Assembly (NCBI GenBank): GCA_902762385.1
Contig: CACWNQ010000019.1
Location: 7,115 to 71,114, forward strand
Direction: 5' to 3'
DNA length: 64,000 nt
Source of the DNA: an uncultured Bacteroidales bacterium
GTDB lineage: Bacteria; Bacteroidota; Bacteroidia; Bacteroidales; Muribaculaceae
Below the pieces are notes generated by a model, which saw nothing but the letters and a program-made list of their open reading frames with translations, was not told where the DNA came from and searched no databases. Each line of letters opens with the position of its first letter. Position 1 is the first letter of the stretch. Made by a program: the position numbers and the translations under genes. Shown here piece after piece: positions 1 to 64,000 of the stretch.

Positions 1-1293
1 GGCGCAGCAGTGCTGGCCAAAGTGAAAGGTATGGATGTGTTTCTCAGTGATATGGGAGACATAGCCCAGCGCTATGTGGAAGTCCTCGACAAGTGGGAGA
101 TAAGCTGGGAAGCAGGTCACCACAGCGAGGAGAAAATCCTTAGTGCCGACGAGATTGTTAAGAGTCCTGGCGTGCCTTTGACCGCTCCACTCATTGTCAA
201 AGCCATGGCAAAAGGCATCCCAGTCATCTCTGAGATAGAGTTGGCGGGACGCTACACCGATGCCAAGATGGTTTGTATTACCGGCAGTAACGGCAAGACC
301 ACCACTACGTTACTTACCTACCACATTTTCAAGGAGGCAGGTCTCAATGTTGGTCTTGCCGGTAATGTCGGCAAAAGTCTGGCGATGCAAGTTGCTACCG
401 AGCATCACGATGTCTACGTTATTGAGTTGAGCAGTTTCCAACTTGACAATATGTATGACTTCAAGGCCAATATCGCTGTGATGCTCAACATCACCCCCGA
501 CCACCTAGATCGCTACGACCACAAGATGGAAAACTACACCGCCGCCAAGTTCCGTATCATGCAGAACCAAACGAGCGACGATGCTTTCATATACTGGGAG
601 GACGACCCCATCATCTCGGCCCAGCTCAAGAGCATGCAGACCGAGGCTCGTCTATACCCATTCAGTGCCCGCGACGACCAGTCGTGCACTGCCTACCTGA
701 GCGATGGCCAAATGGTTATCAACGTCGACGACGAACGCTGGTCGATGCCTCGTGCCGAATTGGCACTGCAAGGCTTGCACAACGTCTACAACTCGATGGC
801 AGCAACCATCAGTGCATCGTTGATGCACATCAAGAAAGAGAACATACGCAAGGCTCTTGCTAACTTTGAGGCAGTGGAACATCGCTTGGAATATGTGCGC
901 ACTCTCAACGGAGTGAGATATATCAACGACTCTAAAGCCACCAATGTCAACAGCACTTGGTATGCCCTCGAGAGCATGAGCGAGGGTGTGGTGCTGATTT
1001 TGGGAGGCAAGGACAAAGGCAACGACTACAGCGAGATAGAACAGCTCGTCAAGGACAAAGTAGTCGCCATCGTGTGCCTGGGAGTTGACAACACAAAACT
1101 ACACGCCTTCTTCGACGGCAAGGTACCAGTTGTTGAAGACGCACGCAGCATGCAGGAGTGCATCACCAAGTGCCATGCACTGGCAAAGGATGGTCAAACC
1201 GTACTGCTATCGCCTTGCTGCGCTAGTTTCGACCTGTTCAAGAGTTACGAGGACCGCGGCACCCAGTTCAAGCAGTGTGTCAACGACCTGTAA
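1..1293 (+). CDS. murD: UDP-N-acetylmuramoyl-L-alanine--D-glutamate ligase (5' end outside window)
   Basis: Frame is open from base 1. Motifs KSPGVP, ITGSNGKTTT, ELSSFQL, NITPDHLDRY, EHRLE, NDSKATN, LLSPCCASFDLF; first gene of the dcw run. Confidence 0.96.
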   Translation, partial: GAAVLAKVKGMDVFLSDMGDIAQRYVEVLDKWEISWEAGHHSEEKILSADEIVKSPGVPLTAPLIVKAMAKGIPVISEIELAGRYTDAKMVCITGSNGKTTTTLLTYHIFKEAGLNVGLAGNVGKSLAMQVATEHHDVYVIELSSFQLDNMYDFKANIAVMLNITPDHLDRYDHKMENYTAAKFRIMQNQTSDDAFIYWEDDPIISAQLKSMQTEARLYPFSARDDQSCTAYLSDGQMVINVDDERWSMPRAELALQGLHNVYNSMAATISASLMHIKKENIRKALANFEAVEHRLEYVRTLNGVRYINDSKATNVNSTWYALESMSEGVVLILGGKDKGNDYSEIEQLVKDKVVAIVCLGVDNTKLHAFFDGKVPVVEDARSMQECITKCHALAKDGQTVLLSPCCASFDLFKSYEDRGTQFKQCVNDL

Positions 1294-1334
1294 CCAAAAA
1301 CCAAGGATTAGGATATTATTAGGAAGTTACCCTT

Positions 1335-2642
1335 ATGAGCGAAAAGGTTTCAAGATATAGAGAGATATCGCGACGCTATGGCGATCCGTGGATATGGGGC
1401 ATCTACCTGACACTTATTGTGTTCTCGATAGTTGAGTCATACTCAGCATCAAGCCGCGACGTGGCTAAGATGGGTGTGTATGAACCTGTGATAAGGCAGG
1501 TAGTGTTCCTTGCCATGGGAGCCGTGGCTGTAGTTGGCCTAAGTCGCATCAACTACAACAACCGCATGTTGCTGCTCGTACTAATCCCGCTACTGTGGAT
1601 ATTTACAGTGCTGAGCCTTATATATGTAATGGTTAACGGCGAGATTATTAATGGTGCGCAACGTGCTTTCACCATCCCGGGAATAGGCCTTACTGTGCAG
1701 CCAGCCGAACTTGCAAAACTCTCGGCTGTCACGGCATTGGCCTACATTATGGCCAAAAATCAGCAAGACCGTGACGTGTCGGTCAAGGGATTGGTGCTAT
1801 CAACGATTGTTGTAGCGGTGTTTGGTGCCCTCATGTTTCAGAGTGGTTTGACCAATACCCTACTGCTGATGTGTATTAGTGGCTCAATGTTTCTCGTAGG
1901 AGGAGCCCGCTTCAAAAAGCTGATTATACTGGCAATCGTCTATGGTGTTGTGGCAGGAGCCTTCTTCCTGTGGAAAGAGGCTAGCGACAAGCGAGCCGAA
2001 AATATGAAAAAGCTCACCAACACCGAGCAGACTGTCGATAAAAAAGATCGTACCGAAACACGCAATCATCGCATGGACAACTGGTATCGACGCGACTCTC
2101 TGATTTTTGACTCAGTGACCAGCAACAACGCTCAGGAAATGTTCTCAAGGATGGCTCAGGCTCATGGCGGTATAACTGGGGTGGGCATTGGCAACTCTCG
2201 TGAATGTAGCCGTTTACCTCTTGCTTTCAGCGACTACATATTTTCGATTATCATTGAGGAGATTGGCGTGATAGGTGGTGTGTTCTTGCTCATCCTTTAC
2301 TTGTGGCTGCTGTCGCGAGCAGCGATGATAGCTCGACGATGTCACCGTGTGCTGCCGGCACTGCTAATCATCGGCATGGCGTCGATGATTACATTCCAGG
2401 CCCTGTTCCACATGGCCATCAACACTGGCGTGTTCCCTGTGTCGGGTCAGCCGCTACCTCTTATTTCAAAAGGTGGCACCTCAATTCTGGTAACCAGTGT
2501 GGCATTTGGCGTAATGCTCAGTGTGAGCCGCACCATTAGCAATATAACGAATAAAAAGAATAAGGACGAAGGCATTGCGCTTCCGAGCGGACTTGATGCC
2601 GAGAATCCTACCGAAATACCCGTAAAAAATGAGTGGAAATAA
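1335..2642 (+). CDS. ftsW: SEDS family cell division protein FtsW
   Basis: Multi-pass hydrophobic protein with GAQR, VQPAELAK, FSDYIF and SGQPLPLISKGGTS; lies between murD and murG. Confidence 0.9.
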   Translation: MSEKVSRYREISRRYGDPWIWGIYLTLIVFSIVESYSASSRDVAKMGVYEPVIRQVVFLAMGAVAVVGLSRINYNNRMLLLVLIPLLWIFTVLSLIYVMVNGEIINGAQRAFTIPGIGLTVQPAELAKLSAVTALAYIMAKNQQDRDVSVKGLVLSTIVVAVFGALMFQSGLTNTLLLMCISGSMFLVGGARFKKLIILAIVYGVVAGAFFLWKEASDKRAENMKKLTNTEQTVDKKDRTETRNHRMDNWYRRDSLIFDSVTSNNAQEMFSRMAQAHGGITGVGIGNSRECSRLPLAFSDYIFSIIIEEIGVIGGVFLLILYLWLLSRAAMIARRCHRVLPALLIIGMASMITFQALFHMAINTGVFPVSGQPLPLISKGGTSILVTSVAFGVMLSVSRTISNITNKKNKDEGIALPSGLDAENPTEIPVKNEWK

Positions 2643-3744
2643 CAATCAATTAAAAGTGCTTATCAGTGGTGGCGGCACCGGAGGTCACATCTTCCCCGCC
2701 CTATCGATAGCCAACGAAATTAAGCGTCGCATGCCTCAGGCTCAACTCCTCTTTGTTGGAGCCGAGGGACGCATGGAGATGGAGCGAGTGCCTGCTGCAG
2801 GCTATGAAATCAAAGGCTTGCCAGTGAGAGGTTTCGACCGCAAGAACCTGCTTCGTAACGTGAAAGTGCTCATGGACCTGCGCCGTAGCATGAAACTTGC
2901 AAAGCAGATTCTTAAGGACTTTCAACCCAATGTTGCAGTAGGCGTGGGTGGTTATGCCAGTGGCCCTATGCTCAAGGAGTGCCAAAAGGCTGGCATTCCC
3001 ACTTTGCTTCAAGAGCAAAACTCCTATGCCGGTGTCACCAACAAACTGCTTGCCAAGAAAGCGCAATGCATATGTGTGGCCTATGAAGATATGGAGCGGT
3101 TTTTCCCTGCCGACAAGATTGTGATGACAGGCAATCCCGTTCGCCGCAATCTGCTCGAGTGTGAAGTTTCAGTTCAAGAGGCACGTCAGTCGTTTGGTCT
3201 CGATCCCGAGAAGCGCACCATCCTCATCATAGGTGGCAGCCTTGGAGCACGCACCATCAACGACAGCATTATCGCTGGCCTCGATGAGATAGCACAGCAC
3301 GAGGATGTACAAGTGATATGGCAAACAGGCAAAATATATGACGACCGCTGCCGCGAAGCCCTCGAGGCATCACAAGCAAGCAACGTTAAGCAGATGGCAT
3401 TCATCAGCAACATGGATAAGGCCTATCGCGCAGCCGATTTGGTAATATCACGCGCAGGAGCAAGCTCAATCAGTGAGTTACAGCTACTTGGCAAAGCATC
3501 TATACTAGTGCCCTCGCCTAATGTTGCCGAGGACCACCAGACCAAAAATGCCATGGCGCTTGTCAACCACAATGCCGCGCTCATGATTCCCGACATCGAT
3601 GCAGGCACCAAGCTTGTGGATGTGATGCTGAGCACTATAGGCGATGCTGCAGTTCTCGAAAAACTCAGCGTCAACGTTGAGAAGATGGCGTTGCGCAACT
3701 CGGCCGAAGTAATTGTCGACAAGGTGCTTCAAATCGCACGTTAA
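2629..3744 (+). CDS. murG: Lipid II GlcNAc transferase MurG
   Basis: GGGTGGHIFP, GGYAS, EQNS, GNPVR, GGSLGA, RAGASS motifs. Confidence 0.97.
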   Translation: MSGNNNQLKVLISGGGTGGHIFPALSIANEIKRRMPQAQLLFVGAEGRMEMERVPAAGYEIKGLPVRGFDRKNLLRNVKVLMDLRRSMKLAKQILKDFQPNVAVGVGGYASGPMLKECQKAGIPTLLQEQNSYAGVTNKLLAKKAQCICVAYEDMERFFPADKIVMTGNPVRRNLLECEVSVQEARQSFGLDPEKRTILIIGGSLGARTINDSIIAGLDEIAQHEDVQVIWQTGKIYDDRCREALEASQASNVKQMAFISNMDKAYRAADLVISRAGASSISELQLLGKASILVPSPNVAEDHQTKNAMALVNHNAALMIPDIDAGTKLVDVMLSTIGDAAVLEKLSVNVEKMALRNSAEVIVDKVLQIAR

Positions 3745-3804
3745 CTCATTGCAACACATAATGGTTATTATATTTATCTAAATCCTTTCACATCCTAATA
3801 ACTA

Positions 3805-5187
3805 ATGAAAGATTACAAGTCGATATATTTTGTTGGAGCCGGTGGCATTGGAATGGCAGCGCTGGAACGCTATTTCCTTGCCAAGGGCAAAAAAGTGGCA
3901 GGCTATGACCGCACGCCAAGCGAACTAACCGATGCTCTGCAAGCCGAGGGAGTAGAAATCGTCTTCGACGAAGATCCTAGCCTCATCCCTGATTATTGCC
4001 GTGACAAAGACACAACACTAGTAGTTTACACGCCTGCAGTGCCCAGTGAGCACAAGGGACTTTGCTACTTTAGAGATAACGGCTTTGAAGTGGTGAAGCG
4101 CGCTCGTGTGCTTGGCCTGGTAACCCTCGACAGCAAGGCATTATGCTTTTCAGGCACCCACGGCAAGACCACAACATCGAGCATGGCGGCACACATCATG
4201 GAAGTGAGCGGTGTGGGTAGCAACGCCTTCTTGGGCGGTGTGCTTCGCAACTACAACAGCAACTTCCTGCTCTCGGCCACCAGCCCATATTCGGTGCTTG
4301 AGGCCGATGAGTTTGACCGCTCATTCCATCAGTTGCAGCCTTATATTGCCGTAGTCACCTCGACCGACCCCGACCATCTCGACATCTATGGCAACAAGGA
4401 GAATTATCTTGAGAGCTTTGCCCATTTCACTGAGTTAATCAGGCCCGATGGTGCCCTTATCGTGCACACCGGCCTCGAACTCAAACCTCGCGTTGCTGAC
4501 GGAGTAAAAATCTACACCTACTCAAAGACCGAGGGCGACTTCCATGCTGAGCGCATTCGCAAGGGCAATGGCGAGATAATATTCAACTTCGTAACACCTT
4601 GGGAAGTTATCGAAGACATAAAGCTTGGTGTCCCTGTCGACATCAATATCGACAATGCTATAGCAGCCATGGCGGCTTGCCGATTAGTCGACATTCCTGC
4701 CGACGCCATGAGAAAGGCCATAGGCTCATTTATGGGTGCTAAGCGCCGCTTTGAGTTCTGGCTCAAGGAACCTGGCGACCATGGCAAAGTGGTTATCGAC
4801 GACTATGCACACCACCCCAGCGAGATAGCGGCAAGCATAACCAGCGTGCGCGACCTGTATCCTGGTCGTAAGATAAGTGTTGTGTTCCAGCCACACCTCT
4901 ACACTCGCACACGCGATTTCGCCAATGAGTTTGCCCAAGCACTCTCGTATGCCGACGAGGTAATGCTCCTGCCCATCTATCCAGCACGCGAGCTACCAAT
5001 AGAAGGTGTGACGAGCGAGATTATATTAAAAAACGTTAAATGTAATAAAAAATCAATTTATAGCAAAGAAAATTTTATCAATTCAATTCCTTTGCTTAAC
5101 TTTGATATTTTATTGACAATAGGGGCCGGTGACATCGTGAATCTGCTGCCTCAAATATGCGAACAGGTTAAAAAGCAATCACGTTGA
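3805..5187 (+). CDS. murC: UDP-N-acetylmuramate--L-alanine ligase
   Basis: GAGGIGMAA, GTHGKTTT, EADEFDRSF, DHLD, DDYAHHPSE, FQPHLYTRT. Confidence 0.97.
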   Translation: MKDYKSIYFVGAGGIGMAALERYFLAKGKKVAGYDRTPSELTDALQAEGVEIVFDEDPSLIPDYCRDKDTTLVVYTPAVPSEHKGLCYFRDNGFEVVKRARVLGLVTLDSKALCFSGTHGKTTTSSMAAHIMEVSGVGSNAFLGGVLRNYNSNFLLSATSPYSVLEADEFDRSFHQLQPYIAVVTSTDPDHLDIYGNKENYLESFAHFTELIRPDGALIVHTGLELKPRVADGVKIYTYSKTEGDFHAERIRKGNGEIIFNFVTPWEVIEDIKLGVPVDINIDNAIAAMAACRLVDIPADAMRKAIGSFMGAKRRFEFWLKEPGDHGKVVIDDYAHHPSEIAASITSVRDLYPGRKISVVFQPHLYTRTRDFANEFAQALSYADEVMLLPIYPARELPIEGVTSEIILKNVKCNKKSIYSKENFINSIPLLNFDILLTIGAGDIVNLLPQICEQVKKQSR

Positions 5188-6173
5188 AACTGGCAAGATA
5201 CATATTGCTTATTGCACTCACTGCACTGATGGTCGTGGGTATCTTGTGGGCTAGAGAAAAAGGGCGCGACGAGGTATGCACCGAGGTGACGGTTGAAATT
5301 GTCAACGACGACAGCACCCACTTTGTCACTCCTATTGGCGTGATTGAGGAACTGGAGCGCAAGCACATCGTTGTCAAGGGAAAACCTGTGTGGCAAATTA
5401 ATGTTGAGGACATCGAGAAGCAGCTTGGTGAGTCACAGTATATCGAGGACGTGGAATGCATGTTTGAGAATGGTGGCCGCTTAAAGATCAAGGTTTCTCA
5501 AATAGTGCCTGTTATGCGTGTGTTTGACGGTGACCAGTCCTATTATGTCAACAAAGACGGAAAACGCATGACAGCTGTGTCAACCTTTCATGCCGATGTG
5601 CCAATAGTAGAAGGCCACTTCACTCCAAGCTACAGCCCACTGCGGTTGTTGCCCATGATTAAGCATGTGGAACAAGACTCGGCACTGAAAGCACTTGTGA
5701 CGATGTACTACATGCGCGACAGTAACAACATCTTCATCGTGCCATCAATACATGGACATGTGGTGAACATGGGCAATTGCGACGGCTACGAGGGCAAGTT
5801 CAAGAAGCTGCAACTGTTCTACAACAAGGTTATGCCAGTTAAAGGATGGATGCACTACGACACAATATCGGTGAAATGGGACCATCAAGTGGTAGCAACC
5901 AAGCGTGACAAGACGGTTGAAGTAGAGCAAGAGTACGACCCCGAGGAAGACGAGCAAGCCGATAACATCCAAACCATGCAAGTGGGCGACAACAGCCGTG
6001 CACCCGTCAACAAAATGGTAAAAGAGAGTAAAGGCTCAGGCGAACAACCTAAGAGTGCCGACAAGGGCAAAGAGACCAACAAGTCATCGACTAGCGGCAC
6101 CGAGAAACCGCCCGAGAAAAAGAAAGAAGAGAGCAAGAACAACTCAGGCGAAAAGAAACAACCAAAGAAATAG
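5184..6173 (+). CDS. ftsQ: Cell division protein FtsQ/DivIB-like, Bacteroidetes type, with charged low-complexity C-tail
   Basis: N-terminal TM anchor, POTRA-like segment, position between murC and ftsA (TTG start overlaps murC stop). Confidence 0.78.
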   Translation: MKLARYILLIALTALMVVGILWAREKGRDEVCTEVTVEIVNDDSTHFVTPIGVIEELERKHIVVKGKPVWQINVEDIEKQLGESQYIEDVECMFENGGRLKIKVSQIVPVMRVFDGDQSYYVNKDGKRMTAVSTFHADVPIVEGHFTPSYSPLRLLPMIKHVEQDSALKALVTMYYMRDSNNIFIVPSIHGHVVNMGNCDGYEGKFKKLQLFYNKVMPVKGWMHYDTISVKWDHQVVATKRDKTVEVEQEYDPEEDEQADNIQTMQVGDNSRAPVNKMVKESKGSGEQPKSADKGKETNKSSTSGTEKPPEKKKEESKNNSGEKKQPKK

Positions 6174-6198
6174 AAACCACTTTATATAAAACACTTTT

Positions 6199-7575
6199 AT
6201 GACGAAGACACAATATATCGTAGCATTAGAGATAGGCAGCTCAAAAATAGTGGGAGCAATTGCTGAGAAAACCCCATCGGGATATGTGCAGATTAATCAT
6301 CTCGAAATGGAGAAACTCATCAACAGCGTGCGACACGGGTGTGTGCAAAACGTGGAAAACACTAAAGGAGCAATCAACAGCATAATAAAGAAACTTGAAA
6401 ACCGTGTTGACGGCACAATTGAAGAAGTGTTTGTGGGACTAAGTGGCCGTTCACTTCACAGTGAGCCCACCGAGGTTAATCAAAACCTTGATGCCACTGT
6501 GCCTATCACCAACGAAGTACTCGAGCGCATAGTGAGCGAAGCAGGAAAAGACCCCATTATGAACTACGAGACCTGCGAGGTAGTGCCCCGCACCTACTAC
6601 GTTGACAAGAACGAGACCAAAAGTCCTAGTGGACAGTTTGGTTCAAACATTAACATAAAGCTCAATCTCATCGTTGCCAAGCCAAACCTCAAGCTTAACC
6701 TTGACCGCGTGATGACTGGTGGCGCTAGAGTTAAAGAATACATGGTAACTCCACTTGTGGTTGCCGACGAGATTCTTGAACCTTCGGAGAAATCGCTTGG
6801 TTGCATGCTTGTTGACTTAGGCGCCGAGACCACTACAGTGTCGATTTACAAAGACGGCTCTCTGGTCTACCTCACCACCTTGCCGCTGGGTGGCCGCAAC
6901 ATCACCCGCGACATTACAATAGGCCTCAACGTGCTTGAAGACACAGCCGAGCGCATTAAGAAAAACATAAGTAACCCTCTCGACAAGAATGTCGACAAGG
7001 TTACTATCGAAGGCGTCAACTCAACCGATGCTGCTAATTATATTGTGGCCCGCACAGGTGAGATTATAGCCAACATTAAGCAGCAAATTCAATATGCCGG
7101 TGTAAAGGCCGTCGACCTGCACAACATAGTGCTAATAGGTGGCGCTGCTCAAATGCAAGGTATTGCCCGTCGCATCGAAGACGAGATTAAGCTTCGAGTT
7201 AGAATTGGCACCAATCCTAACGGCATCAACATCTTGGACCATAACATCAACCGCGCCGAGTATGTGCAGCTGTTCTCACTACTGTCGCATGCTGCAGCCA
7301 AGACACCATTCAACCAATCGTGCGTGAGGTTGAACAACTACAACTACAACGTGAGCGAACAGGGATTCACCTCAAGCAATCCTGAGCCTGCTGGCGATGA
7401 CTACAGCTACAACACGTTCCGCCCCGAAGAAGGTCCTGCTCCAAAAGCCGCTACACACACGAGCAAAAAACAGATGCCCGAGAGCCGCAGCAACAGGACA
7501 TCGTGGATTAGTAGAGCTCAACAACAACTCAAGAGACTGATGACTGAGCCCGAAGACGAGGGCAAGGACATCTAA
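6199..7575 (+). CDS. ftsA: Cell division protein FtsA
   Basis: ALEIGSSKI, VDLGAETT, LGGRNIT, VLIGGAA; C-terminal amphipathic helix SWISRAQQQLKRLM. Confidence 0.93.
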   Translation: MTKTQYIVALEIGSSKIVGAIAEKTPSGYVQINHLEMEKLINSVRHGCVQNVENTKGAINSIIKKLENRVDGTIEEVFVGLSGRSLHSEPTEVNQNLDATVPITNEVLERIVSEAGKDPIMNYETCEVVPRTYYVDKNETKSPSGQFGSNINIKLNLIVAKPNLKLNLDRVMTGGARVKEYMVTPLVVADEILEPSEKSLGCMLVDLGAETTTVSIYKDGSLVYLTTLPLGGRNITRDITIGLNVLEDTAERIKKNISNPLDKNVDKVTIEGVNSTDAANYIVARTGEIIANIKQQIQYAGVKAVDLHNIVLIGGAAQMQGIARRIEDEIKLRVRIGTNPNGINILDHNINRAEYVQLFSLLSHAAAKTPFNQSCVRLNNYNYNVSEQGFTSSNPEPAGDDYSYNTFRPEEGPAPKAATHTSKKQMPESRSNRTSWISRAQQQLKRLMTEPEDEGKDI

Positions 7576-7617
7576 AGCACACCCTGTTTATTAACTCGAA
7601 AACATCAATATTACTAT

Positions 7618-9033
7618 ATGGAAAATATCGAAAACGGCAGCATCAGCATCAATATGAACGATATGCCAACGGGCACGCCCAACATTGAGCAACAAGACAT
7701 CTTTGCTGACATTGAGGAGAATCCCGGGTTCCATAAGAAAGAAACACCCGAGAAGGCGCCTTCGCTCATCAAGGTGATAGGAATAGGTGGCGGTGGTAAC
7801 AATGCCGTCAACCACATGTATGAACAAAACATCAACGGCGTCTCGTTTGTTGTGATGAACACCGACCGTCAGGCGTTGAACAACTCACAGGTTCCCAATA
7901 GGGTTCTTATAGGCCCTAACACCACCTTCGGACTGGGTGCTGGCAACAAGCCCGAACTCGCCAAAGAGGCTGCCGAGGAGAGTGAGAATGAAATTGCTGC
8001 CCTCTTCGACGATGAGACCAAGATGGTGTTCATCACCGCAGGAATGGGCGGCGGCACCGGTACCGGTGCTGCACCAGTGGTAGCCCGTATCGCACATGAT
8101 AAGGGTGTGCTCACCATTGGCATTGTGACCATCCCCTTCCTCTTTGAGGGCAAGAAGAAAATCATCAAGGCCTTGAGTGGTGCCGACGAGATGCAGAAGT
8201 ATGTCGATGCACTACTTATCATCAACAACGAGCGCTTGAGCGAGATTTATCCTGACCTGAACTTCATGAACGCCTTCGGCAAGGCCGACGACACCTTGTC
8301 GATAGCAGCCCGAAGCATCAGCGACCTTATCACCGTGGATGGTTACATCAACCTCGACTTTAACGATGTGAACACCACTCTGCGCAATGGTGGTGTTGCA
8401 ATCATCAGCTCGGGTTATGGCGAGGGTGAGCATCGTGTGACCAAGGCAATTGAAGACGCCCTCAACTCACCACTGCTCAAGAATCGCGACGTTTACGGCT
8501 CGCAAAAGATATTGATGAACTTCTATTTTTCGTCAAAAGCTCAGAATGAATTCAAGATGAGCGAGATTGACGAGATGCGCCGCTTCATGACCCAGTTCAC
8601 TCACGAGGTTGACGTGATTTGGGGTGTAGCCTACGACGACAGCCTGGGCGAGAAAGTTAAGATGACAATGCTTGCTGCAGGCTTCAACGTGTCGCTCGAC
8701 GCTGAGGCAGCTGAAGCCGAGGGTGACAAGAAGAGTGAAACCAAGGCCAGCACTCCTGCCAGCCGCATCGAGCAAGAATATGGCGAGAAGTTCAACGAGC
8801 TCGACATCGACCGAGCTAAGGCACAATACATTGTCCTTCGTCCCGAGGACATCGACAATGATGAGATTGTCGATCTGCTCGAGAAGAATCCAGCCTTCAA
8901 GCGCGACCAGCAAGTGAAGAACGTGTTCCGCGAACTTCAAAGTGCACCCACCAAGCCATCAACTCCTAAGCCATCGCCTGTGCTTAACAAGAAGAAGGCT
9001 AGCACAACTGCTACCATCTCGTTCGACTCTTAA
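7618..9033 (+). CDS. ftsZ: Cell division GTPase FtsZ
   Basis: IKVIGIGGGGNNA, NTDRQAL, GMGGGTGTGAAP, PFLFEG, INLDFNDV. Confidence 0.97.
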   Translation: MENIENGSISINMNDMPTGTPNIEQQDIFADIEENPGFHKKETPEKAPSLIKVIGIGGGGNNAVNHMYEQNINGVSFVVMNTDRQALNNSQVPNRVLIGPNTTFGLGAGNKPELAKEAAEESENEIAALFDDETKMVFITAGMGGGTGTGAAPVVARIAHDKGVLTIGIVTIPFLFEGKKKIIKALSGADEMQKYVDALLIINNERLSEIYPDLNFMNAFGKADDTLSIAARSISDLITVDGYINLDFNDVNTTLRNGGVAIISSGYGEGEHRVTKAIEDALNSPLLKNRDVYGSQKILMNFYFSSKAQNEFKMSEIDEMRRFMTQFTHEVDVIWGVAYDDSLGEKVKMTMLAAGFNVSLDAEAAEAEGDKKSETKASTPASRIEQEYGEKFNELDIDRAKAQYIVLRPEDIDNDEIVDLLEKNPAFKRDQQVKNVFRELQSAPTKPSTPKPSPVLNKKKASTTATISFDS

Positions 9034-9081
9034 CCACACAACCACCATATTTCACGACTTTTAAAATCTTAACAACACATA

Positions 9082-10353
9082 ATGTTAACGCTACAATTCA
9101 TCAATGAGAACCCAGAACATGTGATTGAGCGACTGGCAGTGAAGAACTTCGATGCCCGTGAGCCCATCATGAAAGTAGTAGAACTCGACAAGCAACGCCG
9201 CGCAGCACAGAAGGAGCGCGACGACAATGCTTCACAACTCAACAAGATGGCGGCGCAGATTGGCGCTCTCATGAAGCAAGGCAAGCGCGACGAAGCCGAG
9301 CAGGCCAAGGCCGCTGTGGCAGCACTGAAAGCCACTAACAAGGACATTGACGACCGCATGAGCGCAGCTGCCAACGAGATTACCGAAATACTGCTATCAA
9401 TCCCTAACGTGCCCTACGAGGGCGTTCCTGCTGGCCTCACAGCCGAGGATAACGTAGTGGAAAAAACCGGTGGTCCAGATCCACATCTTGCCGACGATGC
9501 TCTACCCCACTGGGAACTTGCCAAGAAGTATAATCTCATCGACTTTGACTTAGGTGTGAAAATCACTGGTGCTGGATTCCCCGTCTATGTGGGCAAGGGA
9601 GCTAGACTGCAACGAGCCCTCATCCAGTTCTTCCTTGACGAGGCTGGCAAAGCCGGATATGTTGAGATTGAGCCTCCCTATGTAGTCAATGAGGCATCGG
9701 GTCTTGGCACTGGTCAACTTCCCGACAAGGAGGGCCAGATGTATCATTGCCAGGTCGACAATTTCTATCTCATCCCCACTGCCGAGGTTCCAGTTACCAA
9801 CATGTACCGCGACGTGATCCTGAACCAAGATGAACTGCCCAAGAAGAATTGTGCCTACAGTGCATGCTTCCGTCGTGAGGCAGGATCTTATGGCAAGGAT
9901 GTGCGTGGCCTGAACCGTCTGCATCAGTTCGACAAAGTGGAAATCGTGCGCATCGAGCGCCCTGAGGACAGCTACGCCGCCCTCGAGGAGATGAAGGATC
10001 ACGTGCAAGGTCTGCTCGAGAAACTCGAGCTGCCATGGCACATTCTGCGTCTGTGTGGTGGCGACATGAGCTTCACCAGTGCCATTACCTTCGATTTCGA
10101 GGTGTGGAGCGCTGCACAGAAGCGCTGGCTCGAGGTCAGCTCGGTAAGTAACTTTGAAACCTATCAGGCCAACCGCCTCAAGTGCCGTTACCGTGGCGAT
10201 GACAAGAAAACTCACCTGTGCCACACCCTCAATGGCTCGGCACTGGCTCTGCCTCGCATCGTGGCCGCCCTTCTTGAGAACAACCAGACACCTGAAGGCA
10301 TACGCATCCCAAAGGTTCTACAGCGCTACACAGGCTTCGATATCATCGACTAA
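9082..10353 (+). CDS. serS: Serine--tRNA ligase
   Basis: N-terminal coiled coil, LIPTAEVP, FRREAG, RLHQFDKVE, EVSSVSN, HTLNGSALA. Confidence 0.97.
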   Translation: MLTLQFINENPEHVIERLAVKNFDAREPIMKVVELDKQRRAAQKERDDNASQLNKMAAQIGALMKQGKRDEAEQAKAAVAALKATNKDIDDRMSAAANEITEILLSIPNVPYEGVPAGLTAEDNVVEKTGGPDPHLADDALPHWELAKKYNLIDFDLGVKITGAGFPVYVGKGARLQRALIQFFLDEAGKAGYVEIEPPYVVNEASGLGTGQLPDKEGQMYHCQVDNFYLIPTAEVPVTNMYRDVILNQDELPKKNCAYSACFRREAGSYGKDVRGLNRLHQFDKVEIVRIERPEDSYAALEEMKDHVQGLLEKLELPWHILRLCGGDMSFTSAITFDFEVWSAAQKRWLEVSSVSNFETYQANRLKCRYRGDDKKTHLCHTLNGSALALPRIVAALLENNQTPEGIRIPKVLQRYTGFDIID

Positions 10354-10378
10354 TTCAAGTCAACTCATAACACATCAT

Positions 10379-10414
10379 CGGCCGCATCATCCTCCCCTGC
10401 AGATGGTGTGGCCG
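10379..10414. terminator. Hairpin downstream of serS
   Basis: cggccgcatcatc / gatggtgtggccg 13-bp stem (with G-U pairs), 10-nt loop. Confidence 0.5.
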
Positions 10415-10450
10415 TCTTCATTTAACGAAGAATACCTTTTTGAAAACGGC

Positions 10451-10487
10451 AAAAAAAATGCCATCTCAAATATTGAAGAGATGGCAT
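10451..10487 (-). terminator. Intrinsic terminator for the LuxR-type gene
   Basis: atgccatctc / gagatggcat 10-bp stem, followed by a T-run on the minus strand. Confidence 0.7.
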
Positions 10488-10519
10488 CTAAATCTTTGTA
10501 CTTAAATTAGATTAAAAGA

Positions 10520-10735
10520 TTAATCCAAATCAATAAGATTAAGTCGATAAGTTTTTCCTATTAATTCCGCAACATTGCGTGAATCAGTTTTTTGCAGCAA
10601 CTGCTTACGGTGATACTGAACAGTATTTATTGAGATATAAAGCTTCTCAGCAATTTCACGACTACTCAATCCCTGGATTAGATATCTCAGAACTTCTTTT
10701 TCTCGCACCGTCAATTCTTTCGTGGTGTTTGTCAT
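10520..10735 (-). CDS. Small stand-alone LuxR/GerE-type HTH regulator
   Basis: LTVREKEVL..GLSSREIAEKLYISINTVQYHRKQL is the LuxR HTH signature. Likely start is the internal ATG at 10735 (track start 10777). Confidence 0.82.
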   Translation of the reverse strand: MTNTTKELTVREKEVLRYLIQGLSSREIAEKLYISINTVQYHRKQLLQKTDSRNVAELIGKTYRLNLIDLD

Positions 10736-10989
10736 ATGATTATAAACTGTTAATAATTTTCTATAAAGCAAACGCAAAATAAAAACACAATTGTATAATT
10801 TCCAAATAATTACAAACTTTTTTATGCATTAACTGATAAAACTACCTCTTTTAGTAGCAAAAATATAATAGTTTTCTAATATTTTTTCATTATCGAAATT
10901 TTGAACTACCAAAAAATGCCTATAAATAGTAATAGTTGGCCTAATAAAGCAGAAAAATTCACTTTTTTCGAAAAAAAGTTGCAAAAAAA

Positions 10990-11020
10990 TTTGCCAGTTC
11001 AAAAAATGTGCGTAACTTTG
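10990..11020 (+). promoter_or_regulatory. Bacteroidetes sigma-A promoter of tRNA-Asp
   Basis: TTTG (10990-10993), 19 nt spacer, TAACTTTG (11013-11020). Confidence 0.75.
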
Positions 11021-11037
11021 CACCGCAATTTCCAAAT

Positions 11038-11111
11038 GGTGCGTTAGTTCAGTTGGTTAGAATGCCTGCCTGTCACGCAGGAGGTCGCTGGTTCGAGTCC
11101 TGTACGCACCG
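11038..11111 (+). tRNA. tRNA-Asp(GTC)
   Basis: Acceptor ggtgcgt/acgcacc, anticodon arm cctgc-ctGTCac-gcagg, T-loop ttcgagt; CCA not encoded. Confidence 0.95.
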
Positions 11112-11188
11112 CAAGTGGAGAGAGGAGAAGAGCGAACTACCCTAATTAACAAAACAACAACTTGTTACAGCACATATAAAAGAACGAT

Positions 11189-11220
11189 AAAGGCAAGTCG
11201 CCATGTGACGACTTGCCTTT
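11189..11220. terminator. Bidirectional terminator between tRNA-Asp and the porin gene
   Basis: aaaggcaagtcg / cgacttgccttt 12-bp stem. Confidence 0.75.
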
Positions 11221-11268
11221 ATTTTACCCACCACATTGTACACTGAGTGGGAATAGTGTGTGCACTTG

Positions 11269-12609
11269 TTAGAATGTGAACTGTACGCGTGCCTGGCCCA
11301 TGTGAACGTTCTTGTCGTAGGGCAAGAAGTCCTTCTGCAGACGATGGTAAGTGTAGTCGAGCATCAGCTGAACGTACTTGTTGAACGAGTAGTTCATACC
11401 AATGGTGTAAGAGTTGACTTTACCACCACCAACACTGCTGCTGGCATAGGGCCAATCCTCCATGTAACCATTGGGATAGTACTGGTTGCGACCTACAGCG
11501 AAGTACTCGCCTTCGTTCACGTCGTTAAGGCTGGTGTAGTTGTAGCGAGCCACAATTTCAAGAGCCTTGCCATTAAGACCACCGAGCAAACCCTCGCTGC
11601 GGTTATACTTGTAAGGGCTACCGAAGATGAGGAAACCGGCCTCAACATAACCTCCGTGGAAGTTATCACTGCGCAAGGGGTTGGCAGCAAGCCACCAGTC
11701 GTAAGAACCCCAAGTGTCGATGTTGTTGTTGCTAGCCTCCCACAGGGTGTTGCTGTCGCGTTTCTTAGTTGTGTGCTTGTACATATACTCACCACGCACG
11801 AAGAAGCGGTTGTTGTGGTAGAGAACCTCGGCACCGAGATCAATCACGTTGTCAATCCAAGGAAGCTCGCACGATACGAACTGGTCATCTTCGTCAACAT
11901 AAGTCTCAAGTGGTTGACCAAGATAAAGGGTTTTCTTGAGCACATTGTTGGTAACAACGCCGCCACCCATGTGGGCAAAGCGACCGTTCACACCGATGTG
12001 CAGAGTCTGGTTCTCATCGATGATAGGACGAACCAAATAACGACCGGCAACGGTAATGCCGTTGAAACCTGATTCAATCTTGTTGTAGGCATTCTCGGTG
12101 AAAATACCCTGATAAGCCATGAATCGGTCGCTGTTGTACTTGTAGCTGATACCAAGCTCACGGCCTTCGCCCAAAGCATTGCTGCTACCAGGACGAGAAA
12201 TGAAGTGATAGCTACCAAGTGAGGTGTTACGTGCCATCGAACCGGCTGGATCGTTGTAGTAACCTAACTTAATTGAATGAGCATCGCCATTCTCGGTAGT
12301 CTTGGTGTACTGCAAGAAGATGTTCTTCTGCGCAAATTTACCCTTGCCAAAGCCAAAGTCGGCATAGAAATACCAGTCCTTATAGCGCATCGATGTGCGG
12401 ATGCGGGCATCGGTAATGGCAGCACCACTCTGCAATGGAGTGAAATCGGTGTTATAGTAGGCTGCGTCGGCCATCATGCGGGCACCAATGGTAAAGTGCA
12501 CGTCTTTCTCGTTGTTGTCAACCTTCAATGTGGGATCGGTATCAAAATCCTGTGCGTTGGCAGCGAACGCAAAAATCGCCAAAGCAAAGATCAAAAAATA
12601 TTTTTTCAT
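11269..12609 (-). CDS. Phosphate-selective porin OprO/OprP family outer-membrane beta-barrel
   Basis: Signal peptide, GAAITDARI motif, alternating beta-strands, terminal QARVQFTF; last gene of the glp operon. Confidence 0.75.
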   Translation of the reverse strand: MKKYFLIFALAIFAFAANAQDFDTDPTLKVDNNEKDVHFTIGARMMADAAYYNTDFTPLQSGAAITDARIRTSMRYKDWYFYADFGFGKGKFAQKNIFLQYTKTTENGDAHSIKLGYYNDPAGSMARNTSLGSYHFISRPGSSNALGEGRELGISYKYNSDRFMAYQGIFTENAYNKIESGFNGITVAGRYLVRPIIDENQTLHIGVNGRFAHMGGGVVTNNVLKKTLYLGQPLETYVDEDDQFVSCELPWIDNVIDLGAEVLYHNNRFFVRGEYMYKHTTKKRDSNTLWEASNNNIDTWGSYDWWLAANPLRSDNFHGGYVEAGFLIFGSPYKYNRSEGLLGGLNGKALEIVARYNYTSLNDVNEGEYFAVGRNQYYPNGYMEDWPYASSSVGGGKVNSYTIGMNYSFNKYVQLMLDYTYHRLQKDFLPYDKNVHMGQARVQFTF

Positions 12610-12682
12610 ATCTATTTATGTTCTAATGTTGATTAATATAAACTCTTTAAATGCTTTTTTCAACTGTGTTGATGCGATTTTA

Positions 12683-14380
12683 TTAGTAGCCAAGGCGAAC
12701 GAGGGTTGCCTCAACATCGGGAACAACAGATGGAGCTTGAGAGTTGTCAAACTTCTGACCAGGATGGAATGGGTTAGGAAGGTTGGCATTGCAACGGAAA
12801 CCATTCTCAATCATGTAACGCAACGAAATCTCAGAGCGATTGGTGAAGAAACCGTCCATGTAAACGGGCACGCTCTTGGTGCCTGTGAAATTGGTGTAGG
12901 CAGTTGCAGGGATTGTGAGTTGCAGCACGTCGTCAAACATGGTGGTGTTACCCTGTCCGTAGTAGTCGGTGTAGTAACCCATGTATTTCGACATCTGTGC
13001 ATAAGAGTCAAATGAGTATGGGTGGTTAATCATACCTGACTTGCGAATCATGTAGGCCTGCCAGGGCTGGTTCATCTCGGGATAGTTGTTAGGAGCACCA
13101 CTGATGGCGGGGCCGATGATGTGTGCGCCATATTCCTGTCCGTAGCGGATGAAGTCGGCATAACCAGTTGGAGTGTCATAAGCGATGTCGGTTGCATAGG
13201 GGGGATCACTGATCCACAGCAAGAAGCACATGGGCACTTGACCCTTGAACACGTCGTAGGCACGATGCAGAGCGTCGAACGAGAAGGTTTGGAGGATAAC
13301 CTTACCATTGGTGTTACCCACATTAACCTTACCACCCTTATAGAACTGGGTGTCGCTTGAAGGATTGGTCACAATGTTCCAGCCACATTCGTGTAGAACG
13401 TTGTAGACGCGAACCTCCATGTCTTTGGGGTTAAGCCAGCTCTCTTTGAACTCGATGTAGATACCTGGGCGGTTGCCAGTGTCCTGCTCATCATTTACAT
13501 AAGCGTTGGCGAAGTCATACTCAACGAAGTCCATGTACTTAGCAGCATAGCTGTAGCTTACGCTTGGATCGTCACACTTAACAGTCTTCTTCTCGCTGTT
13601 GTAAATCTCCTCAAGGGTCATGTTTTTGTATTTATCCTTAATCTTGTAAGGAAGAATACGAACGCCATTAGCATCGCGTTTCAGTTTCTTACCCTCGGCA
13701 AAGGCAATCTGGTCTTGAATGGCCGATACATAAAGGCCATTGCTATAGATAAGACCGTCCTTTGTGTTGTTCACTCTACCAAGCTGAGTAGCCTTGTATT
13801 TAGGACGGGCCTGCTCCTTAGTGCTGTTGTCAAGGTTGAACCACTCGCCTGAGTCGAGCATGAGAAGCTCGGCATAGTAGTACGACATTGTGTAATAGGT
13901 ACGGAAGTCGTTCACGTCACGCTGATATTGAGCCTCAATATCGGCCTCCGAGAAGTGCTGAGTGCCATCGCTGTTCTTGAACGAACGGTAGAATGCTTTA
14001 CGCACTTCGGTGGGAACATAGTCAGAGAAGAAGCTCTGGATGTTGGTTGTACGCTTCACGTTCTCGTCGTGGTTAGCAAGCACGATACCGTCTTTGGTAG
14101 CCTGCATGTCACTCTCAAGGTAGTCGGCGCCCATCTCACGAGCCCAACGCCAAGAAGCCTCGGTCTCTTCGGGGGTCCAGAAGATTGAGCCACGGTGTGC
14201 TGCTACAGCATACAAGGGCACATAGTCACGCACCTTTGCCATGTCGGCAGACAGTTGAGAAACCTCAATCCTGCGGGCATCGGTATTCTCATTGGTAAAC
14301 TGCTGCTCATCAGAGCAAGAGGTTGCCAGGGAAGCGAGCAATAAGCCAGCAACGCCTAATCGAATGATTTTTTTAAACAT
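12683..14380 (-). CDS. Glycerophosphodiester phosphodiesterase (GDPD) lipoprotein
   Basis: Lipobox LATSC; AHRG, ESDMQATKDG..HDE..RTTN, YIEFKES, ILQTF motifs. Confidence 0.87.
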   Translation of the reverse strand: MFKKIIRLGVAGLLLASLATSCSDEQQFTNENTDARRIEVSQLSADMAKVRDYVPLYAVAAHRGSIFWTPEETEASWRWAREMGADYLESDMQATKDGIVLANHDENVKRTTNIQSFFSDYVPTEVRKAFYRSFKNSDGTQHFSEADIEAQYQRDVNDFRTYYTMSYYYAELLMLDSGEWFNLDNSTKEQARPKYKATQLGRVNNTKDGLIYSNGLYVSAIQDQIAFAEGKKLKRDANGVRILPYKIKDKYKNMTLEEIYNSEKKTVKCDDPSVSYSYAAKYMDFVEYDFANAYVNDEQDTGNRPGIYIEFKESWLNPKDMEVRVYNVLHECGWNIVTNPSSDTQFYKGGKVNVGNTNGKVILQTFSFDALHRAYDVFKGQVPMCFLLWISDPPYATDIAYDTPTGYADFIRYGQEYGAHIIGPAISGAPNNYPEMNQPWQAYMIRKSGMINHPYSFDSYAQMSKYMGYYTDYYGQGNTTMFDDVLQLTIPATAYTNFTGTKSVPVYMDGFFTNRSEISLRYMIENGFRCNANLPNPFHPGQKFDNSQAPSVVPDVEATLVRLGY

Positions 14381-14438
14381 AAGTTTGATTGGTTTGTTGG
14401 TTAATATAAATATTTAATTAGTATTTCTTTATTTCATC

Positions 14439-14472
14439 CATCATGGTGAGCCTTGAATGGCTCACCGTGATG
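14439..14472. terminator. Intergenic 14-bp hairpin between glpT and the GDPD gene (terminator or RNA-stability element)
   Basis: catcatggtgagcc / ggctcaccgtgatg. Confidence 0.5.
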
Positions 14473-14483
14473 AACTATAATAA

Positions 14484-15914
14484 TTATTCTTCGGTTGTTT
14501 CTTCAGCTTTCTCTTCAGGAAGTGATGTTCCTTTGCGATCGGCAACGAGATATTGCTCCTCTTTGTAGGTGAGTGCCATGAAGAAGATTGCGAGAACACA
14601 GGCAATCATAAGCAGGATGAATACCCATGACCACCCCCAGTTGTCGGCAACGAAACCGAGAAGCGAGTTGGCAAGAAGGGCTGTACCAAGCACATAACCC
14701 ATGAAGCCAGTCAATCCAGCAGCTGTGCCGGCAGCATTCTTTGGAGCCAAGTCAAGTGCCTGGACACCAATAAGCATCACTGGGCCATAGATAAGGAAGC
14801 CTATAGCAATAAGACATCCCACAACCACCCAAAGGTTACTCATGTTCTGCCAATAGATAACGATAGCAATGATGATAATTGCCATGAATATCATGGTAGG
14901 CATTGCGCGACGGCCTTTGAAAACCTTATCGCTGAGCCAGCCACAGAAGATGGTACCAGGAATTGCTGCAAACTCATAGGCAAAATAAGCCCATCCGGCG
15001 CTCTTGATGTCAACACCCTGGTTGCTCAAGATTGTGGGAGCCCAGTCAAGACATCCATAACGCACCATGTAGATAAACGAGTTGGCTAGAGCAATAAACC
15101 ACAAGAACTTGTTACTGAGCACAGTCTTGAAGATTTCCTTTGTGCTCAATGTTTGCTCACTCTTCTTCTCGTCGTAGTTCTTTGACGCCGAGCCACTCCA
15201 TTTCTCAATCGATGGAAGACCACACGATTGTGGGGTGTCGCGAATCATCACATAAGCAATGATAGCGATAAGAATAGCTACTGCTGCGGGGAACGCATAG
15301 GTACCAATGAGGAAGTACATCTTCTCATCGTTGCCATAGAACCAGCTGCCGAACCACATAGCGCCATAGGCGGCCATTGGGCCAACAAGGGCACCACCCA
15401 CGTTGTGGGCGCAGTTCCACACACTCATCCATGTACCACGTTCCTTAATCGAGAACCAACGTGTCATAACGCGACCGCACGGAGGCCAACCCATTCCCTG
15501 GAACCAGCCCACAAGGAAGTTGAAGGCACCCATCAAGAAGATGGCGAGAGCCTTCTGCTCGCTGAAGAACTGAATGGGAATAATCATGAACATCATGGCA
15601 ACGGCCGAGAGAATAAGTCCCAGAGGCAGGAAACGACGTGCATTGCTGCGGTCGCTCACACTTGCCATCACAAATTTTGAGAAACCATAGGCAAGGGCAT
15701 TCATTGCCAGCGCCGTTCCTAGCTCACCCTTAGTGAAGCCAAAGGGCTCCAGCATGGGGATTGCCATCGACAGGTTTTTTCTCACAAGATAGAAACCGGC
15801 ATATCCGATGAAGATACCAATGAACACCTGCCACCTCAGGCGGCGGTATTCAGCATCGGCTTCAGGTCCTGTTCTTTCCGGCTTAAATGCCGGAGGAGCT
15901 AAAAATTTACCCAT
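14484..15914 (-). CDS. glpT: Glycerol-3-phosphate:Pi antiporter (MFS, OPA family)
   Basis: YRRLRWQVFIGIFIGYAGFYLVRKN, QGMGWPPCGR, WNCAHNVGG, GPVMLIGVQALDLAPK.AAGTAAGLTG. Confidence 0.92.
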   Translation of the reverse strand: MGKFLAPPAFKPERTGPEADAEYRRLRWQVFIGIFIGYAGFYLVRKNLSMAIPMLEPFGFTKGELGTALAMNALAYGFSKFVMASVSDRSNARRFLPLGLILSAVAMMFMIIPIQFFSEQKALAIFLMGAFNFLVGWFQGMGWPPCGRVMTRWFSIKERGTWMSVWNCAHNVGGALVGPMAAYGAMWFGSWFYGNDEKMYFLIGTYAFPAAVAILIAIIAYVMIRDTPQSCGLPSIEKWSGSASKNYDEKKSEQTLSTKEIFKTVLSNKFLWFIALANSFIYMVRYGCLDWAPTILSNQGVDIKSAGWAYFAYEFAAIPGTIFCGWLSDKVFKGRRAMPTMIFMAIIIIAIVIYWQNMSNLWVVVGCLIAIGFLIYGPVMLIGVQALDLAPKNAAGTAAGLTGFMGYVLGTALLANSLLGFVADNWGWSWVFILLMIACVLAIFFMALTYKEEQYLVADRKGTSLPEEKAEETTEE

Positions 15915-16070
15915 TTGTTTAATCGATTAATTGTTAACGGTTAATATTATTTTATTTCACTTTATTGCTTTGTTGTTAAAAATCCAACCTCAACTCCCCC
16001 TCTATTTAGAGAGGGGGATGGGAGGAGTATTATAATATGTGTGTTATGAAAAAAGCCATAATTAAACTTA

Positions 16071-17321
16071 TCACTTATTAAGTTCTCGTGTCGCTTCCAC
16101 ATCAAGCGCCTCGGCAATTATTGAGATGGGGTTCATCACAGGTGTGCCTGTTGACATCTCGATTTGCCACTTGCAGGTCTCGCAGTCGGTAGCAACACAG
16201 TCGGGATTCGCCTCATCAATCTGGTCAAAGAGTCCCTTACCAATGGCCTGCGAACGCTCATAGTTCTCTTTCTTAAAACCGTAGGTGCCACTTATGCCGC
16301 AGCATTGCGACTCAAGCATCACGAAGTCAATGCCTGGAATCATGCGCAGCAAGCGAGTGCTATAGGGCACCCATCCCATGCGCTCCATGTGGCATGCGCT
16401 GTGATAAGCAACGCGCTTATGATAATCCTCGCGAAAAGCAAGTTTAATCTCACCCTTCTCGATTAGTTGCAGCAAGAATCGGGTGGCAAGGCTTATGCTG
16501 TCGCGCACGTCGTGGTTGTCGATACCTAGCAGGTGGTCATACTCATCGCGCATGGTGAATGTGCAGGTCGAGCTAGTGGTTAACACAGCATGGCCCTGAG
16601 CAACAGCTTTGCGCATCGAGGTCATATTAACCTCGCCCTGGCGCTTTGCCTGCTTTGGCATACCGTTGGCGATGAGTGCCACACCGCAGCATTTCTCTTT
16701 CTCGAGCAGATGCACACCATAGCCCACAGCATTCATCACCTTAACGAAATCTTTGCCCAATTGTGGATAGTTATAGTTAACGTAGCAGCCATGGAAGTAG
16801 CTCACGTGCTTGCTGTACTGGCTCTGCTTGGGCGCAGCTTCCTTCTTGAACCACGACTCAAACTTGCGGCTTGAGTAGTCGGGGAAGGTGCGGTGCTTGT
16901 CAATGCCCATAACGCCGTGCAGAACAGCCTTCATGGGCTTGAGCTTTAGCACGGGATTAGCTATAGGAGCAAATGGCGAAGCCATCGTTCCCACCAGGTC
17001 GGTATTTGCAAGCATCATGTCGCGCAATGATGGGCGGTGGGTGCTGTACTTGATGCGAGCAGCCTGGATGATGTCGCCTATGTGCACATCGTTAGGGCAT
17101 GCCACTTCACAGCGCTTGCAGTTGAGGCACATCTTGAGTGCTTCATCAAAGAAAGCCTTATTCTTCAAGCGATAACGCTCGCCGTCGGGGCCAGCCTGCT
17201 TGGGACCAGGATATAATGGCGTTACTGCCGACACTGGACAATACACTGTGCATATGGAGCATTTCAAGCACTGCTCAAAGTTGTTGACGCTCATGTTTTG
17301 TGTCTGGGTTTCGATTGTCAT
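16071..17321 (-). CDS. glpC: Anaerobic glycerol-3-phosphate dehydrogenase subunit C
   Basis: Two 4Fe-4S motifs (CLKCSICTVYC, CLNCKRCEVAC), GPKQAGPDGER, CCG domains. Confidence 0.95.
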   Translation of the reverse strand: MTIETQTQNMSVNNFEQCLKCSICTVYCPVSAVTPLYPGPKQAGPDGERYRLKNKAFFDEALKMCLNCKRCEVACPNDVHIGDIIQAARIKYSTHRPSLRDMMLANTDLVGTMASPFAPIANPVLKLKPMKAVLHGVMGIDKHRTFPDYSSRKFESWFKKEAAPKQSQYSKHVSYFHGCYVNYNYPQLGKDFVKVMNAVGYGVHLLEKEKCCGVALIANGMPKQAKRQGEVNMTSMRKAVAQGHAVLTTSSTCTFTMRDEYDHLLGIDNHDVRDSISLATRFLLQLIEKGEIKLAFREDYHKRVAYHSACHMERMGWVPYSTRLLRMIPGIDFVMLESQCCGISGTYGFKKENYERSQAIGKGLFDQIDEANPDCVATDCETCKWQIEMSTGTPVMNPISIIAEALDVEATRELNK

Positions 17322-17336
17322 AGTTGTCGGTCAGTA

Positions 17337-18584
17337 TTATTGGTTCAAAATGTTCTCGGTAACTTGCAATGCAGTAAGCATGTCGACACCTGCGCCATCA
17401 AGCAGCTTTATGCTGTTGTGACCACTCAAGACCGAGCCTGCTGCATAGAGGTTGCTCATCACATTGCCACTGCGCTTGCAGTGCAGCTTGTGATCGGTTG
17501 CCACGCCCATTTCCATGTAGGGTTGAGCTTCGGTCACGTCAACAGTAGCCCAAGTCTTACGGTCGAGGCCCAAGTCGTCGACGTCGACACCCAAAGCAGG
17601 TTCATACACGTGGTTATAGTCAGCAACCAAGCCACGGCTCACAAACGAACCGGTGGCAAGTACAAAGTTGTCGGCTTCAAGCACTGTGCCGTCAAGCTTA
17701 GCGGTTTTCACGCCTTTAAGATTATTGCCGTCATATATTCCCTCTATCACCTGATCGCCAGTGAAGAAAGAGCCACCAAGTGCCATGAAACGCCTGCGAA
17801 GCTGCGACTGCATCCTCACGCCTGGCACCGATGGAGGCAACGTGTCGACATAGGATGCCGGCACATTGATAAGGCGAAGCAATTGCATAGCCTTTTCGTT
17901 GCTCGATATTCCCAGTACTGAAGGCAGCAGCACCATATCATACCCCTCACCTACAACACTGTTAACCTGGTCGGCAAACTTCACGAGCAGATCATTTTGC
18001 TCTATCACCTTAGCGATATTGGTCGAGCGCATCTCGGTAGGACTTTGGCGAAGCTGCTGGAATTCGGGCAGAATAACAGCCTTAACATCAACCTCCACAC
18101 CACGTTCACGCATTCCTGCAGCAAGGAACTTGGTAGGAAAATCTAGATAATTGACGATATTAACCAATGCCACTTTGCGCCATGGCATCTTATCGGGATC
18201 ATCAATGGCAGCCATCCCTTCAAGAGTGAGCCAGGTGGGCATCAAGGCACCTATCGGTGTAATGCGCCAGTGATTGGCGGTAGCATAGCCAGTGGTGGCG
18301 AGACCAGCTCTCTCGAGTATTTGTTTCGCCACACCAGCTAACCTTGACACGTCTTCTAGTTTTTTATAGGGATGTTTTTCATTAAGTTTTGCAATGGCAT
18401 CAAGGGGCTTGAACAAGTCGTTGCCACGCTCGTCGCTGCCCAGTAGGTCGAGTGACCCGCCCATAAAGTGCAGAGTGCTTTGTCCGGCACTCACAAGTGC
18501 CACATCCTTGCCGGCCTCGGCCAGCGCAATGCCTGCGGTGAGGCCCGAGAGGCCTCCACCTATTATTACTATATCAAATCTCAT
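17337..18584 (-). CDS. glpB: Anaerobic glycerol-3-phosphate dehydrogenase subunit B
   Basis: MRFDIVIIGGGLSGL FAD motif, GQSTLHF, LPPSVPGVR, LATGSFVSRGL. Start set at the internal ATG overlapping the glpA stop. Confidence 0.93.
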   Translation of the reverse strand: MRFDIVIIGGGLSGLTAGIALAEAGKDVALVSAGQSTLHFMGGSLDLLGSDERGNDLFKPLDAIAKLNEKHPYKKLEDVSRLAGVAKQILERAGLATTGYATANHWRITPIGALMPTWLTLEGMAAIDDPDKMPWRKVALVNIVNYLDFPTKFLAAGMRERGVEVDVKAVILPEFQQLRQSPTEMRSTNIAKVIEQNDLLVKFADQVNSVVGEGYDMVLLPSVLGISSNEKAMQLLRLINVPASYVDTLPPSVPGVRMQSQLRRRFMALGGSFFTGDQVIEGIYDGNNLKGVKTAKLDGTVLEADNFVLATGSFVSRGLVADYNHVYEPALGVDVDDLGLDRKTWATVDVTEAQPYMEMGVATDHKLHCKRSGNVMSNLYAAGSVLSGHNSIKLLDGAGVDMLTALQVTENILNQ

Positions 18585-20193
18585 AGCACTCCACTCTCCT
18601 TTCATTTGCAAGTCGGTCCACGCCGAGCACACCTTGATATATTCTAGCGGTAAGCTGAGCCTCGGCAAGGTTGTCGCCCCATGCCACTGGCTGCATGCCT
18701 TTCCACCGTTCGTTCATAAATCCAGCAAGGTCATTAATCGCCTTCTGTGTGTCATCACCACACATCACGCCAGCAGCACGGCAGGCACACAACTCGCCTT
18801 GACAGGTTCCCATGCCCACGCGCGTGCGCCTGCGCAGGTTTATAAGATTGTGTACATGCAGCTTGGTGACAGCATATCTTACCTCGCCAACACTCACACC
18901 CTCACACTCGCACACCAGGGCATCGCTAGTCACGTCACCACTATCAATGCTAGCATTAAGAGTGCCATGGCGTCCCTCAGCAGCTTTCTGAGCAAAGCTG
19001 TATTTCTTGGTCTCAACCTTTGGCTCGCTGCCGGGCAGTGGTGTGGTCGCTGTCTCGCACTGCTTTGCAATGCCCAGTTTCTCACATGCCAGGTTGGTCA
19101 CTTCCTCGGCCATAAGACGATAGGTCATCATCTTACCGCCAGTTATAGTGATAAAGCCGGCAAGGCCATCACGCTTCTCATGGTCGAGTGTAACGATGCC
19201 ACGGCTTATGCTTCGGCCTGTGGGGTCGTCATCACTGGCAATTAACGGACGAACTCCGGCATAGGCCCTAAGAATGCGTGTGCTGCCAAGCGACGGCGCC
19301 AACTTCATGCCCTCGGCAAGCAGCAGTTCCACCTCCTCGGGAGTAACGCGCATGTCATCGCACGTTTCAATGGGCACACGGTCACTTGTGGTACCTATCA
19401 CACACACGGCATCGTCGGGAACCAGAATGTCGGCATTGGCAGGCTTGCGGCAGCGGTTTATAACCATGTTATTAACACGATGACCGAAAATCAACAGCGA
19501 CCCCTTGGCGGGGAACATATTGATTTTAACACCTGCCATTTGTGCAACCAGCATGCCCCAAATGCCAGCGGCATTGATTGTCAACGTGGCATGCACGTTT
19601 CGCTCCTCACCGTTCAGGTTGTTGCGCAACTTAACGCCCACCACTCGGCCTTGCTCGATAATAATGTCAATTACCTCATGATAGACCAAAGCCTCAGCAC
19701 CATGCAGTTGTGCATCGAGAACATTGGCCATCGTCAGCCTGAAAGGGTCGACCGAAGCATCGGGCACTTTCACTGCACCTATCAAGTCGGGGTTCACAGC
19801 TGGTTCCATAATCTTCGCCAACTGTGGATCGATAACCTCGGCTCTAATGCCTGCCTCGGTACACTTCTGCACAAATGTGCTCTGGAAATTGATGTCATCC
19901 TCAGGAAGGGTGATGAAGAGGCCTTCGGTCTCCTCTACGCAATGTCGTGCTATCTTGCGCAAAGTCATATTCTCGGCAATGCACTCCACAGCGCTCTCAT
20001 GGTCGGTAACGGCATATCGAGCACCACTATGTAGCAGTCCATGATTACGGCCTGTTGCTCCTGTTGAGTAGTCATGACGCTCTACAAGCAGCACTTTCAG
20101 CCCCCTCATGGCGCAATCTCGGGCCGTTCCGGCACCAGTGATTCCGCCGCCTATCACAATCACATCATAGTGGTTGCTTAGTTCTTTTTCCAT
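18574..20193 (-). CDS. glpA: Anaerobic glycerol-3-phosphate dehydrogenase subunit A
   Basis: VIGGGITGAG, GATGRNHGLLHSGARYAV, GGKMMTYR, C-terminal BFD-like CECE...RTRVGMGTCQGELC. Confidence 0.96.
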   Translation of the reverse strand: MEKELSNHYDVIVIGGGITGAGTARDCAMRGLKVLLVERHDYSTGATGRNHGLLHSGARYAVTDHESAVECIAENMTLRKIARHCVEETEGLFITLPEDDINFQSTFVQKCTEAGIRAEVIDPQLAKIMEPAVNPDLIGAVKVPDASVDPFRLTMANVLDAQLHGAEALVYHEVIDIIIEQGRVVGVKLRNNLNGEERNVHATLTINAAGIWGMLVAQMAGVKINMFPAKGSLLIFGHRVNNMVINRCRKPANADILVPDDAVCVIGTTSDRVPIETCDDMRVTPEEVELLLAEGMKLAPSLGSTRILRAYAGVRPLIASDDDPTGRSISRGIVTLDHEKRDGLAGFITITGGKMMTYRLMAEEVTNLACEKLGIAKQCETATTPLPGSEPKVETKKYSFAQKAAEGRHGTLNASIDSGDVTSDALVCECEGVSVGEVRYAVTKLHVHNLINLRRRTRVGMGTCQGELCACRAAGVMCGDDTQKAINDLAGFMNERWKGMQPVAWGDNLAEAQLTARIYQGVLGVDRLANERRVECYEI

Positions 20194-20365
20194 TAATTCT
20201 AGATATTTGCCTTTTAACAGGTTTAGGTTTGCTCACCCACTACTAAGCAAATGGCTGGTTTTAAGGTGATTATAATTATCTTTTTTGAACATAAAACATT
20301 TGTAACTAATTTGCTTGAGAACTCGAAAAGTTTCTAAACGCAACCTTAAATGTTTTATTTCGCAA

Positions 20366-20396
20366 CAAAATTATGACAAGGTTTTTGAAAAACAAA
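20366..20396 (-). promoter_or_regulatory. Sigma-A promoter of the glp operon
   Basis: On the minus strand: TTTG (20393-20396), 19 nt spacer, TAATTTTG (20366-20373). Confidence 0.6.
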
Positions 20397-20516
20397 ATTT
20401 TTTGGAACTTTTTTCATAATAATATACAAAGAATTTTTCAAAATAGATAAATTTGCACATTTTCCCAACAATTTTTCGTCTAAAGAGTTTCGAAAAATTA
20501 AAAAAACATAAGAAAA

Positions 20517-20548
20517 TTTGTTTCTTTTGAAAGATTATCCTAATTTTG
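20517..20548 (+). promoter_or_regulatory. Sigma-A promoter of the DeoR regulator
   Basis: TTTG (20517-20520), 20 nt spacer, TAATTTTG (20541-20548). Confidence 0.6.
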
Positions 20549-20608
20549 CCACATCTCTTTTGAAACAAAAGGCTTTTTTTACACACATTATTAATATAGA
20601 AACATATT

Positions 20609-21373
20609 ATGCTCAAGAAGAAACGACAGGCACAAATCCTAGAAGTGCTGATGAAGGAAGAAGCTATCACCGTGAGCGAACTGGCTAGCCTGCTCGACGT
20701 GTCGTCGGTGACCATAAGGAAAGACCTCTCTGAACTCGAACAAGCCAACCGACTATACCGCAGTCACGGCAAAGCTATTCTCATTAACCCTTTCACTTTC
20801 AATCGTTCCATCAGCGAGAAAGAGAAACTCTTCCCCGAGCAGAAAGACGCCATAGGCCGAGAGGCGGCACGACTAATAGATCGTGACGACAGCATCATCA
20901 TTGCATCGGGCACCACAGTCCATGCTCTGGCACGAAACATCAAACCCATTCATCGACTCACTGTGGTGAGCGCATCGCTGCCAGTGTGCGAGATTCTGTC
21001 ACTTGACGAGTGTAACGACATAATACAACTTGGCGGCATGCTGCGACACAGCAGCCTTTCGGTAGTGGGTCAGTACAGCAAGCAGATTCTCGAGAATTGC
21101 TCGTTCTCCAAACTTTACATGGGTGTCGACGGCATCGACTTCGACTATGGTTTCACGACCACCGACATGCGAGAAGCCGAACTTAACCAACAGATGATGA
21201 GAGCCGCCCAAAAAGTGATAGTCCTCGCCGACGCTAGCAAGTTCGGCAAGCGAGGCTTTGCCAAGATTGGTGATATCGAGGACATCGACCTAATCATCAC
21301 CGACTCGGGAGTAAATCCCTCGGTCGTGAACCAAATAAGAGAACACGGCATCGATGTGATAATTGCTGAGTAG
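20609..21373 (+). CDS. DeoR/GlpR family transcriptional regulator
   Basis: HTH VSSVTIRKDL..L, RSHG, ASGTT, GVDGID, KFGKR; divergent from glpA. Confidence 0.92.
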   Translation: MLKKKRQAQILEVLMKEEAITVSELASLLDVSSVTIRKDLSELEQANRLYRSHGKAILINPFTFNRSISEKEKLFPEQKDAIGREAARLIDRDDSIIIASGTTVHALARNIKPIHRLTVVSASLPVCEILSLDECNDIIQLGGMLRHSSLSVVGQYSKQILENCSFSKLYMGVDGIDFDYGFTTTDMREAELNQQMMRAAQKVIVLADASKFGKRGFAKIGDIEDIDLIITDSGVNPSVVNQIREHGIDVIIAE

Positions 21374-21506
21374 AATCTTCTCGCTCCTCAACAAATCATT
21401 CAAGAACATAAAAAACTTAAAAACGGGCATTATTATTTGCCCGTTTTGTGTATTTTATGTAATTTTGGATTTTTCAAATAAGATTGTTCTACTAAATTCA
21501 TTTTTT

Positions 21507-22691
21507 ATGGAAAACGAAAACATCATCATACCTAGTGAATTTGCCGACATCTGCCCTATTCAGGACAAAGACTTCCACAACGAAATGTCGATCCTTGTAA
21601 ACGAACCCATGTTCAAGCAGATAGCGCAAATCGTGATGCCACAATACAACTACACTCAGTTCAAGATGCTGCTGCTGAGTTTGAACTCGAAATATGACTT
21701 GCAGACCAAGGTCATGAAACCTTTTGTCGACGGCTTGCTCAAAAAGACATCAACTGGTCTCACTGCAAGTGGACTCGAGAACCTAGAGAAGGATGTGCCT
21801 AACACTTTCATTACCAACCACCGCGATATCGTTCTTGATTCGGCACTGCTTAGCTACCTCATGCTTGAGAACGACATGGACACATGCGAAATCGCAATAG
21901 GCAACAATCTTCTCATCTACAACTGGATAACCAAACTAGTGCGCCTAAACAAGTGCTTCATCGTGAAGCGCAACTTAGGTCGCCTGCAAACCATGGCCGC
22001 AGCATTGCAACTTTCGTCCTACATGCATTTTGTGCTTAAGGAGAAGAAAGGCTCAATCTGGATTGCACAACGCGAGGGACGATGCAAAGACAGCAACGAC
22101 CGCACCCAGGAGAGCCTCATCAAGATGCTCACCTACGGCAACCGTGAGGTGCCATTCATCGAGAGTCTTAAAGAGCTCAACATTGCCCCCATTGCACTAA
22201 GCTACGAGTACGACCCCAACGACTGTCTCAAAGCACGCGAATATTTGCTTAAGAGCAAGGATCCCAACTTCAAGAAGACTCAGGAAGATGACCTCATCAG
22301 CATGAAGACAGGCATTGCCGAGTTCAAGGGACAAATCCATTACTCGTTTGCTCCATGCATCAACGACAAGCTTGAGCGCATTCCGGCCGATCTCGACCGA
22401 CTGCTCACTGTGCAGCGCATTTGCTCTATCATTGACCATACCATTCACGCCAACTATAAAATCTTCAAGACTAATTACATGGCGCATGATATGCTCTTCG
22501 ACAACAAGGACTTTGCCGAGCACTACACTACCGAGGAGGCAAACATTTTCAACGACTACCTCAACTCTCAGCTCGACAAGATTACCGATATTCCTGTCAA
22601 CGCTAGCGACCGCAACTACATGTTCAAGTACATGCTACAGATGTATAGCAACCCGCTGACCAACCAAATTGAGGCGATAGGAAAAGCTTAA
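21507..22691 (+). CDS. Glycerophospholipid acyltransferase (PlsC/GPAT-like)
   Basis: NHRDIVLD (HX4D) and WIAQREGR motifs. Start moved to ATG 21507; promoter-like TTTG-20nt-TAATTTTG at 21436-21467. Confidence 0.82.
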   Translation: MENENIIIPSEFADICPIQDKDFHNEMSILVNEPMFKQIAQIVMPQYNYTQFKMLLLSLNSKYDLQTKVMKPFVDGLLKKTSTGLTASGLENLEKDVPNTFITNHRDIVLDSALLSYLMLENDMDTCEIAIGNNLLIYNWITKLVRLNKCFIVKRNLGRLQTMAAALQLSSYMHFVLKEKKGSIWIAQREGRCKDSNDRTQESLIKMLTYGNREVPFIESLKELNIAPIALSYEYDPNDCLKAREYLLKSKDPNFKKTQEDDLISMKTGIAEFKGQIHYSFAPCINDKLERIPADLDRLLTVQRICSIIDHTIHANYKIFKTNYMAHDMLFDNKDFAEHYTTEEANIFNDYLNSQLDKITDIPVNASDRNYMFKYMLQMYSNPLTNQIEAIGKA

Positions 22692-22711
22692 TCTACCTGA
22701 CACATATTATA

Positions 22712-24388
22712 ATGAAGTATTTATTGTTTTCGATTGCTGCGGTAGCACTGAGCATGCCGCACAGTGATGCATGCACGAGCATTCTCGTGGGCAAGAAGGC
22801 GAGTGTCGACGGCTCGGTTATGTGTACCTATAATATTGACGCTTGGGGTGCTATGCACAGGATGCCGCGCTTCGAAGCCGGCACTCACAGCCCTGGCACC
22901 ATGCGTGAAATTTATGACCGTGATACAAGGGTATATCATGGCAAAATCCCCGAAGCACCAGTCACCTATCTTGTGAATGGACACATCAACGAATGGCAAG
23001 TATCAATTGGAGAAAGCACATTTGATGGGCGTGAAGAACTGATCGACACCACCGGTATCATCGACTATGGGTCGCTGATGCTCATAGGGTTGCAACGTGC
23101 GCGCACTGCACGTGAGGCAATGACAGTAATGACAAGTCTTGTTGAGAAATATGGCTTTTGCAGCTCAGGAGAATCTTTCACCGTGTGCGACCCTAATGAA
23201 GCATGGGTTCTTGAGATGATTGGTTGTGGCCCAGGCAGCAAGAGTGTGGTTTGGATTGCAGTGCGAGTGCCCGATAATGCTGTGATGGCGCATGCTAACC
23301 AGAGCCGCATACGTTGTGTAGACCTTACCGATACTGCCAACGTGAAGATATCAAAGAATTGCATCTCTTTCGCTCGCAAGCGAGGATATTTCAAGGGGAA
23401 AGACAGCGAGTTCAGCTTCTGCGACGCCTATAATCCACCCACCTTCGGTGGCCGTCGCCTAGGCGACACTCGCGTGTGGTCAATCTACCGACGTTTGACC
23501 ACAGGAATGGACAAATATATTCCTTATGTTGAAGGCATAAAGCCCATGAGCGAGGTAGAGCCTCTGCCCATGTGGATAATTCCCGACAAGCCACTGAGCG
23601 TTAACACTGTCATAGAGTGCCTGCGCGACCATCTTGAAGGCACCCCGTTTACCTTCAACGACCCCGATGACCCGGGAGCAGGAATTTACGACACTCCGTT
23701 CCGTCCTCAGCCACTGCGATACGACGACGAGGGAACCACCATGTTCAACGAGCGAGCAGTGTCGACGGCACACACGGCATTCACCTTTGTGAGCCAACTG
23801 CGTAGCTTCATGCCACGCGAGGTGGGTGGCGTGATTTGGTGGGGTAGCGACGACAGCGGCATGGTGGCCTACACACCAGTGTACTGCTGCTCTAGCCAAG
23901 TGCCAACTTGCTACAACGTAGCCGACGCATTCCACTTCAACGACCAGAGTGCTTATTGGGTGTGCAACTGGGTAAGCAATATGGTATACCCTCGCTGGAG
24001 TCTGCTTTATCCCGAGCTTGAACAAGTGCGCGACTCGTTGCAGGCAAGCTACTTTGACCACCAACATGAAATCGAAACGCGCGCCCTCAATCTTTTGAAG
24101 ACCGACCGAGACAGCGCCATCAATCTCCTAACCGACTATGGTGACCAAGTGGGCAATAGCATGGTAACTCGATGGCGTGACATGGCCTATCACATGATAG
24201 TGAAATACAACGACGGTGTAGTTCGCGAGGAAGACGAAAATGGTAACTACAAGCGCAATTCCAGTGGATATCGCCCACGTCTTGCACGACCCGGCATGAG
24301 CCCTAAAGCACGCCACCAAATTCATAAGTCAACTGGCACACGCTACGAAGTGCCGCCCACCGACAACCTCGACACCTCCTATATGTAA
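22712..24388 (+). CDS. Peptidase family C69 dipeptidase (Ntn hydrolase)
   Basis: Signal peptide then CTSILVGKKAS.DGS, GESF, ARTAREA, HANQSRI. Confidence 0.88.
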   Translation: MKYLLFSIAAVALSMPHSDACTSILVGKKASVDGSVMCTYNIDAWGAMHRMPRFEAGTHSPGTMREIYDRDTRVYHGKIPEAPVTYLVNGHINEWQVSIGESTFDGREELIDTTGIIDYGSLMLIGLQRARTAREAMTVMTSLVEKYGFCSSGESFTVCDPNEAWVLEMIGCGPGSKSVVWIAVRVPDNAVMAHANQSRIRCVDLTDTANVKISKNCISFARKRGYFKGKDSEFSFCDAYNPPTFGGRRLGDTRVWSIYRRLTTGMDKYIPYVEGIKPMSEVEPLPMWIIPDKPLSVNTVIECLRDHLEGTPFTFNDPDDPGAGIYDTPFRPQPLRYDDEGTTMFNERAVSTAHTAFTFVSQLRSFMPREVGGVIWWGSDDSGMVAYTPVYCCSSQVPTCYNVADAFHFNDQSAYWVCNWVSNMVYPRWSLLYPELEQVRDSLQASYFDHQHEIETRALNLLKTDRDSAINLLTDYGDQVGNSMVTRWRDMAYHMIVKYNDGVVREEDENGNYKRNSSGYRPRLARPGMSPKARHQIHKSTGTRYEVPPTDNLDTSYM

Positions 24389-24417
24389 TTAAGTGATTCT
24401 CTCAATATAACCCTAAT

Positions 24418-24948
24418 ATGGCAAATCCTAAGACTAAACAAGAATTGCTGACCGCAATGGCCGACGGCTATGCAAAACTTAATGAACAAATAAGCAAGAT
24501 GACGGTCGTCGAACTCGAAACACCATTTCAGTTTGCAAGCGACCCGAAGAAATGTGGTGCACGATGGATTTATGACCAGTGTCCACGTGACCTTCTCATT
24601 CATCTATATGAATGGCAAGTGCTGATGCGCGATTTCGTCAACAACATTCGCAAGGGACAGCAACGTGACTACTTGCCCGACGAATACCGCAAGAACTACC
24701 ACGAGATGGATCGCATGCTGGTGGAAAAACATCAGCAGACTTCATTCAGCCAGGCGCAACAATTGCTGAGCCAAACTCACGAAGAAATGATTCAACTTGC
24801 CGACAGTTTCACCGAAGAAGAACTGTTCGGCAAAGGCTACTACCGCTGCACCTACACCACAACCATGGCAGCCTATTTTGCCAGCGTCACCATCAGCCCC
24901 TACGGCCAAGCAACAAAACTCCTGAAAACCCACATCAAGAGCCTATAG
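24418..24948 (+). CDS. ClbS/DfsB family (DUF1706) four-helix bundle protein
   Basis: P.TKQELL, DLLIHLYEW, FTEEELF..GYY..T.TT..YF.S.T.S.Y pattern typical of the family. Confidence 0.7.
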   Translation: MANPKTKQELLTAMADGYAKLNEQISKMTVVELETPFQFASDPKKCGARWIYDQCPRDLLIHLYEWQVLMRDFVNNIRKGQQRDYLPDEYRKNYHEMDRMLVEKHQQTSFSQAQQLLSQTHEEMIQLADSFTEEELFGKGYYRCTYTTTMAAYFASVTISPYGQATKLLKTHIKSL

Positions 24949-24974
24949 TATTCCACACAATTATCATCAATTAT

Positions 24975-25005
24975 TTTGTCATAACAAATAAAAAATATAA
25001 CTTTG
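24975..25005 (+). promoter_or_regulatory. Sigma-A promoter driving the RT leader and RT
   Basis: TTTG (24975-24978), 19 nt spacer, TAACTTTG (24998-25005); same geometry as the tRNA-Asp promoter in this window. Implies a TSS near 25010. Confidence 0.75.
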
Positions 25006-25009
25006 CACC

Positions 25010-25250
25010 CTATAATATCATTTATGTGTTGCACTAAATAAAAGCAGCCTGGATGCTTACTAATCGCGTTTTGTTATTTGTCTATAACTATGGGCAAAGA
25101 CTGAATTAATTAATATTATTAAAACAATAATTGATTCGTCCTTCGGGAGGTCAGGACCCAAAACTAAAAAAGTATCTCCCATTCCTCCCCCGCATCGCCG
25201 GGGATGCATGTTAAACATCATGTACGCTTTGGTCCAGGTTGCTTTTTTCC
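25010..25250 (+). ncRNA. Putative structured RT-associated ncRNA / leader
   Basis: All three + frames are interrupted by stops. Closing stem aaaagcagcctgga (25040-25053) / tccaggttgctttt (25233-25246); internal hairpins at 25077-25098, 25132-25153 (cUUCGg loop) and 25188-25203. Confidence 0.65.
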
Positions 25251-25264
25251 ATTAATAACTAGCT

Positions 25265-26926
25265 ATGGAATCACTATTTGAGTTCGCCACGCCCGAACGG
25301 TTGACAAAGTTGCTCATTAAAGAGCGTGCAAAATGCCGGCGACGCAACAGAGACGAAGACAGGAGTAAAAAAAAGAACAAAAAAAAGAGCAAAAAAAAGA
25401 ATCGAAGGCGACTTAACCGTGATTGCGACATCGACAGTTTGTCAACACGCAAAGTGCTGAGTCGCATCATGCCGCCGCGTTACACATGGGTAAGGCCTTC
25501 GAAGCGAATTTATCTGAAAAACGGTGCTATGGACACCAGCAAGAATGCCGAGAAGGCGTTATGGCTGACCATCAAGCGCGACCGAGACAAACAAGGCAAG
25601 AAAGCCTCCATCTATCTACAGGAACTGGACGCTTTTATCAGTCGAATCAGGCAACGACTGATGATGCCACAACTCACATTTGAGACGCCACAACTCATGC
25701 CCATATACAAGAGCCATAAGCAGCTTCAAGATGGCACACAGGTCGTTACCTGCAGACCACTATCGGTTTACACCCGACTCGAAGATAAAATCATCGTGGC
25801 AATAACAAGTCGATACCTCACACGCTTTCTCGACAAGCATCTGCATCAAAACATTTTGTCCTATCGTAACTCGCGCACATTCTATGGGGAGCAACACCAC
25901 ACTACCGACTTTAACGACGGCATCAAATTAATTGAGGCATTTCGCGCAAAACAAGGACAAAACAACATTTATGTAGCCGATTGCGACATCAAGAAGTTCT
26001 ACGACACGATTCCTCACCACGTTGTGATTGAGAGCTTCAAACGCATTCTCGACAAGACAAGACTGGATTACGAGGGCAAGGAGCAAGTGATGAGGGTAAT
26101 CAGGGCCTATCTCAACAGCTATAACTTCTACACCAACGCTTGGCTAGAGGCAGAGTCTAACCCTATTGTTTTCTTCAAAGTGCGACGACGTATGCACGAC
26201 ACCAACCATCGAAACACTTATCAACTAGGTTGGGTCGACGATATCATGGCTCTGCCTGAAGAAGAACGTCGGCACAGAGGCGTACCACAAGGTGGGGCCT
26301 TGTCGCTCGTGGTGGCCAATGTCGTGCTAAACGATGTAGACCAGGTAATTGTAAACAAAATTGATGAAAACTGCTTATTCATTCGTTACTGCGACGATAT
26401 GATTCTGATGCACACCCACCGTGACAAATGCACACAATTAATGAAGGCCTATACTCAATCTCTCACCGACCATGGCTTATATTACCACGATTTTGAGTCT
26501 GTGACCAACTCTAAAGACCCAGCCAATCCCGAAATTACAAACAGTCATTTTTGGGAAATCAAGTCACACGCCACATTCCTGTGGGGAGATGGCGAGGGCA
26601 ATAGCAACCGTTACATTGGATTCCTGGGGTATGAGATGCAACGCGATGGCCGAATGCGACTACGAAAGGACAACATTAAGCGATTCAAGGAAAAAACAAA
26701 CCGATTGTTCTATGCGTTACAACGTTATCAAAACGACGACAAAAAAACCGATGAAGAAAAAGCCGAGCACAAAAAGAAAACCCTCAAAAACCTAATGGAA
26801 GGATTATGCTTCTACACGGCTTTCGACCAAGAACGCTTCCAAAGAGGCAAACAGTTTAAACTCTTGAAGAAACTCAGAGACAAACTAGAAGCACGACTCG
26901 CAAAACAACAACAGCAAAACCAATAA
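25265..26926 (+). CDS. Stand-alone reverse transcriptase, unknown-group/DRT-like
   Basis: RT motifs CRPL..Y..LEDKII, DCDIKKFYDTIPH, GVPQGGALS..ANVVL, IRYCDDM, GFLGY. No HNH/maturase tail, no DGR-type GNxxSQ, no retron NAxxH/VTG. Confidence 0.93.
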   Translation: MESLFEFATPERLTKLLIKERAKCRRRNRDEDRSKKKNKKKSKKKNRRRLNRDCDIDSLSTRKVLSRIMPPRYTWVRPSKRIYLKNGAMDTSKNAEKALWLTIKRDRDKQGKKASIYLQELDAFISRIRQRLMMPQLTFETPQLMPIYKSHKQLQDGTQVVTCRPLSVYTRLEDKIIVAITSRYLTRFLDKHLHQNILSYRNSRTFYGEQHHTTDFNDGIKLIEAFRAKQGQNNIYVADCDIKKFYDTIPHHVVIESFKRILDKTRLDYEGKEQVMRVIRAYLNSYNFYTNAWLEAESNPIVFFKVRRRMHDTNHRNTYQLGWVDDIMALPEEERRHRGVPQGGALSLVVANVVLNDVDQVIVNKIDENCLFIRYCDDMILMHTHRDKCTQLMKAYTQSLTDHGLYYHDFESVTNSKDPANPEITNSHFWEIKSHATFLWGDGEGNSNRYIGFLGYEMQRDGRMRLRKDNIKRFKEKTNRLFYALQRYQNDDKKTDEEKAEHKKKTLKNLMEGLCFYTAFDQERFQRGKQFKLLKKLRDKLEARLAKQQQQNQ

Positions 26927-26945
26927 TCAAATTAAACTTAAAACA

Positions 26946-26980
26946 AAAGCGCCGCAAATATATAATTTGCAGCGCCTTTT
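26946..26980. terminator. Bidirectional terminator between RT and tRNA-Leu
   Basis: aaaagcgccgcaaat / atttgcagcgcctttt imperfect stem with A/T flanks. Confidence 0.7.
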
Positions 26981-26994
26981 TGCTTTTAAGCCAG

Positions 26995-27078
26995 TACCCA
27001 GAGCCGGGGTCGAACCGGCACGGGTGTTACCCCACTGGTGTTTGAGACCAGCGCGTCTACCGATTCCGCCATCTGGGC
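26995..27078 (-). tRNA. tRNA-Leu(CAA)
   Basis: Reverse complement gcccagatggcggaatcggtagacgcg-ctggt-ctCAAac-accag, long variable arm, ggttcgacccc, tctgggta; CCA not encoded. Confidence 0.95.
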
Positions 27079-27318
27079 TCGAAAAGCGGTTGCAAAGGTA
27101 GCAAATAATTGAGAACCGCGAGTCTAGAATTGTGAATTATTTTTGATTTTGGGCGTTTTTTGACATTTTTTTAGATTTTACGGTCATTTTGTTCTCCTTA
27201 TTCCTTGATTTAATTGCCGGCCGAAAAATCTTTTTTTTCGTTTTTTGAGGGAAAAAGATGTGCAATTAGGCGAAAAGTAGTACATTTGTAAACTAAACAA
27301 GACTAAAATTATTTTAAT

Positions 27319-28512
27319 ATGACCCATTACGATTTTGACACAGTTATTGATAGGCACAATACCCATTGTAAAAGAACCGACAATCTAGTTTCTGAGTTTG
27401 GCAGCAAAGACTTGTTGCCACTTTGGATTGCCGATATGGATTTTGCCGTTTGCTCCGAGATAAGCGAGGCTTTGGTGAATCGTTTCCAAGGACATCCCAT
27501 CTATGGCTACACCAATACCTATGACGAATATTGGCAATCAATCATCGACTGGCAACGTCGTCGCAACGGCTTCGAGATTAGCCGCGAGGAAATGACGTTC
27601 ATGCCCGGCGGAATGCCTGCTTTGGGAATGATTCTCAACTTCTTCACCAAACCTGGCGACCGCGTGGTGCTGCAAGAACCTGTTTACTACGACTTCAAGG
27701 ATGTGATTGAAGGCAATCACCGTCTGGCTGTGCGAAACAATCTGATTCCCACTGGTGACCATTTCTACAAAATGGATCTAGACGATCTCGAGCGCGTGTT
27801 CATCCAGCAGAATCCACGCCTCATGGTTGTGTGCAACCCACAGAACCCCATAGGTATCGTGTGGAAAAAAGAGGAGCTCCAACAGGTTGCTGCTCTTGCC
27901 CGTCGTTACAATGTGATTCTGTTCAGCGATGAGGTGTTTGGCGACATCACCTTGTTTGGGCACAAGCACACCCCACTGGCTACCGTTAGCGAGGACGCTG
28001 CCGCAGTCACCATCACTTGTGGCTCTCCTGGCAAAACTTTCAATATCCCAGGCCTGAAGAGCACATGGCTAGTAATAAAGAATCCTGAACTGCGTCGTGA
28101 GTTCTATCGCTGGGTGGAAGTGAATGAGCTGTGCAACGCTAACATTCCTGCATTGCTCGCCACCGAGGTTGGTTATCGCAAATGCGAGCCATGGCTTGAG
28201 GCCTGCAAGAAATACATTGAGCAGAATGTGCTTTATGTGGCCGATTACTGCAAGGAAAACATCCCAGGCATCTATGCCATTAAGCCTCAGGCCTCGTTCC
28301 TGATGTGGCTTGATTGCCGCCGACTGGGCCTTGACCATAATGAACTGGTTCGTTTCTTTGCCGAAGAGGCTCACTTGGCGCTCAACAATGGCGAGATTTA
28401 TGGTGTTCCAGGCTACTGCCACATGCGACTCAACGTGGGCACACCACGAGCACTACTCGAAAAGGCGATGGGACAGCTACGCGACGCTGTCGACAGGCTC
28501 AAGAATCGCTGA
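27319..28512 (+). CDS. MalY/PatB family PLP-dependent C-S lyase
   Basis: LPLWIADMDF, VCNPQNPIG, SDEVF.D, SPGKTFNIPG, MRLNVG. Confidence 0.9.
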   Translation: MTHYDFDTVIDRHNTHCKRTDNLVSEFGSKDLLPLWIADMDFAVCSEISEALVNRFQGHPIYGYTNTYDEYWQSIIDWQRRRNGFEISREEMTFMPGGMPALGMILNFFTKPGDRVVLQEPVYYDFKDVIEGNHRLAVRNNLIPTGDHFYKMDLDDLERVFIQQNPRLMVVCNPQNPIGIVWKKEELQQVAALARRYNVILFSDEVFGDITLFGHKHTPLATVSEDAAAVTITCGSPGKTFNIPGLKSTWLVIKNPELRREFYRWVEVNELCNANIPALLATEVGYRKCEPWLEACKKYIEQNVLYVADYCKENIPGIYAIKPQASFLMWLDCRRLGLDHNELVRFFAEEAHLALNNGEIYGVPGYCHMRLNVGTPRALLEKAMGQLRDAVDRLKNR

Positions 28513-28542
28513 TGATGCGAGTGTGCTTTTTGGGTAATTGAC

Positions 28543-28580
28543 AAACAATATAGGCTGAACACAGTCAGCCTATATTGTTT
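28543..28580. terminator. Terminator after the MalY/PatB gene
   Basis: Perfect 16-bp stem aaacaatataggctga / tcagcctatattgttt. Confidence 0.8.
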
Positions 28581-28672
28581 TATTATAACGTAGGTAAATT
28601 GACTCAAAATTTGCAAAGATTATTTTTTTTAGCGAGATTTGCACAATATTAATCTTTAACCAATAATCAGCA

Positions 28673-30091
28673 ATGTCAACAAAATTCAAACACCTTGCCC
28701 TCGCATCAGTGCTGATGTGCCTAGCATCGGCAACTAATGCGACTGCACAAGACTCTAATGCCGTGGGCAACAATGAGATTATCCTACATGCTTGGTCATG
28801 GTCGTTCAACACGATATCCCAGCACTTGCAAGAAATTAAAGATGCTGGATACACCATCGTGCAAACCTCACCCATCAATGAGTGCTACGTGGGCGACAAC
28901 GGCGGACGACAACTCTTTGGCAACGGAAAGTGGTATTATCACTATCAGCCTACCGACTGGACTATTGGCAACTACCAGTTAGGAAGTCGCGATGAGTTCA
29001 AGAGCATGTGTGACAAGGCCAATAGCTTAGGGCTGAGAGTGATTGTCGATGTGCTTCCCAACCATACCGTGATTGACCGCACTAAAATAAATGCTCGACT
29101 CGACAGCGCAGTGAACGGACGTGAGAATCTGTTTCATGCTAACGGACTCTGGCCCATAAATGACTATAGCGACCGATATCAATGCACTACTGGAGAGATG
29201 GGAACACTGCCCGACGTGAATACCGAGAACCCCGACTTCCAGTACTACTACATGCAATATGTAAATGATGTGCTGGCATGTGGTGCCCGAGGCTTTCGCT
29301 ACGACACAGCCAAGCACATTGGACTGCCCGACGAGCCACGCGACCCAAAATCGCCACAAAACGACTTTTGGGATGTTGCCATGGGCCGCAAGGCCGTGAA
29401 AGGGTTGCGACTCTCTATCCCTCGCGACCAACTTTTCATTTACGGTGAAGTTCTTCAAGACCGCAATGTCCCCGAGCAAGGCTATGCCGAGTATATGGAT
29501 CTCACTGCAAGCGGCTATGGTTGGGTGTTGCGCAACGTTCTCAACAAGCATAATGCCAAGGAGGGTGACCTGCTCAGCTGGCATCACAGTGTTGACCCCA
29601 CCCACTTGATTACTTGGGTTGAATCGCACGACACTTATTGTAATGCCCATGAATCGGCAGGCATGAGCGACGAACTCGTGCGCCTCGGTTGGGTCTTCCT
29701 TACCGCACGCCAGTATGGCACTCCTCTATTCTACTCACGCCCCCACGGGAGCACTCGTGAGAACTACTGGGGCGACAATGAGATTGGCAAAGTGGGTAAT
29801 GATGAGTTCAAGCACCCCTTAGTGCGCGCCATCAACGAGTTCCGCCACATCAACTCAGCTCAGCCTGAGAACATCATTATCAGTGATGATGGCAAGCAAA
29901 TCATTGTAGAGCGTGGCAAGAAAGCTGCTGTCGTTATCAACCTCGACGAGCAGGCAGCTACAATAGCTATCCCTGTTACTATCGACAACGGCAAATATCG
30001 CGACGCAGTAACAAAGCAACAACTCCAAGTTAAGAAGGGTGTGCTCAATGCCACTCTCGAGCCCATGACAGCTTACATACTGAGCAAGTGA
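28673..30091 (+). CDS. Secreted alpha-amylase (GH13)
   Basis: Signal peptide; ILHAWSWSF, VQTSP, DVLPNH, GFRYDTAKH, YGEVLQ, WVESHDTY. Confidence 0.9.
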   Translation: MSTKFKHLALASVLMCLASATNATAQDSNAVGNNEIILHAWSWSFNTISQHLQEIKDAGYTIVQTSPINECYVGDNGGRQLFGNGKWYYHYQPTDWTIGNYQLGSRDEFKSMCDKANSLGLRVIVDVLPNHTVIDRTKINARLDSAVNGRENLFHANGLWPINDYSDRYQCTTGEMGTLPDVNTENPDFQYYYMQYVNDVLACGARGFRYDTAKHIGLPDEPRDPKSPQNDFWDVAMGRKAVKGLRLSIPRDQLFIYGEVLQDRNVPEQGYAEYMDLTASGYGWVLRNVLNKHNAKEGDLLSWHHSVDPTHLITWVESHDTYCNAHESAGMSDELVRLGWVFLTARQYGTPLFYSRPHGSTRENYWGDNEIGKVGNDEFKHPLVRAINEFRHINSAQPENIIISDDGKQIIVERGKKAAVVINLDEQAATIAIPVTIDNGKYRDAVTKQQLQVKKGVLNATLEPMTAYILSK

Positions 30092-30172
30092 GAAGGCGGA
30101 ATCACACATTGGACGATAATATGAGTTTTTGTATTTTTGCAGACAATAATTCTCAAAAACCGACAAAACATT

Positions 30173-30625
30173 ATGCGAATAGTAATTCAACGAGTGCTTG
30201 AGGCATCGGTTAGCATTAGTGGCGAGCTTCACAGCGCGATTAAAGGCGGCTACATGGTGCTGGTGGGCGTACGCGAAGGCGACACCGAGGACGATGCCAA
30301 GTGGCTGGCAATGAAGACGGTTAACCTGCGAGTCTTTGACGACGAGAACGGGGTTATGAACCGAAATATCCTCGATGCTGACGGAGAGGTACTGGCTGTG
30401 AGCCAGTTCACCCTCAATGCCAGCACCAAGAAAGGCAACCGCCCGAGCTACATCCACGCTGCAGGCCACGACCTCGCTGTGCCCCTTTACGAACTCTACT
30501 GCAAAGAAGTAGAACTGTTAATGAAAAAAGAGGTGAAGCGCGGCGTGTTTGGCGCCAACATGCAGGTGTCGCTCATCAACGACGGCCCCGTCACCATCAT
30601 CATCGACTCCAAGCTACACGAATAA
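30173..30625 (+). CDS. dtd: D-aminoacyl-tRNA deacylase
   Basis: MRIVIQRV, VSQFTL, GNRPSY, FGANMQVSLINDGPVT. Start moved to ATG 30173. Confidence 0.95.
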   Translation: MRIVIQRVLEASVSISGELHSAIKGGYMVLVGVREGDTEDDAKWLAMKTVNLRVFDDENGVMNRNILDADGEVLAVSQFTLNASTKKGNRPSYIHAAGHDLAVPLYELYCKEVELLMKKEVKRGVFGANMQVSLINDGPVTIIIDSKLHE

Positions 30626-30687
30626 CCACCTCCACGGCTTTTCAGGCAATTATCAATAACACACCTTGTTTTCTTTTATTAAATACA

Positions 30688-31164
30688 ATGGCAAAGAACA
30701 CACTAATATTGATAGTGATTGCTTTGATGCTTGCTTGTTGCAATAGAGCCAAGAATGCCATAAATGCTACAGCAGAAAAGGCCACCGATAATTTGCGCTT
30801 GGGATTCTATTCTGATCCTGGCGCATGGGATTATTACAGGATGCCATTGATTAAGCCATGGCAGGTGGAGGCAATCGACGACACCACAATATGGTATCTA
30901 TGCAAGAAAGACGAAACAACCACCACAAGCAATGTTGTGCAAGTGGGAGTTACAGATTCCATAATATACTATAGCTGTAAAGACAACTGTTACGGAGCCA
31001 TCGACACCAGGTGCGACTCGGTTTACGAACTAAGCGACGAAGCCAGCCTTCGCAACACGCTGAAAAGGCTTGGCATTGAGCACCCCAAGATGATGCGGAT
31101 TGATAGTGCATACAATCAATTTGCTCATAAAAAGATAACATTGTTCACTCCACCCAGCAAATGA
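30688..31164 (+). CDS. Hypothetical lipoprotein
   Basis: Lipobox-like LMLACC after a hydrophobic leader; no recognisable domain. Confidence 0.6.
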   Translation: MAKNTLILIVIALMLACCNRAKNAINATAEKATDNLRLGFYSDPGAWDYYRMPLIKPWQVEAIDDTTIWYLCKKDETTTTSNVVQVGVTDSIIYYSCKDNCYGAIDTRCDSVYELSDEASLRNTLKRLGIEHPKMMRIDSAYNQFAHKKITLFTPPSK

Positions 31165-31300
31165 TTGCTGTTCCAGTGATGCGTGAATTGCTTCTGCGTC
31201 AATCCTTTTTCTTTAGTTTTTTCAATCCATCCCAAAACTATTATGATTGAACCATACTATAAAAGAAAATAAAGCCCACCTTTTTAGTGAGCTATATTTT

Positions 31301-31918
31301 TTAATTTTGTTCGTTCATTCTATCTTCAATTTCCTCTAAAGTTTGCTGTATCTCATTGTATTCTTCTACCTCACAGCTAAACAAAACTTCTTTGAAATCT
31401 TTGTCTATGATAAACACTGTATTTCCAATGAGAGTATTTCCAGCATTATTGTCTGCTCTGTAATTATGTGTTGCAAGATAACCAATGAAATTCCGTTTTT
31501 GTTTTAAAATATTTACAACTTCTTCGAATTTCTCTTTCCCTTTCTCAGTAAGTTTCTCTTTTTTTGAATTAGCCTTGTCATACTCTTCTTTAGCTTCATT
31601 GTATTCGTTTCTTCCAAACGAATCCATATAAGGTCCACTCCAAATTGACATTGAAGATTTTGCCTGTTTCATATCATGGTTTAAGCCTTCGATTTCAGCT
31701 CCAATGTCTACTAATTCCATCATTTTTTCAAATAAAACTGGGTCATCATAAGGAGTAAAGGCACTATCCAATTTTGTTTCAATTGGATTATAAGAATCAG
31801 GTTTAAATAGTGATTTTCTCAATTCTGCTTTAATAAGCTCATTTGCTTTCTCCTCTGGAGATTTGCCACATGAACTAAAAAATAAAACAAATATAAAAAT
31901 ATGCAACAAGTTCCTCAT
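31301..31918 (-). CDS. Hypothetical lipoprotein with coiled-coil segment (AT-rich gene)
   Basis: LFFSSC lipobox; YRADNNAGN..IG..VF pattern at the C-terminus. Confidence 0.7.
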   Translation of the reverse strand: MRNLLHIFIFVLFFSSCGKSPEEKANELIKAELRKSLFKPDSYNPIETKLDSAFTPYDDPVLFEKMMELVDIGAEIEGLNHDMKQAKSSMSIWSGPYMDSFGRNEYNEAKEEYDKANSKKEKLTEKGKEKFEEVVNILKQKRNFIGYLATHNYRADNNAGNTLIGNTVFIIDKDFKEVLFSCEVEEYNEIQQTLEEIEDRMNEQN

Positions 31919-32326
31919 GCAATTAATACTTTTCTGTTAAATGATATGCAAAGATACTACAATTTTTGCTATATCAATGATTATGTTTGAAATATTTCGA
32001 TAGCGCCAAGTTAATCAGTCCTGCAAACTGTTATCCTAAATTCTCCTCATAGTATTCCTTGTTTGGCTTTGTTTTTATTTGTTGCCTATGTTTAATGAAA
32101 TTTTGAGTGAAGCGCGCATCGAAAAATTCTTTTTTGAAGAATTACTTCCGATGAAGTGGTTTTCTCATTTTTTATATTTATATTTGCAATGTCATTGATG
32201 ATTTTCTTTTCTTTAATTTGCAGCACTGAGATAAGTGAAAATCAAACGTGACAACATTCAATTCAAGATTAACTTTTATAGACCTTTTCCATTGTTAAAC
32301 CAAAGTGCTGCGGTATTTAGATTATT

Positions 32327-33517
32327 ATGAAGAAATTATTACTCTTTAGTGTTGTGGCGTTGATAGCATTTTTCGCAGGCGCCGAAACTGTCCACAAGAT
32401 GAGCAAGCCAGCAGGCAAGTCCCGTGTGGAGATCATTACCGAGCAACCCGAGGGCAACGTTGTGTCCTACACCCGTTCGGGTGAGTATATGACCGCAAGC
32501 CTTTATGGATATGACGCAACCCAGCAAACAGGACAGATGAAAATCACCTATGCCAACGACGGCAAGACCGTATATCTTCTCGATCCTCTTGCCTACGGCG
32601 AGGGAACCGGAGTGTGGGTACAAGGCGAGTTGAGCGACGACGGCGCCACCATCACAGTGCCTCTAGGTCAATATGTGGCCTACAACGAAGAGTACAACTA
32701 CGGTCTGATTTTGGCATGGGGAGAGTCCACCTTGATTGACCTTGGTGATGATTTTTATTATGTTTGGTTTGTGCCCGATGAGGGTGTTGAGGCTGTGACC
32801 TATGCTGTCGATGCCGCAAGCGGCGTTATTACCTTAGTGGGTTCCGAAGGTGATGCCTCGGCAGCTTATCCCGACAACCTATTGGCCCACGGACTCGCTG
32901 GAATTTGGAGCGATGACGAGTCGATAGCAACCATTGAGTGGGGAACAACCTTTACTCCCCTTGGAGATGCTGTTGCCGCTGTTCCTGCCAATCCCGAAGC
33001 TTTGGACTTCTTTGACTGCGGCGATGAGAGTGGCTACACACGCTTTGACTTCAACATCAACCTGCAAGATGTAGACGGAAATGAACTGCATGCCGATAAG
33101 GTGACTTACAGCATCTATACCGACGATGACCAGCTGTTCACCTTCGATGCAGCGACCTATGGCGCAGCCAATGGCTTCGATGAGGACATGACCGAGATTC
33201 CTTATGGTTTCAGTGGCAGTGATTTCTATCTGCGCCGTGTTTACTTCTACCGCACCAATAATGGCGACAACCCACTGCTCAACTGGCGCATAGGTATTCA
33301 GACGCACTACACCGTCGATGGAATAAGCAACTCGTCAGACATTGTCTATCTCGAGGTAATCCCAAGCGCTATCGAGAGTGTGAATACTGGAAAGACAATT
33401 GTTGCCGAGCGTTACTACAACATGGCCGGTCAGGAGGTTGCCAATCCTAATGGTATCGCCATCAAGGTTACTACCTATAGCGATGGAACAAACTCAACAA
33501 CAAAAGTTGTTAAGTAA
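32327..33517 (+). CDS. Secreted protein of unknown function with T9SS-type C-terminal domain
   Basis: Signal peptide; C-terminus AIESVNTGKTIVAERYYNMAGQEV...GIAIKVTTYSDG...KVVK. Confidence 0.75.
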   Translation: MKKLLLFSVVALIAFFAGAETVHKMSKPAGKSRVEIITEQPEGNVVSYTRSGEYMTASLYGYDATQQTGQMKITYANDGKTVYLLDPLAYGEGTGVWVQGELSDDGATITVPLGQYVAYNEEYNYGLILAWGESTLIDLGDDFYYVWFVPDEGVEAVTYAVDAASGVITLVGSEGDASAAYPDNLLAHGLAGIWSDDESIATIEWGTTFTPLGDAVAAVPANPEALDFFDCGDESGYTRFDFNINLQDVDGNELHADKVTYSIYTDDDQLFTFDAATYGAANGFDEDMTEIPYGFSGSDFYLRRVYFYRTNNGDNPLLNWRIGIQTHYTVDGISNSSDIVYLEVIPSAIESVNTGKTIVAERYYNMAGQEVANPNGIAIKVTTYSDGTNSTTKVVK

Positions 33518-33527
33518 AGAGTAAAAG

Positions 33528-33584
33528 TCTGATTTCTGATTTCTGATCTCTGATTTATGACATCTGATAACTGACATTTCTGAT
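33528..33584 (+). repeat. Degenerate heptamer array (tctgatN)
   Basis: tctgatt tctgatt tctgatc tctgatt tatgaca tctgata actgaca. Confidence 0.7.
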
Positions 33585-33933
33585 GACTATACAAGAGGCA
33601 CAACAACGCGTTGACCAGTGGATAAAGATCTATGGTGTGCGCTACTTCAATGAGTTGACCAACATGGCAATTCTGAGCGAGGAAGTGGGCGAAGTGGCGC
33701 GCATCATAGCTCGTCGTTACGGTGAGCAGTCGAGCAAGCCCAGCGACGAGGGTAAAGACCTAGGCGACGAGCTCGCCGATGTGCTATGGGTAGTAATGTG
33801 CCTCGCCAACCAAACTGGTGTGGACCTCGACGCAGCACTTGAGCGCAACTTCGCCAAGAAGACTGCTCGCGATGCCAACCGTCATAAACAAAACAACAAA
33901 CTAAAAAACTTAGAACTTAAAACTAAAAACTAA
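33583..33933 (+). CDS. MazG-like nucleotide pyrophosphohydrolase
   Basis: LSEEVGEVAR and LGDELADVL EXXE motifs. Confidence 0.88.
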   Translation: MTIQEAQQRVDQWIKIYGVRYFNELTNMAILSEEVGEVARIIARRYGEQSSKPSDEGKDLGDELADVLWVVMCLANQTGVDLDAALERNFAKKTARDANRHKQNNKLKNLELKTKN

Positions 33934-33946
33934 GAACTAATAAATT

Positions 33947-34846
33947 ATGTCTGAACAAGTTAACCAGAACAAGTATTTGGCTGCTATCAAAGGCAGCAAT
34001 GTGATTGAAGACGATGCCAAGGTGAAAGCCGAGGTAGCAAAAATTATCGAGGAGCACGCAGCCGAGAACAACACTCCCGAGGTACAGGAGTTCCTGCTTA
34101 ACACAGTGGACCTTACCACTCTGAGCACTACCGACAGCGAGCGCAGTGTGGCAGCGTTTACACAGAAGGTGAACGAGTACTGGCGCAACTACCCTAACTA
34201 CAAGAACGTGGCTGGAATTTGCGTTTACAGCAACTTCGCCCAAGTTGTACGCGCCAACCTTGAGGTTAGCGACGTTGACGTGGTAGTGTGCAGCGCAAGC
34301 TTCCCCGCCTCACAGGCTCACCTCGAAACCAAAATCGCCGAGACTGCACTTGCCGTTGCCGATGGCGCCGACGAGGTTGATATTGTTATCAACATGGGCT
34401 ACTTCCTCGATGAGGCCTATGAGGAACTCTGCGATGAGATTAGCGAAATCAAACACGCTTGCCACGGTCGCATGCTCAAGGTGATTCTTGAGACGGGTTG
34501 CCTTGAAACTGCTGCCAATATTAAAAAGGCGTCAATCCTGGCAATGTATTCAGGAGCCGACTTCATCAAGACTTCAACCGGCAAGATTTATCCTGGTGCT
34601 TCGCTCGAGGCTGCCTACGTGATGTGCCAGTGCATCAAGGAGTATTACGAGAAACATGGCGAGATGGTGGGCTTCAAGGCCGCTGGTGGCATTCGCACTA
34701 CCGAGGACGCAATTAAGTACTACACCATCGTCAAGGAAGTTCTGGGCGAGAAATGGCTCGACAACCGCTACTTCCGCATCGGTGCCTCAAGCCTTGCCAA
34801 TGCCTTGTTCCAGTCGTTCACCGGCGAGGACAAGAAAGCGTTTTAA
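33947..34846 (+). CDS. deoC: Deoxyribose-phosphate aldolase
   Basis: DLTTL, GADEVDIV, LKVILETG, ADFIKTSTGK, GFKAAGGIRT, RIGASSL. Confidence 0.95.
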   Translation: MSEQVNQNKYLAAIKGSNVIEDDAKVKAEVAKIIEEHAAENNTPEVQEFLLNTVDLTTLSTTDSERSVAAFTQKVNEYWRNYPNYKNVAGICVYSNFAQVVRANLEVSDVDVVVCSASFPASQAHLETKIAETALAVADGADEVDIVINMGYFLDEAYEELCDEISEIKHACHGRMLKVILETGCLETAANIKKASILAMYSGADFIKTSTGKIYPGASLEAAYVMCQCIKEYYEKHGEMVGFKAAGGIRTTEDAIKYYTIVKEVLGEKWLDNRYFRIGASSLANALFQSFTGEDKKAF

Positions 34847-34944
34847 TTAATGCATAATTCATAATGCACAATGCATAATCTAGAATGTCTAGATTATCTG
34901 GCGTCATCCAACGCACTTAACACTTACTACTTAACACTTATATT

Positions 34945-37773
34945 ATGAAGCTTTTTCTTCTCGATGCCTATGCGCTCATCTTCCGCGCCTACTATGCGCT
35001 GATGCGCAACCCACGTTACACGTCGGGAGGGCTCAACACTTCGGCAATCTTCGGATTTGTCAACACCTTGCAGGATGTTCTCAAGAAGGAGCGCCCAAGT
35101 CACATCGCAGTGTGCTTCGACCCTCCAGGCGGCACCTTCCGTCACGAGGCCTACAAGGAGTATAAGGCTAACCGTGACGAGACACCCGAGGACATCAAGC
35201 TTGCTGTGCCCTACATCAAGCGTATCATCGAGGCCTACAACATTCCCGTCATTGAAGTGCCGGGCTATGAGGCCGACGACGTGATTGGCACTCTGGCTCA
35301 CATGGCTCACGAGCACGACATGGAAACCTTCATGATGACGCCCGACAAGGACTTCGGGCAGCTCGTGACCGACGGCGTGAAAATCTACCACCCAGGCCGC
35401 AAAGGTACCGAGGTGGAGATACAAGGCGTCGAGGAGATTAATGCGAAATATGGCTTTACAAGCCCGTCGCAAGTCATCGATTTGCTTGCACTCATGGGCG
35501 ATGCGGTCGACAACATTCCAGGCTGTCCAGGCGTGGGCGAGGTAACTGCTAAGAAGTTAGTTCATGAGTTTGGCTCGGTCGAAAATCTGCTTGCTAACAC
35601 CGATAAGCTCAAAGGCGCCTTGCAGCGCAAGGTAACCGAGAACGTTGAGCAAATCAAATTTTCTAAATTCCTGGCTACCATCAAGACCGACGTTCCCATC
35701 ACATGGGACGAGGAAATGCTGCGGCGCAAGCCTGCCAACATGAAGGCCCTGAATCAAGTGTTCAAGGAATTGGAGTTCCGCACTCTGGCAGTGCGCATTA
35801 TTGAACACGGCGAAGCCAATGTGGGCGTAGAAAACGCTCCATCGCCTTCGGTAGCTCTGAAAGACGTGTCTAGGGCCGACCTTGAAATCCTGAATCATCC
35901 CAAAAAGAACCCACGCCAGCCGTCACTCTTCGACACCCTTGCGCCAGGCGAACTCCCTGCCGAGACCGTTGAACTCGACAACATAAATTCTCACAAGCAC
36001 AACTACCGCATCATTGGCGACGATGCCGAGGCGGCAAAACTTGTCGGGAAACTGGTGTCTGCAGGCAATCCTGTGGGCGTGTGCCTTGTGGCCGACGGCG
36101 ACGAAGCCATGCGCGCCCGCCTGGTGGGTGTAGCCGTGAGCAGCAAGCGCTACAATGCTGCGTTCATGCCTTTCGACGACATGGGATGGATGATGAGTGC
36201 CATAACACCACTTTTCAATGGCAAGGTGCAGCTGGTAAGCAATGACATCAAGCGCGACATCGTGATTCTCAACAACACTGGGAACCAATTCAACGGCGAC
36301 TACTACGACACTGCCGTTGCACACTATCTTCTCCAACCCGAGCGCAGCCACTCCACCAAGAATATTGCCGAAGAGTTGCTCAACTATAAAGCGATAAGTC
36401 TTGAGAGCCTTATAGGTGCCAAGGGCAAGAAGCAGAAGCTGTTCTCGCAGGTAAAACTCGAAAGATTGAGCGACTGGGCATGTGAGATGGCCGATCTGGC
36501 TCTTGCATTGAAACCCGAGCTCAATAAGCGACTTGAGGAGAACGGTATGACCCACCTGCTCGACACCATCGAAATGCCACTGGTGCGAGTGCTGGCGAGC
36601 ATGGAACTGGCAGGTGCACGCATCGATGAAAAGGCGCTTGCCGACTATTCGGTCAAACTCACTGAGCAGGTCGAAGCGCTCGACCGTGAGTGCCACCAAC
36701 TCGCAGGCATGGAATTCAACACTGCATCACCGGCACAAGTGGGCGAGGTGCTCTTTGCACATCTTAAAATCGATGAAAAGGCTAAGAAGACTAAAACCGG
36801 TCAATACTCCACCACCGAGGAAGTGCTCATGAAGCTTCGTGACCGCCATCCACTTATCGACAAGATTCTTGAGCTGCGTGGATTGCGCAAGCTGCTTTCA
36901 ACCTACGTAAATGCGTTGCCGGCACTCGTCAACCCACGCACAGGCCGCATCCACACAACCTATAACCAAACGGTGACTGCTACCGGCCGACTGTCGTCGA
37001 CCAATCCCAACCTGCAGAACATACCCGTGCGCAGCGACGACGGCAAGGAAATTCGCCGTGCCTTCATCCCTAGCGATGGCAACGTGTTCTTCAGTGCCGA
37101 CTATTCACAAATTGAACTGCGCCTCGTTGCCGACCTGAGCAACGATAGCACCATGCTCGACGCGTTTGCCAACAACGAGGACATTCACGCCATCACGGCA
37201 GCTAAAATCTACCACGAGCCTCTCGACAAGGTAACTGGCGACCAGCGTCGCAAGGCAAAGACTGCCAACTTTGGAATCCTATATGGTATATCGGCTTTTG
37301 GCCTGAGCCAACGGCTGAACATACCACGCAGCGAGGCCAAGATGCTTATCGATGGCTATTTTGAAACGTTCCCCAAAGTGAAAGAATATATCGAGAAGAG
37401 TGTTGCTCATGCGCGTGAACAAGGTTATGTGACCACCCTCTTTGGCCGCCGACGCATGCTCCCCGACATCAACTCGCGCAACGCAGTGGTGCGCAGCTTC
37501 AGCGAACGCAACGCCGTCAATGCCCCAATACAAGGCACGGCTGCCGATGTGATAAAGATTGCCATGATTGCCATTCACCGCCGCTTTGAGCAGGAAGGTA
37601 TCAAGTCACGCATGATTCTGCAAGTGCACGACGAGTTGAACTTCGACGTCATTCCCAGCGAACTCGAGAAAGTAACCCAAATCGTGGTTGCCGAGATGGA
37701 GAACGCCTACCATGGCCGTGTGCGCCTAACCGCCAGCCACGGCTCAGCCAGCAACTGGCTCGATGCACACTGA
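34945..37773 (+). CDS. polA: DNA polymerase I
   Basis: LLDAYALIFRAYYA 5'-3' exonuclease, GYEADD, ATGRLSSTNPNLQNIP, ADYSQIELR, KTANFGILYG, QVHDEL. Confidence 0.98.
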   Translation: MKLFLLDAYALIFRAYYALMRNPRYTSGGLNTSAIFGFVNTLQDVLKKERPSHIAVCFDPPGGTFRHEAYKEYKANRDETPEDIKLAVPYIKRIIEAYNIPVIEVPGYEADDVIGTLAHMAHEHDMETFMMTPDKDFGQLVTDGVKIYHPGRKGTEVEIQGVEEINAKYGFTSPSQVIDLLALMGDAVDNIPGCPGVGEVTAKKLVHEFGSVENLLANTDKLKGALQRKVTENVEQIKFSKFLATIKTDVPITWDEEMLRRKPANMKALNQVFKELEFRTLAVRIIEHGEANVGVENAPSPSVALKDVSRADLEILNHPKKNPRQPSLFDTLAPGELPAETVELDNINSHKHNYRIIGDDAEAAKLVGKLVSAGNPVGVCLVADGDEAMRARLVGVAVSSKRYNAAFMPFDDMGWMMSAITPLFNGKVQLVSNDIKRDIVILNNTGNQFNGDYYDTAVAHYLLQPERSHSTKNIAEELLNYKAISLESLIGAKGKKQKLFSQVKLERLSDWACEMADLALALKPELNKRLEENGMTHLLDTIEMPLVRVLASMELAGARIDEKALADYSVKLTEQVEALDRECHQLAGMEFNTASPAQVGEVLFAHLKIDEKAKKTKTGQYSTTEEVLMKLRDRHPLIDKILELRGLRKLLSTYVNALPALVNPRTGRIHTTYNQTVTATGRLSSTNPNLQNIPVRSDDGKEIRRAFIPSDGNVFFSADYSQIELRLVADLSNDSTMLDAFANNEDIHAITAAKIYHEPLDKVTGDQRRKAKTANFGILYGISAFGLSQRLNIPRSEAKMLIDGYFETFPKVKEYIEKSVAHAREQGYVTTLFGRRRMLPDINSRNAVVRSFSERNAVNAPIQGTAADVIKIAMIAIHRRFEQEGIKSRMILQVHDELNFDVIPSELEKVTQIVVAEMENAYHGRVRLTASHGSASNWLDAH

Positions 37774-37825
37774 TGCATATTTCAGTACTCGTTTTTAATA
37801 ATACTCAAAAAAAACAATAGAAACT

Positions 37826-38260
37826 ATGAAGAAATTTTTATTATTAGCATTACTGCTCATGGGGTTCAGCATGATGAATGCCCAAAGCATGAAAATGGTG
37901 GTCAACAGCCGTGGAAATGTGGTTGGACGCTACGTAGAGAGTGGCAAATCGACCTACTACATCAGTGTTCAAGACGTAGCAACCGTGCCCAAGCGTGGTC
38001 ACCGCATTGTTACCTTCAGCGCTGCCAAGGGCCAAGGCGTAGTATTCTATGACCAGTCACACACTGGCAACCTCAATGTGCGCAAGAGTCCGTCGACCAA
38101 CGCACCCATAGTAACCCAGATTCCCGACCCAGGAGATTATGTCCCCGACTGCTACAACTGCCTGGGCAAGGTGAATGGCTGGTACAAAGTGAGAGTCAAC
38201 GGCAAGGTTGGATACGTGCGCGGCGACCTACTCGAGTGGGACGGCATGTGCACATTTTAA
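37826..38260 (+). CDS. Secreted bacterial SH3 (SH3b) domain protein
   Basis: Signal peptide; GNLNVRKSPST...GWYKVRVNGKVGYVRGDLL. Confidence 0.78.
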   Translation: MKKFLLLALLLMGFSMMNAQSMKMVVNSRGNVVGRYVESGKSTYYISVQDVATVPKRGHRIVTFSAAKGQGVVFYDQSHTGNLNVRKSPSTNAPIVTQIPDPGDYVPDCYNCLGKVNGWYKVRVNGKVGYVRGDLLEWDGMCTF

Positions 38261-38345
38261 TGCATAATGAAAATACTCCCCCTTTAATCCCCCTCTATGC
38301 TTAGAGGGGGAACTATTAAGTTTAGCATCATCTTCTCCCCTCTGT

Positions 38346-38527
38346 ACTCAACACTCACAACTCACAACTCATAACTCAATACTCACAACTCATAACTCAC
38401 AACTCATAACTCACAACTCATAACTCACAACTCATAACTCATAACTCACAACTCAATACTCACAACTCAATACTCACAACTCAATACTCTCAACTCAATA
38501 CTCTCAACTCATAACTCACAACTCAAT
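38346..38527 (+). repeat. Heptamer tandem array upstream of thyA (actcaca/actcata/actcaat units, about 26 copies)
   Basis: Read directly from the sequence. Confidence 0.9.
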
Positions 38528-38545
38528 ACAACTTCTAAATAGGCA

Positions 38546-39340
38546 ATGAAACAATATCTCAACTTGCTGCAGCATGTGCTCGACAACGGCACCATCAAGC
38601 ACGACCGCACTGGCACCGGCACTAAGAGCATCTTCGGCTACCAGCTGCGTTGTGACTTGAGCAAGGGATTCCCACTGCTCACCACCAAGAAAGTGCATCT
38701 CAAGTCCATTATCTACGAACTCCTGTGGTTCCTCAAGGGCGACACCAACGTTAAGTATCTGCAGGAGCATGGCGTACGCATATGGAACGAATGGGCCGAC
38801 GAGAATGGCGACCTAGGCCCCGTCTACGGACACCAGTGGCGTTCTTGGCCCGACTACAACGGCGGGCACATCGACCAGATTGCGCAGGTGATTGACCAAA
38901 TCAAGAACACTCCCGACTCACGCCGCATCATGGTGAGCGCCTGGAATGTTGCCGACGTGCCCACGATGAAGTTGCCGCCATGTCACTCACTGTTCCAGTT
39001 CTATGTTGCCGATGGCAAGTTGAGTCTGCAGCTCTACCAGCGCAGCGCCGACCTCTTCCTGGGCGTGCCATTCAACATCGCCAGCTATGCACTGTTGTGC
39101 ATGATGATAGCCCACGTCACGGGGCTTGAGCCGGGCGAGTTTATCCACACCTTCGGCGACGCACACATCTACCTCAACCACATGGATCAAGTGCACGAGC
39201 AGCTCAGCCGCGAGCCACGCCCATTGCCACGCATGATCCTAAACCCCGATGTCAAGAGCATTTTCGACTACGACTACGACGACTTCACCCTCGAGGGCTA
39301 CGACCCCTGGCCCCTCATCAAGGGCATCGTCTCAGTTTAA
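38546..39340 (+). CDS. thyA: Thymidylate synthase
   Basis: [56 protein letters not shown]. Confidence 0.98.
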
Positions 39341-39346
39341 ACAACG

Positions 39347-39438
39347 CATAACTCACAACCCACAACTCAAAACTGATAACTCATAACTCACCACCCACAA
39401 CTCACAACTGATAACTCATAACTCACAACTCACAACTC
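39347..39438 (+). repeat. Heptamer tandem array between thyA and folA
   Basis: Same actcaca/actcata/actgata units; ends 1 nt before the folA ATG. Confidence 0.85.
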
Positions 39439-39439
39439 T

Positions 39440-39943
39440 ATGCTTTCTGCCATCGTAGCAATCGACCGCAATGGAGCCATTGGCAAGCAGGGCCAGCTCC
39501 TGTGCCGCATGCCTGCCGACATGCGTCATTTCAAGGAAACCACCATGGGGCACTCCATCATCATGGGGCGCAAAACCTTTGAGTCGTTCCCCAAAGGGGC
39601 ACTGCCAGGACGACAGAACATCGTCATCACCCGCAACCGCAGCTATGCCCCCCAGGGCGTCACTGTGGCACACAGCGTCGACGAGGCACTAGCGGCAGCC
39701 ACCATGCCCGGCGAAGTCTTCATCATCGGCGGCGAGCAGATTTATAATGCCACCTTCCCGCTCGTTGATACCATCCACCTAACCGTCATCGACCACAAGT
39801 TCAACGACGTCGACGCCTACTTCCCACGCATCGACATGCGCTCATGGACCATCACTGAGCAAGAACCACATCCAGCCGACGACCGCAACCCATATCCCTT
39901 CACCTTCATGACACTAAAGCGTAAGAAAACATCACGCCCTTAA
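39440..39943 (+). CDS. folA: Dihydrofolate reductase
   Basis: IVAIDRNGAIG, DMRHFK, IMGRKTFES, LPGRQNIVITR, FIIGGEQIY, DAYFP. Confidence 0.96.
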   Translation: MLSAIVAIDRNGAIGKQGQLLCRMPADMRHFKETTMGHSIIMGRKTFESFPKGALPGRQNIVITRNRSYAPQGVTVAHSVDEALAAATMPGEVFIIGGEQIYNATFPLVDTIHLTVIDHKFNDVDAYFPRIDMRSWTITEQEPHPADDRNPYPFTFMTLKRKKTSRP

Positions 39944-40000
39944 CATGTCGAGCCAAAATCACTATCTCACATTATTTATTGTCAAAAACAATACAATTAT

Positions 40001-40031
40001 TTTGGATTATAAAAAATAAGAAGTAAATTTG
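40001..40031 (+). promoter_or_regulatory. Sigma-A promoter upstream of an orphan structured RNA
   Basis: TTTG (40001-40004), 19 nt spacer, TAAATTTG (40024-40031). Confidence 0.65.
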
Positions 40032-40035
40032 CAAA

Positions 40036-40310
40036 CGACCTAACTCTGCCCAAGAGAGGGCAAAAGGTCAAATACATTTTGATAAAGGACGTTTACTAAC
40101 GGCGTTATCTTCTGTCTTCAAACTTCGCAACTTTGATTTATACCGAAGAAACGGCAACAATGTGAACGTTCACGTTAGGTGAATTCTATGCCTCTATAGG
40201 CATATCTATATTCACACTGGCGTGGGCTAGCTGCGTTGCTTATTCGGTAGAGGGCAATGCGAAGGCCTGAAGACGGGGTAAGCTAGAGTGCAGATTCCCA
40301 CGTCTTTTTT
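40036..40310 (+). ncRNA. Putative orphan structured RNA / attenuator-like leader
   Basis: Several nested stems, ending in ggcgtggg/cccacgtc plus T6; no ORF of note. Confidence 0.5.
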
Positions 40311-40651
40311 ATACTATTAACCGCCTAAAATCCGAGGAATCTAAAAAGGCACATTTTGAACCATTGCATTAAGCTGATAATCATTGATTTCTGAAAAGTA
40401 AAGGCACGGGCAATTTTCTTGTATAATACATTTTGTCGCTGTATATTTGCAGCAGCGAAAGAGTTCTAAAACCTCGCATTTTTAACATTTCGTTACCCTA
40501 ATTAACCACGAATGAACTTTTATTTTTCTATATGATTGAATTTCAGTCTTTTTCGCAAAGTGAAATGAAGTGCGAATGTGGAGCATTTTCTTGTGTTTAA
40601 CATTTTGATTTTCTAATTTTGCGACAGAGATTAAAACAAAATAAAACATCC

Positions 40652-42475
40652 ATGAGAGCTAACAAAAACAGGTATTTGGTATATTTATTGTTGACAATAA
40701 TGCTATGTTGTCATCCAACATTATTCGCAAAAACAACCGACGAAGTAGTAATCGATGATTGTCGAGATGTTTATGAATTCAAGGTTCGTAAAGGCGAGAT
40801 TATCGTGAATAACAAGATTACGCTCAATTATGAGCTCTTGAAACAGTTCAAGTGCAAGATTCAGCCCTCAATATTTTATGGCGACAACATCAAGTTCGTG
40901 AAATCATCTTGCAGTCGAAGCAACAATCCAGAGCACAAGTCAATCACTCCCGACAACGTGTTCTACGATGACTCTAAAGCGTGTTTTTATGATGTGCTTT
41001 TAGATGCCAAGCATCAACGGTGCGATGCTAAGTTCGAACGTGATTTCACCGACATTCATTACTTCTCTCGCATTTTCCTTGCCGATGAATTCTTCATTAG
41101 GCACAAAACTGTGAAAATTATCATTCCTGATGAACTACAGCAGTTTAAACTAATCAACAAAAATTTCACACCCAACATACAGGTTGAAGAAACCCATGAA
41201 GGCAACAAGCGCATTTTCACCTACACCATAATAAGCCTGCCTGCAGTTAAAGTTGAGGACAATATGCCCAACTCTTCCCAAATCTATCCCATCATTATGA
41301 TTGATGGAGCCTATGCCAGTGTGGATGAACTCTACCAGTGGAGCCATAATCTGTCGCAAGTCGACACCACTATCCCATCTCTGAAGTCCATTCTGCTTAA
41401 TATGCCCGAGACCGACAATAAGATTGATAAAATGAAAAACACCTATGCCTGGGTGCAGAGCAACATCCGATATGTCGCTTTTGAGGCAGGAATAGGAAAA
41501 CATCAGCCCGACACCCCAGCCGAAGTCATCCGAAAACGATATGGCGACTGCAAGGGACTTGCATTACTTCTCAAGACATTGCTTGTGGAACAGGGCATCG
41601 ACGCACGACTAGTATTTTTGGGAACCGACAAAGTGAGCTGCCACATCAGTGAGATTCCTTCGTTGGCATCAATGAACCATGTGATTTGCGCTGCCCACAT
41701 CGATGGGCACACCTATTATCTTGATGCTACCAGCAATTACATTCCCGTTGGCTACATTCCCGGCAACATTCAAGGCGTTGAAGCCCTAATCGAAAACGGT
41801 GCAAGCTATAAACTTGTTACTTTGCCCACACTTCCATTGGAATCTAGTTGCGACAGCCTTCATGTCGACCTGGCGATTGTGGGCGATGCACTGCAAGGCA
41901 CTGCCCAACGCTGGCTCAAAGGCGACATGAAAGAATTGCTTCTCACTGCTTATAACGAGGAGGAAAAACGTGAACGCAGTTCTTTTACTGCACTTGCCTT
42001 AAACGATAATTCACACAGCATGAAGGTCAACAACGCACACTGGCTCGACACAGCTTGCGATAAAGAATGGGCAAGCCTGCAGGGCGAGATTGTTGATGAA
42101 AACTCATTATCAAGGCTTGATGATGAAATATATATTGAACTTGACCCCGACAACATGACTCAAGCCATCATCGATACCACTAAACGTGAGCACAACTATG
42201 TCTTCCCAGTCAAGTGCAGGCGTGTCAACGAGGTGTGCTTTACCATCCCTGATGGGTATCGAGTCGAGAAACTGCCAAGTCCTCTAAGCATTAATACTAG
42301 CGTCGCAACATTAAGCTGCTCTTTTGCTCTCACAGGCAATAAGGTAGTATTTGTGAAATCAATTGATATAACTGGCACCCAGCTTCAACGCAACCAAATC
42401 ATCGCTTGGAACAACAATGTGCGCAAGTGGAACGAAGCGTGCCACGAGCAATTAGTTTTAAAACCCATAAAATAA
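40652..42475 (+). CDS. DUF3857 + transglutaminase-like domain protein
   Basis: Signal peptide; WVQSNIRYVAFE.G...P....YGDCKG.A.LL, NHVIC, YYLDAT Cys-His-Asp triad. Start moved to ATG 40652. Confidence 0.82.
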   Translation: MRANKNRYLVYLLLTIMLCCHPTLFAKTTDEVVIDDCRDVYEFKVRKGEIIVNNKITLNYELLKQFKCKIQPSIFYGDNIKFVKSSCSRSNNPEHKSITPDNVFYDDSKACFYDVLLDAKHQRCDAKFERDFTDIHYFSRIFLADEFFIRHKTVKIIIPDELQQFKLINKNFTPNIQVEETHEGNKRIFTYTIISLPAVKVEDNMPNSSQIYPIIMIDGAYASVDELYQWSHNLSQVDTTIPSLKSILLNMPETDNKIDKMKNTYAWVQSNIRYVAFEAGIGKHQPDTPAEVIRKRYGDCKGLALLLKTLLVEQGIDARLVFLGTDKVSCHISEIPSLASMNHVICAAHIDGHTYYLDATSNYIPVGYIPGNIQGVEALIENGASYKLVTLPTLPLESSCDSLHVDLAIVGDALQGTAQRWLKGDMKELLLTAYNEEEKRERSSFTALALNDNSHSMKVNNAHWLDTACDKEWASLQGEIVDENSLSRLDDEIYIELDPDNMTQAIIDTTKREHNYVFPVKCRRVNEVCFTIPDGYRVEKLPSPLSINTSVATLSCSFALTGNKVVFVKSIDITGTQLQRNQIIAWNNNVRKWNEACHEQLVLKPIK

Positions 42476-42483
42476 ACAACAAT

Positions 42484-44655
42484 ATGAAAAAGCTATTAAC
42501 CCTGATGCTTGCTTCGCTGCTTTTATTCGCAGCACAAGCTAATGATGAAAAAAAGTATGCCGAGTTTGCCGAGCAACTGAAACAGCAAGTGTGGAGCACA
42601 CCTTCGGTTGAGTTCTCCAATTATTATTGCCCCGACGAGTACGTTAAAAACTATTCGGCTGTGATTCTAGCTTCGCGCACCGATGTGGAACTTACTCGCA
42701 AGTCCTATATTAAGATGACTGGACTCATGGGCTTTAGTGGAGCAAAGAAACTGGGGCGACATGAGCTCACACGCATGCTCATCAAGCTCAACGATGATGC
42801 CGCCATCAAGAAGTTCTCTGAGTTCGACTACTCCACTTTCAAGAAGAGCTACACCATTTTTGGACAACAAGAGAGTGAGATGAAAGTTCTTGGTGTTAGG
42901 ATCATAAAACCTAATGGAAAGATTGTCAATGTCAACACTAGCGACTACATGGTAACTCGCGAGGGCAACTACGATAGCGAGGTGAGCCACAAGCTCGCTG
43001 TACCAGGACTCGAGGTGGGTGATGTTATGGATATCTTTTTCTTTGATGAAGAAATTGTACACGACCGCAACATGAAGCCTTTCACGTTCATCATGAAAGA
43101 TAAATACCCCATTCTGCATTATAGAGTAAGATGTGTTGTTGACAAGAAAATCACTGTGCAATACCGCACCTTAAATGGCGCACCCGACTTCAAGGTTTCG
43201 ACCGATAAAGACAAGCACACAATTCTTGAGACCGAGATGCACAACATTCTAAGCGTGGCTCCTTCGCTATGGTACAATAAAGCGAGTCAGTCTCCCATGA
43301 TTCTGCTCTATGCCTACGACAAGAGCGTCACTGGTGGAGGCATTAAGAGTGTGAAGGACGAGGACCGCGGCCTGCAAGCTAATCCCGACTACCGCAACAT
43401 CCTTATCGACGATTTCACGCTCATGTTGTATGAAATCAAAAATGCCAGGAATAGCCGGTTCCACAAGGCGTTTGGATTCCTTAAAAAGGATATCGACATG
43501 GCTAAGAAAGAACACGATAAAGAAGTTGCTGCCCAGCGGCTCTACAACGCCTTTATCTATTATGCTGCTGGCTTTGACAAGGATAATGAACGGTTCACAT
43601 CCTATGAGTTCGTTGCAGCATTAAGAAAAATGTTTAACATGAGTGAGATACCAAGCACGTTAATCATCACAACCGACACCGATAATGAACCTATTGACCA
43701 ACTGATTAACAACCAAAACACTTCGTGGCTCATCAAGACGCCTGCTGGCGCTTATTTTGCAGCACCTGTTTATAAGTGCCAAACGCCAGGCATCCTACCA
43801 ACTAACCTGCAAGGACGTAAAGCGGCTTTCATCAATAAGCTCGATAACGAAAAAACCGATTACTACTTAGAAACACTGCCTATAAGTGACTACAGCCAAA
43901 ACCGCGATATGGTAAAGCTCAACGCATCAATTCAAGGCACTACTGTCGACATCGACCGCACCGAGACTCTCACTGGCACTCAAAAGGAGCTCATCACGTC
44001 GGTTCTGATAAGCGACAAACTAATGATGGACGATTACGACAGGATGCTCAAGCGCGAGAAGACCTATCTCGAAGCTTTATCAAAGAAAGATCGCAAAGGT
44101 ATTGAGGACAAATTTGAGAAAGACAAAGAAGAACAAAACGAGATCTATCGAGATGAAGTTGACCTATATCATGACATGAAGCCGCTTGAGTTCAAAGGCT
44201 TTGAGGTGTTGCAGACTGGACTCGACCCACAAAACCCCGATTTCTCTTATCGCTCACAGTACACCCTCGACGGTCTTGTGAAAAAAGCAGGCGACAACAT
44301 GGTGCTGAGTGTAGGCAAGCTATTGGGCTCTCAATTATCAGTCGAGGGGCACGACCGAGAGCGTGATTGCGACATTTACCGTAATTCAGCCAATCAGCTG
44401 CTTTGGGACATCAACGTTGAGATTCCAAGTGGCTACACCGTCTCGCAAGAAAGCCTTGCCAAGCTGCAACAGTCAGTAAAGAATGACGCGGGTGAGTTCA
44501 CTGCTAGCGCTAAGGTCGAGGGTAACACACTGCACTTGCAAGCATCCAAGAGCTACTTCAAGGCTTATTATCCACTCGCACAGTGGCAAGACCTGCTAAA
44601 GATTATTGACGCTGCAAGCGACTTCACCAACCGACAAATTATTATCCGTAAATAA
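42484..44655 (+). CDS. DUF3857 domain-containing protein (catalytic Cys motif not seen)
   Basis: Signal peptide MKKLL; RIIKPNGK, AVPGLEVGDVMD; partner of the upstream gene. Confidence 0.72.
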   Translation: MKKLLTLMLASLLLFAAQANDEKKYAEFAEQLKQQVWSTPSVEFSNYYCPDEYVKNYSAVILASRTDVELTRKSYIKMTGLMGFSGAKKLGRHELTRMLIKLNDDAAIKKFSEFDYSTFKKSYTIFGQQESEMKVLGVRIIKPNGKIVNVNTSDYMVTREGNYDSEVSHKLAVPGLEVGDVMDIFFFDEEIVHDRNMKPFTFIMKDKYPILHYRVRCVVDKKITVQYRTLNGAPDFKVSTDKDKHTILETEMHNILSVAPSLWYNKASQSPMILLYAYDKSVTGGGIKSVKDEDRGLQANPDYRNILIDDFTLMLYEIKNARNSRFHKAFGFLKKDIDMAKKEHDKEVAAQRLYNAFIYYAAGFDKDNERFTSYEFVAALRKMFNMSEIPSTLIITTDTDNEPIDQLINNQNTSWLIKTPAGAYFAAPVYKCQTPGILPTNLQGRKAAFINKLDNEKTDYYLETLPISDYSQNRDMVKLNASIQGTTVDIDRTETLTGTQKELITSVLISDKLMMDDYDRMLKREKTYLEALSKKDRKGIEDKFEKDKEEQNEIYRDEVDLYHDMKPLEFKGFEVLQTGLDPQNPDFSYRSQYTLDGLVKKAGDNMVLSVGKLLGSQLSVEGHDRERDCDIYRNSANQLLWDINVEIPSGYTVSQESLAKLQQSVKNDAGEFTASAKVEGNTLHLQASKSYFKAYYPLAQWQDLLKIIDAASDFTNRQIIIRK

Positions 44656-44681
44656 GACTAACCACTAAAACTAAAAGACAT

Positions 44682-46619
44682 ATGAAAACTAAACTCCACA
44701 CAATCAATCAGCGAGTGCTTATGCTCTCCTTGCTGCTGGCAGCTGCATTGCCTGTCAGTGCTTACGACTTCATGGCCAACGGCATTGCATACAACATTAA
44801 TGAAGATGGTAAAACTGTCACTGTCACACAAAACGTACAATACTATCCCAACTATAGTGGTGACATTGTGATTCCTTCGGCAGTCTATAATTCTAATAAT
44901 GGCGTGCATTATTCTGTCACTGAAATCGACAGGCTGGCATTCTATGCATGTAGAGAAATGACATCGGTGAATTTGCCCAGCACTCTTGTTCAAATAGGGC
45001 AATCGGCTTTTTCCTATTGTAGTGGACTTGGAGAAATAGCAATACCGGCATCGGTCCAGACTATTGGGCAAGGAGCATTTCAGGGTTGTACAAGTCTAGT
45101 GTCAATAGAGCTGCCCAGCAATTTGACCGAGTTGAACAATAATCTTTTCATGTCTTGCTCAAGTTTGAGTGTTGTGAGGTTGCCGCAATATCTCAAGCAC
45201 ATTCACAGCTGTGTGTTTGATGGCTGCTCCAGTTTGACCAAGATTATTATTCCCGATTCGGTCGAGAGCATTGGTAATGATGCATTTAGAAATTGCTTTA
45301 ACTTAGAAGAAATCACAATGGGTGAATCGCTTAAGAATATAGATCGTGAAGTTTTCACATCTTCTTGCTCAAATCTTAGGCACATAAAGTGGAATACAGT
45401 TGATTTTCAGGGGTTTGACAATGAGGATTACAATCCTTTTCATATCGTGAACTTTGTCAACAATTGCATCACAAATTTTGAGTTTGGCAGGAAAGTAAAA
45501 ACGATTCCTGACTATATTTGCCGGCAATTCACTGCGTTGACATCAATCTCGATTCCAAATTCAGTAACAAAGATTGGGAAAGAGGCTTTTGCCGTGTGTA
45601 CAGGCGTGACTACGATTAATATCCCTGGGGCGGTGACCGAGATTGGCGAAAGTGCCTTCGAGGGGTGCTCACAGTTGACTTCAATATTCTCAAGTATCAA
45701 TGACCTGCATTCAACAACATGTGATGTGAGCGCATTCAATCAGGCTAACACTTCGACTTGTACACTTTATGTCCCCAAGGGAACATTGAGCAACTACCAA
45801 ACTACTGCACCCTGGAGTGAGTTCCTGAATATCGTGGAACTGGAACCTGGCGACACCAACCTTGATGGCACTGTCACAAGTGCCGACATCACGACCCTTT
45901 ACGACCAGCTGCTTGGTGCTTACAATGCAGCAACAATTACGTGCGACGTGAATGGAGACGGCCTGGTTACAGCTGCCGACGTCACGACACTTTACAACAT
46001 CATTCTGGGTAACGAGCCCGAGAGTCATGAGTGGGTTGACCTGGGACTGCCCAGTGGCACGCTGTGGGCAACGATGAACATTGGCGCCAGCAGCCCCGAG
46101 GAATGTGGCGACTACTTCGCTTGGGGAGAGACCACACCCAAGAGTGTCTATGACTGGACAACCTACTCGTGGAGCAAAGGCAGCGTCTCTACGCTCACTA
46201 AGTATTGCGAGAACAGCAGTTTTGGCTTCAACGGCTTTGTCGATTACAAAACCGAGCTTGACCCTGAGGACGATGCCGCTGCTGCCAACTGGGGTGGCGA
46301 GTGGCGCATGCCGTCGGTGGAGCAGGTTCAGGAGTTGGTTGAAAACTGCAGCGGCCAGTGGACAACGTTGAACGGTGTTTACGGCAGGTTATTTACTGGC
46401 AGCAACGGCGCTACGTTGTTCTTGCCAGTGACGGGCGAACGCTACGGCAGCGAGCTCAAATACACGAATGATGGCATGTACTGGTTGCGCACTCTCAAAC
46501 CCACCTACTCATGGAGCGCTTACCACTTATATGTTGGCTCGTGGACAGCCAACTGGTACGACGACTGGTACTACCGTAGCACCGGACTAACAGTTCGTGC
46601 AGTGCGCGTCTCTCAATAA
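44682..46619 (+). CDS. Surface protein: BspA-type LRRs + dockerin + C-terminal DUF1566/Fib_succ_major-like (C-type lectin fold) domain
   Basis: Repeats of LxxIGxxAFxxCxxL; GDTNLDGTVTSAD / DVNGDGLVTAAD dockerin pair; EWVDLGLPSGTLWATMNIGA...R..GLTVRAV. Confidence 0.82.
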   Translation: MKTKLHTINQRVLMLSLLLAAALPVSAYDFMANGIAYNINEDGKTVTVTQNVQYYPNYSGDIVIPSAVYNSNNGVHYSVTEIDRLAFYACREMTSVNLPSTLVQIGQSAFSYCSGLGEIAIPASVQTIGQGAFQGCTSLVSIELPSNLTELNNNLFMSCSSLSVVRLPQYLKHIHSCVFDGCSSLTKIIIPDSVESIGNDAFRNCFNLEEITMGESLKNIDREVFTSSCSNLRHIKWNTVDFQGFDNEDYNPFHIVNFVNNCITNFEFGRKVKTIPDYICRQFTALTSISIPNSVTKIGKEAFAVCTGVTTINIPGAVTEIGESAFEGCSQLTSIFSSINDLHSTTCDVSAFNQANTSTCTLYVPKGTLSNYQTTAPWSEFLNIVELEPGDTNLDGTVTSADITTLYDQLLGAYNAATITCDVNGDGLVTAADVTTLYNIILGNEPESHEWVDLGLPSGTLWATMNIGASSPEECGDYFAWGETTPKSVYDWTTYSWSKGSVSTLTKYCENSSFGFNGFVDYKTELDPEDDAAAANWGGEWRMPSVEQVQELVENCSGQWTTLNGVYGRLFTGSNGATLFLPVTGERYGSELKYTNDGMYWLRTLKPTYSWSAYHLYVGSWTANWYDDWYYRSTGLTVRAVRVSQ

Positions 46620-46692
46620 TACAAAACTTCAAGCTAAACGCAGTTTAACAAAAGGGTGCGTTGAAAACTGCCATCCTAAAAACTATACAATT

Positions 46693-48015
46693 ATGAAAAC
46701 TACACTCCACACAATCACTCGGCGACTACTAATGCTCGCCTTGCTGCTGGCTGCCATCCCTGCCAGTGCTTACGACTTCATGGTCGATGGCATTGCCTAC
46801 GACTTTACCGACAACGATTCCACAGCTGTGCAAGTGGTGCCTATTTCCAAAACTGAGTATTACACTGGCGACATTGTGGTGCCTGCCACAGTAGTGCACA
46901 ATGGCAAGACCCACACCGTTACAGCTATTGGTTTAAGAGCTTTTGTGTTTTGCTCAGGCATGACTTCTATCCAGTTGCCTAGCACTATCAAGACGATTGA
47001 ACCTGGTGCTTTTTTGGGATGCCGTGGATTAACATCCATTGAACTGCCCAAGGGCCTTGTGAGCATTGGCAATCTTGCCTTTGTGTTATGCGAGAACTTA
47101 GAGACAGTCACTATTCCAAGCACTGTTCAAGATATAGGCTACATGGCATTCAGCCAAAATTTCAAGTTAAGAGATATCACGATTCCCGAGGGTATTGAAA
47201 TAATAAGATACATGACATTCAACGATTGCTATGCTCTCAAGAATGTGGTGCTACCACAATCGCTCAAGGCAATCGGATCTGAAGCATTCGAAAGCTGCAG
47301 TCAGTTTACACAGATCATCATACCCGATTCTGTTGTTGAGATTGGCGACAAAGCGTTCAACGACTGTGTGAACGTGACCGAAATCACAATTGGCAAGGAA
47401 GTCAAAAACATAAGCAGCAGCGCCTTTAACAACTGCTGGCGCTTAGAGGTCGTAAAGTGGAATGCTATAGAATGTGTCTTAAATGAAGGTGACACCCAAT
47501 CTCCATTTAAGACTAATGGGAGAATGTTTGCAGTAGAGATTGGCAATGAAGTGCAGAAAATACCTGCCCAGCTGTTCAATTATGCAATTGAATTGAAGAG
47601 CATCGATATTCCTACCTCAGTCAAGGAAATTGGCAATAACGCCTTCGGCTATTGCTTGAGTTTAAGCACAATCATCTCCAGGAATGCCGACCCAAGCCTC
47701 ATTAGCTATGGTGATGACCTTGAGAGCATCTTTAACGGCATGAACAAAGAAGAATGTGTGGTGTGGGTACCTGCAGGAACCATCGAATTATATAAGGCAA
47801 CGATGCCATGGAGCCAGTTTCAGAACTTCAGCGAAATCGTTGAGGGCGACATCGACTGTGATGGCGCTGTTACCGCCGCCGATGCTATGATGCAATACAA
47901 CCGTCTACTCAACAACGACTACTCATCCCCTGCCACATGCGACGTAAACAACGACGGCTCAGTCAACATCGCCGATGTAACACAAGTTTACAATCTCATC
48001 TTAAGAAACAAATAA
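46693..48015 (+). CDS. Surface protein: BspA-type LRRs + C-terminal dockerin
   Basis: Leader paralogous to the upstream gene; LRRs; GDIDCDGAVTAAD / DVNNDGSVNIAD. Start moved to ATG 46693. Confidence 0.82.
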   Translation: MKTTLHTITRRLLMLALLLAAIPASAYDFMVDGIAYDFTDNDSTAVQVVPISKTEYYTGDIVVPATVVHNGKTHTVTAIGLRAFVFCSGMTSIQLPSTIKTIEPGAFLGCRGLTSIELPKGLVSIGNLAFVLCENLETVTIPSTVQDIGYMAFSQNFKLRDITIPEGIEIIRYMTFNDCYALKNVVLPQSLKAIGSEAFESCSQFTQIIIPDSVVEIGDKAFNDCVNVTEITIGKEVKNISSSAFNNCWRLEVVKWNAIECVLNEGDTQSPFKTNGRMFAVEIGNEVQKIPAQLFNYAIELKSIDIPTSVKEIGNNAFGYCLSLSTIISRNADPSLISYGDDLESIFNGMNKEECVVWVPAGTIELYKATMPWSQFQNFSEIVEGDIDCDGAVTAADAMMQYNRLLNNDYSSPATCDVNNDGSVNIADVTQVYNLILRNK

Positions 48016-48038
48016 CAACTACATATCCCACCAACATG

Positions 48039-48075
48039 CACCGCAAGATAAAAAACAACTCTTGCGGTGTTTTTT
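48039..48075 (+). terminator. Intrinsic terminator after the LRR-dockerin genes
   Basis: caccgcaaga / tcttgcggtg stem followed by T6. Confidence 0.8.
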
Positions 48076-49420
48076 AATGTTGCCTCGCCACTCCGCCATC
48101 CATTACCTTTGCGCACACACGTACCATAATTAATTATCACCACCATGAAAACCAGAAAGTTGTTTTGTTTGTTATCAAGTTGTTCTTGTTGTTTGAAAAA
48201 ACTGAGTCAAGTGAGTCAAGTGAGTCAGGTGAGTCAGATGAGTCAGGTGAGTCCATCTTTCGCCAATTCGCTCAATTCGCCGTTAGTGATTCCACCGATT
48301 CCACGTTTTAACATTCCTGCGTAAGCAGGCTTTGTGACACCAATAGGTGCAACTTTGTGAGATTAACAAAGCATCCGCGCGCAGCCCCCATTGTGCATTA
48401 TGCTTTGTGCATTGATTAAGGGCTTTTTGAGATTAACAAAAACAGTTGTTTTGGTTGTTATTGTGTTGTTTTAGTTGTTTGATAATTCATGGATAATTCA
48501 CCGTTTTTTAATGTTGTCTCACCACCCCACCATCCATTACCTTTGCGCACATGCGCGTTCATTGACATACTGCCACCTATCCTCATTTTTTTTCAAAAAC
48601 TGTCCCACCAGTCTCTGCCATCTTAAGTCTGAAATCTGATCTCTGACCTCTGACCAATTGTGCAAGTTGTTTATGTGTTGTTCAAGTTGTTTGACCGAAA
48701 CCACCCACGCGCAGCCCAATAATTCCTGGCCACTTTTCGAAATTATCGAAGCATCTATCGCCAATTGTGCATTATGCATTGTGCTTTGTGCATTGATTAA
48801 AGCCGTATGGCTACAAACCCAATATCAAATGAGAGATTATTTATTTGTCATTAATTGTCGTTTAAGAAAAAAACGTAAAACTGTCCCAAAACTTCCGTTT
48901 TTGACCATTAAACCGCCATTCCTTGGTCCATTTTTCCAGAAAAAAAACGCAAAACTGTCCCACGCGTCAGCCCAAAATTCCTGCGTAAGCAGACTTTTCG
49001 ACACCGATAGGTGCAGCTTTGTGAGAGGAAAACTACCATACTTTTTGCCATGTGCTGCGCACATGAAAATTAGAGAGTCTTCGACTCTAAAATTTATAAC
49101 AGAAAATTTTAGTGCGAAGCACCATTACAATTTTATCGCGCAGCGCTCTGATTTCCACTCCGCCAGGAGTGGCAAAACAATCCCGCTAGCATTACCAATT
49201 TTAGCCCGCAGGGCAATAATCTTTAGCGCGCAGCACCCCTCAAACTGATTCCATGTACAGCGACATCTTAGCGCGTCAGCGCAATAATTCACCCAATGGC
49301 GAAGCCAAAACTACCAATCTTAGCCCGAAGGGCAACAATCTTTAGCGCGCAGCGCGGCCCAACTGAGTCAAGCGCGCGCAGCCCCATTGTGCATTATGCA
49401 TTATGAATTATGCATTCAAA
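48070..49420. repeat. Mosaic intergenic repeat region with duplicated blocks and microsatellites
   Basis: Blocks 48070-48117 / 48504-48551, 48313-48362 / 48977-49026, 49201-49234 / 49320-49353, and tgcatta arrays; 9-mer (tgagtcaRN)x5 at 48203-48253. Confidence 0.75.
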
Positions 49421-49422
49421 AA

Positions 49423-51732
49423 TCATCTCACAATAAGCACTTTGGCAGTGCCGCCACCTGATCCGTCGGCTTGAGAGGCGAGGATAGTGTATACGCCAGT
49501 CGGAACAAGGTCGCCCTCATAGTTGCATCCATCCCAGCTCACCATGCCACCTGTCGACTTGAGCGAACGAATCACGTTGCCCGATGGGTCGGCAATCTTC
49601 ACGAGTGAGTCGTCCATCAGACCGGTGATGTTGATTGGACCTCCATAGTCGGGGCGCACTGGATTAGGATAAGCATAGATATTGTTGAAATTAGCCTGAC
49701 CGGGAGTTGCATCGCTCTTGTATTCAGCAACACCAAGTGGAGTTGTCACAAATACCGAGTTGCCAGTGGGATCGCAGCACACCTGATAAATTTCGTTGCT
49801 GCCTATCACGCTATTGGTGGCATTGAAGTTTTTGAGCACCTGTTGTCCATCGGCACTAACAAGGAACAGGCCCGAAGCCTCGGTACCTATCCACTTGCGA
49901 TTGGCACCATCTACTGCAATGCAATTAACAGTCTGGCCGTCGAGCAGATAGTCGGCAAGGTTGGTGCCATCATTACGAGGCACCTTGATATGGGTAACGT
50001 GGAAGTCGGCATTAAAAGCCTTGCTGGGGTCGAACGATATCATTCCGCTTGTTGTTCCCATCCACACGAGGCCTGAATTGTCGGTAGCCAGTGAACGAAT
50101 CTCATACCAGTCCAAGCTCTTTCCATCCTGATCGGTGAGCGCTCCCGAGGCAAACGAGATGCTCTTGTTGAGCGAGAGGTCGCTGTTGTTGTTCCACAAC
50201 ACGAGAGCCTCACCATATTGTCCGCTAGTGAACACCTTGGTGTCACCATTGCCTATGGTAAACTGCGAACGCTTGAAACCCTCAGAATTAAGGTTGCGGA
50301 TGTGAGAGCTAGTATTGAAAATAAAATCCTGCGCTGTGATTTGCGACTTGGCTTGCTTGGCGGGAGTAAGAACCCTTACAGGATGCTCATTGTCACGAGT
50401 TTGCACTATCCACAGGTTGCCATGTGAATCAAAGCGCAATGCCGCCATGCGATCGTTAATTCCACACGAAGCGTTATTTAGATTGACCACAATCTTGTCA
50501 TTAGCAATCTTCAGGAATCCCTTCTTACGGGTGCTTATGAAGTAAGTGTTATCCTCATTGGGCGACATAACCGGCCAGTAACAACCCTCATCGGGCTCGG
50601 GCACTCCATCGGGGGTCACATTGTGCCAAAAGTTGCCATCAAAAGTGTTGATTTGAGTCACCCCAACCAAATCGTCAAGAATCACATTGTCGGCAGTACT
50701 GGTAAGGTATAACTTACTGTTAGCCACATCATATTCCATCCAGAATGGCACTCCCGAGATTGAGATGGCATTAGGCAAAATATTGTCGGTCAATGTGTCG
50801 CCATTATAGTGCTTCAGCCCCTGAGCATCAAGCACCCACATGCCGCTGCCACCTTCGCTGCTGGAGTAAATGCCTGCGCCCTCGTGGCGAGCAGCATTGT
50901 CGCCAGCGGCGCTGGTGGTGTAGTAATAGTCGGCATTCTTAAAACTTGCCACATAGCCACCATCACTCATCTTATTCACAGTAACAGGACGCCCTGAAGC
51001 CACCTTCGTAGCACTGAAGCTGAGCCTGCCGTTGTCCTCAGTTGCAGTAACCACAGCGAGCTGGTCGGTGGCAAGGACAAAGAAGCGATTATCGCCAATA
51101 GGAATCATGGGCCCCACAAGCCCTACCCATGCCGAACTGAAATCACTCATCTGCTGGATGTGCTTTGACACAGGAGCATAGTGGAAATTCCCTCCTTGAT
51201 TAATTATCAAGTATTTGCCCAAAATCATCGCTCCTTCCATTGCTTTGTCAGAAATATAAGAAGATATCACCTCGAGCTTGCTGTCATTGATAATCACAAA
51301 GCCGAAATCGGTTGCTACAATTGCCATATTTGGAGCAGCAAAAGTAATGCTATTGATGGTCTTAGATGTACTAATGTCGGCATTCTTGATGTCGCTTATG
51401 TTGCTCACATCGCCATTTCGCAAGTTGATAACATCGATGTTAGAGTTCTGGTAAGCGACCATGATATAGTTCTTGTCGGCATTAAAGTAAATGTTCTCCA
51501 CTCCCGAGTCATTAAGATAGTTGGCCCGGTTAAGGTGCTCATTCTCCTGAGTTTCTTTGTCATAGCGATACAGGTTTCCACTAGCAAGGTAATACACCTC
51601 GTCGCCTGTGTCGATACAGTTGGTGATGTTCTCGCCGGCAAAAATGGGATGCAAGACCCATTTTCCATAGTCATCCTGCGCTTGTGAAACCATCGCAGCC
51701 AATGCTATTACCAATGTGAGGATATACTTCAT
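49423..51732 (-). CDS. PorZ-like T9SS beta-propeller protein, paralog 1
   Basis: Signal peptide, W.LHP.F, propeller repeats (IAVDGANRKWIGT..GLF), T9SS CTD NIYAYPNPVRP...WDG.N..G..V.TGVY...KVLIVR. Confidence 0.78.
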   Translation of the reverse strand: MKYILTLVIALAAMVSQAQDDYGKWVLHPIFAGENITNCIDTGDEVYYLASGNLYRYDKETQENEHLNRANYLNDSGVENIYFNADKNYIMVAYQNSNIDVINLRNGDVSNISDIKNADISTSKTINSITFAAPNMAIVATDFGFVIINDSKLEVISSYISDKAMEGAMILGKYLIINQGGNFHYAPVSKHIQQMSDFSSAWVGLVGPMIPIGDNRFFVLATDQLAVVTATEDNGRLSFSATKVASGRPVTVNKMSDGGYVASFKNADYYYTTSAAGDNAARHEGAGIYSSSEGGSGMWVLDAQGLKHYNGDTLTDNILPNAISISGVPFWMEYDVANSKLYLTSTADNVILDDLVGVTQINTFDGNFWHNVTPDGVPEPDEGCYWPVMSPNEDNTYFISTRKKGFLKIANDKIVVNLNNASCGINDRMAALRFDSHGNLWIVQTRDNEHPVRVLTPAKQAKSQITAQDFIFNTSSHIRNLNSEGFKRSQFTIGNGDTKVFTSGQYGEALVLWNNNSDLSLNKSISFASGALTDQDGKSLDWYEIRSLATDNSGLVWMGTTSGMISFDPSKAFNADFHVTHIKVPRNDGTNLADYLLDGQTVNCIAVDGANRKWIGTEASGLFLVSADGQQVLKNFNATNSVIGSNEIYQVCCDPTGNSVFVTTPLGVAEYKSDATPGQANFNNIYAYPNPVRPDYGGPINITGLMDDSLVKIADPSGNVIRSLKSTGGMVSWDGCNYEGDLVPTGVYTILASQADGSGGGTAKVLIVR

Positions 51733-51814
51733 TGTTTCTTTTTTGAAATATAAAGGAGTTACAAGAATTAGATGGGCAAAAGTGTTATGCCCTAAAAACT
51801 TACAACCTGGTTAT

Positions 51815-54202
51815 TTATCTTATCACAGCAATTTTTGTCACGGGTTTCTCACGCCCTGTGATTTGCCCCTGAGAGGCATACACCTTGTAGGTGCCAGTCT
51901 TAACAGGCACTCCCTGCTCATTGCACACATCCCAAATGGCAACTCCACCTATTGATGTAGTAGTTGCCACAGTGTTGCCAGCAGCATCGGTAATAACCAC
52001 ATTAGAATTCTCCATCAAGCCCTTGATGGTTACATATCCTGTGAATGTTGACTGCACTGGATTAGGATAAGCATAAACATTGTTATAGTCGGCCTCCGAT
52101 GGTGTCATGTCGTTGAAGTATTCAACCACGCCATTAGCTGTGACAATTACCACTGAGTTGGTAGCACGGTTACAGCACACGCTATAAATCTGATCGGTAG
52201 GCAATGGACTGTTAGTATTGTCAAAGTGCTTAATAATCTCAGAACCATCGGCACTTACCAAGAACACACCATTGGTGTTAGTGCCAATCCACTTGCGGTT
52301 AAACTCGTCAACATCAATGCAGTTGACCTGAGTACCCTCAAGAAGCACCTCGTTAACCTGCGCGCCCTCGTTTATAGTCACCTTGTTACGAGTTATTCTA
52401 AAGTCGGTGTTGAATGCCTCTTGTGGGTCAAAAGATATAATGCCACTTACTGTGCCAACCCATATGCGGCGCTCGTTATCAGCTTTGATATAAGTCCATC
52501 CGTAAGTGGAAAATGGTTTATTATCCTGATCATTGAATGAGTTGAATATCTTATATTGCTTCACACTCAAATCATCGTTATTGTTCCAAATTATGAGAGG
52601 GGCATTATAATTACCAGTCGAGAACACCTTTGTATCTCCAGCACCTATGTCAAAGACCATTCGCTTGTAACTATCGCCTGGATCCTTAAGTATTTTTCCC
52701 ATATCATTAACAATAAAACTATTGGGGGTCACTTCATTGAGGGCTTGTTTCTCAGCAGTAATGACAACGGCATCGGGTGAGGGGTCAGGCGTTGGGGCTT
52801 TAAATCCGGCATAAGGTTGAGCCGACCACAAATTACCATTAGAGTCAAATGCTATAGACGTAGCTCTCATGCTCACACGAGAGTTGCTATTGTCAGAGTT
52901 ATATCTAGCTACAATAATGTCGTTCTGAACCTTGGCAATACCTCCAGTCTTACGTGAGCAGTAGAAATATGTGTTAGGCTCGTTAGGTGATACTTTAATC
53001 CAGTAGTTGCCTCCAAAATCCCCAATGTTAGGGGGAGTTATATTTCTCCATTGAGTGCCGTCATAAGAGTTGATTTCGGTATTAGTCGATGAATCCCACT
53101 GATCAAGAACATTGTTCTCTGAAGTGCGACACAGTAGCACTCGCTGCTGGTAAGGGTCATAAGTTGTCCAGTAAGCACGCTTCTTAATACTGATACCATT
53201 AGGCTCTCGAGGGTCATCCTTCACCCCTCCCACAATGTGAACAAGACCAGCAGGTTCCAATGCCCACCAGTTACCGCTCTCATGCGAGGAGTAAGCACCT
53301 TCACCACTATGCTTGGTGGGATTACCACCATCAGGATCAAAGGTGTAGTAATAATCCCTAAAAACCTTTATCTTTGTTCCATAATCACCATCAACAGTAT
53401 AATAATAATTACTTGCCACAAAACCCGATGGAGTACGCTGAACTGTGCTAGGGATCTCGTCAGGCATCTTAGTGGTCGTGAAGGTAAGCTTGCCTTCACC
53501 ATCAGCACTCATCGACACTCGATAAAGCGCGGTTGGAGTAAGAAGGAAGAACTTGGTGTTATTGATGGGAACTATACTGCCATTGCCCACAGGATTATCG
53601 GCTTGCTCGTGCCATCTAGCTTGCTCAACCTGCTCATTGGCACCACAATAGTAAAACTTTCCTCCCAAGCACATTATCTTATAATCACCCACTACCGATA
53701 CAGACGACACACTCAGATCATAGTTTCTCACTTCGCTAACCGAGAAATTAGTCTCGTCAATAACGATATATCCGAATGAGGTGGCAACATAGGCCTTTCC
53801 TTTGCCAAAAGAAATATCATTGATCACCTTCGCCTTAGGAAGCACTACGTCTTTAATGGCGCTCACATTTACCAAACTACCATCACTCTTGATGATGTCG
53901 ATATTACAATTATCATAAGTGATGAATAAATCACCCACTATGTAATCATAATAAATCTGATTGATATTCTCATCATTTATAACGTTAGTGGCATCAATAG
54001 GCAGGTTACTATGTTTCGATTTATCATAGCAAAAGAGGCTACCTTTTGATAGGTAGTAAACATGATGTACAGCATCAACACAGTTAGTAACATCATTACC
54101 AACAAAGTAAGGATGTATTTTCCATTGCCCAACACCAATCTGGGCGTTTGCTATCAAGGTTACTAGCGAAAGTGCTAGCACGAAAAAGGTTTTACGCATC
54201 AT
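51815..54202 (-). CDS. PorZ-like T9SS beta-propeller protein, paralog 2
   Basis: Same architecture; IDVDEFNRKWIGTNTNGVF; NVYAYPNPV...KIAVIR. Confidence 0.78.
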   Translation of the reverse strand: MMRKTFFVLALSLVTLIANAQIGVGQWKIHPYFVGNDVTNCVDAVHHVYYLSKGSLFCYDKSKHSNLPIDATNVINDENINQIYYDYIVGDLFITYDNCNIDIIKSDGSLVNVSAIKDVVLPKAKVINDISFGKGKAYVATSFGYIVIDETNFSVSEVRNYDLSVSSVSVVGDYKIMCLGGKFYYCGANEQVEQARWHEQADNPVGNGSIVPINNTKFFLLTPTALYRVSMSADGEGKLTFTTTKMPDEIPSTVQRTPSGFVASNYYYTVDGDYGTKIKVFRDYYYTFDPDGGNPTKHSGEGAYSSHESGNWWALEPAGLVHIVGGVKDDPREPNGISIKKRAYWTTYDPYQQRVLLCRTSENNVLDQWDSSTNTEINSYDGTQWRNITPPNIGDFGGNYWIKVSPNEPNTYFYCSRKTGGIAKVQNDIIVARYNSDNSNSRVSMRATSIAFDSNGNLWSAQPYAGFKAPTPDPSPDAVVITAEKQALNEVTPNSFIVNDMGKILKDPGDSYKRMVFDIGAGDTKVFSTGNYNAPLIIWNNNDDLSVKQYKIFNSFNDQDNKPFSTYGWTYIKADNERRIWVGTVSGIISFDPQEAFNTDFRITRNKVTINEGAQVNEVLLEGTQVNCIDVDEFNRKWIGTNTNGVFLVSADGSEIIKHFDNTNSPLPTDQIYSVCCNRATNSVVIVTANGVVEYFNDMTPSEADYNNVYAYPNPVQSTFTGYVTIKGLMENSNVVITDAAGNTVATTTSIGGVAIWDVCNEQGVPVKTGTYKVYASQGQITGREKPVTKIAVIR

Positions 54203-54387
54203 ATATGATTATTTATTATTATATTATATAACGATAAAAAATACCCTAAAATTGTGTTTTATATATATAAAAGGCACTCTGCTACAAAAAACAGAGTCTC
54301 AGCACTACTATAGATACTGAAACCCTGTTTTTCTTTATAAGTATGTGACTCGGCAAGCGAGAATACTTTGAGACTTCTCGTTGCGTC

Positions 54388-56709
54388 TTACCTGATTATC
54401 GAAATCTTTGTCAATGGCTCGCCAGTAATGTCGGTCTCGCCTTGTGATGCATATACCTTGTAGACTCCTGTACCCACACGCACATTGTTGTTGTCATAAC
54501 CATCCCACAAGGCAATGCCACCATCCGAAACCATTGTCTTAACGACATTGCCATCGTCGTCGATAATCACAACGTTAGAGTTTGCCATCAATTCCTTGAT
54601 AGTGATATAACCTGTATAATCGGGCTCTACGAGATTGGGATAAGCATACACGTTACTGTAGTCGTAGGCAGCAGGGGTAACATCGCAATAATATTCTACA
54701 ACGCCCTTTGGAGTTACAATAAGTACCGAATTTGTAGCGCGATTGCAGCATACACTGTAAACTTGGTCGGCTGGTAACGGACTGTTGGTTGTGTCGAAGT
54801 GCTTGTACACCTCCGATCCGTCGGGACTCACATAGTATACACCCGAGGCATTGGTGGCAATCCACTTATTGTTATTGGCATCCACGTCGATGAAATTCAC
54901 CTGCAAACCCTCACACAGAACTCCGGCAGCATCTACACCTTCGCTCCTGGTGTAGTTGATGCGGTTAATTCGGAAATCATCGTTGAATGCCTCCAAAGGA
55001 TTGAGTGATACCACACCACTTACCGTACCAAGCCATACCATGCCCTCATTGTCGGCCTTGATATATACCCATCCCCAAGGTGCGAAGTTCATGTTGTTTT
55101 GGTCATTAAATGAAGAGAACTCCTTAAACTGTTTCAAGCTCAGGTCTTCGTTATTATTCCAGATGATAACTGGAGAATTGTAATCGCCTGCCGAGTACAC
55201 TTTAGTATCACCAGCACCAATGTCGAAAGCGAAACGCTTGAAACCCGAACTATAGCAAGCTCCACCCATGTCATTGATGACAAACTTCGAAGAATCAACT
55301 ACGGTTAGGAGCTGATTCTCAGGAGTTATTGCCATGGCATCAATATTGTTAGCACTGCGCGACTGAGGCATCCATAGATTACCCTGAGAATCAAACCTCA
55401 ATGCCACACAACGAGTTGCGTAAGGACTATTACTAGCATTATATCTTACTACAACTCTATCATTCTGGACCTTACACACACCATATGTTGAGCGACAGCA
55501 GTAATAGTAGGTATTGGGCTCATTGGGTGAAACAACAATGTCCTTATTGCCTTGGTTACTAGGAGCTCCTATTGGGGTAATCTTGCTCCATGAGGTACCA
55601 TCATAGGAGTTTATCTCTGTAATAGCACCATAATTGGCTTCCTCAAGCACAAAATTGTCGGTAGTGCGGCTCAACAACACACGTTGTTGATAGGGATCAT
55701 AAGTGCTATAATAAGCATTGGCACTGATGCTGATGCCACTAGGACTTACATACCCGCCAGAAACCCCATTCTCTATATGGGCCAACCCGTTAGCTCCAAG
55801 CACCCACCAATTGCCTTCTTCTTGGCTAGAGTGAATCTCGTTGCCAGTGACCTTAGTGAATGTACTTCCATCCGGAACAATGGTGTAATAGTAGTTATTA
55901 GCACCAAAACTTGCCACATAACCAGCTGGATAGGGCTGAACTGTGACAGGTGCAGCTGCCTCCACCTGCTTGAAGGTGAAGTTGAGAGTATCTACCCCAA
56001 GGTCGTCGGTGCCATGACCTATTGTCACAATCTGAAGTGTACTATTACATGAAAGGAAGAATTTGGTGCTATCGATGGGATAAATGAGTCCATTCCCTTT
56101 GGGGTTTGCAACTTGCTTATGCCATCGTGCAGCCTCAATTTGCTCGTTTACACCACAATAATAGAACTTGTTTGCAAGGCTCATCAACTTGTAGCCCCCC
56201 ACTTGAGCAACCGAAGGCACATTGACCTCATAGTTACGCACCTCTTTCACATCGAAGGTCTCATCGTCGAGAGTTATGTATCCAAACGATGTTGCGACAT
56301 AAATCTTCCCATCACCAAATGTAATGTCGTTGATAGTCTTGGTCTTGTGCATCACTACTTCTTTAATGGCGGGAACATTTATGACCTCACCACTGGAAAG
56401 AATAATGTCGATGTTACAATTGTTGTAGGCAATTACAAGATACTGCTTGTTATAATTAAAATAGATTTGGTTGACGTTTATATCGTTGAGAATGTTGTTA
56501 GCATCAAGCACATTATTGCTCTGCGATTCCTTGTCATAGCAGTAGAGACTGCCACTTGCCAAATAATAGACTTTAGCTCCAGCATCGATACAGTTCTTGG
56601 CATTGCCACCAACAAAATAGGGATGGATTTTCCATTGTCCTGCACCAAGCTGAGCATTTGCCAGCAATGGCAACGACACGAAAATCGCAATGAGTAATTT
56701 CTTTATCAT
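54388..56709 (-). CDS. PorZ-like T9SS beta-propeller protein, paralog 3
   Basis: Same architecture; IDVDANNNKWIATNASGVY; NVYAYPNLV...KISIIR. Confidence 0.78.
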   Translation of the reverse strand: MIKKLLIAIFVSLPLLANAQLGAGQWKIHPYFVGGNAKNCIDAGAKVYYLASGSLYCYDKESQSNNVLDANNILNDINVNQIYFNYNKQYLVIAYNNCNIDIILSSGEVINVPAIKEVVMHKTKTINDITFGDGKIYVATSFGYITLDDETFDVKEVRNYEVNVPSVAQVGGYKLMSLANKFYYCGVNEQIEAARWHKQVANPKGNGLIYPIDSTKFFLSCNSTLQIVTIGHGTDDLGVDTLNFTFKQVEAAAPVTVQPYPAGYVASFGANNYYYTIVPDGSTFTKVTGNEIHSSQEEGNWWVLGANGLAHIENGVSGGYVSPSGISISANAYYSTYDPYQQRVLLSRTTDNFVLEEANYGAITEINSYDGTSWSKITPIGAPSNQGNKDIVVSPNEPNTYYYCCRSTYGVCKVQNDRVVVRYNASNSPYATRCVALRFDSQGNLWMPQSRSANNIDAMAITPENQLLTVVDSSKFVINDMGGACYSSGFKRFAFDIGAGDTKVYSAGDYNSPVIIWNNNEDLSLKQFKEFSSFNDQNNMNFAPWGWVYIKADNEGMVWLGTVSGVVSLNPLEAFNDDFRINRINYTRSEGVDAAGVLCEGLQVNFIDVDANNNKWIATNASGVYYVSPDGSEVYKHFDTTNSPLPADQVYSVCCNRATNSVLIVTPKGVVEYYCDVTPAAYDYSNVYAYPNLVEPDYTGYITIKELMANSNVVIIDDDGNVVKTMVSDGGIALWDGYDNNNVRVGTGVYKVYASQGETDITGEPLTKISIIR

Positions 56710-56812
56710 AATCTTGGGGTAAAATATAATTTCTTTTTTTATCTAATTATCTAACGTAAAATACATTATTAAATTGTGTAAAAGATTCACTTAGTTAAGC
56801 CGAATAATAAAT

Positions 56813-57280
56813 CTAATACCTCATCTCATGCTCAACAATATTGCGGGCACTATTTTTAAATGAGAACTTGCTCCACTGGCCAGTGACACTGCTTTCATAG
56901 CGAACATACATCTTGTTGTCGACTGGGAAATAGTCGACAACCACGTGACCATTGTAGTTATCCTCCCTACCACCTAGAGCCGAAGCTTTACCCTTCTTTT
57001 CCTCTATGGTTAACTTATCATCTATTATGATTGCGATAAGGTTTACTGTCTCACCATCAACAAGATGGAGGCCGGTGCGCTCTATCGTAACAGTGCCATC
57101 GGCATTAGCAGTAAGCTTAATTGTTCCCATGTCACCAACTTCGCCATCAAACCTTTCAAGTTCCAGTGAATTGATGCGAGATGTTGCAGGCTTAATGCGC
57201 TTCTGACTCAGGAAAAAGCCGATCAGGCCCATTGCCACACAAAAAGCTATAGCATAAAATTCAATTGATGTAAAGTCCAT
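56813..57280 (-). CDS. Hypothetical protein with N-terminal TM anchor
   Basis: Hydrophobic residues about 6-23, then a beta-rich soluble domain. Confidence 0.6.
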   Translation of the reverse strand: MDFTSIEFYAIAFCVAMGLIGFFLSQKRIKPATSRINSLELERFDGEVGDMGTIKLTANADGTVTIERTGLHLVDGETVNLIAIIIDDKLTIEEKKGKASALGGREDNYNGHVVVDYFPVDNKMYVRYESSVTGQWSKFSFKNSARNIVEHEMRY

Positions 57281-57472
57281 AATTGGTCAAAGTTAGACAA
57301 ATTCTTTGAGATAACTTCAGTTTTAACAAAAAATATCACATTTTTGTCGTTCAGCCTCCCTTCACAGTAATATGCATACATCATGTTTTAGCATTTTTTG
57401 TTTCTTTTTGAATTATTTCCTAGTAAAATTGAGTAAACGACAATAATTATTGCTACTTTTGCACTTGGAAAA

Positions 57473-58447
57473 ATGATAAAACTCAACGACATAAAACAAT
57501 CGATTGACGCTGAACTTACTCAGCTCAATATCATTATCAACGACACGTTGCGCAGCGACAACCCGCTCATGAATGCTATCGTGTCTAATTATCTCAAGAC
57601 CAAAGGTAAGCAACTGAGGCCTATGCTCGTGTTGCTAAGTGGTAGGCTATTTGGTGGCATCAATAATCAAGTGATTACCGCTGGCGCTGCAATCGAAATG
57701 CTTCATAATGCCTCGCTCATACACGATGATGTGATCGATCAGAGCAAGCAGCGACGCGGTGTTGACACCATCAACGGCGTGTGGGACAACCATGTGGCTG
57801 TTCTGGTGGGTGACTTCTTTGTGAGTCGAGCACTAGTATGTGCTGTTAAGACGGGTGACAGCAACATCTTAAAGGTGCTTGCCTCGCTCGGTGCCGATCT
57901 CTCACTTGGAGAGATTGACCAATTCGACACTGCACGTCATCACACCATCAGCGAGGACGCCTACTTCAATATCATTGGCAAGAAAACAGCATCGCTTTTC
58001 ACTAGCTGTGTAGAAGTGGGAGGACTGGCAGCAGGAGCACATCCAGAGCAACTCACCAACATAAAGGAATATGCCCGACTACTGGGCCTGTGTTTCCAAA
58101 TAAAGGACGACACGTTCGACTATTTCAACGATACCGTAGTGGGCAAGCCCACTGGCAACGACTTGCGCGAGGGCAAGGTAACGTTACCCCTAATCTATGC
58201 TCTGTCGCAACGCCACAACGCCAAGCGCAACGAGATGATGCAAATCCTCACAAAGGGCAACTACAACACCAACGAGATAGAGAAACTGGTTGAATGGGCA
58301 AAAGCATGTGGTGGCATCGATTATGCAAACTTGAAGATGCGCGAGCTTTGCAACAAGGCCGAGTCGCTGCTCGACGAGTATGGCGACAACGACACTACGC
58401 GTGCATTAAAATCCATATTCCATTACATTATCGAGCGAAATAAATGA
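57473..58447 (+). CDS. Long-chain polyprenyl diphosphate synthase (IspB/HepST-like)
   Basis: GKQLRP, ASLIHDDVID..QRRG, FQIKDD, GNDLREGKVTLP. Confidence 0.92.
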   Translation: MIKLNDIKQSIDAELTQLNIIINDTLRSDNPLMNAIVSNYLKTKGKQLRPMLVLLSGRLFGGINNQVITAGAAIEMLHNASLIHDDVIDQSKQRRGVDTINGVWDNHVAVLVGDFFVSRALVCAVKTGDSNILKVLASLGADLSLGEIDQFDTARHHTISEDAYFNIIGKKTASLFTSCVEVGGLAAGAHPEQLTNIKEYARLLGLCFQIKDDTFDYFNDTVVGKPTGNDLREGKVTLPLIYALSQRHNAKRNEMMQILTKGNYNTNEIEKLVEWAKACGGIDYANLKMRELCNKAESLLDEYGDNDTTRALKSIFHYIIERNK

Positions 58448-58531
58448 ATCTATAAGGACTATTTCTTTTGAAATGATTCCTTTAATTCTTTTTACTTATC
58501 AGATTCCTTTCAATTAAAAAAATAACAAACT

Positions 58532-59728
58532 ATGAACAAAGTAATCATCATTGGCTGCGGCGGTGTGGGAACCGTAGTGGCACACAAATGCGCCAAAAAT
58601 CCCGACGTGTTTAATGAGATAGTCATTGCATCTCGACACAAGGCGAAATGCGATGCAGTGGCACAGGCCATTGGAGCACCAAACATCACAACCGACGAAG
58701 TCGACGCCGACAGCGTGGAGCAGCTAGTGGCTTTGTTCAAGCGCCATCAGCCCAAACTAGTGATTAACGTAGCACTACCCTATCAAGACCTTACCATCAT
58801 GGATGCATGTCTGGAGTGTGGAGTCAACTATCTTGACACTGCCAACTATGAACCACGTGATGAAGCCCATTTCGAGTACAGTTGGCAATGGGCCTACCGT
58901 GAGCGTTTCGAGAAGGCTGGTCTTACAGCAATCTTGGGCTGTGGTTTTGATCCAGGTGTGAGTGGTGTCTATACTGCTCGTGCAGCCAAGCATCACTTCA
59001 AGGAAATTCACTACCTTGATATTGTTGACTGCAACGCTGGTAACCATGGCAAGGCTTTTGCCACCAACTTCAATCCTGAAATCAACATACGCGAAATAAC
59101 TCAGAAGGGCCGCTACTACCAGGACGGCAAGTGGGTGCAGACTGGTGCGCTCGAAATTCACAAACCTCTGACCTATCCCGAGATAGGACCACGCGAGAGC
59201 TACCTGATGTATCACGAGGAACTTGAGTCGTTGGTTATAAATTATCCAACTATTAAGCGAGCAAGATTCTGGATGACATTCGGTGAGGAATACCTCACCC
59301 ACCTGCGTGTGATTCAAGACATTGGCATGGCACGCATCGACCCAGTGATGTATAAAGGCATGGAAATAGTGCCACTACAGTTCCTCAAGGCAGTACTTCC
59401 CAATCCTCAAGATTTAGGAGAAAACTATACAGGACAAACTTCAATTGGCTGCCGCATTAGTGGAATTGGCAAGGATGGCAAGCCATTGACCTATTACATT
59501 TACAACAACTGCGACCATCACGCAGCATTCGAGGAAACCGGTATGCAAGCTGTCAGCTACACTACTGGTGTGCCAGCTATGACAGGCGCCATGATGTTCC
59601 TCAAGGGGCTGTGGTGCAAGCCTGGTGTACACAATGTCGAGGAATTCGACCCTGACCCATTCTTGCAAGTGCTCAACGAGCAAGGTCTACCCTGGCACGA
59701 ACTATTCAACATCGATCTCGAGCTGTAA
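58532..59728 (+). CDS. Saccharopine dehydrogenase family protein, likely carboxy(nor)spermidine dehydrogenase
   Basis: IIGCGGVG, NVALPYQD, YLDTANYE, GCGFDPG, FATNFNPEINIRE, AVSYTTGVPA. Confidence 0.88.
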   Translation: MNKVIIIGCGGVGTVVAHKCAKNPDVFNEIVIASRHKAKCDAVAQAIGAPNITTDEVDADSVEQLVALFKRHQPKLVINVALPYQDLTIMDACLECGVNYLDTANYEPRDEAHFEYSWQWAYRERFEKAGLTAILGCGFDPGVSGVYTARAAKHHFKEIHYLDIVDCNAGNHGKAFATNFNPEINIREITQKGRYYQDGKWVQTGALEIHKPLTYPEIGPRESYLMYHEELESLVINYPTIKRARFWMTFGEEYLTHLRVIQDIGMARIDPVMYKGMEIVPLQFLKAVLPNPQDLGENYTGQTSIGCRISGIGKDGKPLTYYIYNNCDHHAAFEETGMQAVSYTTGVPAMTGAMMFLKGLWCKPGVHNVEEFDPDPFLQVLNEQGLPWHELFNIDLEL

Positions 59729-59743
59729 ACAGCTTCCTATAAC

Positions 59744-59779
59744 AAGAAAGACTGAATCTTGCAAGATTCAGTCTTTCTT
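59744..59779. terminator. Perfect 36-bp palindrome, bidirectional terminator
   Basis: aagaaagactgaatcttg / caagattcagtctttctt between convergent genes. Confidence 0.8.
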
Positions 59780-59817
59780 TATATTTTTCAAAATATGTTT
59801 CTATTTTTTAGCACCAA

Positions 59818-60717
59818 CTACCTTCCGTAATCATGAAGCTTGCGAAAATTGTTAGGAGAGTGGCCTAGGTGCTTCTTGACATACTTCCCAAAAAACGACA
59901 AGTTTTCGAAACCTAATTGCAAGGCAATCTCCTTGATGCTTAGCGTGCTATAAAGTAGCATCTGCTTTATATGCCCAGTGGTATTGAGTGCAATAAGTTC
60001 ACTTGCAGTCTTACCCTCGTGCTTACGACAGATGCTGGTAAGATATTTGGGTGAGACACAGAGCTCGTCGGCATAGTCTTTCACGCTGCGTTGCACACCG
60101 TTGCTCTTGGCAAGCAATAGCACAAATCGATGAAATATCTTGTCGCCCTGCCTCATCATTGCCATGTCGCGTTCCTCACCATAGTGACTAGTGAGGTTGG
60201 CTATCATGTCAATCACATAGGCGCGCAGAATTGTGTGCATTGCATCCTTACCTGTCGACCCAACTTCTGGATGTTCCATCTTGAATCGTGCTAGCTCATA
60301 GTATCGGCTCATGAGTTCCATTTCGTCATGCGAAAAATGCACTACAGGATTCTGCTTTATGTGCAAGAAAGCTTCAAACACGCTTTTAGTCATAAACGTG
60401 ATTCCTCCTTCAAGCGAGATGCATATTATCTTGCAACTCATGTCATTATCATAGGTAATGTCGCTCACCACGCTCTGCATGTCAATTAGCAATCCGTCAT
60501 TGGCTTTAATGTTGAACTGCACACTGTTTACTTTCATCGACAAGGCTCCACTGGTGCAGAAAATCATAGCCACAAAGTTAACCTTGAAGGCATCGACAAG
60601 ATTAACTACCGAACGAATATCGTCGGCAAAACCTATCTCACCATCAAAATACTTCACGCGTCCCGACAGTTGCGGCACATCGTTAAGATTCAATTGTTGA
60701 ATTCCACTTTCGTTCAT
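59818..60717 (-). CDS. AraC family transcriptional regulator
   Basis: YADELCVSPKYLTSIC and SIKEIA..LGFENLSFFGKYVKKH.G.SP HTH pair. Confidence 0.92.
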   Translation of the reverse strand: MNESGIQQLNLNDVPQLSGRVKYFDGEIGFADDIRSVVNLVDAFKVNFVAMIFCTSGALSMKVNSVQFNIKANDGLLIDMQSVVSDITYDNDMSCKIICISLEGGITFMTKSVFEAFLHIKQNPVVHFSHDEMELMSRYYELARFKMEHPEVGSTGKDAMHTILRAYVIDMIANLTSHYGEERDMAMMRQGDKIFHRFVLLLAKSNGVQRSVKDYADELCVSPKYLTSICRKHEGKTASELIALNTTGHIKQMLLYSTLSIKEIALQLGFENLSFFGKYVKKHLGHSPNNFRKLHDYGR

Positions 60718-60940
60718 CTTAATAAAGACATTAATTTATACAGGTCAGTAACATAGGATAGATTGATTTCAAAATCTCTTTCACAGAGTTTGTGAGTGCA
60801 AAGATACACACTAATTTGCCAGTTTGCAATATATCATTTGGTTAAATATTCTTTTTTCTACCACAAATGTGCTCTTATTTCTTGTGGGTTGCCATTTAAA
60901 GCACTACTTTTGTACAAGAAACATTATTAAACAAAACTAT

Positions 60941-61558
60941 ATGGAAATTATCAGCACAGGTAAAATGGTAGAAATCGCCTACAAGATTTTCCTCGTTGAG
61001 AAAGATGGCGACACCATGATTTATGAATTTAAGGCCGACAAGCCCGATCATTTCGTTTTCGGACACGAGCCAGGCATGCTTGAGTCATTTACCAACCATC
61101 TCGAGGGTCTCAAAGCTGGCGACGAGTTCGACTTCATACTTTCACCCATCGAAGCCTTTGGTGAACGCAATCCCGACTTGGTTCAGGTACTCGATAAGTC
61201 ACTCTTCATCATCGAGGGTGAGTTCGACAGTGACCGTGTATATGAAGGGGCCTTCGTACCCATGATGACTGGCGACGGAATGCGCATCGAGGGTATCGTC
61301 AAGGAGATTACCGACGATACTGTTACTATCGACTTCAACCACCAGCTTGCTGGCGAAACAGTGAAGTACACCGGCAAAGTCATTAACGTGCGAGAGGCTA
61401 CCGACGAAGAAAAGAATCCTCCACGTCACCAGTGCGGTGGATGCGGTGGAGGTGATTGTGGTGGCTGCGAAGGCGGTGACTGCGACAAGGATCATGACGG
61501 CGAATGCTGTGGCAAGGGAAACGGTCATGATGGACAGTGCTGCAAGAACCACAAATAA
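60941..61558 (+). CDS. slyD: FKBP-type peptidyl-prolyl isomerase with Cys/His-rich tail
   Basis: LSPIEAFGER, VTIDFNHQLAG, VREAT.EE, GGCGGGDC tail. Start moved to ATG 60941. Confidence 0.88.
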   Translation: MEIISTGKMVEIAYKIFLVEKDGDTMIYEFKADKPDHFVFGHEPGMLESFTNHLEGLKAGDEFDFILSPIEAFGERNPDLVQVLDKSLFIIEGEFDSDRVYEGAFVPMMTGDGMRIEGIVKEITDDTVTIDFNHQLAGETVKYTGKVINVREATDEEKNPPRHQCGGCGGGDCGGCEGGDCDKDHDGECCGKGNGHDGQCCKNHK

Positions 61559-61587
61559 TTAGATCTTATCTTCTTTTCAAAAAAACA

Positions 61588-61621
61588 AATGAGGCTCTAT
61601 GCTTTTAGCAAGAGCCTCATT
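61588..61621. terminator. Terminator after slyD
   Basis: aatgaggctct / agagcctcatt stem. Confidence 0.7.
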
Positions 61622-61994
61622 ATAGTAAAAAAAGGCACCGCTCGATTCACATCGTGCGGTGCCCAATAACCATATTATTAATGTCAATATTGCATCATTT
61701 GTATTTGCCTTATGTCACTAAAATGTTTGTTGTGTGTATAATAAAAAAATCAAAACCTTTACTTGTTGTTATAACAGCAGCTGCACATATGCTAACTACT
61801 GCGTTTGCGTTGCAAAGGTATGCATTAATCCACTAAGCGACAACCCCTTTAAATCGATTTATTGACACTTGTTCGCAAAAGTGCTAGTTTTTGCTCTATT
61901 TAGAGTAACAAGAGCAATGTACAAAGGGCTTTTGCAACGATAATTAAGGGACAAATGACGAAATTATTTATGGAAAAAACCACCAAATTGGCAC

Positions 61995-62807
61995 CTATAA
62001 GTTGATGGTCTCAAGGTCTATTGGAACATGAATGTTACCGGTATAAACGGTACGGGCTTCGGCGCTATAGTTGTCGCGTCGCGCCATCAAGCGAGTGTCT
62101 TCGGTGTGATAGAGAAGCAGATTCTTAACACCTAACTCCTGAGCAAGTTTGCCAGCATCGATAACAGTACTGTGATGCTTCTCATAAGGACGGAATTGCT
62201 CCCTATCGCGATACATGCAGAAGGCCTCGCACAACAGCCAGTCGCAGTCTCGCACATAACGCTCACTAGTGGGTTTATAAGGTTCGTCACCCAGGCACAC
62301 TAAGTGCTGCCCATCAGGCATAAGAGCCGAGAAACCATACTGAAGAGTCTTGTCGGAACCAATGTCGAAGAAAGTGATGCTCATATCATCAATGAGAAGT
62401 GTCTCACCATCGGTAACCTCCCTAAGGATAATAGTATTTCCCACTGCCGACAGAATCTTGGCAGGAATCATAATTCGACACATCGTTTCAAGTGCCTCCT
62501 TCACCTCACGGTGACAGTAGATTGTGAATATGCCTTGGTATTTACCTTTATACTGCAAGGGTGAAATTTTGCGTATGAGCCATATAACTCCCATTATATG
62601 GTCGGTATGAACATGGGTAACGAAGAGATGGCGAATCTGCGTGTAGTCGATACCAGCACGGTATAATTGACGAAAAATACCATTGCCACCACCAGCATCG
62701 ACCATAAGATGTCCAGCTTGCGATTTCAGGTAGAAACAGGTGTTGTAGCAGCGAGTGCACATAGCGCTCCCTGTTCCAAGCATTTTTATGTATTGCAATA
62801 CTGCCAA
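61995..62807 (-). CDS. MBL-fold metallohydrolase (RNase Z/BN-like)
   Basis: LGTG, VDAGGG, THVHTDH (HxHxDH), HHST, LYHTED. Start uncertain (TTG 62807 or ATG 62783). Confidence 0.82.
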   Translation of the reverse strand: MAVLQYIKMLGTGSAMCTRCYNTCFYLKSQAGHLMVDAGGGNGIFRQLYRAGIDYTQIRHLFVTHVHTDHIMGVIWLIRKISPLQYKGKYQGIFTIYCHREVKEALETMCRIMIPAKILSAVGNTIILREVTDGETLLIDDMSITFFDIGSDKTLQYGFSALMPDGQHLVCLGDEPYKPTSERYVRDCDWLLCEAFCMYRDREQFRPYEKHHSTVIDAGKLAQELGVKNLLLYHTEDTRLMARRDNYSAEARTVYTGNIHVPIDLETINL

Positions 62808-62835
62808 TTTCAGCCTATATTATTATGAAATCCTA

Positions 62836-63993
62836 TTAACCCTTCACTCTTGGAATCTCAATAGCGAATGTGGTACCCTTGCCAACTTCACTCTCCTTTA
62901 CAAAGATTTTGCCACCATGATACTCCTCAATGATGCGCTTTACCAATGTCAAACCTAAACCCCAACCACGTTTTTTGGTTGTGAAACCAGGGTTGAACAC
63001 GTTCTTGAAGTTTTTGCGGGCTATGCCCTTTCCAGTATCCTTCACATATAGATGAGCATGCTGAGCATCACTAGTCACCACAATGTCGATACGTCCCTGA
63101 CCACTCATAGCATCAACTGCATTCTTAGTGAGATTCTCCATTACCCACTCAAACAAGGGCTGACACAACATTACACCACAATTAGTATCATCTTGAGTGT
63201 GAACAGTAAGAGCCACATGCTTAGGTATTCGGGTGCGCATATAGGTTAGACTGCTCTCCACTGCCTCATTAATGAATGTGAGTTCTTTATCAGGCATAGA
63301 GCCAATCTTCGAGAAGCGATCGGCTATGACCGAGAGTCGGTGCACATCGGTATCCATATCGGTGATGATATCCTTATCCACACCCATCGACTCAAGCATC
63401 TGCGTCCATGCCATCAACGAAGAAATGGGCGTACCAAGTTGGTGTGCTGTCTCCTTTGAGAGACCAACCCACACACGGTTCTGCTCAGCCTTTTTCACGC
63501 TAATGAGCGCAAAGTAGGCAATTCCCAAGAACAGTAGCATAACAGCCAACTGTATGTAAGGATAATAGGCTAGTCGACGCAGCAAGTCGCTGTCCTCATA
63601 GTAGAGCATCTGCTTCGTACTATCATCAATACGAATCTCAATACAATTAGTTGAGTTGCTCAATTTTTTGAACTTCTCATCAAGGAATTTCTTGTTTATT
63701 GCCGAGTACTCGCTAATCATCTTAGCAGTGTCGGCTGGTTCAGGCAATTTGAAATTTCGTTGCTCAATAATGGTACCTTGCTCGTCAACAAGAAGAACTG
63801 GAATATTGCGGTTACCTTGAATTATGCGAAAAAGAAAGTCAACATCAGTATCGGTCGAGGTTGTAAGCTCACGCGTAGCGTCGGCCCAAATCTCCATTCG
63901 CTCACGCTCTTGCTTTGCAAGATCCTTAACCAAGCGGTTGGAAATATAAATAAATACACCCACTAATATCAGCGACACTGCAAGAAGCACCAT
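62836..63993 (-). CDS. Membrane sensor histidine kinase (frame is open to the window edge, so the start may lie beyond it)
   Basis: Two TM segments; ETAHQLGTP H-box, ENLTKNAVDA, DTGKG, FNPGFTTK, GLGL, GKGTTF. Confidence 0.92.
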   Translation of the reverse strand: MVLLAVSLILVGVFIYISNRLVKDLAKQERERMEIWADATRELTTSTDTDVDFLFRIIQGNRNIPVLLVDEQGTIIEQRNFKLPEPADTAKMISEYSAINKKFLDEKFKKLSNSTNCIEIRIDDSTKQMLYYEDSDLLRRLAYYPYIQLAVMLLFLGIAYFALISVKKAEQNRVWVGLSKETAHQLGTPISSLMAWTQMLESMGVDKDIITDMDTDVHRLSVIADRFSKIGSMPDKELTFINEAVESSLTYMRTRIPKHVALTVHTQDDTNCGVMLCQPLFEWVMENLTKNAVDAMSGQGRIDIVVTSDAQHAHLYVKDTGKGIARKNFKNVFNPGFTTKKRGWGLGLTLVKRIIEEYHGGKIFVKESEVGKGTTFAIEIPRVKG

Positions 63994-64000
63994 CTTCCAG

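Follow-up and report, generated by a model that had tools for sequence, protein, structure and literature searches.

A covarying RNA family encoded upstream of UG39-like reverse transcriptases in gut and rumen Bacteroidales, with a candidate template for repeat DNA synthesis

The window analyzed here is a stretch of 64,000 nucleotides from a gut or rumen Bacteroidales bacterium, and the locus of interest reads, from its sequence, as a promoter, a noncoding RNA (ncRNA) leader, a lone reverse transcriptase (RT) gene, and a terminator hairpin. The RT is encoded on the + strand at 25265–26926; the 553-residue open reading frame (ORF) given in a preliminary description of this DNA was confirmed, and it carries a YCDD motif at residues 375–378. 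RVT_1 was the only Pfam model above threshold in this protein, which thus shows the trait of Class 2 UG/Abi enzymes, an RT without a further known domain. Upstream on the same strand lies a Bacteroidetes-type promoter (24975–25005) with a −33 TTTG (24975–24978), a 19-nt spacer, and the −7 element TAACTTTG (24998–25005). The distance read from this element to the ATG at 25265 is 260 nt, where about 255 nt had been given. The promoter scan used a sigma-70 consensus, and promoters of the Bacteroidetes type are outside its scope; TAnnTTTG is present at the equivalent position in every full-length homologous leader except one. Just past the RT, between its stop codon and a convergent tRNA-Leu (26994–27078, − strand), is a GC-rich hairpin (26945–26979) capable of acting as a terminator in both directions: the scan called it on the − strand, and TTTTTGCTTTT comes after its stem on the + strand.

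The remaining neighbors in the window are genes for a DUF1706 protein and a C69 peptidase upstream and for an aminotransferase downstream of the tRNA, so that this copy is surrounded by housekeeping genes and not by a defense island. No Cas1, integrase, or effector ORF was found among the genes near the RT, no small avd-like accessory ORF lies beside it in the window, Rfam detected no intron RNA in the window, and no direct repeats of at least 40 nt, which could represent a TR/VR pair, occur in the 16 kb from 18000 to 34000. The Rfam search, the repeat search, and the neighboring genes therefore agree with the preliminary description, which had listed these absences and had read the locus as self-contained, with two parts only: a structured ncRNA and, downstream of it, a stand-alone RT that has no partner ORF.

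The ncRNA cognate to the RT is about 210 nt long (25038–25248; this and all elements below are on the + strand) and matches the covariance model R1, described below, with 64.5 bits (E about 1e-13). The minimum-free-energy fold of the leader has −71 kcal/mol (z = −4.57), and none of 200 shuffled sequences folded as well. Each of the three sense frames contains five to six stops, in line with what had been noted before. The closing stem, P1, pairs AAAAGCAGCCTGGA (25040–25053) with TCCAGGTTGCTTTT (25233–25246); this 14-bp inverted repeat with one G-U pair had been recognized earlier and is contained in the minimum-free-energy fold. Within it, P1b pairs GCG (25066–25068) with CGC (25225–25227), and the P2 hairpin UUUGUCUAU-AACU-AUGGGCAAA (25077–25098) is likewise part of the minimum-free-energy fold. 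Alignments with relatives define a shortened P3 hairpin (25138–25157) with arms GUCCU (25138–25142) and AGGAC (25153–25157) and a loop, UCGGGAGGUC, that holds GGGAGGU. Most relatives have a longer P3 with an inner P3b hairpin; the window has lost that hairpin together with the inner portion of P3, and the deletion in the nearest relative, locus L007, is larger and also takes out the 5' strand of the pseudoknot. Comparison favors the GUCCU/AGGAC hairpin over the previously proposed cUUCGg hairpin, which is one possible local fold without homolog support. The pseudoknot itself joins GGGAGGU (25145–25151) to AUCUCCC (25174–25180), the latter model-aligned to the AUCUCC of relatives. A pseudoknot had been suggested before, and the idea stands in kind, as the family pairing covaries; the 3' partner indicated by homology is AUCUCCC and not the CCUCCC (25184–25189) first named, which remains an alternative partner for the 5' strand. 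The P4 hairpin CCCCG-CAUCGC-CGGGG (25188–25203), assigned by the covariation of helix 10, is a candidate template-boundary element. [quoted passage not shown]

This leader is a member of a real family of structured RNAs that is exclusively linked to the clade of the window's RT. When 42 leaders were aligned with MAFFT alone, misalignment of the stems left RNAalifold without a single predicted pair; a structure corrected by hand on 14 aligned sequences, and a covariance model, R1, took its place. R1 matches directly upstream of the RT at 45 distinct loci, whose RTs are 46–75% identical to that of the window. Conserved stems in homologous leaders, a check proposed in the preliminary description, are strongly evident: 92% of cells at paired positions are paired, compensatory changes occur in 37 of the 49 pairs, and the covariation score is 0.353, where shuffles give 0.155 (none of 500 attains the observed value) and slid controls no more than 0.088. 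All 12 pairs of P1 (helices 1–4) vary across the family, 11 of them with changes on both sides. P1b (helix 5) and P2 (helix 6) are each paired in 95.5% of cells; two of the three P1b pairs changed on both sides, and at columns 52 and 97 of P2, 23 sequences have GC and 18 have AU. P3 and P3b (helices 7 and 9) covary as well. The pseudoknot, GGAGAU:AUCUCC in the family (helix 8), is paired in 93.9% of cells with both-side changes in five of six pairs, and relatives carry variants such as GAGAC/GUCUC, GGUAAU/AUUACC, and UGAGAU/AUCUCA; it was left out of the covariance model, so this covariation is outside the model. P4 (helix 10), whose loop length differs widely among relatives, is paired in 98.3% of cells with both-side changes in all four pairs.

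The R1 RNA was present in two of 61 genomes, with one match per genome and exclusively in genomes that bear the RT. A generic leader RNA of Bacteroidales was rejected as a reading, since R1 matches a genome once and solely upstream of this RT. Rfam returned no match to the leader even at E ≤ 1, and nobody has described this RNA family previously. The other UG39-like clades searched gave no R1 matches; a layout of closing stem and U-run is common to all UG39-like clades that have a leader. In one UG39-like subclade (L017 and L019) a WYL-WCX gene abuts the RT and the upstream leader is absent, so not every member of the wider UG39-like family has an RNA upstream.

The preliminary description had regarded the RT as unassignable to a described family. 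The best PADLOC match, however, is RT_UG39 (E 2.2e-102, 342 bits), followed at a distance by Drt2 (78 bits), Drt9 (64.7 bits), and RT_UG17 (64.3 bits). UG39, formerly UG28b, is a named group of Class 2 UG/Abi RTs for which Mestre et al. 2022 called the defense prediction inconclusive (PMC9226505), and neither a function nor an ncRNA has been described for it in the literature. Canonical UG39 proteins from other Bacteroidia score 560–670 bits over positions 2–540 of the 541-position profile, whereas the RT of the window scores 332–342 bits over positions 4–448, about half the canonical score; together with about 60 relatives it falls in a range of 315–360 bits, with most of these proteins spanning only positions 4 to about 450. 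A gene for a BT4734-like_N (VirE) and PriCT-2 protein (protein cluster 64) lies beside the canonical loci L091–L093, and it was found neither near the RT of the window nor among the recurrent neighbors of its relatives. Given the best match, the halved score, and the missing partner gene, the profile comparisons place the RT in a UG39-like subgroup, sister to or a divergent part of UG39 within Class 2. At least 45 distinct loci belong to the subgroup; clustering the wider family at 50% identity gives about 211 clusters. The RT is outside the group II intron, diversity-generating retroelement (DGR), and retron families. The group II intron maturase model TIGR04416 gave 64 bits (cut-off 300), retron_St85 gave 30 bits (cut-off 235), the 25 best PADLOC matches listed include none of the retron models, and the DGR hallmarks (a TR/VR pair in the 18000–34000 interval, avd) were not found. 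Profile scores and absent hallmarks likewise led to the rejection of membership in the CRISPR-associated RTs, DRT2, DRT9, and DRT10; NCBIfam Drt2 (NF041746) reached 72.7 bits, where the cut-off is 390.

The YCDD motif is conserved, and the catalytic residues D241, D377, and D378 are invariant throughout the wider UG39 family. An AlphaFold2 model of the RT (pLDDT 88.7, pTM 0.86) has its closest structural match in DRT9 (9vma_A, E 1.6e-12, TM about 0.45); a group II intron RT comes second and DRT2 third. In DRT9, conserved tyrosines of the C-terminal tail act as protein primers. Y517 is invariant and Y531 conserved within the clade of the window, neither of them across the wider family, and no priming residue could be identified from RT conservation in the clade and the wider UG39 family.

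Taken together, we think it probable, with real room for doubt, that the ncRNA and the UG39-like RT form a module for RNA-templated DNA synthesis of the Class 2 UG/Abi (DRT) kind. The Bacteroidetes promoter would give rise to an RNA of about 210 nt that ends at the U-tract just before the RT start codon; besides the long closing stem, this RNA has four internal helices and one pseudoknot. Transcripts from this promoter that continue past the U-tract would serve as the mRNA of the 553-residue RT. The RT would most likely bind the leader RNA as a scaffold and repeatedly copy a short invariant stretch beside P4 into DNA, with synthesis probably primed by a hydroxyl side chain of the RT itself, as in DRT9 and DRT10. 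The DNA product would build up during phage infection and lead to growth arrest or death (abortive infection); no effector gene is present, so the toxicity would have to stem from the DNA product. RNA binding, templating, protein priming, and a role in defense are steps that we infer by analogy, and the function of the module would be ncRNA-templated and probably protein-primed DNA synthesis, probably for defense.

The candidate template is the 17-nt block GGAUGCAUGUUAAACAU (25202–25218), which is invariant or nearly so across the family and contains GGAUGCAUG, 9 nt that are invariant among the 42 aligned leaders. The block was also considered as a conserved hairpin, P5 (helix 11), and this was rejected because the block is kept as sequence and its variants break pairs without compensation. 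Abutting P4 is AUGCAUG (25204–25210), 1.75 copies of the self-complementary unit AUGC. AUG-C-AUG follows directly after P4 in 43 of the 45 ncRNAs and UG-CA-UG in the other two; in the two most divergent R1 matches the block starts with CUGCAUG and UGCAUG. Other UG39-like clades with a leader have different repeat units (AUCG in five, UAGC in one, and CUAGAU in one) in 1.5–2.25 copies, and every leader-bearing clade keeps the self-complementarity, the tandem periodicity, and the location 0–2 nt past a hairpin. A self-complementary tandem motif after a hairpin resembles templates of the telomerase and DRT10 type. We tentatively suggest, as a possibility with less than even support, that UG39-like RTs are telomerase-like writers of self-complementary tandem-repeat DNA, with AUGCAUG as template and P4 as boundary; the support for such an A-B-A' template comes only from the cross-clade conservation of position and periodicity. 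Repeated copying and realignment on AUGCAUG would produce (GCAT)n, which pairs with itself, so that one RT would make duplex-folding DNA. The same block holds CAU-GUUAAA-CAU as an alternative template with the product (TTTAACATG)n. CAU-(5–7 nt)-CAU occurs right after P4 in 45 of 45 ncRNAs, and the window shares longer arms (CAUGU...CAUGU) with its two nearest relatives. For both motifs, about 20 nt is long enough for 3-nt repeats to be expected by chance. As a rule across clades the 9-nt A-B-A' was rejected: it fits L071 and L097 (GUC...GUC) and L072 (GCC...GCC), but L099 and L100 (GCC...GUC) are misfits and, again, 3-nt repeats are to be expected by chance.

The palindromic motif past P4 could instead be a kissing site through which RNA–RNA contacts assemble RT–ncRNA oligomers, a rival to the template assignment only and not to the system as a whole. 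RNA–RNA contacts, including an SL4:SL4 self-contact, hold DRT9 hexamers together (PMC12483538), and the motif is self-complementary in all clades although its sequence differs. Self-complementarity does not need periodicity, however, as about one in four palindromic hexamers is periodic, and every version of the motif is also tandemly periodic, with 1.5–2.25 copies of a 4-nt or 6-nt unit. The center of the palindrome furthermore lies 2 nt apart in different clades (AUCGAU versus CGAUCG), which a repeat permits, and the constant placement 0–2 nt past a hairpin is what a template boundary would look like. We regard oligomerization as an unlikely explanation of the motif.

The distribution of the module is that of an accessory element, which speaks for the reading proposed above. 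It occurs patchily: two of 37 genomes in the genus carry it, as do 2–5 of about 400 from the order and class. Frequent neighbors of the homologs are UvrD helicases, SLFN/AlbA_2 proteins, DNA methyltransferases, AAA ATPases, microbial PARG, and WYL regulators; the commonest neighbor cluster occurs in at most 10 of 62 related loci, and no primase is among the annotated ones. Carriage by phages or plasmids was rejected, with no copy in IMG/VR viral contigs or GenBank phage records and a single distant plasmid match. In the genus, the closest relative with the DUF1706 gene has unrelated sequence downstream of it, with neither RT nor RNA, and no clean insertion boundary could be defined from this empty-site comparison. 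The inconclusive defense association of UG39 and the location of the window's copy among housekeeping genes count against defense.

A non-immune module of a mobile element or of DNA metabolism, for instance in priming or maintenance of an integrative element, would fit the PrimPol-type BT4734-like_N and PriCT-2 gene beside canonical UG39 (PMC9226505), the inconclusive defense score, the many homologs amid genes of mobile-element type (sigma factors, AAA ATPases, SprT-like proteins), and the tRNA-Leu, which adjoins the RT in the window and in L007 and lies within about 2.2 kb in L008. The subgroup is nevertheless without the PrimPol partner, an integrase, or terminal repeats, the module is missing from the phage and viral records just mentioned, and all Class 2 RT–ncRNA systems tested so far are antiviral (PMC12632851, PMC13174585, PMC12483538), for which reasons we consider this explanation unlikely. 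A little less likely again is that the leader is merely a cis-acting 5' UTR, an attenuator or translational regulator, and that the RT works template-free or on another substrate. The closing stem with a U-run 17 nt before the ATG does look like a terminator, and some UG/Abi RTs work without an RNA template. Five helices over 210 nt, together with a covarying pseudoknot and nine invariant nucleotides, far exceed the needs of an attenuator, however, the ncRNA is the template in every characterized Class 2 relative (DRT2, DRT3a, DRT9, and DRT10; PMC12632851, PMC13174585), and the modeled RT fold is nearest to that of the RNA-templated DRT9. Rolling-circle reverse transcription of a long ncRNA stretch into concatenated cDNA with a never-ending ORF (neo), as in DRT2, is highly improbable and was rejected, since despite the shared two-part architecture, the second-best HMM score (Drt2, 78 bits), and a 189-nt stop-free stretch on the − strand of the window's leader, the longest open stretches in the 45 ncRNAs are no longer than in shuffles (median fraction at least as long, 0.37), their strand and position are not conserved, length changes in P3/P3b and in the loop of P4 do not come in multiples of three, and the NCBIfam Drt2 score is far below its cut-off.

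Each Class 2 defense RT studied writes DNA in its own way: DRT2 makes a gene, DRT9 poly-dA, DRT10 telomere-like repeats, and DRT3 dinucleotide-repeat duplex DNA. UG39 is an uncharacterized group that hitherto had no known RNA partner. The present analysis provides a covariation-backed RNA partner for a large UG39-like subgroup of rumen and gut Bacteroidales, a module that requires no partner protein, and a specific short candidate template whose concrete product sequence, (GCAT)n, makes the mechanism directly testable. If true, the self-complementary repeat product would be a new single-polymerase route to duplex DNA and a further bacterial parallel to telomerase.

With canonical UG39 the module shares a stand-alone RT of about 550 residues without another known domain, its occurrence in Bacteroidota, and, as seen at L093, a stem-closed leader followed by a U-run; it differs in being without the BT4734-like_N and PriCT-2 partner. 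In DRT2 and DRT9 a promoter, an RNA closed by a long stem, and the RT follow one another, as they do here, and the ncRNA holds the template (PMC9226505, PMC12483538). DRT9 (UG28) has the same two parts, an upstream structured ncRNA and an RT (PMC12483538, PMC12489045), is the nearest solved structure to the window's RT, and belongs to the group from which UG39 was split off. In contrast, the RT is only 16–17% identical to the DRT9 structures, its Drt9 HMM score is low (64.7 bits), and the two RNAs are unlike in sequence and fold, again with no Rfam match. The poly-U template tract of DRT9 is universally conserved, whereas in the alignment of 45 ncRNAs no internal U-tract is kept; GCUUU, at the junction of P1b and P1, is replaced by GCGAU, GCUAU, or ACGAU in other members. 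With no conserved poly-U tract and a different sequence and fold, poly-dA synthesis is therefore not predicted. DRT2 (UG2, neo synthesis) resembles the module in its two-part architecture and in being the second-best HMM and third-best structural match, and differs in that the ncRNA here has no conserved open frame and that NF041746 is not reached. DRT10 (UG17, ncRNA, and SLATT) is likewise built on a Class 2 RT (PMC12632851, bioRxiv 10.64898/2026.04.29.721553) and the candidate template here, about 1.5 or more copies of a short repeat located immediately 3' of a stable stem-loop, would follow its logic of A-B-A' and a template boundary. The template of DRT10 and of telomerase RNAs is placed after a stable hairpin (PMC12632851), and the only invariant stretch of the present family also stands past one. 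DRT10 differs in its SLATT gene, which sits between ncRNA and RT (PMC12632851), where the window has no adjacent SLATT or other partner, and in the low RT_UG17 score of the window's RT (64.3 bits); its template loops are poorly conserved, whereas the block of the window's clade is invariant in sequence and the predicted repeat unit would be self-complementary. Finally, DRT3 takes two polymerases to make duplex repeat DNA, for which, if the telomerase-like reading of the block is true, a single RT would suffice here.

Re-reading the sequence recovered every feature that the preliminary description had listed for the interval. A Bacteroidetes-type promoter (TTTG at 24975-24978, a 19-nt spacer, and TAACTTTG at 24998-25005, + strand) lies 260 nt 5' of the ATG at 25265, and the ORF beginning there (25265-26926, + strand) encodes a 553-aa reverse transcriptase (RT) with an RVT_1 domain and a YCDD active site. 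The leader contains stop codons in all three sense frames. A GC-rich hairpin with T-runs on both sides (26945-26979) lies between the RT gene and the gene for tRNA-Leu(CAA), which is convergent with it (26994-27078, - strand). Housekeeping genes flank the module, with those for a DeoR regulator, an acyltransferase, a C69 peptidase, and a DUF1706 protein on the 5' side and those for an aminotransferase and an alpha-amylase on the 3' side. No direct repeats of at least 40 nt were found within 16 kb, and a search of the window against Rfam returned only two tRNAs, with no match to the leader even at E <= 1. The three related Muribaculaceae loci, namely the window, L007:5271-5393, and L008:3623-3797 (L-numbers denote homologous RT loci from other genomes or metagenomes, with coordinates within the locus), each have a tRNA-Leu gene in the vicinity of the RT module. 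The module adjoins the tRNA gene in the window and also in L007, the nearest relative of the window; in L008 the C69 peptidase gene intervenes and the tRNA gene lies about 2.2 kb upstream, and the gene order therefore differs among the three (DUF1706-RT-tRNA in the window, RT then tRNA in L007, and tRNA-C69 peptidase-RT, lacking the DUF1706 gene, in L008). This variation points to local rearrangement near tRNA-Leu or to insertion there more than once.

The RT had been considered unassignable to a described family, a view overturned by its match to the PADLOC profile RT_UG39 at 342 bits (2.2e-102) versus 78 bits for the runner-up, Drt2, 65 for Drt9, and 64 for UG17. Its scores against four NCBIfam models (Drt2, group II maturase, Drt3a, and retron RT) were all far under the cut-offs. 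UG39, formerly UG28b, belongs to Class 2 of the UG/Abi RTs and is linked to a VirE and PriCT-2 protein; its defense prediction was inconclusive and an ncRNA was not described for it (Mestre et al. 2022, PMC9226505). A full-text literature search for UG39 found nothing relevant beyond that paper. Canonical UG39 genes from other Bacteroidia scored 560-670 bits across the whole profile, and the window RT and every relative scored gave 315-360 bits, most of them matching only up to about position 450 of the 541-position profile. A BT4734-like_N (VirE) gene matching cluster 64 of Mestre et al. is located beside the canonical RT in three of four loci examined (L091:343-1365, L092:347-1333, and L093:272-1273), with a PriCT-2 domain also scored in L091 and L092, whereas that gene was not found near the window RT or among the recurrent neighbors of its relatives. 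Because of the lower, mostly partial profile scores and the missing partner gene, we classify the window RT as UG39-like, that is, as belonging to a divergent subgroup rather than as a canonical member. The AlphaFold2 model of the RT is confident (pLDDT 88.7, pTM 0.86) except for an insert at residues 27-51, its sole low-confidence part (pLDDT < 50). This Lys/Arg-rich, low-complexity N-terminal insert (KKKNKKKSKKKNRRR, window 25343-25417) is shorter in most relatives. The solved structure closest to the model is the RT of the defense-associated reverse transcriptase (DRT) system DRT9 (9vma_A, E 1.6e-12, TM about 0.45, 16% identity), followed by a group II intron RT and DRT2; searching the PDB by RT sequence gave generic RT-domain matches only. 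Two tyrosines, Y517 and Y531, are conserved within the window clade but not across the wider UG39 family.

The leader folds at -71 kcal/mol (z = -4.57), and none of 200 shuffles folded equally well. Bacteroidales metagenomes from rumen and gut, with Muribaculaceae and 'Prevotellaceae' MAGs among them, contain many RT homologs at 46-75% identity, whose upstream regions share the promoter motif, a closing stem that covaries, and a U-run. They also share the block GGAUGCAUG, invariant across 42 aligned leaders and located about 65-75 nt 5' of the start codon. A covariance model (R1), built from 14 leaders with a hand-checked structure, identified the element directly 5' of the RT in 45 distinct loci and scored the window leader at 64.5 bits (E ~1e-13). 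The R1-derived alignment was fitted to the nested helices, and its statistics are biased in their favor: 92% of cells hold standard pairs, 37 of 49 pairs show both-sided changes, and the covariation score is 0.353, versus 0.155 for column shuffles (0/500 reach 0.353) and at most 0.088 for structures slid by 1-3 columns. A pseudoknot absent from R1 (GGAGAU:AUCUCC) is 93.9% paired with both-sided changes in five of six pairs, and relatives carry the variants GAGAC/GUCUC, GGUAAU/AUUACC, and UGAGAU/AUCUCA. Among 61 related genomes, R1 gave one match in each of the two that carry the RT and zero elsewhere; the leader RNA is specific to the window-clade RT, and it appears to be undescribed in Rfam 15 and the searchable literature. 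The kind of system first proposed, a DRT-like module of ncRNA and RT, is upheld. In a sheep-rumen Bacteroidaceae MAG (L025:6001-6450), the ncRNA scores 137.5 bits and the RT frame spans only 167 aa, which may reflect a decaying copy or an assembly problem.

The RNA in the window (+ strand throughout) is closed by P1, a 14-bp stem with one G-U (AAAAGCAGCCTGGA at 25040-25053 with TCCAGGTTGCTTTT at 25233-25246), and comprises P1b (GCG 25066-25068 with CGC 25225-25227), the P2 hairpin (25077-25098), a shortened P3 (GUCCU 25138-25142 with AGGAC 25153-25157), P4 (CCCCG 25188-25192 with CGGGG 25199-25203), a near-invariant block (25202-25218), and a U-tract (25243-25248). The A/U-rich P2-P3 linker (25100-25141) could form its own long hairpin (GACUGAAUUAAUUAAU...AUUGAUUCGUC), which is not conserved in relatives, where the linker is A-rich and variable. 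P3b and the inner part of P3 are lost in the window, and a bigger deletion here in L007 has also removed the 5' strand of the pseudoknot. The pseudoknot noticed earlier holds in kind, with family covariation behind it, but by homology joins GGGAGGU (25145-25151) to AUCUCCC (25174-25180), the originally named CCUCCC (25184-25189) being an alternative partner; a cUUCGg hairpin found no support from homologs. A P5 hairpin proposed inside the invariant block likewise lacks covariation support, as four of its pairs never vary and the other two break when varying, and the block is therefore conserved as sequence.

R1 does not recognize the leaders of the distant UG39-like clades examined, whose RTs are about 25-40% identical. 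In all of these clades but L017/L019 the overall layout is kept, and the promoter, the long stem that closes the leader, the internal hairpins, and the U-run are all present. Those of L015-L024, L071, L072, and L097-L106 are about 180-290 nt long, lie within 200-300 nt 5' of the RT, carry conserved blocks such as GGCCAUCGAUUAAGAACG and UUCGAUCGCCUUAAGGUCC, and also appear to be undescribed. In the canonical UG39 locus L093, the RT is likewise preceded by a stem-closed leader (GGGAGUAGC...GGCUACUCCC) with a U-run; an ncRNA of its own is therefore probable for canonical UG39. In the L017/L019 subclade no non-coding leader lies upstream of the RT, and the gene of a WYL-WCX regulator reaches to within 3 nt of the RT start (L017:4431-5414, L019:4738-5667); this subclade either is without the ncRNA or has it located elsewhere.

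Of the 37 genomes of the genus, 2 carry the module, which is an accessory element. A sample of 401 genomes from the class had UG39-profile matches in 5, and one of 401 from the order had them in 2, counting the window's own genome. In a set of 1.84 billion representative proteins, the wider family comes to about 211 clusters when grouped at 50% identity. Relatives are often located amid defense-type or mobile-element genes, encoding UvrD helicases, SLFN/AlbA_2, N6 and C5 methyltransferases, AAA ATPases, microbial PARG, ADP-ribosylglycohydrolase, Nudix, HD, and WYL-WCX proteins, and small sigma factors. The window copy is outside any defense island, and none of the phage or viral contigs searched carried the RT. 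No neighbor is common to more than 10 of the 62 loci, and the RT and RNA therefore look self-sufficient. Context and distribution fall short of proving a role in immunity.

The invariant block starts right after P4 with AUGCAUG, or 1.75 copies of the unit AUGC. In every leader-bearing distant clade, a hairpin is followed 0-2 nt on by a motif that is self-complementary and tandemly periodic: AUCGAU in the L015 clade (8 loci), CGAUCG in the L071 clade (7 loci), AUCGAUCG in L101, CGAUCGAU in L103, UAGCUAG in L104, CUAGAUCUAG in L105, and AAUCGAUU in L106. Within the window clade, the post-hairpin motif is GCAUGCAUG in L025 and UGCAUG in L058 and L069. The palindrome center moves by 2 nt between clades, which is compatible with a repeat. 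Several of the distant clades have a recurring UUAA core 3' of the palindromic motif. A 4-nt periodicity is expected in about a quarter of palindromic hexamers and every version here is periodic, giving p of roughly 0.01-0.02 for periodicity given palindromy, with clades that share ancestry and motifs recognized post hoc. The pattern is suggestive of a hairpin-bounded template holding about 1.5-2.25 repeat units, following the logic of telomerase and DRT10. Repeat copying would yield a (GCAT)n product in the window, able to self-pair, although we consider this self-complementary-repeat reading less likely than not. There are two serious alternatives. The template may instead be CAU-GUUAAA-CAU, another A-B-A' motif within the block; it occurs in all 45 RNAs, and in the window and its nearest relatives its arms extend to CAUGU...CAUGU. 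Alternatively, the palindromic motif after P4 may be a site of RNA-RNA dimerization. The locus yields a specific, testable template hypothesis.

DRT2 generates a neo gene by rolling-circle copying, a mode that was set aside here because open frames in the 45 RNAs are not enriched and do not keep their position. Also set aside was copying of the DRT9 type, in which a conserved U-tract gives protein-primed poly-dA (PMC12483538), as no internal U-tract is conserved among the aligned RNAs. In all characterized Class 2 relatives (DRT2, DRT3a, DRT9, and DRT10), the ncRNA acts as both scaffold and template (PMC12632851, PMC13174585). The window RT would use its ncRNA in this general mode, which, judging from the architecture and the relatedness of the RTs, is the best explanation for the module. 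Among these systems, DRT3a copies ACACAC into poly(dTdG) (PMC13174585), and DRT10 uses an A-B-A' motif just 3' of a stem-loop to produce protein-primed tandem repeats in a telomerase-like manner (PMC12632851).
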